A stretch of DNA of 64,000 bases from Takakia lepidozioides. Lineage: Eukaryota > Plantae > Bryophyta. Positions 1 to 64,000 of this stretch are shown piece after piece. The DNA lies in contig CM060732.1 in NCBI GenBank assembly GCA_030704615.1, positions 66,588,001 through 66,652,000 of the forward strand. The letters run 5' to 3'. The position numbers were made by a program, and so were the translations under genes. Below the pieces are notes generated by a model, which did not search any database, was not told the DNA's origin, and saw only the letters and a list, made by a program, of their open reading frames with translations. Positions within the stretch are counted from its first letter, which is position 1. Each line of letters starts with the position of its first letter.

Positions 1-860
1 GGTTGAAGATTGTTGCGCTTCTTTTACGTTTCTAGGGGTCACTTGCATTCATGTCGACATGTGTGTGTATGTTCAGCTTAGTCGTGATCGAGTTCAGGAG
101 AGCTTTGTAGAGGGCGCCATGGTAATGGCGTCTGAGCTAAATTCAATGGCATGATGTCGGAGATTCTGGGGGAAGCTATGGACATGAGGGGTCTGGGATT
201 TGGTGGTTGTGTTTGCAAGGTTGATGAGGTTTCGTACAATTGAGTTACAGTATCTTTGTTTTGATCAAAGTGCATGATTAAGTCATTGTGAGCTTGGTAG
301 AATTGGCGGCTGGCTCCCGTTTGTTGTTCTGGAGTTCTATGGTGTTGTGGTGTTTCGACGCTGGTTTGCACTGAGAGGTGATGGTGTTTGCGGCAACTTT
401 GTCGATTTGTTTGGGTTGCAATTCCACAATTTCCTTGATGCGTTCAAGATTTTGAAGTACGAGCTTTAGGCGAGCCGGGAATTCTTTAGTTGGAGTTTTA
501 TAGGTTCTGATGTGCATTTTCTTGCGTGGTGATGGCTACGTTCACAGATCGAACGCTTGATACGAGGAGGATTGTCTGGTGAGGCTTGGGGTTCTTGCTG
601 AGCATGTGAAGAATTATCGTGCGGGAGGTTTAGGGTTTTAGGTGAGTATGAAGAACGATGACTGCTATTGTTGTTTGTTTGTTTTGTCTTCCTAAGATTG
701 TTTGCTGAGATCTCGTTGGTATCAATTAGAGCAGCTCGTCTGATTAACCAGCATTGTCTCACATGTAAGAAAGCTTGTGCACTTTCAGTTGCGAGAATTC
801 TGACATTCTGATGGCATGCATGTAGCTGAATCGAGGAGTTTCTGCTGTTGAGCGGGCATA

Positions 861-3800
861 ATGGCTACAACCAGGAAGAACACGCAAACAGGGGATGGCA
901 ACAACCGGGGATCTCTGGCACAGGCTCTCAGTGATGCGCAGGACAGGAAAGCGAGAGGCAACTCTTTGTTTAGAGAGGGCAAGCACAAGAGACCCGCTGA
1001 AGAATATGTTAACGCACTCAGAGTAGTTAGTTCCTTTGTCAGTAGCCCGAATCCTGACATCACATCACTTGTGGTGGCACTAAGATCAAATTTGGCTGCC
1101 TGCTATCTCGAGATGGAGCAGTACGAGCAAGCTGTGGAGGCGGCGAAGGCAACTGTGGCCATAGACCCTTTACACCTCAAGGCCTACAGCAGGCTGTGCA
1201 AGGCGCAGCACTCATTGATGTTGCTTCCTGAAGCTGCTGAGACCATGACAGTGGTGGTGGCACTCACACTCCCTCGGCGGTTGGATGAAGCCATGGTACC
1301 CATCTTCAACGAGCTTGTGGGGTTCCTTATGTTGCCACCGGAGATTACTGACTTCGCGTGTGTCGCGTCCGACCGTGAGCTGCAACGGGCTCTCTCGGCG
1401 AAGAAGCCGTTTGTTGTTCTCAAGCCAGGGAGCTACAGCGGGGGCCTGGGATCTCTGCAATTGGACTCTTCCTTGATGTTAATAGGATTAGGAAAGGTGG
1501 ATATCATGTGTGGTGCATCAGGACACTCATTGCACCTCATCTGCGGCCAGATGCAGGCACGCCGACTGAATCTTGTAGGGGAAATGAGAAGCGCAGTTTG
1601 CGTTGGCAGTGAACATGCGGAGCTGAGTCTGGTTGACTGTACGGTTGAAGATCATAAGGGACAGGGAGTGGTGGTCATAGGAGGCCATGCTCTCCTTTAT
1701 AATTGCACATTTCGGAATCTTGGGAAGCAGGCTGTGGATGTTCGTGGAGGATCAGCGAAACTCCTTGAATGCCACATCAGTAAGTGTCGTCAAGGGGTCA
1801 CTGTTTCTGGTGGATTGAAACTGCTAGAGATCAATGAATGTAAGATTGAGGATATCGCCCGAGAGGGCGTGTTGATTAGCGGCAAGAATAGGAGTGAAGC
1901 AGCTAATGTGGAGTTCGGTTTAGAAGAGCTGCGTGCAAACCTGCCAGGTGAATGTGCTGCAAGAAGAGGAGTGGAAACGAGCGTGCACAAGACCCTTTTG
2001 TAACTGGAATCACTCTTCAAGTCATTGTTGGAAGTCAAAATTGCCCATAGTGTCATGAAGGGCTGCCGATCCCATGGTTTGTTGCTTGATGACATAGATG
2101 CCAATGTATCCATCTTGAATACCGAGTTGGTGGACAATGCGCCAGCTGCTTGCTACGTGAAGGTACATTTCCTTCTCATTGTCTATCTCTGCTTGCTAGT
2201 ATGATTTCTTTAGTATGGTACAAGAAATCGCACGACATTATTGAGTGATTTCTTGCCTGTATGAATGCAGGGAGGCACCACTGTCGTCTTGGATCGCTGT
2301 CAGATTGAGGTCGACAGAAATAAGAGTGGGCTTATTGTCGGCATCAACTATGATGCCATGGTCACTGCTAGTGGCAATGTGTTTGTAGTTGTGGATCGCG
2401 AAAGTGCAATGGTTGAGGAGGTGTCAGTCGGAGGGGGGTCTGGGATGTGTAAACTTGTTGTTGATCGAAACAATAAAATTATTGTTCGACTGGCAGGTTT
2501 TACATCCAAGAGCAGGCTGCCAAGAGCCACCGAGGATTTGAATGCCCAAGAAAAGGGGCAAACTAGCGGATTAGCACTAACCCACTCCCAGCAGGTATTT
2601 GCTCAAACAAGCAGGCTCGTATTCCATAACATGAGAAATCTTCCAGATTTCTATGGGGTGGGAGATACTTTTGGCCATGACTTGTCAATGGGACAGAAGT
2701 TGAGTGCAAGAAAAGAGGACAATGAGGTGAAAGACTCTCCAAGGATCGTAAGGATATTACTGGGCGCATGCGGTGATATACGGAATATTCTGAAGACAGT
2801 TTTTTCTCTCCAAGAAAATTCCCAAGCGCTGGTACAAGTCGTGTTAAACGACTGGAAGTTGGCCATCCTAGCTCGTAATATAGTTTTATTGTCGCTCATT
2901 GCACAACGTACTTCTACTGCTGATGTGCTCGCCATATGGGCAAACCATGCCCTGACTCCAATGCAGCGTGAGATTTTAAACAATGTTTTGGTGAAATTAG
3001 CATCTTCGTTGCCAGACTGGTTGGTTTGTTCAGGAGAGTCAGGCAACAACTTGGGTGCTGAGCTGTTGCAAGCGTTTTCTGGATGGAGGGATTGTACCAT
3101 GACCCTCCAAGAGCTTGATAGCTTACATGCACAGAGCATTACAGTAGACCGTAAAGAGATTGGGGTTGACTACGTGAGAGGCGCAGTTGGACACGTCCAT
3201 GCTGACAAAGAAATCAAACAACATATTTCTACTGGCAACATCAAAAGGACAAAGGCAATGAAGAGTGCCAATATCTTGCTTCTTGAGGCACCCAGTTTGA
3301 AATACACTCTTCACTGGGCTTCTTCCATCTATCGTGCCATCAAGCTCGAGGAAAGTGACTCCACCGGTTCAGAGGAACTTTATGAGCGCCTACTACGAAC
3401 AATCAGTCCACAGATCAATGCTGTTACTGATTTGTTGGAACATGGGGCACTCCGCGTAGGAGTTATTGATGGCAACATCTTAGATGTTATGCTATATGGA
3501 GGTTGTCTCCGACTACTACATCAGCTCGATGGACAGTCCCAACATCCATCAAATGATTCACCTTTGTTTGATTTCATTGATTTGAGTAATACTGTTCTCC
3601 ATGCCAGCGGTGGTGCAAGCAGGTTTACCGTTGCTGAAGATTGAGAAGCATGCGGTTCTTCACGTCGAGAGCTGTACTTGGTGGATGAAATATGATATGA
3701 AGGAGCCTCGGGAGTTCCTGAAATGTGCCATCGGGATGCACCTCGACAGCTACAAGGAGCTCTTTGGGGTCTCGGTGCAAGCCCAGGTGGTGGGGTCATC

Positions 3801-4926
3801 CAGATTACCCCTACTTCGAACCCAGTGGACATGGGACCTCCATGCAAACCAAGAGGCGAGCGTCACTGGAGCCATGGTGCTGTTGGAGATGATGACGGCA
3901 GCCAAGCTGTATTGTACAATTGACCGGGCCGCGTATATTGCAAATGATGGAATCAAATTGAACAGTAATAAAATGATTGCGGGTTTTCTTGCGGGCATTG
4001 AAAACTCGTCACCGCTCACAATGCTTCACCTTTTGCATCTTCGCTGCCCGGACATTGCCATACGAATTGTCATTGTTCTTCTGGCTGCAAATGACGATTG
4101 CAACCCTCGCAGGTGGGAGCTCATGAGCCACGCTATTTCCCAATAGAACCCACAAACATTTGTCACGGTATTCTTTCAAGCAAACGTTCAATACACCACC
4201 TTATTGGCTTGCCCAGAGTCACCCTTGTGCTTAATGGTTTCAGATGCACTAGTGAGGGTAGGTCGGGCGCCAAACGACGTGAATAGCACAACTGTGGTGG
4301 AGTTGTTGGAGGCCTTCTCCTACTCCTTTGAGAATGATCAAGTGGAGGTCATGTTACCACTGGAACTACTAGATGATCCAATGTGCAAAAATTATTATAT
4401 GACGTTGTGTGCTGTGACCAATGGCACTAAGTTGCAAGCGTTAGGCTCCAGTACTCCTTGGTCTAAGCTTGCTGCTAAACCACTCCCAGTACCATGTCCA
4501 AGATGGACACCTTGCAAGGGCATGGCTGAGCAGGCTCTGTTGTCTGGCGACATTGAGCGCCTGGAGTTGGTGACCACAATGCTGACCAGTGGCAACGATG
4601 ATATACCAGCGCAGGCTTGGAAGACCCATGCAGTACTAGAGACCAACAGATTTGTGATAGTGGAGCTCCTCTTGCCAAGGCCATTGCCGGGGCCGGATAA
4701 AGTGGCGATATCAGTTACAAGCTCTGGATCATCACTGAAAGTTGCTGCAAAGGCCGTGACCAGGACTCGGCAAAGGGGTTTTACGTTTCCAGATCAGGAG
4801 CATACCATTGAACTTCCTGCTGCTGTTTCTTTTGGAGGCCAGAAAACCAAGCTAAGTCGGAAATTTGGCATCATGATCATGCACTTGCCTAAGGTGGTGA
4901 AGGTTTCAATCAGCCAGGCGAGCTGA
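861..4926 (+). pseudogene. TPR + right-handed beta-helix + DUF4470-like + C-terminal CS/PIH1-like multidomain gene, disrupted
   Basis: N-terminal TPR motifs (KARGNSLFREG, LRSNLAACYLEM, KAYSRLCKA), beta-helix repeats (LVDCTVED, LYNCTFRN, INECKIED) and DUF4470-like ILLGACGDIRNILKT...ILARNIVLL. One GT-AG intron at ~2163-2270. The frame continues past in-frame stops at 2001-2003 (TAA) and 4144-4146 (TAG); a frameshift lies near 3595. Confidence 0.7.
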
Positions 4927-5613
4927 CACCATGAGAAACAAGAGCAACTTTCAGGTTTGCTTGTCCTTACTTTTGTTTTTGTTTCTTGTATTGATCAGAC
5001 TTAGAGAAGATATGTAGATATGTTGAATATTAGCTGAAGTCACTTCTTCATGTGACAGAGCACATCCTTTGCATAACTTCAAACATTTTGAACACTTAAG
5101 CTGATCAACCGCACAAGTCTATCACTGCTCTGGATACCCTTCCTTACTGTGTTCGGGGTCGACGGAGCTTCCTCATCAAAATTCCTCCTTTGTTCACCTG
5201 TGCCAGGGCTATGTGAGTGAGTGATCCCAACTGAAATGTTACCGAATCAACAACTTTTTGCAATAAAAATCGGATATGTTTGCTGATGGCCTGGGAATTC
5301 CATGGGGGAAGTTTTGAGAAGATACAAAGGAAGAAAACTTGGTTGGGAGTATGCTTTCCTGCCAATTCATGGGCCATATTGTGTTTGAATGTTTGAATGT
5401 TTGACCTCCAGGCTTCAATGAACAAAGGGAGACCACAGATAAATACTTGAATGTCTGCCTGAACTCACTCCTGGAGACATCCACATCCAACAACATATGA
5501 TGCACTGAACAAATATTTTGGCGTGCAAGTTTTTAGAGCATGCACTGACCTTCCACTTTACCAGCATAGCTTTGGATGACCACAACACTTGAGAAGTCTA
5601 TTGCACAAGACCA

Positions 5614-6047
5614 AAATTGTAATGAATCAGGTGACAATACATGAATCTACATCTCAGCCCTACCGCTGGATGTGAAAGAAGATGAGCTCCGGGAGCTCTT
5701 TGGGGGTATCGGTCAGGTGGCACGGCTGAAGCAGAAGCGGGGTTACAAGGATCAATGGCATTGGAATATCAAGATTTACACGGACGAAGCAGGGAAAAAC
5801 AAGGGGGATGTTGTGTTGAGCTACGAAGATCCTTCAGCAGCACACTCTGCAGGCGGGTTCTTTAACAACTATGAACTGAGGCCACAAGATAAAGGTTACG
5901 ATAGCTGCAAAATCTGCACCCCGACCTCCAGCGCCTGTTGGTGGAGGAGGTGGGGGAGGGTTTCGTGGGGATCAACGGGGGGGAGGTGGTGGTGGTCCGG
6001 ACAGAAGGGAGGGTGGGGGTTACAACCGTTCTCGCCCTTATTGATTT
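5614..6047 (+). pseudogene. 5'-truncated, frameshifted copy of the TAF15b-like gene (RRM + RGG tail)
   Basis: Near-identical to the reverse complement of 42564-43003 (KEDELRELFGGIGQVARLKQKRGYKDQW...). A 2-bp deletion near 5880 (GAACTGAGGCCAC vs GAACTGAGAGGCCAC) shifts the frame; no N-terminus or zinc finger. Confidence 0.9.
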
Positions 6048-7447
6048 AATGTCAAAGCAAATTTTGGGATTGTGCCGTAGGCAAGGGTGATGATGGGGGT
6101 GCAAGCCATGATTAATAGGTTTTCCTCATTCTCTCAGTTCTTACTTAGTGCAGCATCAGTTACATCTTGCACAGTGGAGAGAATGCTTTGGGACATGGTA
6201 CTGATAGAATGATTGTTGGGCTTCTGAGCATGGGTTGTAAGTGAGAGATATCAGGGGAGGAGGATTGTCCGCAGCAGGTGGAGTTCACTTGCATAGTGGA
6301 TATGGCCTCCCGTATCTACCAGCCTTTTTGGGCTGCACTTACCGTTTTCACCCTCAAGAAAGTTGTGATGATTTATCTAGTTCTTTGAACTTTGTTGCTG
6401 CTTGTGGGACCCTATGAGCCGCACTTTGGGGCTGTTGTTTCAATTATGGCCTTTGTAAGCTACTAGACATATGGTATGGCTGAAGGTAGGAGTGTAGGTG
6501 TGGTGGTCTGGTCTTTCTTGGTCTCTGTTGCGTCCACTTGTCAGAGGCACGGGAATGGCTGCTGTCTTGCTGGGAGATACCATACTCAAGGCCCTCCATT
6601 CTCCCTACTGGGACTCACATCATGCAGAAGAGTTATTGGACCTGGCTATGGAGCTGAAAATGAGTGTCCAGGTTGGCAATGTCATGCCTCAGATCCTTCC
6701 AAGTGATGTCTATGACGCCTCCCCAGTCTCAAGGGATACAAAGGTAGGCATAGACCTTCAAAATTGTGTGTGCTTCCCTGACTATCCGAGTGGATTCTAG
6801 ACAAATCTTGATCAAAGAGGTTTGTTTGATGGTCATACAGTATCGTAATCTACATCCTTCTCCTTCAATGAGCTCCTTTTGAATCTGCTGAAATGTTAAA
6901 GCACTCTTCCTGTTTGCATTCACCGCATGATAGAAAGATAGGTTCCATTGCAGTTGTAAATCCTGTGGAATATCCTTTTTCCGTGAAATGTCGGCCAGGT
7001 TTAATCTGCATGATGGGTTATATCATGGTAAGTCGGCTGGAAGTTCAAACGCTCCAAGGATTTTGAGCCAATCCTTTATGGAGATGATGGTTACCAAAGA
7101 TGCAGTAGCCATAGCTTAGTCCTTCCGGAGGAGTGCAGAGAAACACTTTTCAGCCACACAAAGGGGTGGATAAGGGCACAGCTAGGTTAATTCATGCATA
7201 TGTTGGCTATGACCTATATCTGTCTATCTCCTTCAGTCAGTTGTGGAGTTTCCTTGTTCCCAGAGGAAATTCAGTTGCCTACAAGTGTTTCCCAGACGAA
7301 AATCGTAGGAGACCATGCTTTAGACTTGAGTGAATAGAGGAGGTCCTTGGGATTGAGGGTTGCAAAACTGCCATGCTTCATTCAAGATCAATAATACAAT
7401 AATTCAATGCGTATCAAAGGGGCTCCAACTCAAATATAGACAGTTTA
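5614..7447. repeat. ~1.8-kb diverged inverted duplication of 41188-43003
   Basis: Collinear reverse-complement similarity from the RRM through ...CTCAAATATAGACAGTTTA (7429-7447) vs TAAACTGTCTCTATATTTGAG (41188-41208). ORFs 6498-6800(+) and 41865-42143(-) are homologous. Confidence 0.85.
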
Positions 7448-9245
7448 GTATGCTACACAAAATCTGGCAATCATTTTGTCAGCTTACTCCCAGAGAGATT
7501 TGGTTCCACCACTGCTTACCTTACGTGGTTATCTGGTAATTATTTGGTCAGCTTACTCCCCAAGAGCCCCTTGGTCCAGCCACTGCTTACCTTAGGTGGT
7601 TAGCCAACACTAAAGGGGTTTGGAGGATTCCTGTACAGAATGCCAAAACACAATGATGGCTGTGTTCCAGCTTTTGAACTACATGGGCAGGCCAAACGAT
7701 GCCTCCCAGTCAATCACAATTTCCAACTTGAAGCGAATAGCCTGAACAGGAATTAGACATTGCCCAAACCTACAAAGTTGCTGTAGCTGACAAATCTGGC
7801 AAGTAGGTTCCTTGAGTAGGGAATCTAATTGTGGTGGTCACCAGAAACCACCACCAAACACAATGGACACCTCCAGCTCCTCCTTGAAAAGTTTTTCATA
7901 TAAACTATGGTCTGCTCCAATGATCCCAAATCCACACAATGCAGTACAAACATCTGAGCTACTCCAACAGAAAGATACTCTGACTCTGAAGGGGTTATTA
8001 CAACATAAGTTTGTGGGAGGGAAGTGGGATAGAGAAAGTTGGTGGGAAGACATAAGACATACCCCTCAAACATTCTGGATGTTGGGATAAGTTGGTGAAA
8101 AGAAAGAGAGAGCGAGAAAGGCCAACCAAATTTGTTGCCTCTGTGGAAGGCCCAGAGGGAGAACGAAAAAAACTACGAAACATTCACAGGACCGCAGAGT
8201 GTCCTAGAATCAAAAGACACCAAATTTTGCCTGAATATGACATGCCCCCTGCAGATAAGCTGACAACACTTTTGATCCTCAACACTGAAGACGTTTTCAC
8301 CAGAGATGGGGAGACAGTAGTATCCGTCTTGGATCCGAGTCTGGATTTCTTTAATATAGGACCTTGAACCAGACAAAATTGTGAATTGATCTATAACACT
8401 GGGAGCGGCACACTCAACTGAAAGTAGATTCCCTACTCCCAGACCATTGCCCACCTTCACATTCGAATAGGCTGTCATACATGCAGTAAAAAGATGAGAG
8501 GTAATAGGTTATGGCATGACTCTCTTTGACATTATCTGAGACAGACCATATCTTAGTTCAAATACATAGAAACATTAGGTCCACGGAATGGTGGTTAAAT
8601 AACATCTCTAACCATCCCATCCATGTTATCATCTATCAACCTCAATTTACTCATTCCACCAATCAAAATCATAGCATAACAAGGTTACCTCCCTTTTGGT
8701 GAGGTTCAAATAAGAATTTGGCTTGTCACTTGGGACATGTCTTGTTCCTTTTGGTACCAAAATCACATCCCTGCAACCATGCCTGATATGGTCATAACAA
8801 ACTAAACATCATGGGATTAAGTTCTGCAGGGAAACAGCCTCCGCCACATCTGGGCACAATTCAGTTCCAGTCTGAATGCTCAGTAGGGCATGACCTAATC
8901 TGAGTATTAAATCCACCCAAATCCAATATGAACTTTGGTTCATTCTTAAACATCCCCTGGCAAATTATCTCAACTGGACCATATCACTGTAAATACTGTT
9001 GACGCCAGTCTGAAGCTGGAATATGATACAAGGGTGCCTGCCTCCCAAGTTAGGATCTCTTGGAACTCAGAGATCGATAATCAGCTTGTAAACATGATTA
9101 GACTAGCCCATCCTCCCAAAAACACAGAAATGCAATAGCATTTACATTCCAACCTAAAAACCAAATGACTGAGGGAAACACAGAATAATAAGAGTGTCTA
9201 TTTGGAGGCAGGAGGACCCAATAGAGGCTGGTTGAGATCAGAGGG

Positions 9246-12200
9246 TCAAGAATTTTCCGCCTCGCCATCAGCAGGTGGCTTGGCAGGTGAATTGCTGGTA
9301 CGCCTATGAGCTCTGTCGCGTAGAGCTTCAAATGCATTCATACTCTCGGGGTCAAACCCTCCAGCAAACTGCACAGAAAATGACCGCGACAATGCAAGAA
9401 CTGTGAATTACCAAACAAGTGACAGAGCTTATGATATTTGGTGTACCCACTAATATTTCTGCTAACTACGATATGCACTTGAGGATGTAATCCCTGCAGG
9501 ACACCAACCCTTTTCAGATCAGTAGTAAGTTCCAACCCACCAGAATAAAAAATCCGCCAGTTTTCCATCTCTCCAACGCAGCCAATTACGGTCCCTCTCC
9601 AAGGGAGCGAGCATTGGTTAAAAGGCAGGCCAGTATACTTCATTAACCCCAGAAGACAGTAAATGTGGTTGCCTATCTCATACTGTAAGGGCAAAAAGCA
9701 TGTTATCAAGTAAAGAAACAGCAAGGCAAAGAGATGGAAGATTTAGTACCTGATGGACACGGAATGCGAAGCGTACACCTTGCAGCAAGAGAAACTCACA
9801 CAAGGGCTCCTTTTCAGAGCTCGTCCCAAGCTTATCCAACTCTGATGCCACTCTCTTCATGTAAAGCTGTGCTAATCTTACTGAAGCCAGTTTGATCTGC
9901 ACAGTTCCGCATCGAATGTGCACAGCAGCTTAGCTGGACTCCATACTCTCCCTCCTCTATTCCACCCACCCTGCCTCTTTATGGCCAATTATACAGGAAA
10001 GGGGAACTTTGATCTACCTTACAAATTTAAGGTACGAGGTAGGATAAGATTGCATTCCATCTCATTGATTCATTGTCCAGAAGTTGAATGCCCATAAAAA
10101 ACCAGCACAGGACTACAGTATATTCTATAGGTACTCTGGCCCTTATGCCAACCCCCCAGTCTAGTGTTCATTCATACATAGAGACAATCATACTGGAAAC
10201 AAGGCTTAGAACAGGATAAGCTCCACAAGGGGGAAAGATAAAATTGCTACCTTGCCCACCAAACCAGAGTCAAGCATCCACTGAGTGGGAATGCTAAATT
10301 CCTTATAGCGGGCAATTGCCATGTCTCTTGTCCGTAGCAGCGCATACACACTGTGCTCAACTCTGTACCCATCAATGCCAGAGACACTCAGAAGATGAGA
10401 GTTTGCCTGGAATGCCAGACAAGAAAACAATAAATGAGCTAGTAACAGCAGATTTGAGAAAGGTTGTCTGTAACATGGCACTGAGGTCTTAAACCAGAGT
10501 AATGTCCTTTCTGGAATTCCTCTGGAGTGTGACAGGTGGTGAAAAGGAAAAATCCAGTGAATTCCCTGAACAAAACAGCAGAAAGTGCTCACTAGGAGTA
10601 GGGAACAGCATGGTTGGTAGTTCCCGCACTTCTAGTGAAGTAGTTACTTGTGGTCACCCTGATCTGATGAACAGCTAGGAAACTTCTCTTCTACGAGACA
10701 ACATTTCAAACAGACATCTTGCTACTGCTACATACAGCTTCTAGCACTCACATTAACACCAAAATACCTCACAACCAACCATTCATCCAGGACACTTACT
10801 TTTCTAGAGCAGCCAACATCTTCTTGAGAGCTGCTTCACAAGGCTGCTCTGCCTTATCATTGTACAAAGATATTTCCTCCTGTAGCCTCCGCAGGTCTTG
10901 GTATTCAAATGCAGCTTCGCGCAAAGCATCCGCCTTGCCTTCTGGCCAATCGAAGTGCTTCAGAACCGCTCTCTCATCCACCTGACATGAATCCAACCAT
11001 GTGTCTCTTCATTCGTGCCTCCTTCCAATAATGAGAGCAAACATTACCTGACTAAGATTCTCTAAGAAAGGTACAATCCCATCATAATTGAGAATGTGTT
11101 AACTTTGGCACAACTTCAAAGACCAATTGGAAGCACTCACTCCAAGCTACGTGAGCCTACAAAAAATGGGATTGAGAGCCAATACCAGGAAAGAAAGCTC
11201 ATCATCAAGCCAATTGACGAATGCCACCACATCCTCAATGTTGGTATAAATAGCCGCCCGCACTTCAGTAGCCAGCGACTGTACAAACTCTCCTTGTGTC
11301 TCAACATCTGCTTTGATCTACACATCATCAAATACCTTACCCAATAAATTGCCATCACATTTCCAATATTAACATTAAGATGTCAACCTGAGACAACTAG
11401 ATGTCACCATCACACTATTTCAGAATGATGCCAGTACCAAACCTACAGCCACAGGTTTGCAGCCCATTCAGCCCACAAAAGCTTGCACTTGTGATCCAAT
11501 TGGAGATTAACAACAGACAAGAGCAGCTGACTTACAGCCAAGAGATGTGTCGACCGGTTCTCAATTTCACCAATCATGTTGTTGCGGGCATCAGCACTGA
11601 CATTTCCAGCTCCACCTGGCCCACTAGCAGACTCCTTCTTTGCATCACGTTTCATGAGGGACTGATAAAACTCAACCACCTCGGGAGCTCTCTGCATTTG
11701 GTCTTTGTTTTTCCCTTGCAATCTTGAGAGACCCCCGAATGGTGGAGGGGGAGGGGGTGGGGGTGCGCCAGGTGCACCAGGTAGACGTGGAGGAGGTGGT
11801 GGTGGGGGCACACCACCTGGACCCACCCGGCCCTGAGGCCCTGCAGCTGGGGCTGGGCTTGAAGGTCTTGGAGGGGGCTTTGGCGTTCTTAGAGCCCTCT
11901 TCTCTACTTCTGCAGCAGTTAAGGGTTTGGCGGGCTCTACACGTCTGCTGGCAGCTATTTGCTCGGCCTTCTCCTTGTTTGCTTTTTCTCTCTCAACGGC
12001 TGCTCTGTGCCTGTCCTTGAAAGCTGGGTACTTATCTCCATTATCTCCGGCAACTGACTTTGACATAAGCTGGAAGGATGCTGCCACCCCATTCAACATG
12101 TCTTTATCTGGCTTTTTAGTAATGATTCGGGGAATGGGTATTCTGGATCTTGAGGAAGCTGCATCAGATTTGACAGATCCTCCATCAAACGATGAAGAAT

Positions 12201-15170
12201 CTGAGGTTCTCGGTGAAGCATTCCCAGGATCAGATTCTGTTTTCTTTCCCCCATATGAGGTGATCTCTACAGTATCACTGCTATTCCTGAGAATTAAAGC
12301 CTCCAATGGTCCCTTTGGTACACTGCTTTGACGGTGGTGTGTGGGACTTCTGCCACTCAAGCCCCGCTCCCTCTCAAGAGATGAGCTGGCACTGGAGAGA
12401 TCATGACCGCCATCGTCCCTCTTCCCAGTCCATTTCTTCAACCGGCGGATAAGACTAGGTTTCTTGGAGATCCGCATTGAGCCCATATCTGATGATAAGT
12501 CACTATACTCCCCAGCACCCTCAGAGGGGTTAGATGTTTCAGACGAAGCACTCTCATACCCACCTTCCAAGTGTTCTTTGCTGCGTAATGCTTGAAGATC
12601 AGGGGCAGCATATTCAAGCATCAATTGCTTCGCCATTCCTTGTGACTTGGGACTCAAGCTCTTGTTGAGGTCCAAGGCAGTATACTTCCCAATGGGAGCC
12701 TGATAGTTGCGAAGCTCATAGCGAAGGCAAGCATTCACCCACCGCAAATATACTAGCTCTTCCACCTCGCTAAACCGATCAGTCTGCAATCCCTCTACCT
12801 GCCGGCACAGATCCTCGTTTGTATGTCGTAAAGCAGATGTGTTGGCCTCCGCTTGTGCCACCAAATCACTCTGCAGCAAATTTGCAGATCACTTTAGTAA
12901 CTTGATTAGTGTGACGACACGTGTGATTTGACGTAGCTTGTCGAACAACAATGCAGAGCCTGTCACAGTACCTCAGAGAACGAAAATGGTTGTAATCCCT
13001 GCTGATTCTACAAACCAAATCCCTAAAATCTGCAGCATTTCACAAAGAACCTGCAAGAAGAATACCAATGCACACACCTCACATAGACTGGAGAGACGGG
13101 CAATTTCAGCTTCTGCAGCATCAAGCTTGACCATGAGGTCCCTTTTCTGATGCTGTAGCTCCTTGCTAGTGCGTCGTAATTCAACAACCTCTACCTCAAG
13201 CTCTCGCAATGTTTGCAACTTCTTTTCCGTGTCAATGTCTCGCTTATTTCCCTCCTCCTCCCTTGATTCTAGGGCTGCAACCTTTTGCTTCAACATCAAG
13301 AGCTCAGCTTTGGACTGCCCGGAGTCACTATGTACTTGCTTTTGGAGCTCCCGGATCCTGGCCCGTGCATTCTCCAGATCTTTCGTCAGTCTCTCAGCAG
13401 CCACAACTTCCTCATTGAGCTTTTTAATTTGAGCCTCCAGGATTCCAATTCGAGCTTGCAACTTTGTTATCTGAGACACCTTCTCCTGCAATTTTTGCTC
13501 CATCTCCACGAAGTCATTCTCCTGTTCCTGGAGCCCATAGTACTCCAGGAGTTCGGCTTCCATTCTCATGTCCCTCTCTCTCAGCTCCTTGACAGAAGCC
13601 CTCAACTCTTCGAGCTCAGCTGCATCATTTGCCAAGGTATCAACATACTCACCCAAGAGGTAGTCAGGATCTGCAGGAAACAAGTCTTCTGTTTCTGATG
13701 TTGCTCCAGACGTAACCTGCTCATAGGCGTCACTAGCATGAACTTCCAAAAACTTGGGCTTCCTTGCAGGGCTGATACCTCTTTTGCTACCCAATTTTGT
13801 AGATCTCTCCTCTGACCCTCCATCCTTATTCTTGATAGGAGAGCTCTGATTATGTAGGAGAAAGATATCGTCTGGAACTTCCAACTCTTGATTGAAAGAG
13901 TTGAACTTTTCTATGAGACTTCCAACCAATTGCTTTGGCCCTGCATCTGGACTTGCCAGGCCATGGAAGTCCTTAGAAGAGTTTCGGTTCTCTTTAAATA
14001 TTGCCGGATTTCCTTCTGTGTCACCATGTGGACTAAAACCAGGCAACTCCCCTGAGCAGAGGAGGTCCTCAAATTCAGGCAGCAACAACTCTTGACCTCC
14101 ATAATCACTTCGGAAGCTGCGGGCTGGGGATACTGTGTTCACCCTCTTGACTTCTTCCTCCTGCAAAGATGACTACCCTCAGTTTCGATTTGAAAGTTGA
14201 CTATGCAGAAACTACAATGGGTCACCTCTCTCTGTCTCTCTCTCTCTCCATAATTGTCCAGCAAATCAGGCAGATCATGGCCTGAAGACCCGCTTTCAAC
14301 ATCTTAAAATTCAGCAAAATGCTAGAGAACATTCGGACTGATAACTCCAGAGTGCAAATATTGCTTTACACCGCTGGCTGTACATCCTTACCCTGCACTC
14401 CTTGACAGGCCCCATCACAAAACGTTCAAAAGAGCAAGAACTTTGCCCACCATGGCCATCAGCTTCAAAAAATTGTGAGGTGAATTGGAAAGCATATAGT
14501 TCTGCTCGAAACATACCGGTGTTTTTTGCTGCGCATCACTAGTAATATAGGAGAGGCCATACTTCTCGTGGTGTTGCTTCTTCTCATCCCTATCGCAGTC
14601 ATCTACGAGTTCAAAAACCACAATGCCCAACCACACATGATCAGCTTGTAACAATAACAAACAAACAAATCAGGCATGTGCCTTTGAAGAAAGGCCTTTT
14701 TTTCTAGCCCTTTAATGATGTCTACATGAAAATGAAAGGGAGAAGATTAGATGTACACAAGACTCTTGCTAGGAAAGGCTTATACAAGGACTAGAGGGCC
14801 AACGCCGCTGTGAAAAGTTCTGAGCTCCCAAAGCTCGAATTCATCTTACATTGAACATGAACATTCCTTACGAACTTTTCTGAAGAGCAGCTGCGCCTGA
14901 CCTGTTCGCAATGCCATTCATAGCAAAGCAACTAATTTCGAGCTACACCTGTGTCAGTTGGATAATCAAGGTCCTAGGATCAGCCCTGCTGACTTCAAAT
15001 GATTCAATGGCGCCAGAAATACGTGATCACTATGAATTGTAGTCAACAAATTCCTTGAAGTCCAAAGAGGAACCTGAAGGAGTGTCACAATGGTCACGCT
15101 TGTTCTTGAGTTGTGAGAGAGCAAATGCTGCTACAGAGCATGTCACCGCGATCCCAACCCGCACTAACAT
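9246..15170 (-). CDS. CHUP1: CHLOROPLAST UNUSUAL POSITIONING 1 (chloroplast outer-envelope actin regulator), ~1095 aa, 9 coding exons
   Basis: Exons 15170-15074, 14302-14226, 14160-13078, 12870-11536, 11317-11186, 10981-10800, 10362-10251, 9896-9750, 9368-9246, all GT-AG and in phase (3288 nt). Hydrophobic N-terminus MLVRVGIAVTCSVAAF, coiled coil, FSEVEELVYLRWVNACLRYELRNY, proline-rich tract, RAPEVVEFYQSLMKR, VDERAVLKHFDWPEGKADALREAA, FAFRVHQFAGGFD. Confidence 0.96.
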
Positions 15171-17700
15171 GTAACGAGATTTTATAATTTCACTGCCGTC
15201 TTCTCATTTCAACTCCGTAAGCACGCCCTCGGTACTAAAACCTTAGCTGACAATAGCCTGCCAGAAGTTGCGAATTACAGTCTCCCTAATACCAGGCATC
15301 CGTTCCTTCTTTCCCGCACCAAATCTCCACCTGACTGTTGGACCTCCAAACTCGAGTCTTTCCGATAGGATACAATAAGGAGTCAATTCAATCCCTCTTG
15401 TGCAATGCTTTTAGTGGTCTTTGCCTTCTGTTCAATCCCAGATACTAACAGAAAGACGGAGTCTACTCGAGCTTCTGAAACGCTTGTGCGTAAAGCAAGG
15501 CGTTTTTTGTGAGAGAGAGACCAAGAGAAGATAAGAAAGAAGGAGAAGAAAAGCAACGACACAAATACAGAGGGAGCACACAAGTGGACACTTCACTTGC
15601 TCTTTGAAATGCGCTAGCCTCTCCAACTCTCACAGGCCCACGGCTCTACGGCAAAATAAGAAGACGGACACACAAGCAAAGCAAATTAGCAAGGAATGTC
15701 AAGGAATCCCAGAGAGACTGAGGAACCTCTAAAACACGAAAACTACCGAACAAGAGACTGAACAAACCGTGACGGAGACAGCAAAGAGTGCGAGCCAGAT
15801 GCAGGACAGAGACAAGGAATCAATGTGTCCTATCCTGTCCTCTCAAATTTTCTCCTCATTTGCACAGGCTAAAGTAATGATAGACCACACCACACTCACA
15901 GGGTTCCAAGATGCTATCAGACCACCTCTGCATTACTCCGGCTTAACACAATGCCCTCATGCACTTCACTGGACCACGCAAGCAAGGCGGACACTAAAAA
16001 GAGATGATGACAGAGCAGCAATGAGGATGGTAAGTAGAAGGACCTACTCTTTTTCCCTTCAAAATTACCGAAGAACTGAAACAAATCCTAGAGCTTCTTA
16101 ACGCAAACAAGATGAAGGAAACAAGCAGGGGATGCAAACGACAGAGGACGGAGAGAAGGGGATCCTCTAGGTCTGCTACGGGCTGTAACTACCCAGAAGA
16201 TGACCGCCTCGTTGGCGGCCTGTTACGATTCGTAACGTGCCAGTCAAGGTCCTTTACGTATTTTCCGCGGGTCTAATTATTAGGGTCCCGAACTCAAACA
16301 AGTTTTTGACTTACAATAAGTTGGAGACATCGTCACCGTCCATAGCTAAGCAAATTTAAATAGTGTCGTCGGATCTTGTCAGGTTCGATCTTAATAAAAG
16401 CTCGTCTATTTTCAATGATACCATTTTCAAATTTCGCACACAACTTAACACAAGTTATGAATGAATGAATTTTAGTAGTCACCCACAGGACAATCCCACC
16501 TATTCTCTTTAGCCATATGGGTTTCATTAATAGTGGCCGTCCGACCCTTTGGGGGGTGCAGTGACATTGTTAGGCTTGTTTCGGCAGGAGTCAACTTTCT
16601 TCGGCCCCTTGTTCGGACAAATCTCTTTTATAACCATTCAATTGATATGTTTGTCCACCATTTCACCAAAATCAACTAATTCCACCTGATTCTCGGATTT
16701 AGTGGAACGTTTCATGACATTGCCAACTTTGAACTTGGAAAAACTGACAAACAGTCTGATCTTTTAATGAAAATTAAGGTGAGAGGGGAAAAGACTCCGG
16801 CCGAACCCGGCGTAGCTAAGAGCCACTTCGCCTCACGGCTACTTTCCCCTTTTGTTATAATATTACGAATAGGGCTGCACATTTCGTCAAACAATTGCAA
16901 ACGTGTTGCACGATGTGACTGCTTTCCCAACCGACACAAGTAAGTTGTCACGTCCCTATAGCCTTGACATATTTTGTATATAATATTTCACTATTAGTTG
17001 AAGACGAATGAGAAAAGATCTTAGAAGATTAATTGCAAGAACGGGGTCCAGGGATCAACCCTGAAATTCTATGGGACCCAAATATAGGAAGTTGTGCAAG
17101 CCCTTTCACGCCCTTCAAGTGAGGGCCCTAGTGTAGGTATTGCAGGAATGTCCAAGGTTCCCAGGCTACACCGCCAAACTCCGCCGCCCCCAAGAAACCG
17201 AATGTAGACAAATCCACTTATCATCCATCAAGCATTTTGCATCCAGTTTGCACTTTAATAAACAGTAGTGCAAGCAAGGGTAACGGTTCCTAGGGTAACA
17301 ATTGTAGCGGCGTTTTCTGTAATCCCACATTGTTGGCTTAGTCCCAAAACATATGACGCAGAAAAAACAAGCGGCTATTCGCGCATGGCTCCTCTTTGTG
17401 AATAGTTGAAAATACTTTCATCCATAATCAACCTGAAAAAATTTCATCCATTTATTTTTCATAAGTTGTTCACTAACAGACATTACATGAGGGAGAAGGC
17501 ACATCATGGAGATAGTTTTCAGCAAAGGAGAGGAGCAAAGGGACAATAGGGGCTTAACGATTTTCGACACTGATGGGTGGTCTCCTCTTTAAAATAAGTC
17601 GAGCCAACAAAATGCATGATGCATGTGATGTGACGGGCAAGAACAAGGAAGGAAAAAAACTAAAAATTAAAGAACAAGGCCTTGAATTGGTTTCTCTTAA

Positions 17701-18530
17701 CCCTTAAGTTCCCAAGCGACCTGAATCGTGTCACTTTGAATTTGCAGGTGGACCTAATTTTTGCAGATCTAATCTGATGGGGCCCACTCCTGAAGCTTTA
17801 AGGACAAGGGATTTGCCTCTAGTATGATGCAAAAAAACAAAATTAAAAAAAAACAAAAGCTACGACGTACAAAAAATATCTTAGTTCTCTCATTTACGTT
17901 TTCGGGCCTGAAAAGGGCTGTTGACCGCTGATGTGGCACATATGACCGCCGATTGCCCAAAACAGATTGCACTCCAAAGGCCATTTTTGGCAGAAAATTA
18001 GCAATTTTGGAAAAAGCGCTTCACCTTGTGGTGTGTGAGCATTACATACGCACATCCACCATTGGCTTTTAAAAAATTTGTAGAAAAAAAGTACTTCATT
18101 TGGAGGCACATTTTCTCTTGTCAATTTTGAGATTTCAACCCCCATGTAATTGCATGCATAGCAAGCATAGGTGAAAAAATCAGTTGGACCTGCAATTTAG
18201 TGGGGTCATAGCCACTCCACTATTGATTTGGAAATGGTGGGTCTTGGGGCAAGCAAAATTGGATAAAGCTAGGTTTTGATTTGGTCAAACCAATTTTTTT
18301 CTCACTTTTTCTTTGGGACCTGATATTTGAGGTCTGGGCCAACGCTATAATCTCACAATTTCCACGGTGGACTTGGCTCATTTTTTGGTATGTCATGCAT
18401 AAATGAGCTGGGCCCATTGCTATAAGGCTGGAATCTCCGAATGATTTTTGGTAGGTTTCTAGGGGCAATTTACTGCAGCTGGGTACCCAAAATTGGTAAA
18501 AAGTCAAAAAAGGGCTTGGGAACTTAAGGA
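17701..18530. mobile_element. Non-autonomous piggyBac-like DNA transposon (MITE), 830 bp
   Basis: TTAA on both flanks (17697-17700, 18531-18534). 17-bp TIR CCCTTAAGTTCCCAAGC vs reverse complement of 18514-18530 (one terminal mismatch). No transposase ORF. Confidence 0.8.
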
Positions 18531-20810
18531 TTAAGGAAAAGGATTAAAAAAAATTCCAAAAAGGGGAAACGTAAAATTAGGATGGTTGTTAAAGTTAGAG
18601 CAGCTATGGATGAACGTCGGCAGTACGTGCAAGAGGTAACTTCATCCGTGCTGGATGAGCCCAACTCACCTACACCTTCATGCCTACCACTCTCATAAAT
18701 GCATGGACCTACCTATTCATACAGGAGTAAGGTCCACATTCCACATGTATTCTACTTGGTACATACAAATAGGTGCCTACCCACCTACCAACACTATAAT
18801 TATTTTTGTCTAGCCGTCCGTTAAGGGCAGTTGATGCAGATTACTTCATTGTGAGCAAGAAGCCTAAATCCCAGAATCCTGCCCACTCATGCTTCCATCC
18901 CTTACTCGATATTATGTTCGCCCTACTCAGTTTGAGGTTGGGTAGGGGCGTGAGCACAAGCGAATATTAAGGATATTCCTTAGATGCCTTCCGAATATTC
19001 TCCAGCGAAACTAAAATTGAGAAACTAAAAACTTTGAGAAACTTTTTTTAACTGCTCACATAGTAGGCCCTCACAGCATCAAGTAACACCTATACACGAT
19101 AAACATGTTACCATGTAGGCGTGGGCTTTCCTCACCTTATGCGAACCGGATACCCCATAAAAACAAAAAACGAGGTTTTCAGTCCGGGTATCGGCAGTTT
19201 AAGCCCCAGAAAAGTTATTTTTGCACTGAGAAAATAAATCTGAAGGTACTCATATGCACCATGCCTATTAACATGTAATTCCTATGACCGCGGTTTGAAA
19301 ACATTTGACCCCTATGACCGCTGGTTGTGCTCACAGGATACCAACCCCCCTCAGTTTTAGTGCAGCCACATTACATTTCGAGCCCAGATCTGCATCAACT
19401 ATCCCTTAACGTCGTCCTCGAATGATCCTTGAAGGGTTCCGACCTCCAAGGTGGAATGATCCCTCATGGATCGTTCCAAAGTACAACGGACATTTTCAAA
19501 ATGGTCTCGATCGGGTCGGGGGATGCAAATTAAAACAAGTAACCAGGTCCGTCATCCATGAAGACGATCCTGTATCTTTGAAGGTGTATTTTCCTTCCAT
19601 AATGCCACCAGACGGGCTTCCGGCTCGTACATGAAGTAAGGTAATCGTGTGTCCATCACTCCATCACTGCATACATACAATCGATCCAATGTTAGGGCTC
19701 CACATTATGCAGTAATATGGAGGAAGAACCACAAGAATAAAGGGGACAAAAGCCCAAATTGCATTAGCAAATGAAGAAAAAATACCCCCCCCCCCCCCCC
19801 AATGAGCCATGAGGACTTAAAACCTTAAACCCTCCAAAAATCCGAAAATTATCAAAATTTCTTACTGAGTGAACAGGAAAGTCAGTCCCTTTCCACATGA
19901 CAAGGACATATCCCTGAAACCTGGATCTGAGCTCAAATCGTGACACGCGTCCTTTCCAGGTGATGAAACGAGGTATCGCATAGCCGGAATGTGCACGCAC
20001 TGACGTGGCAGTATACGACAGCAAGGGACATCTACTCCGGCACCAGATTCATCACGAGTGGTGTTACTACACGTGGAACAGAAAGTAGGCCAATGGAAGC
20101 ATGTCAGGCTCTGTGGCTTGACAGCATGCCACGTTGCTCTACGCCACCCAGAACCTGTGGACCGTAGCCAACCCGAGAGCGTATCCATACGCACCATTCA
20201 TCCATATGGATCTCCGTCATCCAATGGCAGACCACGACACATACTAAAATAGAATGTGCTCTTATCCTCCACAGGAACCGTTGGATGAGATACGATCCAA
20301 TCCTGTGCGAGAGTTTGAACGGTGGGATGAATACAGTCCTTTCTCGAAAACCGTCCGCATTTGATCTTATCCTTGTCAATGCTCCGATTGGATAGTAATT
20401 TTTCACTTTATCATCGGACGTCCATCGATTGTTTTTCATCGTCGAGGGCCGTCCGATGTGATCTGGCGAGGATAGAAAGCGGTGCAAAGTCAGCAATAGG
20501 GCTTGCGCCTGTTTTTAGTAGCCTACTTGCCTTTAACTCGCATAGGATGAAACGTTTCTGTCATCCTATATCACATCCATCTATACCCTGTGCTTCCAGT
20601 TTTCACACGTGTGAATGTTTGCCACTGATGGATCACTTGTGGAAGATAACTTCTTAAGTCTCTTAAGTGGCACCTTGACTAACTATGGCTATTCAGTTTC
20701 ATTTTTTTCACATTGTGTTAAATTTTGAAGAGATTGTTTTCTCTGAAGAGATTTGGTTTAGGTTTTTATCAGTATTCATTTTATCTTAAATTAAATTAAA
20801 TTCCCCTCAT

Positions 20811-21318
20811 TGTAAAGCCAGATTCTCGTCCACCCCGTTATTCCTCTTCCTCTACGGGTATTGAGCTATCGCAAGGATGTGTGCTCGGTAAAGCAGGCTA
20901 GCGAGATAGCCAGGATCCAACGGAGAGGAGTCAGAATCATTCACATGGATTAACAACACATCCTCACTCACACCTTTTTCATCCAAAACTCACACACAGG
21001 TACACTAGGGTTTACACACCAAACGTACACCGCCGCCTTAAGCGCGTGTTGATCTCTTTTATAAACGAAGGCCCACAATCTCATCTAACCAAGTGGCAAG
21101 CCCTGATTGGTTATTTGGATTCCATCCGGGTATCTGTCCAGATAGGATGTCACCTCATTTTATTTTAGAGATAAACTAGCTGTTAATATAAGACAATACT
21201 TAGTTTAAAAATAGATTGTTTCCAGCTGGTTTCATCCAAGCCCTTTTCCAACGGTCATCATCCAGCGTCTGTTCATCCAAATGTCGAAAAGGTAGGTAGA
21301 AGGAATCTAGCCATTACA
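20811..21318 (-). repeat. 3' LTR of the outer Gypsy element (shared ~500 bp plus a 9-bp terminal segment)
   Basis: 20820-21318 matches 39601-40100. The terminal TGTAAAGCC (20811-20819) is absent from the other LTR but recurs at 21321-21329. Confidence 0.92.
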
Positions 21319-21689
21319 TATGTAAAGCCTCCTGGCACACAGAGAAGCGAGCTCCAGCGAGCTATCTAACAAACATTATGCTCAAGACAGGGAGCAGTGT
21401 CGCTCAAGGTCACACCAAGATAGGATGAAAAAACCGCAACAAGAAAAACTTTGCTCTGCATTTTGAGTGAAGGGCAAAACCTTGTCGGGGAAAAACCCAC
21501 ATGGAGAACTACAAAGAGAAATGAGATGGATCCTAGGTAGGGAGCAGCTGAATAAAAGATAGTGTCATGAGTAAGTCTATGTAGCAACGGAATCAGAATC
21601 AAGCCGAGCACGCTTCTTTGGAGTTAAAGCCACATGACGATTCTCCACGTTGAGGCAGGTCAAATCAACTGCAGCTTAGAAGGGACAAG

Positions 21690-24600
21690 TTGAGAAACAT
21701 GAACTGTCCCTGCAATCTCTGCCGTAGAAAGATGCTGAGGAAGGAGACGGTACTGTCGACCAGGCAGAATCGCATGAATCAGATAAGGCCCATCGATCCG
21801 CATCTTGGATTTGGTCACCTGTTTGTCAGGCTGCAATCAAACACAAACAGTCTGGCCTAGAGAAAAAAATTTAGAGTAAACAACCCTACGGTTATAATTT
21901 CTAGCCTGAGCAACTTGAGAAGCCTGAATGTTGTGTTTAGCAGTCTCTAATAGCAAACGATGAGAAGTGAGGTGAGTAAGAAAGTCTTCCCATATGATGG
22001 GCTCCTCAACCTGAGTTTGAAGCACAGGGACATGAAGAGGGGTGCGAGCCTTGCGGCCATACAAAAATTCAAAAGGGGAAAAGCGAGTGTTGGCATGTAC
22101 CGAGGTCCTGTAGGCAAATATGAGAATGGGTAGAGTAACATCTCATTCTTCAGTGAGAGCCCCGTTCTTTTCTAACAACTGGCACATGGTTTTGTTAAAC
22201 CTCTTGTAAGCCCATTGCACTGGGGGTTGTAGGGAGCAGTCAAGCGATGCTTGACATCTAAATTAAAGCACACAACCTCCATCAGCTGGTTACAAAACTC
22301 CATACCCTAATCAGTTAAAATTTCAAGGGGACAACCATGGCGTAGCAGGATTTCATCAAAGAAGAATTGAACCATCTCGTCACTATCCTTAGCAACCAAT
22401 GGTCGGATCTCAATCCACTTAGACAGATAATCAGTAGCCACATGTAGCTATTGCCCTTAGTCGTAGTTTTGAGGGGTCCAACAAGATCAAGACCAACTCG
22501 GGCAAACATCTCAATCACCGGAATTGGTTGTAATTTAAGAGGAGTTATGGTCCTAGGCAGCAGTGTTTTGGACTTACATGGAACACACTTAGAAATGAAA
22601 TCTGCCACATCTTTAGTTAACCCCTTCCAATGATACTTTTCTTGGAGTCTCTTGACAGTTTTGTCAACGCCTAAATGACCAGCATATAGTGAGCAATGGT
22701 AAAGCTCAAGCAATGCAGGCATAGAGCTCCTAGTACGGACCTCCACGACAGTCTCTTGCCCATGAACATGAGACTACCTTAAGCAACTTACCTTCATGTT
22801 CCCGATGAGAGGGGAGATGATAGCTGACTTGCCTAAGGAGACGGAAAGAGAGGCCCGACAGATGAGTGTTGGTCTTACACTTCTGGAGGAGGGCTTGGTG
22901 AAGTAGGTCCTCCATGGTTGCAGCTGCCATAGCCAGCCCTTGGGTTAGTGTGAGCATAACGGAGTGTCCGCCTCAGTGATCTCCAGGGGAAGACTTTTAG
23001 CTCAACTGGATGACAAGGAAGACTTCATGAAGATGCAACCAAGGACAATGAAGCACATAAACAGATTTCCCTATGGAGAGGATTCAGTGCCAAACCAGAA
23101 CTAGAAGGACAAATGTACAGTTCAATCAGAGAAGAGAGAGAGATATCATACCTAAAATATGACCTCAGTGACAGGATAGCACTCTAAACCAACCTCAACC
23201 AGCAGAAAAGGAAAGCAAATCCCATTCAGACATGAGATCAGGTGGAAGAAAAGGAACAGTGGCAAACAAAGCAAGTAAATCGGATCCGTCAGGAGAGGAA
23301 GAAGGCAAGGGTGAAGCACCAAATGGTAAGCAGTGTGCAAGGTCATCTAAGGTAACATAAGGGGCAGAGGACTTAGTCTCAGTGCATGTGAGAGCATCGG
23401 TATTGCTGTTGGCTTTGCCTTTCTTGTATTCAATGTCGCACTCGAACATTTGAAGAGTAAGTGACCACCGAGCCAAGCGTCCCGAGAGTGCTCGTGGGGT
23501 TTTGAGAGCCTTCAATGGAAGATGATCAGTTTGAATAACAAAGGGGCAGCCATGGAGATACTGCCATAAATGTTTCACCCCAAAAATGACTACAAGGCCC
23601 TCTTTATCAGTGATCTGCTATAGTTCTTTTCATGTTTGTCAAGCCGCCTGGAAGCATAGGCCACCACATGTTCCCTGCCAACTCTCTTTTGGCATAGAAT
23701 AGCTGAAACAGCCAGGTCAGAGGCATCAGTCTGAAGAATAAAGGGCAGTGAAAAATCAAGAAAGACCAAAATGGGTGCACTGGTGAGGGCGATTTTGAGT
23801 TTCTCAAAAGCAATGATTTGGGACCTGCCCCAAAGAAAACGAACATTGCATAACAACTGATTAAGCGCAGCGGCAATGTGAGCAAAGTGTTTAATGAAAC
23901 GACGATAGTAAGAGGCTAACCCAAGGAAAGCACGGACACAATTTTTGTCACGTGGAGCGGGATATTCCCAGACAGTCTGAATTCTGGCAAGGTCAGGGCT
24001 AATGCCTTTAGCTGAGAGAAGGTGGCCAAGAAAATGAAGCTCCGTCATGCACAGATCACATTTCTTGGCTTTCACTTTGAGGCCTGCTCCTCTAAGCCTA
24101 CACAAAACGCGCTTCAGATCCAGCATGTGAGAATCAAAGTCAGCTGAGTAAACGTTGATGTCATCAACTTATACCAATGCACATTCCCAGTGCAAGTTCC
24201 CTAGAACAACATCCATGAGACGTTGAAAGGTGGCAGTGGCATTACATAATTAAAAATGCATGGTTTCAAACTGAAAGAGGCCCATCTTACAGGTAAACGT
24301 AGTTTTCTCCTTGGCTGACTCTGTGAGTAGAACCTGCCATAGGCCTGTAGCAAGATCCAAGGAAGAGAAGAGAGTGGCACCATTGAGTTGATCCAAAGTA
24401 TCATTAATGCGAGGTAAGGGATATACATCCTTTTTGGCTAGGGCATTGAGACGTCGGAAATCAACACAGAAACGGGTGGTACCATCTTTCTTGGCAACCA
24501 ACACGATGGGGTTGGCCTAGGGGGAAATAGAGGGTTTAATAACTCCTGCATCAAGCATCTTGGTCAGTTCAGTTTGCATAATTTTGCGCTCTTTGACACT

Positions 24601-26990
24601 TTCTCTATAAGCATATTGTTTGACAGGGCTAACCAGCACTGAAAACATCAAGATTGTCACGAAGAACATGATATAGACGAGACCTTTCATTGTCAGTGAG
24701 ACTAGAGCCCATTTTGATATCAGTCAGGACCTGGTCAAGATGAGCAGATTGCGCTGGAGTGAGGGGACTGACCTTGGGTGCAGCCACAGATTGTGCCAAG
24801 AGATGCAATTGATCTATAGGATCATCAGACAGGCCAATGTCAGCAAAACTTAAAGCATGTTGCACCTCTCCTAAATCTTTCAATGGGGTGGCAGTGAGTC
24901 GTGCGAGGACCTGACCCTTGCGGATGGTGATAGGTATGCGTTCTGGGTTAGCAACAAGAAGTCTGAGCTCCCCTCGAAAGCCCTGATCTAGCACCCCAGA
25001 TGCAATCAAACAATGTTTGGAAAGCATCAAGCGTTTCCACCCCTCGACTTCAAGATAACGACCTTGTGGACAAAGAAAGGTGAGGCCAAAAGAAACAATC
25101 CTTTGGGAGGAGGCAGGTATAACAAACTCAGTGGGATTGCGAAGAAGAGTGGTGTTACCTGGGATTGGAATGGGAGGGCCACTCTTCTTACCAGGCAAAG
25201 GTAGCTGCCACTGATACAAGGTGGAAGGAGCCGTCTTGGCAAAGTTAAAGTAACGTGTCCAGTTGTATTGCTCGCCAGCCTGCCGTCTCAAGTGTTTCAA
25301 CAACAAGGGTTCGCATGTGGGAGAGATGCGCAGTGGCACAACCAGCGGGCAAGGAGACAGAGTTGAGTTGCACCTTGTGGGGGGAGGAGATGCCACTGGC
25401 AAGCCACATGATGTTTTCAACCACATCAATCTTGGCCCCTGTAGCACACATCCAATCCAAGCCTAACAGCCACTGCTCACCAATGGTAACGATACAAGTC
25501 AGTTTGACCGACTTGCAACTGACCTTAATAGGGATGGTGACCAAACCTAGGGGTCCATAACGTGTGCCATCTGCAATGGTTACCTGCAGACCTGTGGCTG
25601 GAGTGAGTTTGAGACCAAGTAGTTGAACCTCGGACAATGGAACAGCAGACATGGTACAGCATGTGTCAACAACACATGAAAACGATAGGTGTCATATGTG
25701 ACATTGAGTCATGAGAGGGTGCACTCTTTCCCTCCTAAGCTTCCTATTGGCTTCACAATGCATTAATTTGAATTCATTGGACAACATCACAGAAACAATG
25801 GAGTCATCCTTTGCAAGGTTTGTGGGATACTGACCGCTTGGCCCCTTCACAAGCGATCTGGTTCGTTTAAAGGCTATTTGCCCCTCTGTTTGCGTTTAAT
25901 TCGTTTGTGTTCTTCAATCATACCAGGGACAAGAGCGGCATAGGTGCAGAAGCGGATCCAGTGCTCAAGTGACCCACAAATGAAACAGGCCACACGTTTA
26001 CCTTGAACCTCATACCGTGGGCCAGTCTGAGTGTGGCCACGATGAGAGTCAGCAGCAGGAGGCTTTGGCAGGTGCGGCCCTCCAGGATCCTTCTGCCTTG
26101 ACAGCCTGAAGCTGAGTGTGCATTTCTTGTTGTAAGGTCTTAACCTCCTCCAGTAATGTAGGAGAGGCCTCTGTAGAGCCACCCTTAACCATGGCAACCC
26201 CATGAGAACATTCGGAAGTATGTTGATGAGCAGAATGAATAACAGGCAGACAACTTTTGCCTACTTTAGCATTCTTAAACCTCATGCGCTCATCCATCAT
26301 CTCTACCATATGCCTCTCATTGCAATAAGGATGCTTTTGTAGGTAGACTTGATCAGAGGCAGGTAATCTGGTAATGAAATAGGTTTTAAGTATGGCAGTG
26401 CGTTCAGAAGGTACCGGAATGGCCTTGACCACCGTGGTTTTCAAGTCAATGTAGTATTTCCAAATACTATCACCAGGTTGATAAGGACGATCGGGCATGG
26501 TGTAGTTGATGGGCGTGTCTACACGAAACAACTGAAGTGCCAACTGCTTGGCCATTCCCCATCGCAACTCACCCTGATCCTTGATATTAGCTTCAAAGAG
26601 GTCACGAGCCTCACCTTTGAGACAAAAATGAAAAGAATGAGTAATCATAGAAGCTGGCAGCTCATTGAATTTGACACTCATCTCAAAAAAATTGAGGAAG
26701 TTGTCAAAGTCCTCAAGATAAGGCCTTGAGCTTGGTAACTAAGGGCGAACCTACTTGCTTATCCAAAAAGAGCTGCATAAGAGCAGGACAACTAGACAAT
26801 GTAGCCATAGCATCACAAATGCCCTGAATATTGAGGTTAGGCACATTACCAGAGGCTGGAAGGACCCCTGGGGTCGGACTAGTATCATCACCTGGCAGTG
26901 GCTCCTTGGGAGACAAGGTTTCAGACATAGGATCAGGAAGAGTGTCACCATCAACTTATACATCATCAGTAAGATCCACATCATCCAACT
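21690..26990 (-). pseudogene. Gypsy gag-pol of the outer element (gag with zinc knuckle, protease, dUTPase-like, RT, RNase H, integrase), many stops and frameshifts
   Basis: CFICGSLEHWIRFC knuckle; VVDTCC protease site; [10 protein letters not shown]...YPLPRI RT, with YVDD mutated to *VDD near 24170; LQTDASD RNase H; HCSLYAGHLG...CVPC integrase zinc finger; FSPFEFLYGRKARTP. Confidence 0.93.
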
Positions 26991-27067
26991 CATCTAGTAC
27001 ATTCCATGGCTCCTTGCCAAACCGAGTAGTAACGGGCATTGTAGTCTGTCTGTTAAAAACAAAGTGG

Positions 27068-27813
27068 TTACCTTTTGCTTGAGGATCGTGCAGGCCGCAA
27101 TTTGGACTCCCAGTCCTTGATGCAATAGCCACTTATGAATCTGTGTTTGTGAAGCATGTAAACACATTCACCCAGAAAGTGCCACAGTTCTTCGTCCACT
27201 TTGAGCCAGAAAGCCACTCGAACAATGGAGCGGATAAGCTTCTCCTTGGCAAGCAGTGTTTGCACCGGATAATCACTAACAGGAAATCCAGGCAAGTAGT
27301 AACCCAATCTTTCCTGTCTAAACACAATAGCATTGGAAAATCAAAATATCACGCACAGTATGAGGAAAGCGAGAGACGGGAATGCCTGCAACATGGTCAT
27401 CCCAAGTTATGTCCACATTGTAGTCAGGTTTCCAGGTAGGCCTCAGGTTAGCCAAGACAAGAGAACTGCCACCTTTCACCAGCTCCCATAGACGATGCGC
27501 ACTGGGTAAATGGGGCGGAAGGAAGTTCTCGCACTCGCCAGAAACCTCCCCAACTACTATGAACTGCGGAACACCAACTTCAGCCCACGAGAGCCGCCAA
27601 CCCTTCAAGAGCTTGTCTTTGGCCTCAGTTAATGGAAGCTTGCGTGCTATCTCCGCAGCAAAAAAACGTTGCAGGGCCTTGGCCGCTCTGGCCCCTTCAA
27701 ACGTTTGGATGCACTTTCGCCTCTGAACGCTTCTTCTTGCGAAGTGTGGGTGGGCTTCAGACCCTCCAACGCAGCGGTCAACTCAAACTGAGCCACCTAG
27801 TGATCAGAAGGCG
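27068..27813 (-). pseudogene. Extra ORF upstream of gag in the outer element (3' part; 5' part at 39233-39420), unknown function
   Basis: Coding-like frames 27068-27325 and ~27318-27783. The ATG-initiated ORF 39420-39233 (MASSSNPSTDAE...LVLDTP) is cut exactly at the nested insertion site. Confidence 0.55.
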
Positions 27814-28421
27814 TGTTGTGCGCATACATATCGCTACACAACTACATCGCTGTCCAAAACCACACAACATATGTGCACACCACACACTAGTATACCACTA
27901 GTCCAACCACTAGGCTGCCACTATGTTGCCCACTATGGCAGTCACTAGTCCACACAATGATAAAGAAGAAGAATATAAGCACGAGCTCACAAATCTGAAG
28001 CATAAACTCATGCATATATAACCTCATCACTCAAATACAAGTCAAGCCAAGTGCACCCCACGCCATGGGGAATCCACACTACGGCGCCATAGCTAGGCGC
28101 GGTGAGGCTCAACTCGAGAAAGATGAGCCTCCCGCGCTTGCCATGAAGATAACCACTCCAGGGCCTAAATCTGCCTTGACCCCTGGATTGACACTTGGGC
28201 CAATCCCAAATGTCAATATGTAAAAGCTAGCTATTTCCTAGCTAGTTTCACACTAGTGATAAAATAACTTGACAGCTGTCGTGCGCATACATATCGCTAC
28301 ACAACTACATCGCTGTCCAAAACCACACAACATATGTGCACACCACACACTAGTAGACCACTAGTCCAACCACTAGGCTGCCACTATGTTGCCCACTATG
28401 GCAGTCACTAGTCCACACAAT
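27814..28421 (-). repeat. 3' terminal repeat block of the inner element (Y-X-GC-Y; Y=145 bp, X=316 bp)
   Basis: The two Y copies are near-identical; X is near-identical to 38917-39232. Junction palindrome GACAGCTGTC at 28271-28280. Purine-rich AGGGGGGCG (minus strand, 28422-28430) abuts the inner Y. Confidence 0.92.
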
Positions 28422-28689
28422 CGCCCCCCTAGCTGGTGCTTAGGTCCTTCTAAGTCCAGGTAGCCACAAGATGTGATAGTGACCATAGCCTCATTAAGTC
28501 CTCCACCACTATCCCTACTACACTCAAACTCGATAGATCAAGAGATCGGGTACAAGAGTTGTCCCATCGTTAGTCGCCGTCTTGCAACCTGTGAACTTGA
28601 GCTTGGGATCTCATGTATTGACTCCTATGAGTTTGGCCTCCCATGTCTTGTTAGCTACCTCCAGTCATGTCCACTGCCACTATCCCAAG

Positions 28690-29117
28690 CAGTATGGACA
28701 ATCAATCTCCGTCAGGAACCTTCTCAAGAGGTGGTGTCAAGCATCCCATATGCCAACCCCTTGAGCATCGATCACACACCAGCATGGTGGCTGCCCCTTT
28801 GGCAGACCCACAGAGCATGCACCTCAAACCTGCAGGTACCACTGCCAAGTTTGGGTCAACTCTGCCATCGACATTAGGAAGGTGACATGGCGCACAATTA
28901 CGCACATGGTCCTTCCAAGTCATGTCATCCCGACCCTCCAAGATCGGGACCCCTGAGGGCAACACCTCTCGAACCCTCAGAATAACACGCCCTGCAGTAA
29001 CATCCAGAGTCGTAGGAGCAGTCTGCTGCAAATAAACATAGTCACCAGGGTAAACCTCCGAACCCCAGGACGATATCCTCCACCACGTATAGTGGCATAC
29101 CTCAACGTATCACGGTG
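28690..29117 (-). pseudogene. Integrase C-terminal remnant ending in a PHD finger
   Basis: HRDTLRYATIRGGGYRP...CMLCGSAKGAATMLVCDRCSRGWHMGCLTPPLEKVPDGD* (PHD C4HC3 pattern, terminal W mutated to stop), located just upstream of the PPT-like tract. Integrase assignment rests on position. Confidence 0.8.
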
Positions 29118-30013
29118 CCTGTGGCCTTTGGGGTTGTGATGGGCTGTGACATGTGGCCTGTGGGGCTGTGATAGGCTGTGGCCTTTGGGGCTGTGACCCT
29201 GTGACCTTTGTAGGGCTGTGACAGGCTGTGGCCTGTGTGGGGCTGTGACGGCTGTGACCAATGAGCTGTGTGGGCCTGTGCTGGTCTGTGGTGGCCCGTG
29301 TTGACCTATGGACGGCCTGTGCTGACTCGTGGAGGCACTGGTGGACTGCCTAAGGACTGGTATGTGGTCTTGAAGGCCGAATTTTGAAGCTCGTGGAGGG
29401 CAATTTGAGGAGTATCTTCATGATATTCCCATGGTCATGCAAGTGAGGGAAGAGAGGAGAGGAAGAGTGTTGGGATGAGGGCATGCTAGGGTTAGGCATT
29501 GCTTTAGCTTCTCTTCCTCGTAGTTTCCACCCTCTCATTAGGCCAAGACCTTTCCGTAGGTGGAGGCAAGAGTCAGTACGGGTTTGGGCTGGGGTGTCCT
29601 TGCAGGAGCAACACCGTGGAGTTGTTTTTGGTGTGGGGGAGTTGTCGTTCTGATTTCTTGTGTTTGGATCCCCTCCATACCTGCATGCTTGACTGTGCGC
29701 CATGCTAGTTTTGTGTGGGCGCTTGTTTTTATAGGTGATTGGTCCGGATTTGATCACCGGCCAGTCCTAGAGCATGCTGTCGATGGTGAGGCTGGGGTGA
29801 TGACCAGCCAGACCATCATTGTTTCTCCTGTGGTGAGGTTGGAGGTGATGACCAGCCAACCATAGGAGTGCTTGGGGTGGATGCAAGTACAGGTGTAGGC
29901 TATGTTAGGAACTTAGTATTCCAAACCATAAGCCGCAACAGGTTCTTTACCTGGTTACCTTGTGGAGAGGGGGTTAGGGACATGTTCATGACCGGCTGAG
30001 TGTCAACACGGAA

Positions 30014-33000
30014 GTGCCACTAGTTGCTGGGGACAATGCCGGTTCGAGCACTAGTGATACTAGTGGGTACACGAGACCAGGTGTGCGGTTTAGGCCACCT
30101 TCACCTCCTGTGTCTTCTACGGAAGGTTCTGATTCGGATTGTGAATCAGGAGGACTCATACCGGCGGTGCAAGTTGTTTCTTTGCCATTGTTGTGGGACA
30201 CAATGGAGGAGATGTATGGAGCTACCAAGGGGCCACGAAGGTACTCTGGGGCGGTGGGCACCATCGAGTTGGATGATTTTATCCAAGAGTTTGATAGTTG
30301 GTGTGATTTGCAGCAAATGCGCAATCCACAACTATTTACGCCTTTCATGGCATGGAAGGGACTATTTCAGCACCTTGAGGGGCCGCCTATAGATGATTAC
30401 CATGAGTTCAGGCGGGGGCATGAGGTTGAGATCGAGGAGTGGAGGATGTACTGGTCACCCGACTATGTCTCCATCACTAGGGGCACTAGAGCCACGAGGG
30501 CAGTGGCTACACCTGCCGCTGTACCGGCAGCTTCAGCAAGTAGCAGTGGGACTAGTGGGACTGGTGGTATAGTAGCTACGACGTCCACCCAAGCCACTAC
30601 CGCACCAGCACTAGTACCCGTGCCTCCTTTCAACCCTGTTGTGGAGTTCTTCGAAGAGTTGAGAGAGAACTACCAAGGGGTGAGGACAGAGAAGTTGCGA
30701 AGCTTGCAAGAGTTCCAACGGAAGCCGACCGAGAGCTTGAGGGAGGCTTTCACTCGCATGAGGCGCTTGATAAATGTAACCCAAGGGGTTACGGAAGCTC
30801 AGGCAGTCCAATTCTAGTATGGGATATTGAACAAGGAGCTGAGGAGAAGGGTGCGGGATGCAACTCTCCTACAAACGGCCCAACCCACCTTAGCAAATGT
30901 GTTTTTGCTGGCAGAGCAGATAGAGCTCAACATGGTGGAGGAACGAGTGGTCATGGTGGGATTTGCTAAGGAGACACCATGGGGTAGTGGTGCTCCTAGC
31001 CAACCACTACCTCAACGTGCTCAAGGCAACAAGGGGGCTCAGGTGAAGCTCAGGGAAGGGCAGAGAGGACCTCAGATGCAGGGGTCTCTCCCTTCATTTG
31101 CTGGCCAACAACGGGCGGATGTGGTGTGCTGGACATGTAGAGGACCCCATATCAAGAAGGATTGCCCAGAGGGAGGCAAAGGGCCAGCACATGCACAGCC
31201 TGCACAATTGCAGTGTGGGCATTGTGGCAAGCACGGGCATGGAGAGGCCCAGTGTTATGGTTTGCATCCTGAGTTGCGCCCAGGCCACTTCCAAGGGAAC
31301 AATGGTGGTCGGGGGCGAGGTGGAGCAGCCCAGAGAGGACGAGGTGGCCAGCCACGAGGTGTAGGCCAAGGGCAAGCTCAACATGGCCAAGGACGCGGAG
31401 GTCAGGGTGTTGACTAAGGCATGGCCAACCGGCTTCAGCAGCTAGAGCAGAGGCTCGCTGCCATGGCTACAGCTCAGGTGATACCGGCTCTAAGGCCGGA
31501 TGGTCCACCTCCTGCTCCTGAGGGAGGAGATATGGGAGGCATGAGATCTTGTGGAGCAGCACTACCACTAGTGCAGGTGGAGTCTGCTGCAGCCATGACT
31601 CGAGGAGCAGCACGAGTTCCTGAGCCACGAGGTGCAGAGGTGGAGTTGGATCCACAGCGTGAGGAGACAAGCCGTCAGGCTAGGCTTCCTCAGTCGTTCA
31701 CATTGGCGGAGACAGTGTCGACGCCATCCATGGCACCTAGTTCTCGCCCGACTATTACCGAGGCGGAGGTTACTATGCCATTGGGGAGAGCTACACGGGT
31801 AGCACCACTACCTAGTATTGCCAAGGCTACGGCAGCTAGTGTGCTACTAGGAGCGGCCACATCTGTGTGCCAGGCTCCATTGTTCTCGGCTACCATGATT
31901 GCGACGCTGGGGGTAAGAGCAGCTGAGGTGTTCAGGCTGGCAGCTACACTCTGTGAGAGTGGGGAGGTTACTTCATCTTCTGCGGAGATAGTGGGAGGTG
32001 GAGTGTCGGAGGGATCCTTGGATTTAAGGGTCAAGACTGCCACGGCGGCGCCATGGCAAGCTGCAGTTGTCAGGTTGATGGAGCTGCCAGCTAGGCCAGC
32101 CATTGAGCGCGCCATGGTGACACCTGGAGTTGTCATGTTAGACAACCAGGATGGCATTTTCTGTTTGAGTGGACTGGCAGGCAAGAGGTACCGGCCACTG
32201 CGGGTCTTGTTGGACTCGGGAGCTCAGCCATTGATGTTGGGCAGAGCTGCTATTGCAGGCTTGGGCCTCACGGAGGCGGATATGGAGCCTTGTCCTTTCC
32301 AGATACAGACGTCTCTGGGAGGATTGGAGCAGGCTCGGGGCATGACACGGCGTGAGTTGGCTATCAGACTACGGCCGGATCACCCTACAGATGGCTCAGT
32401 GATGCGAGCCAAGGCCATTGTGACAGACGCGGTGTCGTACGATGTCCTGGTTGGTGGGGCAGTATTGTACCCCATGGGCTTCACCCTGGATTTTTGGGAG
32501 GAGTCAGCTTCCTATAGGCCTTGATGGCAGTCAGGGGAGGGCCGGCATGTGCAGCTCCCTGTGACGTTTATAGGAGGAGTTGTGGTTGCCAAGCGAGGCA
32601 AGATGCCGACATTAGCAGCATTCACAGCTGCAGTGAGTTGGCCTAGAGAGTTGCTTGAGGGCAACGCTCATTTAGAGGATGTGCCACCTCCGCGAGAGCA
32701 GGATGACATGTATAATATGGCGAAGTTGCCTACCATGGTTGCTCAGACTCCATTGTGGGGCACGAACAAGGATTTGCAGCGGGATGCTGATCGACGGGTG
32801 CAACAAGCCTGGGTGGAGGCTTTTGTACCGTCAGGAGAAGAGGAGAGTACGGGGATTGCACCAGGACCACCTCAGTTGTCTCCATTGGACACCACACCTA
32901 TTGTGTGGTAGTATCCGGATGAAGGCATTTGTCTTCTGGACTTGTTTGGCGGGATCACCACCGGATTGGCTGCTCTGTTACAGGCAAGTGTACGAGTTCG

Positions 33001-33091
33001 GCGTTACCTGTATGTGGAGAGGGATGAGACTGCACGGCGCATTTCACTTCGCCATCTTGCTCAGTTGGTGCAGCGGTACCCTGAGTTGTTG
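30014..33091 (+). pseudogene. Inverted copy of gag - zinc knuckles - aspartic protease - start of C5 DNA methyltransferase
   Basis: One frame interrupted by single stops ending at 30817, 31417, 32524 and 32911. Motifs: FQRKPTESLREAFTRM (gag), CWTCRGPHIKKDC, CGHCGKHGHGEAQC, LLDSGA protease, then LLDLFGGITTGLAALLQASVRVRRYLYVERD (DNMT motif I-II). Confidence 0.85.
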
Positions 33092-35875
33092 TCCCCGCAC
33101 TCTGCACATCTCCTGATGGTACAAAAACCTCCACCCAGGCTTGTTGCATCTGTCGATCAGTAGCTTGCTGCAAATCCTTGCTCGTACCCCACAATGAAGT
33201 GTGAGCAACCATGGCAGGCAACTCCGCCGTACCATACATATCATCTTGCTTTGCTGGAGGTGGCACATCCCCTGCATAGACATTGCCCTCCAGCAACTCT
33301 CCAGGCTAGGTCACTGCAGCTGTGAATGCTGCCAGTGTCGGCATTTTGCCTTGCTGGGCAACCGCAACTCCTCCTATGAACGTCACAGGGAGCTGCACAT
33401 GCCGGCCCTCCCCTGACTGCCATCAAGGCCTATAGGAAGCTGACTCCTCCCAAAAATCCAAGGTGAAGCCCATGGGGTACAACACTGCCCCACCAACCAG
33501 GACATCGTACGACACCGCGTCTGTCACAATGGCCTTGGCTCGCATCACTGAGCCATCTGTAGGGTGATCCGGCCGTAGTCTGATAGCCAACTCACGCCGT
33601 GTCATGCCCCGAGCCTGCTCCAATCCTCCCAGAGACGTCTGTATCTGGAAAGGACAAGGCTCCATATCCGCCTCCGTGAGGCCCAAGCCTGCAATAGTAG
33701 CTCTGCCCAACATCAATGGCTGAGCTCCCGAGTCCAACAAGACCCGCAGTGGCCGGTACCTCTTGCCTGCCGGTCCACTCAAACAGAAAATGCCATCCTG
33801 GATGTCTAACATGACAACTCCAGGTGTCACCATGGCGCGCTCAATGGCTGGCCTAGCTGACAGCTCCATCAACCTGGCAGCTGCAGCTTGCCATGGCGCC
33901 GCCGTGGCAGTCTTGACCCTCAAATCCGAGGATCGTTCCGGCACTACACCTCCCACTATCTCCGCAGAAGATGAAGTAACCTCCCCACTCTCACAGAGTG
34001 TAGCTGCCAGCCTGAACACCTCAGCTGGTCTTACCCCCGGCGTCGCAATCATGGTAGCCGAGAACATCAAAATCTAGTGTGCCGTGAAACAAAGCATAGT
34101 GTTGGAGATGACACTTGGTAAATATGGCATAGTAACCTCCGCCTCGGTAACAGTCGGGCGAGAACTAGGTGCCATGGATGGCGTCGACACTGTCTCCGCC
34201 AATAAGAATGGCTAAGGAAGCCTAGCTTGACGGCTTGCCTCCCCACGCTGTGGATCTAACTCCACCTCTGCACCTCGTGGCTCAGGAACTCGTGCTGCTC
34301 CTCGAGTCATGGCTGCAGCAGACTCCACCTGCACTAGTGGTAGTGCTGCTCCACACATGAATCCCATGCCTCCCATATCTCCTCCCTCACGAGCAGGAGG
34401 TGGACCATCCGACCTTAGAGCCGGTACCACCTGAGCTGTAGCCATGGCAGCGAGCCTCTGCTCTAGCTGCTGAAGCCGGTTGGCCATACCTTGGTCAACA
34501 CCCTGACCTCCGCGTCCTTGGCCATGTTGAGCTTGCCCTTGGCCTGCACCTCGTGGCTGGCCACCTCGTCCTCTCTGGGCTGCTCCACCTCGCCCCCGAC
34601 CACCATTGTTCCCTTGGAAGTGGCCTGGGCGCAACTCAGGATGCAAACCATAACACTGGGCCTCTCCATGCCCGTGTTTGCCACAATGCCCACACTGCAA
34701 TTATGCAGGCTGTGCATGTGCTGGCCCTTTGCCTCCCTCTGGGCAATCCTTCTTGACATGGGGTCCTCTACATGTCCAGCACACCACATCCGCCCGTTGT
34801 TGGCCAGCAAATGAAGGGAGAGACCCCTGCATCTGAGGTCCTCTCTGCCCTTCCCTGCCCCCTTATTGCCTTGAGAACGTTTAGGTAGTGGTTGGCTAGG
34901 AGCGCCACTACCCCGTGGTGTCTCCTTAGCAAATCCCACCATGACCACTCGTTCCTCCACCATGTTGAGCTCTATCCGTTCTGCCAGCAAAAACACATTT
35001 GCTAAGGTGGGTTGCTTGTAGGAGAGTTGCATCCCGCACCCTTCTCCTCAGCTCCTTGATCCCATACCAGAATTGGACTGCCTGAGCTTCCGTAACCCCT
35101 TGGGTTACATTTATCAAGCGCCTCATGCGAGTGAAAGCCTCCCTCAAGCTCTCGGTCGGCTTCCGTTGGAACTCTTACAAGCTCCACAGCTTCTCTGTCC
35201 TCACCCCTTGGTAGTTCCCTCTCAACTCTTCGAAGAACTCCACAACAGGGTTGAAAGCAGACACGGGTACTAGTGTTGGTGCGGTAGTGGCTTGGGTGGA
35301 CGTTGTAGCTACTGTACTACCGGTCCCACTAGTCCCACTGCTACTTGCTGAAGCTGCCGGTGCAGCGGCAGGTGTAGCCACTGCCCTCGTGGCTCTAGTG
35401 CCCCTAGTGATGGAGACATAGTCGGGTGACCAGTACATCCTCCACTCCTCGATCTCAACCTCATGCCCCCGCCTGAACTCATAGGCGGCCCCTCAAGGTG
35501 CTGAAACAGCCCCTTCCATGCCATGAAAGGCGTAAATAGTTGTGGATTGCGCATTTGCTGCAAATTACACCAACTATCAAACTCTTGGATAAAATCATCC
35601 AACTCGATGGTGCCCACCGCCCCAGAGTACCTTCGTGGCCCCTTGGTAGCTCCATACATCTCCACCATTATGTCCCACAACAATGGTAAAGAAACAACTT
35701 GCACCGCCGGTATGAGTCCTCCTGATTCACAATCCGAATCAGAACCTTCCGTAGAAGACATAGGAGGTGAAGGTGGCCTAAACTGCACACCTCGTCTCGT
35801 GTACCCACTAGTATCGCTAGTGCTTGAATCGGCACTGTCCCCAGCAACTAGTGGCACCTCCGAGGTGACACTCAA
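33092..35875 (-). pseudogene. gag - zinc knuckles - protease of the inner element in native orientation, frameshifted
   Basis: Reverse-complement homologue of 30014-32855 with several indels and a filler substitution at ~34066-34125. Confidence 0.85.
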
Positions 35876-36539
35876 CCGGTCATGAACATGTCCCTAACCC
35901 CCTCTCCACAAGGTCACCGGGTAGAGAACCTGTTGTGGCTTATGGTTTGGAATACTAAGTTCATAATATAGCCTACACCTGTATCTGCATCCACCGCAAG
36001 CACTCCTATGGTTGGCTGGTCATCACCTCCAACCTCACCACAGGAGAAACAATGATGGTCTGGCTGGTCATCACCCCAGCCTCACCATCGACAGCATGCT
36101 CTAGGACTGGCCGGTGATCAAATCCGGACCAATCACCTATAAAAACAAGCGCCCACACAAAACTAGCATGGCGCATAGTCAAGCATGCATATATGGAGGG
36201 GATCCAAACACAAGAAATCAGAACGACAACTCCCCCACACCAAAAATAACTCCACGGTGTTGCTTCTGCAAGGACACCCCAGCCCAAACCCGTACTGACT
36301 CTTGCCTCCACCTACAGAAAGGTCTTGGCCTAATGAGAGGGTGGAAACTACGAGGAAAAGAAGCTAAAGCAATGCCTAACCCCAGCATGCCCTCATCCCA
36401 ACACTCTTCCTCTCCTCTCTTTCCTCACTTGCATGACTTTGGGAATATCATGAAGATACTCCTCAAACCGCCCTCCACGAGCTTCAAAATTCGGCCTTCA
36501 AGACCACATGCCAGTCCTTAGGCAGTCCACCAGTGCCTC

Positions 36540-37495
36540 CACGAGTCAGCACAGGCCGTCCACAGGTCAACACGGGCCACCACAGACCAGCACAGGCCCA
36601 CACAGCTCACAGGTCGCAGCCGTCACAGCCCCACACAGGCCACAACCTGTCACAGCCCTACACAGGTCACAGGGTCACAGGGTCACAGCCCCACAGGCAC
36701 AGCCTGTCACAGCCTGTCACAGCCCGTCACAGCCCCACAGGCCACTGGGCACAGCCGGACACAGCCCGCCACAGCCCCACAGAGCACATGACACAGCTTG
36801 TCACAGCCCCTCACAACCTGTCACAGCTCGCCACAGCCTGTCACTAGGCACAGCCTGTCACAGCCCTACACAGGTCACAGGGTCACAGCCCCACAGCCGC
36901 AACCTGTCACAGCCCCAAAGGCCACATGTCACAGCCTGTCGCAGCCCATCACAACCCCAAAGGCCTCAGGCACAGCCTGTCACCCCTACAAAGGTCACAG
37001 GGTCATAGCCCCAAGGGCCACAGCCTATCACAGCCCCTCACAGCCCCATAGGCCACAGGGCATAGCTTGTCACAGCCGTCCACAGCCCGTCACAGCCCCA
37101 CAGGCCACATGGCACAGCCTGTCACAGCCCTTATAGCCCGTCACAACCCCACAGGCCCATAGGGCACAGCCTGTCACAGCCCCTTATAGCCCGTCACAGC
37201 CCCACAGGCCACAGGGCACAGTCCCTCACAGCCCGCCCGTCACAGCCCCACAGGCCACTGGGCACAGCTTGTCATAGCTCGTCACAGCCCATCACAGCCC
37301 ATCACGGCCACAGCTCGCCACAGCTTGTCACAGCTTGTCCGATCCCGTCACAGTCCACAGGCCACAGGGCACAGCCTGTCAAGCCCCTCACAGCCCGTCA
37401 CAGCCCCACAGGCCACTGGGCACAGCCTGTCACAGCCCCCTCACAGCCCATCACAGCTCGCCACAGCTGTCACAGCCCCACAGGCCACTCATGAC
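36540..37495. repeat. Degenerate minisatellite of ~9-10-bp GTCACAGCC(C/T)/CCACAGG units in the inner element's 5' leader
   Basis: Dozens of imperfect CACAG-containing units; shorter inverted copy at 29118-29340. Confidence 0.9.
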
Positions 37496-38916
37496 AGTTT
37501 AGCCATTTCTCCAAGGGGTTTAGCCACGCCAAACTAGGGTTTGTGTCTCTTGGACTCTAGGCTTCTTTGCACCGAGCTATGGCGGCTGTGAAGAAATCAG
37601 CAATGTATTCTTGCTCTTTCGGCTCCCACACACCACCAATAGTAGCCCTAAGCCATGAGGAAGATGGTTGCCACAAACCAAGCCTTCTTTCTCACTTAGA
37701 CTCCCCAAACACGCCACTAAACTCAATGGCAAACAACCAAGCCTTGCTGGTTTCCAGCCCTGTGGGCACTCATTCAAGCGTTTCCCTTGGCCATAACATC
37801 TGTCTTAGAGCCTATTCCAGCCCCCTACACCTGCCACTTCAAGAGCCATGCTCTATCTAGGCTTGAGGTTAAAACCCCAACTCAGAACACGCTCTACAAG
37901 TGTCGGACTATCACATAAGAGCAAATCAGCCCCTTACCTTCTCTTCTAGTTCTCTAAAGCTTGAAAACAAAAGCCCAATAGACTGAAGGCATGCTCCACA
38001 CATGCCCCACTCTCACCACCAGAGAATCAGCCCCTTTGCTTTCTTTCTTGCATCCACCAACCTGAAAATACACGCTTCAGCGGGCTGGAAGCATGCTCCA
38101 CACATGCCCTACAGGGAAACCAACCCTTTCCTTCCTTTCTTGCTTGCCCTCCAAGCTTGAAGATGGAAGCTTCAATGAGCTGAATACATGCTCCACACAT
38201 GCAACCTCTTCACACAAGAGGTATCAGCCCCCTATCTTGGCTCGTTAGATCCTTGATGCTCTCTAAGACAAGACTAAGTAGTCCACAGCCCTTGCCAAGC
38301 TCCTGAAACCCTAAGGCTTACATTTCCAGCCACAAGACACTCCTCTTGTGGTGCAAGAGCTCTTCTTCCAAGCTCTGAAACCCTAGGTGCACATTCCATG
38401 GCCTTGCCGCACCTCTTAGCTCCTGTTCCAGCCCTGCTCTTGCCATGACAAGAGCCTTCTCAATGCTGAAGCTCGATATTGAAACCCACTCTCAACATAC
38501 TCCACAAAGTGCACTGATTTGCCCCAAGCCAAATCAGCCCTTTCGCTTGGTCTTGCAATCCTCACACAATGAAAGCTCGCATTCCCAAGTCCAGTTCTCA
38601 GCTTTGCACCAAAGCCCTATAACCTGCTCTTGACTGGTCCTCTTCCCAATCGTGCTTGCTCATGCATGTACACAATCTAAAACCATCAAGGTGCTCTGGA
38701 ATTACCTGCAGCATGGTGCTTTCATCTCTGAAGCTGAAGATCGAATGCCAAGGTCTACCGCCTCGTAACCCACATCGCCTCCCGCTTCTAACAACCAAGA
38801 GCTCCACGGTGCTCCTTGCATGACAACCTGGTTTCTCTCATTCTCAAGCAAAAACCACAAGTGCTACAACTAACTCGTATCTGGCACTCACAGATACGAG
38901 CTCATCTTTCTCGAGT

Positions 38917-39232
38917 GATAAAGAAGAAGAATACAAGCACGAGCTCACAAATCTGAAGCATAAACTCATGCATATATAACCTCATCACTCAAATACAAGT
39001 CAAGTCAAGTGCACCCCACGCCATGGGGAATCCACACTACGGCGCCATAGCTAGGCGCGGTGAGGCTCAACTCGAGAAAGATGAGCCTCCCACGCTTGCC
39101 GTGAAGATAACCATTCCAGGGCCTAAATCTGCCTTGACCCCTGGATTGACACTTGGGCCAATCCCAAATGTCAATATGTAAAAGCTAGTTATTTCCTAGC
39201 TAGTTTCACACTAGTGATAAAATAACTTGACG
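38917..39232 (-). repeat. 5' terminal repeat (X) of the inner element
   Basis: Near-identical to 27959-28274. On its internal side lies a 17-nt tract (38900-38916) complementary to 39070-39086. Confidence 0.92.
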
Positions 39233-39591
39233 GGCGTGTCGAGGACCAATTCAGGGCGTTCAACCGGAGCACCAAGAGGCGGATAATCAATTTCAACCAC
39301 CAGGCTAGGATCAACTGAAGCACGCACGATGCTGGCAAAAATCAACTCAAAATGACCAGCGGGATTTTCTTTGTACGCATTAAGCTCAGCGTCAGTTGAA
39401 GGATTAGAAGACGAGGCCATTGCCGCAGGTTACAAAAACGCAAGCAGATACTGTGAAAGCCAGGAGCAAGCAAAAACACGAGCGAGAACTGAAATAGTAG
39501 AGCGCCGCCATGGCAAGAGTGTCAGTGTACAGCTACCTGACGTACAAAGAAGGAATGTGCAGCTAATGATTAATAAAATCCTGCAACCCCT

Positions 39592-39600
39592 TCTCCACCA
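39592..39600 (-). promoter_or_regulatory. Probable tRNA-Ala primer-binding site of the outer element
   Basis: TGGTGGAGA immediately follows the 5' LTR on the sense strand, complementary to a ...UCUCCACCA tRNA-Ala-type 3' end (9-nt match only). Confidence 0.6.
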
Positions 39601-40100
39601 AGATTCTCGCCCACCCCGTTATTCCTCTTCCTCTACGGGTATTGAGCTATCACGGGGATGTGTGCTCGGTAAAACAAACTAGCAAGATAGGCAGGATCCA
39701 ACGGAGAGTAGTCAGAATCATTCACATGGATTAACAACACATCCTCACTCACACCTTCTTCATCCAAAACTCACACACAGGTACACTAGGGTTTACACAT
39801 CAAACGTACACTGCCACCTTAAGTGTTGTTTTTATCTCTTTTATAAACGAAGGCCCACAATCTCATCTAACCAAGTGGCAAGCCTTGATTGGTTATTTAT
39901 ATTTCATTCGGGTGTCTGTTCAGATAGGATGCCACCTCATTCTATTTTAGAGATAAACTAGCTGTTAATATAAGACAATACTTAGTTTAAAAATAGATTG
40001 TTTCCAGCTGGTTTCATCCAAGCCCTTTTCCAACGGTCATCATCGTGCGTCTGTTCATCCAAATGTCGAAAAGGTAGATAGAAGGAATCTAGCCATTACA
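39601..40100 (-). repeat. 5' LTR of the outer element (lacks the terminal GGCTTTACA, so no CA before the PBS)
   Basis: Matches 20820-21318. The sense strand starts TGTAATGGCTAG and ends ...AGAATCT directly into TGG. Confidence 0.92.
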
Positions 40101-40527
40101 TCATTCATGAAATTTTTTGCGCCTAATAATAAAATCAATCAATCAGAAAATTAGGCATGTTTTGAAAACAATTTCTCAAATTAGGCATCTTCATCCTATT
40201 ATTTTTTTAAATTAGGCACATGAGAAGAGAAAACATTTATTTTCTGGTCATTGGGTACACTGGTTTTCAAATTGGTATGCTGGTGCATGGTGAAACCTCT
40301 TACACAATGGTACTCTTGAGTTGTGGTAGGCTGGTAGGCTAGTTATTTTCGCAAGCATATATTTGTATTCATTTTTGTTCAAAGAAATTTTGATCTTATT
40401 ACAAACAACATGAGAAGAGGCTTGCAAGTATTTTGGTGGAATTTTTGGGCATTAGGCACTTTAGTCCCATAATTTCCGTTGTTTGAGAACAGCGGAGCCC
40501 TGACAAATTTTATTAATAAAAAATAAC

Positions 40528-42143
40528 TCAGGAAAAAACAACCATAAGGATGATAAAGGAGACACTGCCCCGTGGCCAAATCTGAGAGAGGCTGCAGGAG
40601 ACTAAGGATGAGTAGGTCCATAGCAGCGAGACAAGACTACAGAGGCTCATTGATTCTGCATCCAGAGGATTCAAACGAGAGGTGAACTTTGGATTTGCCC
40701 TTTCTGGAGGTTCTCTTATGCATCCAATCCCTATCTGATTCTTCCTGCTCCATAGATAGTTGGGCGCTAGTGGAGCTGCCAACATGGCGGGATGCCGTCG
40801 TTCCAGACAATCGATGAGTCTGATGTCCTTGTGCAGATGATGTTCCCTTTCCCCAGGCGTTATCAAAGCCAGTGAAAAGCTGTTATCTCCTTCGTTGCGC
40901 ACATCGAGGCAGTCTCCCACCATTTTATCTGGCCAAATCTGAACTGTGATAGGTATCAGGGTGGATGTCCATGCCCTTTTCCAGGAAAGCAGTGGGAATG
41001 GTGGAGGTGCCCCATTCTGCCATCCTGCATACTCTTAGTTTTAAATCATTATAAGAACAGTCAAACTCCCGTATCATATCTCCAAAGCCCCTACATGCTT
41101 GAAGAAGAAAAGGGTCTGTCCACCAGGACAGGGTTGCGGCTACGCATAACAAAAGTTACAAACTGCTTCGATCATCTACTTTCAGGTTAAACTGTCTCTA
41201 TATTTGAGTGGGAGCCTTTGATACCCATTGTATTGTCGTATTATCGATCTTGAATCGAGTTATCTCTGCTTTGACCCAATCTAGAGCATGGTCAACTGCG
41301 AGTTTCCAGTGGGAACCACTTGTAGGCAGCTCAGTTTTGCCAACCCCCAATAAGGACCTCCTCCATTTGCTTATGTCTAAAGCATGGTCACCATCGACTT
41401 TGCAGCGGGAACCATTTGTGGGCAGCTGAGCTTCCATACACAGAGGAAGGAAACTCCGCAACGACAAATATAGGTCATAGCCAACATGAGCAGGACAATA
41501 CAATGAATAGGTTGGTACCAGCCTATACATACAGGAGTGGCTCCAAAACACTTGCAGCTTGTGACCTTCAGGCAGACTTTCATATGCTAACCATGACTAA
41601 TCAAGCAGATTAAACCTGGCAGATATATCACAGCGAAAAGGATATCCAACAGGGTTACAGCGCAATCAAATACAGCCTTATGCAATGGATGGAAAGAGGA
41701 AGAGTGCATGAACATTCCAGCATATCCGGAAGGAGCTCATCGAGGGAGGAGGGATGTAGATTACAGTACTGTATGGCCATAAAACAAACCTCTTTGAGCA
41801 AGATTTGTATAGTTTCTACTCAGATAGCCAGTGAAGGACACAGTTTTACAGGCCTATGCCTACCTTAGGTGTTCCTTGAGACTGGGGAGGCGTCATAGAC
41901 ATCACTTGCAAGGATCTGGGGCATGGCATTGCCAACCTGGAAACTCATATTCAGCTCCACAGTCAGGTCCGACAACTCTTCTGCATGATGTGAGTCACCG
42001 TAGGGAGAATGGAGGGCCTTGAGTGTGGCATCTCCGAGCAAGAGAGCAGCCATTCCTGTGCCTCCAGACAAGCGGAAGTAACACAGACCAAAGAAAGGCC
42101 AGACTACTGCATCTACATTCCTACCTTCATCCATACTGTACAT
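40528..42143 (-). pseudogene. Decayed coding sequence of unknown family downstream of TAF15b
   Basis: Chain of protein-like ORF pieces (41865-42143, 41198-41551, 40925-41152, 40528-40923) separated by stops and frameshifts; partly duplicated at 6500-7440. Confidence 0.4.
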
Positions 42144-42563
42144 TTAATAGCTTAAAAAGGTCAGTATTCAAAGACCAATCTCCAAGTGTGGCTCATAGGG
42201 TCCCACAAGCAGCAGCCAAGTTCAAAGACCTATATTGATTATCACAACTTTTTGAGAGTGAAAACAATAGATGCAGCCCAAAAAGGCTGGCAGGTTGAGG
42301 CCATATCCACTATTCAAGTGAGCTCCACCTTCTGCAGATGATCCTCCTCCCATGACATCTCCCACTTACAAAACATGCTCAAAGGCCCAATATTCCTTCT
42401 ATCAGTACCGTGTCCAAAGCCATCCTCTCCCCTGTGCACAATGCAACTGATGGCGCACTACCGAGTAAGAACTGACAGAAGGAGGAAATCCTATTGAGCA
42501 CGGCTGGCACTCCATCATCACACTTGCCTAAGGCACAATCCCAAAAACTGCTCTGACGTTAAA

Positions 42564-43505
42564 TTAGTAAGGGCGAGAACGGTTGTAACCCCCGCCCTCT
42601 CGTCTATCCGGACCACCACCACCACCCCCCCGCTGACCCCCTCGAAACCCTCCCCCACCTCTAAATCCTCCACCCCCAGGCGCCAGAGGTCGAGGTGCAG
42701 ATTTTGCAGCCATTGTGACCTTTATCTTGTGGCCTCTCAGTTCATAGTTGTTGAAGAACCCGCCTGCAGAGTGTGCTGCTGAAGGATCTTCATAGCTCAA
42801 CACAGCATCTCCCTTATTTTTACCTGCTTCGTCCGTGTAAATCTTGATATTCCAAGGCCATTGATCCTTGTAACCCCGCTTCTGCTTCAGCCGTGCCACC
42901 TGACCGATACCCCCAAAGAGCTCCCGGAGCTCATCTTCTTTCACATCCAGCGGCAAGGCTGAGATGTAGATTCTTGTATTGTCACAAGATTCATTACAGT
43001 TTTCATCACACTGTTTTACTTCCACATCTGCTGCACCCCCTTGAATGTTAGTATCCTCTCTCAGCTGATCATGGTAACTGCTGCGGTTGTCATTGAACCC
43101 TTTACTTTGGTCTCTGTCATTGTTCCTCCCATTCCTTTCTTGATTCCCTCCATAGCCAGCAGGGCTGTCCAGGTTGCCACCACCACCCTGGCCTCCATAG
43201 CCACTGCCTTGGTCGCCATACCCAGCAGCCCCAGTCTCCACTCCTGCAGGTTTTCGCATCCCACACTTGTTGCACTCCATCCTCCTTGCAAAGTTGTTGT
43301 TCCCACAGTTGGTGTTGGGACACGTCCAGTCACCACTTCTATCCCCACTGCCACCTCCCCGGGGTCGGCTGTCATATCCACCGCCACCTTGATTGCCCCC
43401 TCCCCTCTGAAAGTTGCTACGCTGGTCCCCTCTTGACCCCCGGTCTCCTCCGACGTCAGGTATTCCATCCCGATATCTACCTCCCATGTTTGAGTAGTTC
43501 GACAT
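42564..43505 (-). CDS. TAF15b: FET/TAF15-family RNA-binding protein (RGG, RanBP2 zinc finger, RRM, PY-NLS), 313 aa, intronless CDS
   Basis: GDWTCPNTNCGNNNFARRMECNKC zinc finger; CDNTRIYISALP...GFFNNYELRGHKIKVTMA RRM; C-terminal RSRPY; ATG at 43505; possible 5'UTR intron at ~43551-43874. Confidence 0.9.
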   Translation of the reverse strand: MSNYSNMGGRYRDGIPDVGGDRGSRGDQRSNFQRGGGNQGGGGYDSRPRGGGSGDRSGDWTCPNTNCGNNNFARRMECNKCGMRKPAGVETGAAGYGDQGSGYGGQGGGGNLDSPAGYGGNQERNGRNNDRDQSKGFNDNRSSYHDQLREDTNIQGGAADVEVKQCDENCNESCDNTRIYISALPLDVKEDELRELFGGIGQVARLKQKRGYKDQWPWNIKIYTDEAGKNKGDAVLSYEDPSAAHSAGGFFNNYELRGHKIKVTMAAKSAPRPLAPGGGGFRGGGGFRGGQRGGGGGGPDRREGGGYNRSRPY

Positions 43506-45089
43506 TTCAAAACCCTTTTTTGAACACAACACAGCTGAAGTTGATCCACCTGTTACAGCCTAACAACAGAAGCAGAGCAAGGATCCACAAACGAAGTCAT
43601 GATTCTTGAAAAACTGCGAAGGAACATTAAAAAACCAACTGTCTCATTCCCAATGTAAATGTAAATGGCTGGGAACTCATCGCGAGCTCATCGTCCTCCA
43701 ACTCTTGTGCGCTTAGCTTCCAGTAAACTGAAACCCTAAAGTACACAAGCCCGGTGCTCTTTAAACCAAATCACCCCAAACTCTACCGACTCGCGTGATA
43801 TTAGAGCAGATCTGACCTGATGGCCCATTGAACTGTCCAGCGAGCCACCAATGTTTGACGAGGGAAATACCAACCTTACACACTGATGCACAAATACATT
43901 TTCACTCGCTAGTTGGGCTTGGTTGGAGACGTCTCCAACAACCAGACTAGCACTGGCAGACTAAAGCCCCTATAATACATAGCATGACGACAGGGTGGAC
44001 TGTTTTGGCAGTCAGTGTCCACTGTGAAGGGACGTACTTTAGATGCCAGAAGAGTCAGGAACTTCTTCAGTTTTCTTCGAATTTGATAGCGGGAGAAGAT
44101 ACTCGCGAATTTCCACTAACTTCCGGTCCAGTCTCACAGTGCAGCTTGCCTTCACAATCTTTAAGCAGCAGGTCGCAGTTCCGAAACAAACCCGCAGTTC
44201 TAGCCCCACACAATTGAGCCACCCGAATGAAAAAGGAGAGGCAGAAGGGTATCGATCTTACAGGAACTGCAAAGTGTTCCACATGGCCAACCCTCCCACC
44301 GAAACACGTCTAAGCTCTCAGAGTTGCTTATATCCAGCTGATACCAGGTCGATTGAACCAGCTTACTAACGCAGCCACATCCTGCACTCACATTTCTGCG
44401 GCGTCCAAGAAGTGGATGCCATGACAGCAATCAAGAAGGTAGAGAAACATGAACATCGACATGACCATCACTCTGTGCAGATCCTGGAAAACCTCAACCT
44501 ATCCAGCAACGCCAAACCCTAGCTTTTTCTTTTCCGTTCTTTTTTCTGCAAGACTCTCTGCCGTCAAGTGCGTCCGTCCGTTTTTTATATATACATATAT
44601 ATCTAATTAATAAATTATTTTATTTATTTTAAACAGGGGGTAGAGGCCTTGGTGATTTATTGAAGGTGCAAAACAGTACAGAGGAGGAAAAAATAACCTC
44701 CGATGAGGTGTATCACAAGGGGAAGCACCCTGCACTATGACAGAGGGGGGGGGGGATAGTGGGAGTCTAGGCTGTCTAGCAAAGAGCAGGGAATATCAGT
44801 GATGTAGAAGTGAAGAGAAGAAGTGGTCTAGTGCTGCATCATATATAGAGTTTGGCACATAAAATCCTGCAGCATCAGAACAACGATTGCTCACACCCCA
44901 AAATCTAGGTGGGCCTTGGATTTCGCATCCTGTAGATTGAGATGTTTCCGATTGACATCAAGACCATCCGATTCAACCGGCGATTTGCCATGCCCGGGGG
45001 ATTTCATTGTGCCACTGGACTCTCGATTCATCCAGCCTGGTGCACAAAAGGTCATCTTTGCCCCAGGTGATGTCGAAATCCGCGAGAAG

Positions 45090-45358
45090 TTGACGACTCC
45101 TAACGCTAGCTTGTTACGAAGCTTTTGTAAGATGGGTTCATAACGCTGATAGTCAGTTAGCCCTATACCAATGTGAAAACCCAACAGCGTATGTACCTCT
45201 CCCGGCTGGAGCCACTTGAGCCCTATGTCCTGACCCCATCTAAGTCCCTGCACAGGGCGTGAGGTAGCAGACATCTCCGTAAACAAACCAACCGATTTGT
45301 TCCAATTTATTTTGAGACCCGAGGCTTCGCAAAAAAATTGCAGGGCTTCTCTGGCGCC
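45090..45358 (-). mobile_element. L1-clade LINE ORF2 (RT C-terminal region) fragment
   Basis: AREALQFFCEASGLKINWNKS...LLGFHIG...ILQKLRNKL, the typical SGLxIN.xKS / LG motifs. Confidence 0.75.
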
Positions 45359-46104
45359 AACTACTATTTTGACTAAGTAATCTTAATGGTCTTTCTACGG
45401 TACTTATTACACCTCATTGCCACCATGTCTGCCACATGTATGTCAAAGGGAATGCCACGTAATAGAGTCCACCAGAATTATTAAATAAATAATAGATATT
45501 AAGGGCTCTTCTTACGGATTCTCTCACACAGATTTAACACCAGGTTTAAGACGTGGTGTGATCGCAATGACACTAGTGTGAATACTGTCATATCCATTGT
45601 TTTGTTCCTATTGGACGAAAAGTAAACAATTATTATTTGTTGACAAATGCCAAAATGAATAGTCATATTATTCTTATTCTTATTATTCTTATTATTCTTA
45701 TAATAAATGGGATAGCACCCCAAAAGCCATTGGCTGCTTGATTTAATATGTAATATATTATTATTTTAGAATTTTTATTTGTTTTGTTTCATTTAAACAA
45801 AAGCTTATTTAAAACAGGGATAATAATTGTATTATTAACCACATTGACCAATAGTAATGTTATTAATATTAAATATAGCAAACAACCAGCAAAATACCAC
45901 ATTCATGTCTACACAAGAAAAATTTGGCTTGATGTGGGAAAATGAAGTTGCCCTTGAACAAGGGGATCTTGTGATCATACATGAGAATAGCAAGAGCATC
46001 AATTCAAAAAATATTGTTCATGTGAGAAGAGCTGTTTTGTTCACCTGTCTCAGCAACCCTCAATCCATAAAGAAAACTAAACTAAACTTGTAGCACCTTC
46101 AATA

Positions 46105-49100
46105 TCACGCGTGTTTAAGAAACTTTTCAGACCATAAGGTGGAACTTCCCTGCGTGTCACCCAATGTGGTATAATTAGGGGTAACAGAGTAGTCCGGGTA
46201 CGGCAACACAACCTCTGAAATCATGACCGATTTCACATGGATACGGTAATAGTTGTCTGGCACATTTGCTTTCGGAAATCCAGCAATATATCCCACACCT
46301 GCCTTCTTTTTGGTGCACAAGGATCAAACAATAACACCTTGTCGCCGATCTGAAACTGCAACAAAAACCAGATTCCTATATCAGAAATGAACCCTGGAGA
46401 ACAGAGACTGACAGCTTGACACTCCTGCAAAATGACATTGAAGTTCTTCCAGCAAACACCCCAACCCTACCTATTGCAGTACTTCCAATTCCGAATTGCA
46501 TTTGCTTGTCTCTATACTACATGCTGACATGATCAAAGCTGGAACGGTGCCATACCTAGTTGGTAGCAGGTTATGCATGGTCAACATGGATGTGGTAGGA
46601 CGATGTCACAAAACTACCTTTGTAGGTTGTTGGGCCTGCAGCTATGTGGCGATACATAGGAGGTGTATTGATCCAGCATCAGACAAGGAAACAAAATTGC
46701 ACAAATAAAGTACTTACACTGTGCGGATTTTGTTGGTCACCCTGTGGTTCAGTTAGATCCACTGTGGTTGTAGTCTGATTGATAGCACATATTGTACTCT
46801 CCCTGTCCATTGAACGCTTCACTGGTTTCACCATCTGTATATTGAATGACACAACGATCAAAAAATGAGAATAGCACGAATGACACACATTGTGAAGTAG
46901 CATTAACAATACAAATCCACCCACGCGCCCAAGCATTGAAACTTTTGCTCTCACCTTTCTTTGATTATGCTTTGTTGTTGCATCGGGAGGCAAAGTCGTT
47001 GGAACTCTGGCAGCAGGAAGCCCTGGTTCGGATGCCTTTGCAGATTGTTGTGATCCACTACCCATGGCTGCAGTATTGAACAAGTAGTTGGGCTGCCCAT
47101 ATCTGTATGGGTGCCCTGACACATACTCAGGGATGTGTGCAGCCTTGGATACACCCTCTAACCAAGGCAGTAATTCTTTCATAAGCCTCTTGCAGTTTGG
47201 CTGATCCCTCAACTTCCATGGATACGGGAAGATGCAATTATTTGCAGGGTTGGGTAAGCAAGTGAGTGGGGAATCGTCCACCAGCAAAGTATTGGTTGGA
47301 TTGTAATGGCTGTAGTCCTTCCAAAACTTACATAAGTTCTTGTACATGACAGTTTTAGAAGGATTGAAAGGGTCCACCATTCCCACAGGCTGGTCACAAT
47401 AGTCTTGGTGAAGCACCATCTTTGGTTGCTTCCCACGAAACAAAGCTTTCACAACTGGAAGGACATTACTCAATGACATGGAAGACCATACACCTACATC
47501 AAAAATCTGAAGGCATCGGTCCAGAAACTCCTGACACCCAGGTCTGGAGGTGACAGTGGGCTCTAGGTATTCCCTTGTTCGTAGTCTGCTCTCACATAAC
47601 AATCCATTCAAGTCAAGTATAAGGATGTGTTTCTGCCTTGCCGAAGGGCAATTACCTACAACTTGTACATGATTATCATGTACAAAAGACACACCTTTCT
47701 GTGGGGCACTCTGCAAATTCATGGAGACCTCACAGGCATATTGAGAGGGTAGTACATATGCCGGCAGTGCTACTGGTGTAGGGGACAACAAAACTGATGA
47801 ACACTTTGCAGTTGCCTCAACAATATGGGGGGATGGATTGAGTTCACCTTCAGACCAACCCTCCATGTCATCATCCCCCTCCATTTCTGAAAGCCCAAAC
47901 AATGAGCCTATTGTGTTTGGCTTTGGTGGCGGTGAAGAAACTGCCTTGAACAGGTTGAGTGGTGAGCCCATAACATGAGAAATAGTCTCATTTGTTGTCT
48001 GTGGCGCAAAGGTGGTGCATGGTGGACCTGTAGGCTGTGAATCTGGCACATTCATGCCAAGTTTAGCTGCGAGCGCAATGTTGAATGCAGCTGCTGCCTC
48101 CAGTTGGACTTGGACTGCTTCCAAAGCTGCCTTGGAGCTGGCTTCCATCTGCACTTGTTTGTTTTCCATAGCATCGAGGCGAGCTGCTAGTGAACCAATT
48201 CCCTGCCCCATCACATAGAACACCTCCAAAGTAACAATTCACTACACTGACTGATGAACTAGTAAGAAAAGAGAACCAAACGGCAACTAGCAATGGCATG
48301 GAAATCACGAATATGTAATTCACACCAGAATTGGTACTGAGTTTATATACCGTTGTGGCTGCACTGCCTGTACACCCCGACCCGTAGCCTTTGTCACTCC
48401 TGGCGCTACCGGCGATCTCCTGCAAACTTGGTGTACGTCCAGTCTCCTTCTCCTGTGATTGCAACAAACTTGCAAGTGTAAATGACTAGCATAGCACACT
48501 GCCAACAGTAAAGAATTATCTAGGATAGCGTCAATGACTCCCCCTCAATAAGAGTGCTTAGTTTCTTGCTGGCGCCCAACTCTGAGAAGGCCCCCAAGTA
48601 GTAGCAATGTGTACTAATTCCATCCATATAGGAATAGACTCTGAGCTCCATCCAAAAAAACCCAACACATAAAGTTTGTCAATGCAAAACAATGTGGGAA
48701 CTTCCTATGTTGTAAGAGAAGTATACCAGTCGTGCTACAACACCGCTGATTCCACTGCGACCCGATCGAGATGTATTCTTCACACATCCCCGCGCCTTGA
48801 CACCATTTGCCTGGAATTTCTTGAAATCAGTGGAACCCCAACTAACAACTAGTTGTGCCCATGTCTTGTCTGGCACATGATGGGGTTTGGGCAGCCCCAC
48901 ACTATAGTAATTTTTGAACAGCTTATTTCGTTGGTACTTGAGCTGCCCGCAAATTGTTTTTGTAATAGCCTTTATGTTAAGACCAGGAGGTCCGTATTCC
49001 CAATCTGAAGCCAAGATCTCCATGATCTTTTCAATTAAGTGTAATGGTTGATCCTGAGCATACAATGACCAGTCCAACAAACGTTGACACTGCCCTCGCA

Positions 49101-50055
49101 GAGCTGTCATCCACTGGTTCCGAGCAGGACCTTCAGGGTTTCCAAGTTCATCACAAGAAATGAAAAATTTCCTCCTCCCTACAGCCACATTCTGAGCAGC
49201 CTGGTCTCTCAGATCTTTTGCAAGTGCCCTTCTTTCCCTCCTTAAAGCATTTTTGCGTTCTATAGGAGTCACACCTGATGTCCCCCCAGGAGTAAGGCTG
49301 GAATCCTGCAAGGTTTCAGCAGTACCTTGCATGTTACCACCTTCACTCTGTTGGGGCTGGACTGTTGTCTCCCACCCCACAGGATGATGCGGAGCAAATG
49401 CATCCTCGGTCTGTTTCAGAATGCCTTTCCCTTTCAGGGTATTAGGTGTACCTGGAGATGTTGGATAAAGAGGTGGCCGCGGTGCAGTGAAGCTCGAAGG
49501 TGCCGGCTGTTGTACTCCACTGTAGTTGGATCCTGAAGGTTGGTGGCCACCATACTGGACCTGCCCCTGGTGTGGTCTTGCAGGGCTGGTAGGATAGAGG
49601 GAGGAAGTAGGTTGGTTGTACATAGGCCGAGGAGGATACATACTATGGGGATGCATTCCATAATGGTGGTAAATGGAATACCCACCTTGACTAGGATCAT
49701 GCATTGGAGCGCCTGCAGGTGGAGCAAAAGAATTGTAATTCTGGCACTGAGGATCATTGTTTGGAGGTTGATAGTGAGGATACGGCATGTGCCCATGCAG
49801 ATTATACCCTGACATGGCAGGATACTGCGGGTACATAAGCGGATACGAGGGAGGAGCCGATACTGGTGGATACAAGGGAGCTGGAACGTCAGTCTGTGGA
49901 GTGGGCGGGGCTGGTTTTTCGTAAGTTGGAACAACCGCGCCACTCATCACAGCAGTTGGCGCAATAGTTGGTGCACACTTTGCTGGAGTAAGAGACTTAT
50001 GCTCGTTCGCATCCTTCCCTGCAATTCCCTTCCTTTTTTTTACTGAACTCTGCAC
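46105..50055 (-). CDS. CACTA TnpA-like multi-exon gene: Pro-rich region, Transposase_24/Ptta-like domain, NIF/FCP1-like phosphatase domain, Tnp1-like C-terminus (possibly pseudogenised)
   Basis: KPHHVPDKTWAQLVVSWGS...NTSRSGRSG (Ptta-like); ILILDLNGLL...RPGCQEFL...VGVWSS...TLLVDDSP (NIF); VLPYPD...TLGDTQGSSTLW (Tnp1-like, apparent frameshift near 46305). Upstream exons may lie at 53765-54695. Confidence 0.65.
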
Positions 50056-50169
50056 ACATTGCTCAACATAAACATGAGAAACAATACCACCATACTACTA
50101 GGGATGGCAAACCTAGTGGGTAAGCAAAGCCCAAAGGCCTATGCAAGAAGACCCTGTCAGTCAGACCTA

Positions 50170-51700
50170 CCTATAACAGTGAGGAGTCTTCTAAAGAATG
50201 GAAGGGTACAGTGGAAATGACTGTCTACAATCCAAGACAACCCTGAAAAACTGGAGTGCATCACAAAGGGGTACAACGTGCCCATTAGTTCTTCTGAGAT
50301 TGCTGAAGCAATAGAACATCTAAAGGGCTATAAAGTTGGTGTGTCTGATACGATTGTCAAGCCTGGTGTGATCATATGGTAGATGCCCTTGCACTCCTCT
50401 GGGACCTTATTTGGAAGACTGAAATGATACCCTTTCGCTGGAGAGAGGGTGTCAGTGTCAATCTGAGGTGACAGATGACAGCCTAGGAACTACCGTAGCA
50501 TTACACTTCTTACCACAGTTTGCAAGCTGTTCTGTAGGATAATAAGCACCCATCTTGAGGTTGATTTGGAGTCTGGAAGTGTTTTCCATGAAGGTGAGGC
50601 AGGCTTCCTGGGGGCTGTGTCAACCATGTCCCTGAGCTGGCCTATTCAAGGAAGGAAAAAAGAAAGAAACCTCTAAGGAAACCTCTGTCCTAGAACGACA
50701 CCTTCCTTCTACAAAGGTTTCCTTCCTTGACATCTTATGGTGCACGCGCTGACATGCTCTCTTTGAGCACCAAAAGCTGAATGGATTCTAAAGTTTTAGC
50801 ATGATTGGAGTTGGCCAACCCACACGGCAGATGTGTACTCCAAGGCCTGATAAGGCCTGATCTCTTCATAAGTGCTGGTATGGCGGCATCACCCACCTGT
50901 AACCCAAATCTCTTGCTTTCCTAATTTTTAAGGGGCTGATAAACGAAAACATTGAAGAGCAGCGGGGAGAGGGTACAACCTTGAGCTACACCTTGGTCAA
51001 TGTCAAAGAAATTAGACTTCTCGCTATTGACCACAACACAAGCTTTGGTGTTCGCATGCAGGTTGTGAACCATCCTCCATATCTTTCCCCTGACCCCAGA
51101 AGCTGTAGAACAACTGACGTGGCTGCTCAGGGCGAGTTTGGAGTACCAGCCTTGACCTCTCAACATGATGAGTTCAAGGTCAGATGGTACAGTCAGCTGA
51201 ATCGCATGCCTCATACCAGCGACCCTATGGAAGAACTCACCCTGCTAGATGAATCTGACGTGGAGGCTGAAGTGTCTAAGGCCATGTCAAAAGCATGAAG
51301 AATGTCCGAACAAAACAATGTTAGGCATAAACTTCCCTGAACTCGTTTCCAGTTTGTGACATGGGTGAGGACTTTGAGGATGATCTGAAGGGCAGACCTA
51401 CCCTTGGCACTAGACTGAAAATTTTACCTCAGGATGGGGAGTCTACCTTTGAACAATAAACAGATGCAGAGAGGAAAGGGAGATTGTCAATGCTCACTGG
51501 TGTGGGTGGCCTGAAGACAATGTCCATTTTCTGATACAAGTCCGGGGTATTCTCATCAGAGAGCGACCCTCTTCAGGACCATCAAGAACATAGTCCCTGC
51601 ACCTCTGTTCACCAACTTTCAATATCTCAAGGCTGAGTCTAAAGCGGTGGCCTTGTTGGGGTCTCATTGCTTGGTAGCCCACATACAACATATTGATGCT
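50170..51700. mobile_element. Scrambled LINE (RTE/RTEX-like) RT fragments
   Basis: 50174-50380 is a decayed duplicate of ~53000-53230. 50921-51110(-) encodes IDQGVAQGCTLSPLLFNVF (RT QG motif) in inverted orientation. Confidence 0.7.
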
Positions 51701-51863
51701 TGTGTGAAGGGCTTTCTAAAAGGAATCTGGAAAGCCTGAACTAATGTTTATAACACGGTAAGTCCTACTACTGGAGTGAGCCCCTCATGTCTGTTCCCTC
51801 TTGTTCTGCTGGGCACGGGCAAGGTCTGTGGCCACAAGGCTATGATAAGCAACTTCTCAGGAG

Positions 51864-51868
<5 letters not shown>

Positions 51869-51910
<42 letters not shown>
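51869..51910. repeat. (CT)21 microsatellite
   Basis: Perfect dinucleotide run. Confidence 0.98.
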
Positions 51911-51913
<3 letters not shown>

Positions 51914-51938
51914 AGTCTCGAGGACGAAGGACCTCTTT

Positions 51939-53380
51939 GTGGGTTGTGTTTACATGCCCACAGAGGGGACGCTTTGTGCTGATGCAGACAAAGCCTTCGA
52001 AGATGTAAAGCTGGACTGTGCTTCGTTCCTTGCCAAAGGTCAGGTGGTGCTATTGGGTGACTTCAATGCCCGGGTGGGCAAAGGGCTCCATCAGGACGAT
52101 ATCATTGGACCTTTTGGTGAGGACGAACTGAATTCTAATGGCAGACGGTTAATTAACTGTCTAGAAGATCTTCAGCTTTTGACCTTGAATAACAGGACAA
52201 GAGGTGACCAAGTGCAGTGGACTCGTGAGAAATCCCAAACTGGGGAACGTTCCATTGTGGATTATATCATAATGGACAAAAATTTGTTCCCCCAGTGTGC
52301 CAATGTGTTGATCGACAGAACTGATATTGGTACCTCTGACCATTTCCTGGTTTGGAATGAGATCAAAAGGTGTTTTCCCAACACCAAGAGATATGTGAAA
52401 CATTCGATTCGGAAGTGGCGCATAGAAAAACTCCATAATGAGGAGGTCAAGGCTGAGTATGTCCAGCCCTTGCAAGAGGCTCTCCCTCATTTTGTCCAAT
52501 CGCTCCAAGAACTTCAGTCTCGCTCTGATAACGCAAGAAATGAAGTCGAAAGAGCAGGGGACTCTTGGGAGAGTTTCGTTTCCTCCGTGGTTGACAAGAT
52601 CATTGGGATGAAACTAATTGTCTATGGTAGAGCTGTTAATTGGTGGACCAATGAGATTAAACTCAAGATAGCTGAGAGACGAGCCCTCTATAAAGAGTGC
52701 TGCAATTTGGAAACCAACAGAGAATTGTGGGCGAGGTACTACCAGCTCCGTAAAGATATCAAACAGCTTGTTAGGTCTCAGAAGAAATTATACTGGGACA
52801 AGTTATACAGTGAAATAAACTCAAACCACCATGGTGGTAATGACAAGAAATTCTGGTTGGCCCTTCAACATTTGTACAAGCCGAAAAACGGTCAGCAAGT
52901 ACAAGCGCTGAAGACTACTAAAGGTGCAGTGGTGACTTCATCGGTTGACATTGTCAAAACCTTTGAAACTCACTACAGTATCCTTGGCATAACTTCTAGG
53001 TCTAACAGTGAGGGGTCTTCTACTGAATGGAGGGACACAGTTGGAAAAACTGTTCCTATGATGCAAAACAGCCCTGATGAACTGGAGTATATTTCAATGG
53101 CTTATAACGCTCCCATTAGTCCTTCTGAGATTGTGGAAGCAATTGAACATTTAAATGGATATAAAGCTGGTGGACCTGATGGTATTGTCAACGAGCTTAT
53201 CAAGCACGGTGGCGATCCCATGCGGGTTGCCAACATAAATCAGGCGTTGGCAGAGACGGTTCAATCCATCAACTTCAAGACAGAATTCAATCCCTACTTC
53301 TCCTCTTTAACCTGATCTAGAAGACTGAAACGATCCCCTTTCGCTGGTGACAGGGCGTCATTGTCAATCTATACAAGAAG
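51939..53380 (+). mobile_element. LINE ORF2 fragment: AP endonuclease plus linker up to RT start (RTE/RTEX-like)
   Basis: LLGDFNARVG, SIVDYII and SDHFLVW APE motifs; KAGGPDGIVNELIK RT entry; truncated at both ends. Confidence 0.88.
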
Positions 53381-53764
53381 GATTTCTAGAGGATATCTGG
53401 AAAACCCGAATTAATTCTATATATGAAGGTAAGTCTTACTACCAACGTCAGCCCCTGACAGAGGTAGGTTCTGTCCCTTTTGTTCCCGCTCAAACTGGGC
53501 GCGGGGTCAATGTCCACAAGGCTACGGCAAACAACGTCTTATGAGTACAATCTCTCTCTCTCTGATGAAAATGAAGTTAGACAAAGTGGCTTGTCACTAC
53601 CGTTCATGTTGTTCTTCTTCTTGGTCCATGGATTGGTGAGAGACAATCACCAAGTCAAAACCACTATTCTCAGTTTATGGGTTCAAGATGAAAAAGGAAA
53701 AAGAGGCAACATTTATATACCATCATGAAGGAGAGTCAAGCATACCATAAGAGTACCAACACTC

Positions 53765-54695
53765 ACATTGCTGAAAACAAAGGCACAAGTTGAATTGGCA
53801 AAGAGATGTTGGAGGGTTTAGGGGTAAGGACTTCAAGTGCCTCTAGTGCTGCATTGTCTATCTGGCTTTGTTGAAGAAAAAGTATGACCCCCACAACTGT
53901 TGGCCTCATTACAATCCAGACCAAGCCAGAAAGCAGGCAACTGGAGTTGACATTCCAGTGAGCCTTTTCCCACCCAAATTCATATGCAAGACTCATGCCC
54001 AACAACCTTGCTGCAATTGTTTCTTACCCTCACTGCCTTTTCATATGCACATGGAGACAGAACTTTGGTGCAGATCGCAAACCTGCTGATGGGTTGGGGA
54101 GTTTGCAGGGTGCTTTGCGCATCTGGTGCTTTGCGAGGCTTTGTCTTTTTTGTTGGGGCTTCTTTCATCGTTTCCATCTCTGACTCCGAGCTGGTCTCAT
54201 TGAAGTCTTCATGTGCGGCATAATCTTGGTCTTGCTGCAATTCTTGCTCTCGTGCCTCCTCTGTGTCTGACTCCGCTTGAACCTGCGCTTCCTCCTCTTG
54301 CTCTACCTCTTTCTCCCGTTGTGACATTGCAGAGTGCAGGAGTTGAACTCTGTGACTTCGGCGAGGAGGACCTGTGTGTTTGAGGATTTCCTCAACGAGG
54401 CGTTTAGGGCGACTCAAGCTCTCTTCGACGCTGCAAAGAAGAAGAAAGACAAAGTCAGCAGCTGCAAAACCCTAACATATCCTCTCTGCAGGTTTGGAGC
54501 TTTTAATGCGGTTTCATGGCTAGGGCTAGGTAGGGGATATGAAAAAAACCGAAGTTTGGACCTCTTTGCAATGTCGTAGATCTTCAGTCGTGCGAAGAAT
54601 GCCTTGTTCTCCGCTTGACGCTTTGCTCGTTCTACCTCCCTCGCTGTAGGCTTGCGCCCTGGTGTAACTTCTGGACACTCTATTTGGGTCTCCAT
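53765..54695 (-). CDS. Spliced charged/acidic ORF, probable 5' exons of the CACTA TnpA-like gene
   Basis: EVERAKRQAENKAFFARLKI and RRSHRVQ...acidic tract ORFs, divergent from Tnp2 and separated from 50055 by LINE debris. Confidence 0.4.
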
Positions 54696-54724
54696 TTCCT
54701 GACGAGTCTCACTCACTCGCCAAG

Positions 54725-57700
54725 ATGATCCCTCCTACTGCCCATCGATTGCAAAGGCGGACACAAGCAGAACATGACGATGACAGATTGTGGAAACTAG
54801 AGGAAGCGCGAGCAAGAAGACTGGGTCTTCGGAAAATTCTATGTCCATGCAATGCCTGTCATGGTGGGAACTGGCAAACCATTGGCCGGGCTAAGCGTCA
54901 TCTGCTTTTGAACTTGCGAGATCCTAACTTACGAGAACTCCCGGTGCATATCTCTGGATTCTCTTCCCTTTGCAGATGCATACTTTGAAATTATAAGAAA
55001 CAGTTCAAATTCCTGGTAGCGGTATTGTTGTAAGGTGTAGAGTATTGTACATGTCCGTTTTCCTATTGCCACGTGCCTGTATAATGGCACGTTCCACATC
55101 CACTATTGCAAATGAAAAAACTCCCCATCTTATAGTGGATTGACATGTGGCGTCTGATATGTACTAAGCAGGAAAACTCTGGAGACGAACATGAGGGGTT
55201 TAGAACGGAAACCAGCCCTGCAGGTGGTCCTGATACCTTGGATCGTAATCTTGACATGCTTAGAATGCTCCGGGAGACATTCGCAACTATAGATAATGGG
55301 GTGCAAACTGGTGATGCACATGAGGAACCGGGAGATGGAACACAGGGCCAATGGGACACAGATGGAGTGCCAGAGCAGACTGATGGTGGACTGTAGAGCG
55401 ATGGTGATCGTGGTGCAGCGAGTGCCTTACGTTTTGAGCACGAGGCATCCAGGGCTTTATATGTAGGGAGTTCTTCCTCTCGATTGTCTGCTACCTTACT
55501 GCTGTTAAGTGCTTGTCAAACCCATGGTGTGTCAAACACCTTTGTCGATGAACTCCTTACATTGTTAGGAAGACAACTGTTGCCAGCAGACAATTGCCTG
55601 CCAAAGTCCCACTATGAGGCAAAACAACTCATAATGGAACTCGGGCTTCATTACGAGAGTATACATGCATGTCCGAAAGGCTGTGTGTTGTTCAGAAGGG
55701 AGCTTCAGAATTTGGAGGTTTGTCCAAAATGTCAGGCACGTCGTTATGTGGTGGGTACGAAGACACCAGTACCTCGTAAGGTCCTTCGACATTTCCCTAT
55801 CATTCCAAGGCTGCTTCGAATGTATAAAGCCAAATCCATCTCAGAGTTAATGTCATGGCACTTTAAGAATCGAAGTCTGGATGGCTTGGTTAGGCACCCA
55901 GCAGACAGCAAGGCTTGGGCCCACATTGACCAAAAATGGCCTGAGTTTGCAGCGGACCCCAGAAATCTGCGATTGGGTCTCGCATGGGATGGTGTCAATC
56001 CTTACAGTGATAAATCAAACAAATGGTCAACTTGGCCTGTCATGTTGGTAAACTATAATCTTCCACCCTGGCTGTGTACTAAGCCATTTTTCACGATGTT
56101 GGCTTTATTGATTCCTGGACCACAATCTGTGGGAAATGACAATGCAGATGTTTATCTGCAGCCCCTTGTGGATGAGCTAAAATTGTTGTGGGAAGTTGGT
56201 GTGGAGGCATTGGATGGAAGTAGCCTAGTGGGGCAACAGTCATTTCGCATGAGGGCCATCTTGATGTGGTCAATCCACGACTTTCCAGCTTATGGGTTGC
56301 TAGCAGGATGCGCACACGGGGGATACAAGGCCTGCCCAGCTTGCGGCCCTAATGTTGATTCCAGGTACTCGAAGGCATGCAAAAAAGTTTTGTATCTTGG
56401 TCATAGGAGATACTTGCCTGCTGTTCATCCCTATAGGAATCCACTTTAATGGACATGTGGAACATAGAGCAGCTCCTATGGTGGTCACTGCAAGTGAGCA
56501 ATTTGACCGGGCTAAAACCAGAGAGTTGTATCTCGCAATGGGAGGGGCTGAGGGGGGAAAACAGGACCCTTCAAAGGAACATGGCATGAAACGGGTCACT
56601 GTTTTGAACCAATTGCCATACTGGAAAGACTTACTCATCCGATACACACTGGATGTGATGCATTGTGAAAAAATTTTGTGTGAGAATGTGCTGAGAACCA
56701 TTCTTTTGGAGAAGGACACAGCCACATCTAGGAAGGATATGGAACTCAATGTCATTCGTGAACACTTGTGGTTGAGACCCCATCCCTCTCACCCGAACAA
56801 GTTGGTCAAGCCTTTGGCCCCATATGTTCTTACTGAAGATGAGAAGGTGCTGTTTTTGGAAACATTGGCTGCAGTAAAGGCCCCCACAGGTTATGCTGCC
56901 ACATTCCAGAAACATGTGGCTGACAATAAACTGTCTACAATGAAAACCCATGACTACCATGTAATGATGCAGCAGATTTTACCTCTTTGCATTCGAGGGG
57001 TATTGGGAAAGGGTCCACGGATGGCAATTATGAGGCTTTCTCGAGTCTTCCAAAAAGTGTGTGCAAAGATCATTAATCCAGCTGAGGTACCGGCCTTAAA
57101 AGAAGATGTTGCAATCACTATGTGTCTGCTGGAGAAAGAATTCCCTCCGTCATTTTTTGATATCATGACTCACTTGCTTGTACACCTTGTGGACGAATTG
57201 GAGGTGTGTGGTCCCGTGTCTAGCCGTTGGATGTATCCTATGGAACGGTATATGAAGACATTAAAAGGCTATGTAAGGAATATGAGCCGACCTGAAGGGA
57301 GCATGGCGGAAGGGTATGCTTTGGATGAGGCCCTAGGGTTTCTAACTGAGTATATGGCTGAATTTCATGCTACAAGCCGAAGGGTGTGGGACTCCAATGA
57401 AGAAGACTCAGTTAGTGGGGAGGTGGTTGAAGGATTGGGAACTGTACGAGTCCTCACCATTCAAGAACGAGACAGTGCACACGAGTATATTTTGCACAAC
57501 ACAGATTGCATGAAACCATTCCTTGAGTAAGTATGTTGCTTATCATATCCTGTGTGTTTCATTTCTGCCAATGGTATAAGCTGTAATCCTAATTTGCAAT
57601 TCTCATTTGGACAGGGCCTATGAAGAGGAGATGGCACTCATAGAAGCATCCCGCACTGAGTTCAGAACAACATTCATTTGTGGACAAGACCAAGACCACC

Positions 57701-58527
57701 ACAATGGAGAAATTCCATACCCAACAGATATGCACTTACTGGCTCCATTCCATGAATGGATTGAAGGTGCTGTCCAACGCAAGGTGAGTTCAGGTGAGTC
57801 CTATGATTTGGACATATGCCATTTATGTATACCACCAGCAGTACAGTCCTTGAGCTTCAAGTCCATGTATGCTTACGGCAATCACTTTCGAGCAATACGT
57901 GATGGGACTGGCGCCACAGATAGGGTGACATTTGATTCTGGAGTTGCTCAAGTATTCCATCAGGAAAGCGAAAACAGAGCAGGTATGTCCAAACGAGTGT
58001 TATCCCAATTGGAATATGTGGGTGTCGTAACAGAAATAATTCAACTAGATTACGGAATTCTTCACCCAATTCTGTTCTTGTGTAGATGGGTGAGGTCACA
58101 CATGGTGGGCCGGAATGCCACCATGAAACGAGATGATTATGGCTTTCTCTTGGTTGACTTCAGTCGCATGTTACCTCGGATGGAGCAACCCTGGACATTC
58201 CCTAGTCAGGTGGAGCAAGTTTTTTTCTCGGATGAAAAAAGTTCACGAGGGAACTGGAAGGTGGTCCTTCACAAGGACCCTCGATCCCGACGAGTGGTTC
58301 ACGATATTACAGAAGTGGCACTGGGTGAGGGAGACACTTATGTAGGCATGGTGCCTCCTGAAATTCCTCATAACATCATGACTGAGCTTGCTGTTTGTGT
58401 TCCTTTGAGTGAGGCAGATGAATTGGCCATTGCCAACTTGAATGCACTTGCAAGGCAGAGGCAAAATGGTAGAAGGCGGAGGCAAGCTCCACATGGGAGG
58501 TACCAGGCCAGTTGTGCTATGGTCTAG
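54725..58527 (+). pseudogene. CACTA Tnp2/TnpD transposase (transposase-associated domain, Transposase_21, DUF4218, DUF4216)
   Basis: CPCNAC; IHACPKGCVLF; RHPADSKAW; RNLRLGLAWDGVNP; WSIHDFPAYG; LDVMHCEK; FFDIMTHLLVHL; RWMYPMERYMKTLK; QVEQVFFS. Stop at 55394-55396 and frameshift near 56445; introns at ~54945-55170 and ~57527-57614. Confidence 0.93.
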
Positions 58528-59711
58528 AGTTGGTTTCTGCTATTGCATGTATTTTTCCAGGGTTTAGACTTGATACAGCATGGTACCTTGCATGGGTGGG
58601 AGTGACTGAGCTGTTGGGGTGGGCAAAATTCTGACAAACACACTTTCATTTGTGACAGTGAACCCTAAACAGTCATGGAGTTGTGGCCTGCATACTTTTC
58701 TGACCCTAGTCAATGGTGGGCCAATTGTGGCAAAGGCATGTTGAATAGAGGTGGAAGTCATTTCATCCATCTATCTTCCACCTGGATGGTCAATGTGCCA
58801 CGCCATATAGTTGCCCCAAAATCCTGTAGGACATCTCACACTAACCTCACACTCCATGACTCATTTCACACTCATGTCAAATGCCCAATATGCATTATCT
58901 TGGTCAACACCCGTTGACCGTATGGGTGTCATTCGAGTGTGAAATTTGTAACACCATGTGGGTTTTCCTACAATGGTCCAGATCACACCTTGCCTCCTCT
59001 CACATGGGTGTAAGAGGAGCTGTTCAAAGTGCCAGGTGTGAACTATGGGTGGTGTTGGAAAAACCGGTTTCTGTAGTAGTGCGGCTAGCCAAAACTTGAC
59101 ATCTGCCAGGCAGGGGAGATGGGCAGCTGAAGAAGAGAGGGATGGCTGAAGTGGTGCTTACCAGAGGAGACCCAAGGATTGCTAGACCGTGAGCAAAAAA
59201 TTCCGTGAGCAGAATTCTACTCACGCTTCTGGATGTGCTCACCTATAAGCGCAGACACCTATTCGGCTTAGAGGACCTATTACTGTGGGTAGTGTCCAGT
59301 ATAACATGCATACCAATTCATCGTTATGGATGAATGACGAATGAATGATGGATGAATGAGTAGTGGTTGCCAAATCCCCCGAGCTCCAGAGTGAACCTCT
59401 GCAAACTGCAGAGGGTTGTGGTTGTCCTTTCACCAGGTATCTTAAGTCGAAAGAGATGCTGACACCCAATTGCAAAGAAGTTGGAGAGGCCATTTGGTGC
59501 TTTAATATAAATCGTTTGAAAACAACCGATTCATTCCGACGAAGAATATCCACTGCTACTGGAGTCGGAGTCCAAAACGAAGGCATAACTGTCTATGAAG
59601 ACACTAGCCTTGTTCTGCACAAAATCCTCTCTGTCGTAAAGCACAGGAGGGGGAGAAGAGATGAGACTAAATTCGCAAGCTGCAGCCTCCGCATAACATG
59701 GCATCTGTAAT

Positions 59712-60990
59712 GTCTTCTGGTGTGCTATTTGGGGTGAATTACCTCTACAAATTGCTCGGACCACATAACTTATGATTCGTTGTCATGTCCTTCTTACATG
59801 TTACCAGAAATCCATGCTGGATAAACGCCAGGTCTTTTGCTTGCAAAGCAAGGGTTAGGTTCATTTGCAAGTTTCCAATTTTTATTTTATTTTATTTTTC
59901 CCCGAATGTGCTAGATTAAGATGTCGTCAACGACACCTTAATCTGGCTGGTCTTCTGTTGTGCTATTTGGGATGAATGGCATGTACAAATTGCTCGGACC
60001 ACATAACTTATGATTCTTTGTCATGTCCTTCTTCCATGTGACCATAAATCCAATGTTGGGTAAACGTTAGGTCTTTTATTTGCAAAGCAGGGGTTGGGTT
60101 CATTTGCAAGTTTTCCCAAATATATATATATGTAGTATTTTATTTTATTTTTCCCCGAATGTGCCAGATTAAGGTGTCGTCAATGACACCTTAATCTACC
60201 TTAATCTGGCTAGTCTTCTGGTGTGCTATTTGGGGTGAATGACATTTACAAATTGCTCAGACCACATAACTTATGATTCGTTGTCATGTCCTTCTTCCAT
60301 ATGATCAAAAATCCATGCTGGGTAAACGCCAGGTTATTTGCTTGCAAAGCAGGGGTTGGGTTCATTTGCAAGTTTTCCAAGGGAAATAAATAAATAAATA
60401 ATTATTTATTATTCCCCGAATGTGCCAAATTGAGGTGTGGTCAGCGACACCTTAATTTGGCTGGTCTTTTGTGCTATTTGGGGTGAATGACATCTACAAA
60501 TTGCTTGGCTCATGATTCGTTGTCATGTCCTTATTCCAAGTGATCAGAAATCCATGCTGGTTAAACGCCAGGTCTTTTGCTTGCAAAGCAGGGGTTGGGT
60601 TCATTTGCAAGTTTTCCTATATATATATATATATATAATTTTATTATTATTTTCTTTTTCCCCGAATGTGCCAGATTAAGGTGTTGTCAACGACACCTTA
60701 ATTTGGTTGGTCTACTGGTGTGTTATTTGGGGTGAATGACATCTACAAATTGCTCGGACCACATAACTTATGATTCGTTGTCATGTCCTTCTTCCAGGTG
60801 ACTAGAAATACATGCTGGGTAAACGCCAGGTCTTTTGCTTACAAATCAGGGGTTGGGTTCATTTGCAAGTTTTTCAGAAAACAAAAAAATAAAAAATAAA
60901 AAATATATTAAATAATTTTTTGTTTTTTCCCTCCTGAATGTGCCATATGAAGGTGGCGTTGACGCCAGCTTTATTTGGCTGGTCTTCTGG
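59712..60990. repeat. Tandem array of ~5.1 copies of a ~240-270-bp unit containing an ~18-bp-stem palindrome and a variable AT-rich tract
   Basis: Units start near 59712, 59950, 60213, 60465, 60710 and 60982 (GTCTTCTGGTGTGCTATTTGGGGTGAAT...). Consensus palindrome GCCAGATTAAGGTGTCGT-CA-ACGACACCTTAATCTGGC. Confidence 0.93.
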
Positions 60991-61442
60991 GCTGGAATTA
61001 AGCTTCCGCCAAATTAAAATACACTTATTTAAACTCCACAACACATAGATCCCCACATGCTGATCGGTAAGGATACATGTTGTTGCAGTCATCCATGGTT
61101 CACTCATCTGGGACATTTTTCATCCAACACTCATCCAACGTTCATCCAATGTTCATCCAATCCCTTTTACGTTCATCACAGATACATTCATTTGTCAATT
61201 TTTTATTGCACATTTGTGCCACAGATACATTCATTTGTCAATTTTTTATTGCACATTTGTGCCACATTATCGTCATGGAGCCCCTCTATCTTCGGTCCGA
61301 TGGAGAGGAGATTGCGTGTTGCAGTGGAGTTTGTGTCCACGGCAATAGACCTACTTGTTCCCTTGCTTTTAGGGTTCGCATCAACAATCTGCTCACGCTT
61401 GGGGGAATCTGCTCAAGGGTTCTGCTTACGCCATTGCTGCCC

Positions 61443-63367
61443 TCAGGAGCCCCCATGAGCCGAGGGGGATGCAGCGGATGGCGAGGCCTGGTGGTTATTC
61501 TTCGACAAACTGGCGTAGGGCTGGAAACCCCTTGCCGACTCCCTGCGAGGGACTGGCGATGGTACTGGAGATAGAGCTGGAGCTGGCGGAATACCGAGGA
61601 TAGCCTCCGTCAGGGTGAAGCCAGCGATGAGCATTTTCCTGCTCCATTCATAAGCTCCCGAGGAGGGGAAACTGCCAGAGGGCTGCACTTCCACTGTATT
61701 ATCTGTCACTGCCTGTCTAGTGGTCCAAGAAAATAGATTCTTCCTAGCTTTTTCTCCGCCCAGGTCCTCCCATTTGAAAGCGAGCAACACATGGACTATG
61801 GAGGCTGAATCAGACTTAGTGGAGTTGTCCCAGAATGCCCCAAAGTGTACCGTGGTGTCGTTGGATAGCATGAACTCAAAGGGTTCTTCCGCGAAGAGGG
61901 TGCCCACCAACTTGAGGCAGAGTTCTACTGCCTTGGAGTCGGTGTAATAAGTTTTGTGGTGAGTTGTGATCCACGAGCCTGCCAAGCCCTCCGACCCATT
62001 AATAACCATGATGGAAGGTGCGCGATTAGGGCCCTGGAACAATCCATAGATTATAGGTGTGATTTTTACCACAGCCAAGCTGCGTCTCACTGCATTCTCC
62101 AGAGTCCATTCACACAAATTTAGATTAGCAAAAGAGCGCAGGTCCAAGCATCTAGTTGCTATATTAATGAGGTGTTCGTCCTCCGAATCATTGTAGGGCT
62201 AGAAATTAAAAACTGCTGGAGGGTAATGAAGGGGGGGGGGTGTGTGCTGATCCCTTGTTCCCGTGGCAGCAGAATGAGACGAGGTTTTGATGGCGGCGAT
62301 GAGACGGAGGGTGAACCGATCCGCTTCCGTTTGGCGTTGCGTTCCAGCGAGGGCGCAGGAAGAGAGGCCGCTGCAGTGTTCGCATCCCGAGAGCGCGAAA
62401 GAGAAAGAGGAATCACCGGGGCACTTCTAGTTTCGGATGGGGGTACCCCAGGATTTGGGACTTGAGCTTGAGCTGTGTATTCAGGCTTGTTCCTTCGGGG
62501 ACAGTCTGCCTTCACATGCCCCTCTCCATTGCATTCGTAACAAATAATGCTCAGTGTCTCTTCTTTGATTTGCACAGAAATAGAAGCACCATCCAAAGTT
62601 GGCAATTTGATCGCATTTCCAATTGTAGCTGATTCTGGCATCATGACAACAATCTTCGGAACTCCGCCGTCTTTCCCACTGTCGAATAGCGAAGGGTCTT
62701 GGTCCATGCTCAGTACTGCATCATCTATAGGATCAAACACATTCAATGACCCAATGCATGAATCGAAATGAGCTCCAATTTCCGGCAGAGAAGCTAGGTA
62801 GTTGTCAGGTAAAAAAGGCAGCGCGATGATTCTTGGCTTGTAGGCGTTGCCTTCTTTGTGCCCCCATGTAGGTGACCATGGGAATATATGAACTTTGAAC
62901 CTGGACTTGCGGGTATTGAAGGCCAGGGCACAGTCCGCCTCTTCTTTCGTGCCAAATTTGACAGTGTAGAATCCCCTCCCCATTGAGTGGCAGAAGCGAT
63001 GCGAGAGCCCCCCATGAGCCCTTAAGTGTTCTGTGATCCATTTCCTCACCTCATCTTTGTCTCTTGGCCGTCCTAGAAAATGCAACAGTATTCCATGCTG
63101 CATCATTTTTGTAGAGTGAGCTCTAAGACACTCTAGATCCAGTGAGATCACATCCTGAGAATCTGCATTGGGCGCCACCGATTCCACCCATGGGACCATG
63201 TCTAGGCATTGTGAGGGACCTGCTAGCTCGGGACTCTTGCCAAGAATGGACGAGACTGGAGTTGATGCAGAGCTTCGGGGAACCCAACTTCCTTTCCCTC
63301 TAGAGCTTGAACCAGGACCAGATCTTCGTGAAGGGGCTCCTCTAGACGCCATAGAATGAGAAAGCAA
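61443..63367 (-). mobile_element. L1-clade LINE ORF1 (DUF4283-like RRM + zinc knuckle) with a downstream ORF of unknown function
   Basis: MGRGFYTVKF...WSPTW...LPFLP and CYECNGEGHVKADC in 62159-63367; ORF 61443-62147 follows on the same strand; no adjacent ORF2. Confidence 0.75.
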
Positions 63368-64000
63368 GAGATCTCACAGGACATGACACCAACACGCAGC
63401 GGGAGGGAAGTAAGCTAGAGGGGGGTGAAGCATCACCTTATAAGCGCTTTGGGGATAGCGGTCATCTTAAAGTTCTGGTGCTTCGAAGCACGGGGAGCAG
63501 GGCGCAAAAAGAGAACAATTATGTGACTCTGCGCTGAAGTCAGGGTGAAGGCGGCCGAGAGAGGTGGAGAATTATGACTTGGGGGCTGAAGTGAAGAGCT
63601 GCAGTGATCACCGGGTTGGCAGACGGCGGGGCTGCAACGAGTAACCCCAGCTGGGGGGAGCAAATACCTGCCAAATGCCAGCAGGACGAGAATGGAAGCG
63701 AAATAAGGCAATGAATACTGTTGGGAGAGGGGAGCACATGAGATTTTGGGTAGTGCAAGAGAGCAGAAACAAGCGCGGCGGGTTGTCGGGCCTGAGAGAG
63801 GAGCAGGGAGGCCAGCAACGGGCGGGGGGGTTGGGGAGTGGAAGTGTAGGATCTCGAGAAGATCAACAGTGCCGCAGTACTGCAGTGAAGCTAGAGCGGG
63901 TGAGATTTATTAGCCGTCAAGCCGCAGTGGGACGGGGTGACGTCTGTAGATGCATGCAGGGGGGAGAGTGATATGCATTAGCCAGCAAAGCAGGGTTAAT

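Follow-up and report, generated by a model that had tools for sequence, protein, structure and literature searches.

The locus examined here raises the question of how two nested Gypsy-type retrotransposons, one inserted inside the other, came to carry split rather than paired direct repeats at their ends. In the window, the whole 64,000-nucleotide stretch of Takakia lepidozioides DNA that was analysed (positions below are window coordinates, and both elements are read on the minus strand), each element follows the order TSD-X-internal-Y-NN-X-Y-TSD, where the target site duplication (TSD) is 4 bp long. The preliminary description had proposed this order, and the coordinates of the repeats together with the 4-bp TSDs confirmed the layout as real in both elements. 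It had also proposed that the internal junction joins each element's own termini through a 2-bp spacer (NN) and that the X and Y sequences of the two elements are unrelated; the junction palindromes were indeed perfect, over 10 bp in the inner and 12 bp in the outer element, and self-BLAST found no X or Y similarity between them. The two are separate Gypsy-type lineages, both decayed. The A1-B1-A2-B2 split direct repeats that mark PAT, Ngaro and VIPER elements are present, and the two full matching LTRs expected at the ends of an inserted Ty3/Gypsy copy are absent, but the TSDs run against the lack of duplication that characterizes the former group, and the TG..CA termini and short TSD of Ty3/Gypsy elements were found, with C for the first T in the inner copy. 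TSD length was fixed at 4 bp because the relatives of the inner element decide the matter, the window copies alone also allowing 5 bp; a 5-bp duplication, though it fits both window copies, was rejected as the base before the 4-bp repeat was not A in four of seven relatives. A scan of the window for layouts combining a polypurine tract (PPT) with an attachment (att) site, and for long direct repeats, found no third element.

The inner element lies between the 5' TSD CGCC (39233..39236; GGCG on the plus strand) and the 3' TSD CGCC (27810..27813). X1 (38916..39232; 317 bp) would comprise proximal U3, R and U5, and Y1 (28277..28420; 144 bp) would be distal U3. The att palindrome GACA-GC-TGTC (28271..28280; spacer GC, 28276-28275) is followed by X2 (27958..28274) and Y2 (27814..27957), which meet at an X|Y joint (27958/27957) where one A may be assigned to either repeat, giving lengths of 317/144 or 316/145 bp. 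X1 and X2 differ at seven positions, all transitions, and Y1 and Y2 by two changes in 145 columns. The interior begins with a 5' leader containing a tandem array of 10-bp units, followed by decayed gag and protease of an integrase-PHD clade (33092..38899). An inverted duplicate of this leader-gag-protease region, 94% identical and on the plus strand (29118..33091), replaces the reverse transcriptase (RT), RNase H and integrase core, and of the pol domains the copy keeps only the integrase C-terminal region, with a PHD finger in a broken frame (28705..29117).

The outer element is bounded by the TSD ATGA at 40101..40104 (TCAT on the plus strand) and 20807..20810. Its X1 (39601..40100; 500 bp) starts TGTAA and matches X2 (20820..21318) in 469 of 501 columns, and its Y is a 9-mer found at just two places in the 64 kb window, namely as Y1 (21321..21329), which is preceded by a weak purine run, and as Y2 (20811..20819), which ends TTTACA. 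The att palindrome TTACA-TA-TGTAA spans 21314..21325 (spacer TA, 21320-21319). A decayed gag-pol with many stops and frameshifts (21687..26738) encodes, in Gypsy order, dUTPase, RT, RNase H, an H2C2 zinc finger and the rve integrase core. The proposal that the 5' repeat lacks CA before the primer binding site (PBS) held for this element and failed for the inner one, whose X ends TTTATCA and, taken alone, resembles an ordinary TG..CA LTR.

The position of the priming sites supports the earlier claim that the true LTR is Y-NN-X, bounded by PPT and PBS. In the inner element a 16-nt PBS (38900..38915) is flush with the end of X1 and perfectly complementary to a stretch within X1 (39071..39086), the predicted RNA 5' end that would act as self-primer; the best such match among 2000 shuffles was 11 nt, and the self-priming site was also clear in five of nine inner relatives. 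The PPT AGGGGGGCGA (28421..28430) is in turn flush with the start of Y1. Because the self-priming site follows X and the PPT precedes Y, the unit defined by reverse transcription is Y-NN-X. The inner element thus has the PBS by the 5' repeat and PPT by the 3' repeat typical of Ty3/Gypsy elements, and is the only one of the two with the self-priming PBS typical of Tcn1 and Tf1/Sushi elements. The outer element has a weak PPT and a primer site of the TGG type; this candidate PBS, TGGTGGAGA (39592..39600), would match the 3' end of a tRNA-Ala, and no self-priming match was found, the best being 5 nt.

Public contigs and metagenome relatives showed that the X...Y-NN-X-Y layout is a family trait of the inner element, as had been predicted, and ordinary symmetric LTRs were not what its other members carried. 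Among the rows listed for the public contigs, the start of X abutted diverse loose flanks in 31, 17, 16 and 3 contigs of four runs from two samples (agreement 0.38–0.71); for the end of Y, 25 contigs from a single run (agreement 0.37) and one contig of another study showed the same. A Y-end row was absent among the six rows listed for one run (run X1). Loose-end rows at the X end or Y start were absent among the 24 of 495 and 14 of 237 rows listed, which is weak evidence. Among the metagenome relatives, all 38 scored insertion sites ended at the Y end and none at the X end, and all nine visible 5' ends started at X with no Y in front. The predicted independent 4-bp TSDs were likewise found flanking the att half-sites, being exact in six of the seven relatives with both ends and carrying one mismatch in the seventh. 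The window copy of the inner element begins CG rather than TG, and the loose-end rows of all four runs start with a base restoring TG. The junction had been predicted to be an invariant CA-NN-TG; copies do end at att half-sites, but the spacer varies among relatives (GC, AC or AT).

About half of the scored sites (21/38, with one further mixed site) carried a shorter X-internal-Y form. The mirror form, X-Y-NN-X-internal-Y, was absent from the nine visible 5' ends, four of which belong to the long form or probably so. At one site, represented by L012 and L014, X continues through the PBS into an inverted part of X and halts exactly at the inverted half-site; taken by itself this junction suggests a fold-back origin for L012, in which the inverted arm and X2 have no derived letters in common. 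Searches with the exact junction patterns gave no match in metagenome or viral contigs, and protein scans found no relatives in viral contigs. The inner family was very abundant in the runs examined.

Family evidence for the outer element consists of single contigs. One from another study, approximately 88% identical, spans X1 into the PBS gap-free, and another stops nine letters beyond the X end. The outer dUTPase reading frame found no longer protein at E 0.001 and no match in 80 loci, and hence no full-length outer relative.

The enzyme implied by these families is of the DDE type, as the preliminary description had it. The rve integrase core was matched in the outer copy (E 1e-8), in the full-length inner relative L035 and, among 35 proteins related to the inner PHD region, in 27, the inner relatives encoding a DDE integrase and a PHD finger. 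The succession of RT, RNase H and DDE integrase typical of Ty3/Gypsy elements was found in the outer element and, through P0140, P0150 and L035, in the inner clade. Tyrosine recombinase families gave no match in 34 open reading frames of the window, 23 of L035 or the 35 protein relatives, so the combination of a tyrosine recombinase with no integrase that marks PAT, Ngaro and VIPER does not apply and intact copies did not turn out to encode such an enzyme. No chromodomain family was found among the inner-clade protein relatives or in L035, where a PHD finger follows the integrase instead. A cytosine methylase domain was present in pol of P0150 (E 5e-8) and weakly in L035 (E 4e-4); the part of pol that carries it in relatives is mostly deleted from the inner copy, and the outer copy gave no methylase match. 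A quick unrooted tree, which included no named Tcn1 or Tf1/Sushi reference, gave no firm placement of the outer element.

Copy-to-copy indels had been predicted at the X|Y joint, and they do occur, as the exception rather than the rule. Ten of 12 sites of one subfamily were flush. The other two had indels, with L031 carrying 19 extra letters, the last of which are the CGA that closes the PPT, and L043 one extra letter. A contig of organism B had three, corresponding to the first two PBS bases and the last PPT base. No joint indel reached 10% in two many-contig runs of organism A. These rare primer remnants or filler resemble end-joining scars; the mostly flush joints are also compatible with copying of a parental joint. 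At the joint, summed contig depth was about half of that inside X; such depth is not a copy number and was given no weight.

Our preferred interpretation, to which we assign a probability of roughly 55%, is that inserted copies have both termini at a CA-NN-TG site within the LTR because an end-joined 2-LTR circle was opened there by the DDE integrase. The RNA would start inside X; the minus strand would be primed just after X, by self-priming in the inner family and probably by a tRNA in the outer, and the plus strand at the PPT that precedes Y; the result would be a linear Y-NN-X...Y-NN-X molecule. The end of X and the start of Y would then be end-joined, mostly flush and at times with primer remnants or filler, and the integrase, bypassing the cDNA ends, would cleave both strands of the upstream LTR's att site just past CA, drop NN and insert. 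The inserted copies as found read X-internal-Y-NN-X-Y, bounded by TG..CA and flanked by a 4-bp TSD. The circle itself is deduced from these copies, and several routes, a free 2-LTR circle among them, could lead to this product. The LTR limits, family-wide ends, joint scars, L012/L014 junction, TSDs and DDE integrase are in line with the circle route as first proposed, but the shorter form seen at about half of the sites was unforeseen and speaks against a simple circle model, and a symmetric circle should also yield the mirror form, of which there were 0/9. Short copies may derive from one-LTR circles, from insertion by way of half-sites of the two LTRs, or from subsequent recombination between the Y repeats; having no R at the 3' side, they would be dead ends.

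Alternatively, no free circle may have been involved. The integrase could open the upstream LTR of a linear cDNA and insert both halves, with host repair joining the original ends, or the joint could stem from an end-to-end jump of the reverse transcriptase or from head-to-tail cDNA dimers. This possibility, which we hold to be real though rather improbable, yields the same product and the same joint scars, and it could explain the absent mirror form if, as may be supposed, the upstream LTR becomes double-stranded first; it requires, however, that a double-strand break inside a new insertion be repaired mostly correctly, given that ten of 12 joints are flush. A PAT/Ngaro-like cycle, with an RNA extending from X1 into Y2, a joint inherited by copying the parental one, circle closure templated by the Y-NN-X junction and an integrase that simply takes over from the recombinase, would account for the flush majority of joints and for a repeat order equal to that described for PAT, Ngaro and VIPER (PMC4157794, PMC6681497). 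We regard it as unlikely, as the conserved primer site flush with X1 and the PPT flush with Y1 imply that the cDNA terminates where X ends and where Y starts, and the primer-like letters at three joints suggest that joints are newly made.

It is also conceivable that two ordinary elements were each rearranged in an isolated event, X alone being the inner LTR, with a chance duplication of Y, and the outer 5' LTR having been trimmed by 9 bp at its end. The age and damage of both copies speak for this, and letter-level evidence for the outer family comes from few copies, yet as an account of both elements together this is very improbable. For the inner element it is close to negligible, being refuted in that clade by the absence of any site ending at the X end among the 38 scored; for the outer element, where the approximately 88% identical contig joins X1 to the PBS gap-free, another contig ends nine letters past X and a copy of the 9-mer precedes the spacer, it is doubtful rather than negligible. 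Least probable of all is insertion of the circle by a tyrosine recombinase, from intact copies or in trans. Split direct repeats otherwise mark such elements (PMC4157794), and the middle of pol is missing from the inner copy, but recombinase families were matched in none of the reading frames or protein relatives searched, recombinase elements are described as producing no TSD (PMC4157794), and varied 4-bp TSDs with loss of NN suit a DDE enzyme.

The layout has been noted in passing before, in one figure legend and probably in a second. The Fig. 4 legend of de Mendoza et al. (2018; PMC5890265) gives KnitGypsy-Dnmt3 of Klebsormidium nitens DIRS-like repeats and Gypsy domains, the same combination as here, although the element receives one sentence in the text seen, with nothing on an att site, on mapping of the PBS and PPT, on a TSD or on a mechanism. 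As inner relatives carry a cytosine methylase in pol (P0150 and weakly L035), the inner clade is probably that of KnitGypsy-Dnmt3, judged by domains and description and not by sequence comparison. Gypsy-7a_cRei of Chlamydomonas reinhardtii (Craig et al., PMC9940879; bioRxiv 10.1101/2022.06.16.496473), an active element with a PHD finger, probably represents a second case: its left LTR is described as missing the 8 bp with which the right LTR ends, which by description recalls the missing 9 bp of the outer element, and solo LTRs were not seen (bioRxiv 10.1101/2022.06.16.496473), whereas the passages on this element mention neither an upstream copy of the 8 bp nor a mechanism. PAT, Ngaro and VIPER share the A1...B1-A2-B2 repeats (PMC4157794, PMC6681497) but differ, as described there, from the elements here, which have a DDE integrase, TG..CA ends, a 2-bp spacer lost on insertion, a 4-bp TSD, a PBS and a PPT. 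Chromoviruses of the Tf1/Sushi and Tcn1 groups self-prime instead of using a tRNA, as the inner element does, but are described with ordinary paired LTRs and a chromodomain where the inner clade has a PHD finger after the integrase (PMC6317226, PMC2864245).

For retroviruses the circle-integration model has been abandoned, and end-processed linear cDNA is given as the accepted substrate of every retroviral-type integrase (PMC11054761). Foamy virus integrase is reported to cleave a CA-N-TG palindrome in a circle, leaving processed ends, but the palindrome cut there lies where the two LTRs meet, and the provirus keeps the order of the linear cDNA (PMC1180852), whereas here the site lies inside U3 and the copy is circularly permuted. 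Our literature search, from whose scope subscription journals, Repbase reports and theses were excluded, found no published account of this integration route or mechanism. We consider the odds about even that in at least two separate Gypsy lineages the att site has shifted into U3, away from the cDNA termini, and that a replicable copy requires those termini to be joined, a natural case of 2-LTR-circle integration and a stepping stone from paired LTRs to split direct repeats, by a route that Gypsy-7a_cRei would also use. Whole families inserting from a site inside the LTR would need internal cleavage and end-joining, which makes circle integration a live question again, now in a natural system, and the layout suggests a path from ordinary LTRs to split direct repeats. 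The active algal element may make the route testable at once. LTR finders requiring matched TG..CA repeats with a TSD outside them, as in the search rule given in PMC6317226, would miss or mis-trim such elements.

Window self-comparison and minus-strand reading bore out the permuted arrangement that the preliminary description had claimed for both nested Gypsy-type elements, in which repeat segments X and Y are ordered X-internal-Y-NN-X-Y (NN, the 2-bp spacer of the att palindrome). The outer element reads ATGA, X1 (40100-39601), TGGTGGAGA..., Y1 (9 bp), TA, X2, Y2 and ATGA, and its repeat pair (20820-21319 and 39601-40101) is 94% identical. The inner element reads CGCC, X1 (39232-38916), the internal region, a polypurine tract (PPT), Y1 (144 bp), GC, X2, Y2 and CGCC, where the X copies (27958-28273 and 38916-39231) are 98% and the Y copies (27814-27958 and 28277-28421) 99% identical. 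The att junction palindrome spans 12 bp in the outer and 10 bp in the inner element, and the outer Y 9-mer occurs twice in 64 kb, solely at its two Y places. Repeat divergence of ~2% in the inner in comparison to ~6% in the outer element agrees with the nesting order. Two details were incorrect: inner X does terminate in CA, which had been reported missing before the primer-binding site (PBS), and the present inner copy starts with CG, not the assumed TG.

The outer copy carries dUTPase, RT, RNase H, H2C2 finger and rve core domains, all decayed (rve E 1e-8, with X put at one stop). The inner copy retains gag, protease and an integrase C-terminus with a PHD finger; an inverted duplication takes the place of its pol centre and it has no RT. 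The PHD region had 35 protein relatives (43–83% identity; where named, their sources are Marchantia, Calypogeia and Sphagnum), of which 27 carried rve and none a recombinase family, and the integrase D, D and E motifs were intact in their alignment. A full-length metagenome relative (L035) has RT, RNase H, rve and PHD domains, and none of its 23 ORFs matched a recombinase. These relatives and the outer copy uphold the proposal of a DDE integrase and not a tyrosine recombinase. A quick, unrooted RT-RNase H tree of 66 rows combined the outer copy with 48 of 120 listed hits, 11 PHD-clade proteins and 6 loci; a branch supported at 98 separated the PHD clade from the part of the tree that held the outer copy, without a resolved placement of the latter. 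Since the inner copy, having no RT, is assigned to the PHD clade through its other parts, the two elements are separate lineages.

The outer dUTPase (24632-25462, minus strand) is sited between protease and RT, and the protein search found no longer relative of it; fungal Gypsy pol has been reported to include dUTPase (PMC2864245). Arms of the inner inverted duplication (29118-36748) are 94% identical versus 98% for the terminal repeats, so the pol-less form may be older than the present insertion and may have moved in trans; alternatively, a hairpin may have decayed faster. Within the inner 5' leader, units of ~10 bp form a GC-rich tandem array (36591-37490).

Of 600 stretches from a metagenome contig scan, 568 proved to be relatives of the inner element, and in the best 80 the last Y end was scorable in 55 loci, grouped by flanks into 38 sites. 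The final end was the Y end at 38/38 sites, and all nine sites with visible 5' ends begin at X with no Y ahead. X-Y preceded the flank (Y-NN-X-Y) at 16 sites, with Y1 deleted in one of them, and Y alone at 21, while one insertion site occurred in both a long form (L039:7606-8171) and a short X-internal-Y form (L079:11795-11907). The expected layout is family-wide for the inner element; the common short form was not foreseen. The 25 unscored loci ended prematurely, were interrupted by other sequence, had no recognised repeat (L017, L019, L059, L009), continued from X into PBS as expected of a collapsed repeat (L030) or were fold-backs (L012/L014). Independent 4-bp TSDs, as predicted, were exact in six of the seven sites with both ends visible (three long form, four short form), with a single mismatch in the seventh. 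Half-sites of the supposedly invariant CA-NN-TG junction are conserved, with GACA or a near match on one side and TGTCA on the other, but the spacer varies (GC, AC or AT).

Among contigs of public sequencing runs aligned to 38700-40400, 31, 17, 16 and 3 had a loose end at the start of inner X (24 of 495 rows listed), with loose-end agreement of 0.47, 0.38, 0.43 and 0.71, three of these runs being from one sample and one from another study. Part of these ends is the internal Y-NN junction and the remainder is mutually different. For 27770-28500, the Y end carried varied loose ends in 25 contigs of run X4 (agreement 0.37; median of 255 letters) and a loose end in one contig of run X5; among the 14 of 237 rows listed, none placed loose ends at the Y start or the X end. 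For the outer family, one ~88% identical public contig spans X1-PBS without a gap and another stops 9 letters (not shown) beyond the X end; the case for a family-wide outer layout is thin.

The 16 bases directly 3' of inner X1 are a perfect complement to a stretch 146 nt inside X (maximum of 11 in 2000 shuffles), and the predicted RNA fold from that stretch formed the expected duplex (z -5.9). This is self-priming of the Tf1 type, which is predicted for Tcn1 elements as well (PMC6317226). Of nine relatives with a visible 5' end, five beat at least 198/200 shuffles, two were marginal and two lacked self-complementarity. The G-rich PPT stops flush with inner Y1 and is identical in relatives. With the primer site flush after X and the PPT flush before Y, the inner cDNA should therefore, by standard LTR biology, be Y-NN-X...Y-NN-X, with the att palindrome within U3. 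The outer PPT is weak, and the outer primer site resembles a tRNA complement, with tRNA-Ala as the candidate.

From the observed layouts of inserted copies, TSDs, primer sites and integrase type we infer a route in which, after canonical reverse transcription, the cDNA would have its two ends joined and would be cleaved at the att site that lies in the upstream LTR. We favour a free 2-LTR circle as intermediate, as first proposed, with a probability of roughly 0.55; a route with the same chemistry but no free circle is a weaker contender, and a copied PAT-like joint appears improbable. The copy-to-copy indels predicted at the X|Y joint were found in three cases: 19 added letters in L031, the last being the CGA that closes the PPT, one in L043, and three in a contig labelled organism B spanning Y-X-NN-Y (the first two PBS bases plus the last PPT base). 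In one subfamily, however, the X-end CA directly abuts the Y start in 10 of 12 joints. Extra letters of the kind found in those three cases would be expected if the primers had not been fully removed before the cDNA ends were joined. At the single site shared by L012 and L014, Y-NN-X and PBS are followed by an inverted X to its start, stopping at the inverted half-site with unrelated DNA beyond; this one case, whose second end lies outside the locus, suggests that the att half-site sets the ends regardless of what lies beyond. L012:3246-3878 and L014 are possibly inserted fold-back cDNA.

The mirror form (X-Y-NN-X-internal-Y) was absent from the nine visible 5' ends of metagenome relatives. 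It may be lost through recombination of its adjacent 340-bp X copies, thereby adding short forms, or the route may be biased towards the upstream LTR. Assembly collapse may also account for part of the short form, and the mixed site (L039/L079) is compatible with collapse and with recombination.

This clade-wide departure from the LTR layout is real, in two lineages here, and was previously mentioned in passing with no explanation found. A figure legend of de Mendoza et al. notes a Klebsormidium Gypsy element with DIRS-like repeats (PMC5890265). The cytosine methylase domain of that element has a counterpart in one relative of the inner element, P0150, and a weak match in another, L035 (L035:5627-6094, protease-RT interval). 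Craig et al. described an active PHD-bearing element, Gypsy-7a_cRei, whose right LTR ends in 8 bp that the left LTR does not have (PMC9940879, bioRxiv 10.1101/2022.06.16.496473); the parts examined of both papers give no mechanism. Foamy virus integrase cleaves palindromes at the circle junction (PMC1180852), yet for retroviruses the model of integration from a circle was later abandoned (PMC11054761). No description of such an integration route was found in literature coverage without most subscription papers.

Elsewhere in the window, 55397-60990 contains CACTA-type transposase domains (Transposase_21, DUF4218, DUF4216), after which come five ~250-bp units. Two long ORFs (11446-14172, minus strand) had no Pfam match; by their motifs they look like exons from a gene for chloroplast positioning of the CHUP1 type, which would indicate a land plant. 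Inverted copies of one repeat (5613-7531 and 41188-43003) are ~84% identical, the latter adjoining an ORF matching RRM and RanBP zinc-finger, and 51849-53315 and 62162-63373 contain a LINE-like endonuclease ORF and a zinc-knuckle ORF.

Follow-up and report, generated by a model that had tools for sequence, protein, structure and literature searches.

A DNMT3-type C5 cytosine methyltransferase (DNMT) domain, first noticed as a short fragment in Takakia lepidozioides, is a constant component of a many-copy Ty3/Gypsy retrotransposon family whose intact copies likely methylate their own new cDNA, a reading to which we give a probability of about 70%. We regard the identity of the domain as DNMT3-type and its place in a many-copy Ty3/Gypsy family as close to certain. 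That the enzyme would act catalytically on the cDNA of its own element is argued by analogy, and we hold this part of the reading to be somewhat more probable than its opposite. The fragment lies in a 64,000-nucleotide stretch of contig CM060732.1 (positions 66,588,001 to 66,652,000), here called the window, and all coordinates below refer to it.

A rearranged element with the start of a methyltransferase

The element in the window spans 27814-39232 on the minus strand and is flanked by 4-bp duplications. Its features are as follows:

27810..27813, no strand: 4-bp target-site duplication, left copy (repeat/end comparison)
27814..27958, minus: repeat B2, the 3' end of the element, ending in CA (repeat comparison)
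27958..28274, minus: repeat A2 (repeat comparison)
28277..28421, minus: repeat B1, 99% identical to B2
28422..28432, minus: polypurine-tract-like run directly before B1
28661..29117, minus: integrase C-terminal remnant ending in a PHD finger and broken by a stop (PF00628, E 7.5e-8)
29118..33091, plus: inverted arm, a 5' segment (leader repeat, gag, protease, DNMT start) running opposite to the element direction
29978..32911, plus: a single frame, interrupted by four stops, of decayed gag (Retrotrans_gag, zinc knuckles), a spacer, an aspartic protease and a linker
32912..33091, plus: N-terminal 60 aa of a DNMT3-type C5 methyltransferase, with motif I DLFGG and motif II YVE
33092..36748, minus: sense arm, gag-protease in the element's own orientation, frameshifted, ending just before the DNMT
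36556..37497, minus: tandem array of ~10-nt units in the 5' leader (repeat families D1 and D2)
38900..38915, minus: likely self-priming site directly after A1, with 16-nt perfect complementarity to a site inside A
38916..39232, minus: repeat A1 (5' end), 98% identical to A2, with a predicted RNA start near 39086
39233..39236, no strand: 4-bp target-site duplication, right copy (repeat/end comparison)

The translation of 32912-33091 (plus strand) is the peptide quoted in the first-pass annotation followed by 12 further residues. It represents the SAM-binding end of the enzyme, without the catalytic motifs, and is cut at an inversion junction. The annotation had placed the peptide in frame downstream of the protease, and both translation and frame proved exact, the frame being that of gag, zinc knuckle and protease, starting at 29978. 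It had missed that stops interrupt this frame at four places, 30815, 31415, 32522 and 32909. The last of them directly precedes the DNMT peptide, and in the window copy the frame is co-linear but not open. The proposed likeness to motifs I and II of C5 methyltransferases was borne out. The fragment is 72% identical to a Marchantia protein (P0454) over 60 of 60 residues (E 1e-28). Against a family profile from which it had been left out it reaches 80 bits, and a profile of 23 distant members only still gives 63 bits, with 1000 shuffled controls reaching at most 3.9 bits in the profile test. The Pfam check that the annotation had suggested (DNA_methylase, PF00145) came out negative, as the 60-aa peptide alone gave no match to this family; the fragment ends before the region that Pfam detects in the relatives.

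Two of the four stops, 32522 and 32909, were compared with other copies of the family. They are absent from 99% of the depth in public run X1 and from all depth in runs X5, X6 and X8, and are thus private to the window copy. Furthermore, contigs from these four runs have loose ends beyond 33091/33093, i.e. other copies continue past the end of the fragment. Consequently, the DNMT is a regular component of the family in this organism, and the damage is particular to the window copy, which is dead and rearranged, a fossil.

The inversion breakpoint postulated in the first pass is found where the sequence switches at 33091/33092, with 33092-34066 being the reverse complement of 31881-32855. An inverted piece of ~4 kb from the 5' half stands in place of most of the DNMT, RT, RNase H (RH) and integrase (INT), and among the family domains the window copy retains only gag, protease (PR), the integrase tail and the DNMT fragment. 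A tblastn comparison with Marchantia P0007 extended over 30203-33181 at 49%, and the integrase remnant matches Marchantia P0163 at 78%. The PHD finger at its end (28705-29109, minus strand) and the permuted repeats, in the order A1...B1-A2-B2, are both as first described. The arms differ by 3.7% and 6.4%. None of the contigs of runs X1, X5, X6 and X8 spans 33096-33120, so the junction itself is known from the assembly alone, and the 4-6% difference between the arms, with indels, argues against a simple fold-back artefact. As divergence is higher in the arms (157 of 3532 positions) than in the terminal repeats (8 of 453; Fisher p 0.005), the inverted arm may derive from another copy. The empty-site joint 27812-39236 is present in runs X1, X3 and X16.

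The region 29118-36748 constitutes a hairpin with arms of ~3.7 kb, 94-96% complementary, and a 236-nt loop containing the DNMT fragment. If transcribed from A1, the hairpin could yield long double-stranded RNA against its own family, to which Mu killer of maize is a parallel.

The surroundings are diverse. The insertion lies within an older Gypsy element (20820-40101, minus strand) with 500-bp LTRs 6% apart, and this older element has a dUTPase ahead of RT (24632-25462, PF00692); Gypsy elements with a dUTPase are described from fungi in the accessible part of PMC2864245. A CHUP1-like chloroplast-positioning gene is found at 11443-14172 (minus strand; PDB 8wag, E 4e-15). This gene marks the host as a plant, and the nearest relatives of the element make a land plant likely, most probably a seedless one. 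An intron-poor RRM / RanBP zinc-finger gene, which we take to be TAF15/FUS-like, occurs as inverted copies, 84% alike and possibly retrocopies, at 5613-7447 (plus) and 41188-43559 (minus). The remaining features are TPR, beta-helix and DUF4470 reading frames without obvious introns (852-4926, plus), a NIF-phosphatase-like ORF, without a match in the ESM Atlas, with a proline-rich neighbor (46679-50094, minus), a LINE endonuclease (51849-53315, plus), a CACTA transposase cluster with Tnp2, DUF4218 and DUF4216 (55397-58527, plus) and five repeats of ~250 bp each (59697-60990).

Relatives and identity of the domain

By searching with the linker and fragment together, 25 relatives were obtained, 14 from Marchantia, one from Sphagnum and 10 without a species name. 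Out of 23 relatives that were rescanned, 18 passed the Pfam cut-off for DNA_methylase. Calypogeia fissa, Riccia sorocarpa and another two species of Sphagnum came to light in additional searches, in line with the earlier suggestion of such a family in an apparent land plant. The relatives in Marchantia, Calypogeia and Sphagnum are 70-80% identical and keep the catalytic PC and ENV motifs, and in full-length relatives the DNMT lies between PR and RT, just as the first pass had anticipated. Five Marchantia gene models of 1278-1281 aa have the structure Gag-PR-DNMT, with motifs I, IV (GWPCQ), VI (ENV) and VIII intact, and share a common end point.

Over a total of 230 DNMT domains, the catalytic cysteine is present in 226, the glutamate of ENV in 227 and the two motif VIII arginines in 225 and 226. 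In 86 of the 230, motif IV has EC in place of PC, with the cysteine kept, and this variant was seen directly in Closterium-clade proteins; PC is retained in all complete named land-plant members that were inspected. The motif order I, IV, VI, VIII is that of a non-rearranged DNMT within a polyprotein frame. A family profile of 44 sequences ranked DNMT3A highest (1e-28), followed by DNMT3B, DRM (8e-18) and HhaI (3e-9). DNMT3A/B came ahead of DRM, DNMT2 and bacterial enzymes with one relative, with the 44-sequence profile and with an AlphaFold model alike. The AlphaFold model of P0021 (pLDDT 92) had DNMT3A as its top Foldseek match (E 5e-19), and the ESM Atlas placed the same protein with C5-methylase clusters.

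Copies in metagenomes are all decayed, with 3 of 48 DNMT copies free of stops and an open frame of 500 codons in none of 80 loci. Comparing the window fragment with 58 metagenome copies gave a median dN of 0.23, a dS of 1.4 and an omega of 0.16, while omega among the decayed metagenome copies was 0.60 for DNMT, 0.44 for RT and 0.47 for PR. Purifying selection on the DNMT is accordingly read from ~0.16 for the window fragment and from 0.60 among recent decayed copies.

A wider search of 1.84 billion representatives resulted in 269 matches at E <= 1e-30. Those named among the 20 that were looked up belong to Klebsormidium nitens (knuckle-PR-DNMT), three Closterium, Hariotina and Scenedesmus. The Closterium relatives have the DNMT ahead of RT, and the PR-linker-DNMT junction is common to liverworts, peat mosses, Closterium and Klebsormidium. 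A second, chlorophyte-type group (P0046-P0083, P0250 and P0068), with named members from Hariotina, Scenedesmus, Monoraphidium and Haematococcus, carries its DNMT downstream of RH and ahead of integrase, in the order RT-RH-DNMT-INT-PHD; no paper on a group of this layout was found. A quick RT tree, which omits 6 of 51 labelled proteins on account of their short length, separated the two groups (SH-aLRT 100); the DNMT trees, built without a host DNMT3 outgroup, did so more weakly. The window copy grouped with the bryophyte-containing clade (support 96) in a PR-DNMT tree that includes three over-long rows and long branches, and from which 13 of 34 labelled proteins were dropped as the motif pattern missed them. 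Klebsormidium P0269 (GAQ93235.1) is 29% identical to Marchantia P0454 over PR and DNMT (E 5e-55), and in the DNMT tree, with its weak deep branches, no supported sister relationship links it to the land-plant clade. The liverwort and moss DNMT domains are unexpectedly close, on short branches, which could reflect strong constraint or horizontal transfer among bryophytes.

Layout, priming and ends of the family

The domain order Gag-PR-DNMT-RT-RH-INT-PHD was found in metagenome loci such as L008, L060 and L062, out of 80 loci. Of 39 distinct locus contexts, 38 have a stop about 85 codons downstream of the DNMT. CAA comes next in every case, RT continues in the same frame, and an ATG is located three codons further on. 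The position of this stop is where the Marchantia models end. CARYYA is a motif of stop readthrough, and its exact form occurs at the conserved stop in none of the 39 contexts.

The Gypsy order PR-RT-RH-INT was found, with no tyrosine recombinase. The DIRS/Ngaro class is defined by a tyrosine recombinase instead of a DDE integrase and by the lack of a target-site duplication (TSD). It was excluded, since the relatives have rve and Integrase_H2C2 matches, indicating a DDE-type backbone, and since there is a 4-bp TSD. A chromovirus was likewise rejected, as the integrase tail is a PHD finger and no chromodomain is among the Pfam families listed for the relatives.

The repeat arrangement A1...B1-A2-B2 of the window copy recurs in L019, L060 and L062/L064. 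At the 3' end, B-A-B was found in seven loci and a single B in ten (e.g. L016, L042 and L078), three of the single-B loci having both ends and a 4-bp TSD. None of the 19 loci with a 5' A has an A-B-A 5' end. Recombination between B copies, or integration from different circles, are possible explanations for the single-B ends. The integrated form is a circular permutation of a two-LTR element with the LTR B+A, which suggests integration inside the LTR. A 4-bp TSD is present in the window and in five of six independent loci inspected, none being found for locus L019. The TSD sequences vary among these loci, and an NCGN target preference, as given for Phygy in the available text of PMC6317226, is therefore not shared. 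A polypurine-tract-like motif as before B1 was found in 13 of the 80 loci.

Reverse transcription in this family is likely self-primed, to judge from base pairing in the sequence. In the window copy, the 16 nt that follow A1 are the perfect complement of a stretch 145 nt inside A (39071-39086 in A1), while none of 300 control positions reaches 16 nt, their maximum being 9. The pairing amounts to 11 nt in L019 and L062 but is weak in L060 and L064, at 8 nt, a length that 3 of 300 and 7 of 300 controls also reach. A TATA-like box lies ~30 nt upstream of the predicted priming-complement site in three loci. Self-priming has a parallel in Tf1. The accessible part of PMC2864245 describes self-priming at a site of LTR origin immediately downstream of the 5' LTR.

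Known systems and the role of the enzyme

The family is of the KnitGypsy-Dnmt3 kind (de Mendoza et al. 2018, PMC5890265). The kind was already known; new are its host range, extended to land plants, and the anatomy of a DNMT that ends ORF1 before a stop, a PHD tail, a likely priming site and a 4-bp TSD. As far as the available text of that paper goes, KnitGypsy-Dnmt3 of Klebsormidium nitens is a Gypsy element with an intronless DNMT3 domain in its polyprotein, DIRS-like split repeats and conserved catalytic residues. The Gypsy domains, the non-rearranged DNMT3-type domain within a polyprotein, the split repeats and the catalytic residues are thus shared, and P0269 is possibly the published element. 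In contrast, the same text puts the DNMT in the Pol ORF, while it ends ORF1 before the conserved stop in the land-plant clade, and the text is without the PHD tail, the likely self-priming site and the 4-bp TSD of the present family. Marchantia, Sphagnum and liverworts are not mentioned in the portion of the text available, and the species table, in the form seen, includes Selaginella and Physcomitrella but neither Marchantia nor Sphagnum. Later papers that cite this work speak, in the parts available, of 'streptophytes'. We found no report of such elements in land plants, but bryophyte sequences may be included in the main PDF supplement to PMC5890265, in figures of PMC12344493 or in supplementary files of bioRxiv 10.64898/2026.05.21.726589.

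Other systems share single traits. SymbioDIRS-Dnmt3 and SymbioLINE-Dnmt of Symbiodinium (PMC5890265, available text) are also retroelements with a C5 methyltransferase, but on DIRS or LINE backbones and from independent captures, as opposed to the DDE-type integrase and TSD found here. EpiLTR / DAM-LTR (bioRxiv 10.64898/2026.05.21.726589) similarly combines an LTR element with a methyltransferase and a chromatin-reader domain; its DNMT is, however, sister to DNMT4, with DAM and a chromodomain, and the accessible part of the preprint sets it apart from 'streptophyte Gypsy-DNMT3'. Gypsy polyproteins with a PHD finger are found in Chlamydomonas, namely Gypsy-7a_cRei, with no DNMT reported in the available text of PMC9940879, and REM1, as cited in the seen part of PMC6673714. 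Bryophyte host DNMT3 has the same non-rearranged DNMT3-type catalytic domain but, according to the available text of Yaari et al. 2019 (PMC6453930), is a host gene outside any Gag-PR polyprotein.

In the reading that we prefer, the DNMT would be made with Gag as ORF1, at Gag-like levels, and be packed into the particle, with Pol made rarely, by stop readthrough or reinitiation. Reverse transcription would be self-primed from the site after A1, and the enzyme would mark the cDNA before or at integration, probably at CG, by analogy to DNMT3A and SymbioDIRS-Dnmt3. The latter is DNMT3-type and methylates CG de novo in yeast, and self-methylation by a retroelement DNMT is proposed in the same source (PMC5890265, available text). 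Against this reading speak the negative yeast result for the Klebsormidium relative, the decay of the metagenome copies, the higher omega of DNMT than of RT or PR among them, and a stop context without the exact CARYYA motif.

That the peptide is a chance resemblance, or an exon of a host DNMT3 captured once by a dead copy, could be suspected from its lack of a Pfam match when searched alone and from the stop directly before it. This is extremely improbable, and we consider it refuted by the same PR-linker-DNMT junction in liverworts, peat mosses, Closterium and Klebsormidium, by the stop being private to a copy whose counterparts continue past 33091, and by the shuffles, which stay below 4 bits against 80. 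A more substantial alternative has the DNMT acting on chromatin rather than on particle cDNA, so that once in the nucleus it would methylate older copies or the site of insertion, possibly with the PHD-tailed integrase as its guide, and thereby limit or disguise the family. In both layouts integrase ends in a PHD finger, in the chlorophyte-type members integrase is directly preceded by, and fused to, the DNMT, and roles at the insertion site and in host benefit are raised in the discussion of PMC5890265, as far as available. We nevertheless think this unlikely, as the land-plant DNMT ends ORF1 and is separated from integrase by a stop; bulk packaging with Gag fits this better than a one-to-one delivery.

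The DNMT might also be kept for a non-catalytic or non-DNA role, e.g. RNA binding or methylation or as a particle scaffold, or need a host partner. The Klebsormidium DNMT domain of KnitGypsy-Dnmt3 gave no methylation in yeast, a result that its authors called inconclusive (PMC5890265, available text), and the EC variant of motif IV could be taken to point in the same direction. Such a role is nevertheless rather improbable: chlorophyte and streptophyte members alike show almost no variation in the catalytic cysteine, ENV and the arginines of motif VIII, PC is kept in all complete named land-plant members inspected, and by both sequence and fold the domain comes closest to DNA enzymes and not to DNMT2.

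A broader scenario is offered tentatively, and we doubt that it holds in full. In this, an ancient green-lineage Gypsy clade would have captured a DNMT3 once and kept it from chlorophytes to land plants, while its position moved within the polyprotein. Land plants would produce the DNMT at Gag levels to pre-methylate cDNA, and the elements would prime themselves and, probably starting from a circular intermediate, integrate through a cut within the LTR, leaving A...B-A-B ends. If true, many de novo methyltransferases encoded by transposons would reside in the genomes of liverworts and mosses, having gone unnoticed as 'hypothetical proteins' in Marchantia.

The role of retrotransposon DNMTs has been undecided since 2018, and the hosts described, Symbiodinium and Klebsormidium, are hard to manipulate. 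Marchantia polymorpha is open to CRISPR, and transposons are released in its met1 mutant (bioRxiv 10.1101/363937, available part). With its full-length-looking ORF1 models, such as BBN20516.1 / Mp_Vg00370, the idea of self-methylation becomes directly testable in this species, and concrete predictions on mechanism follow from the conserved stop behind the DNMT, from the likely priming site and from the permuted ends. Inventories of bryophyte DNMTs, as well as bryophyte methylomes, may contain enzymes made by transposons.
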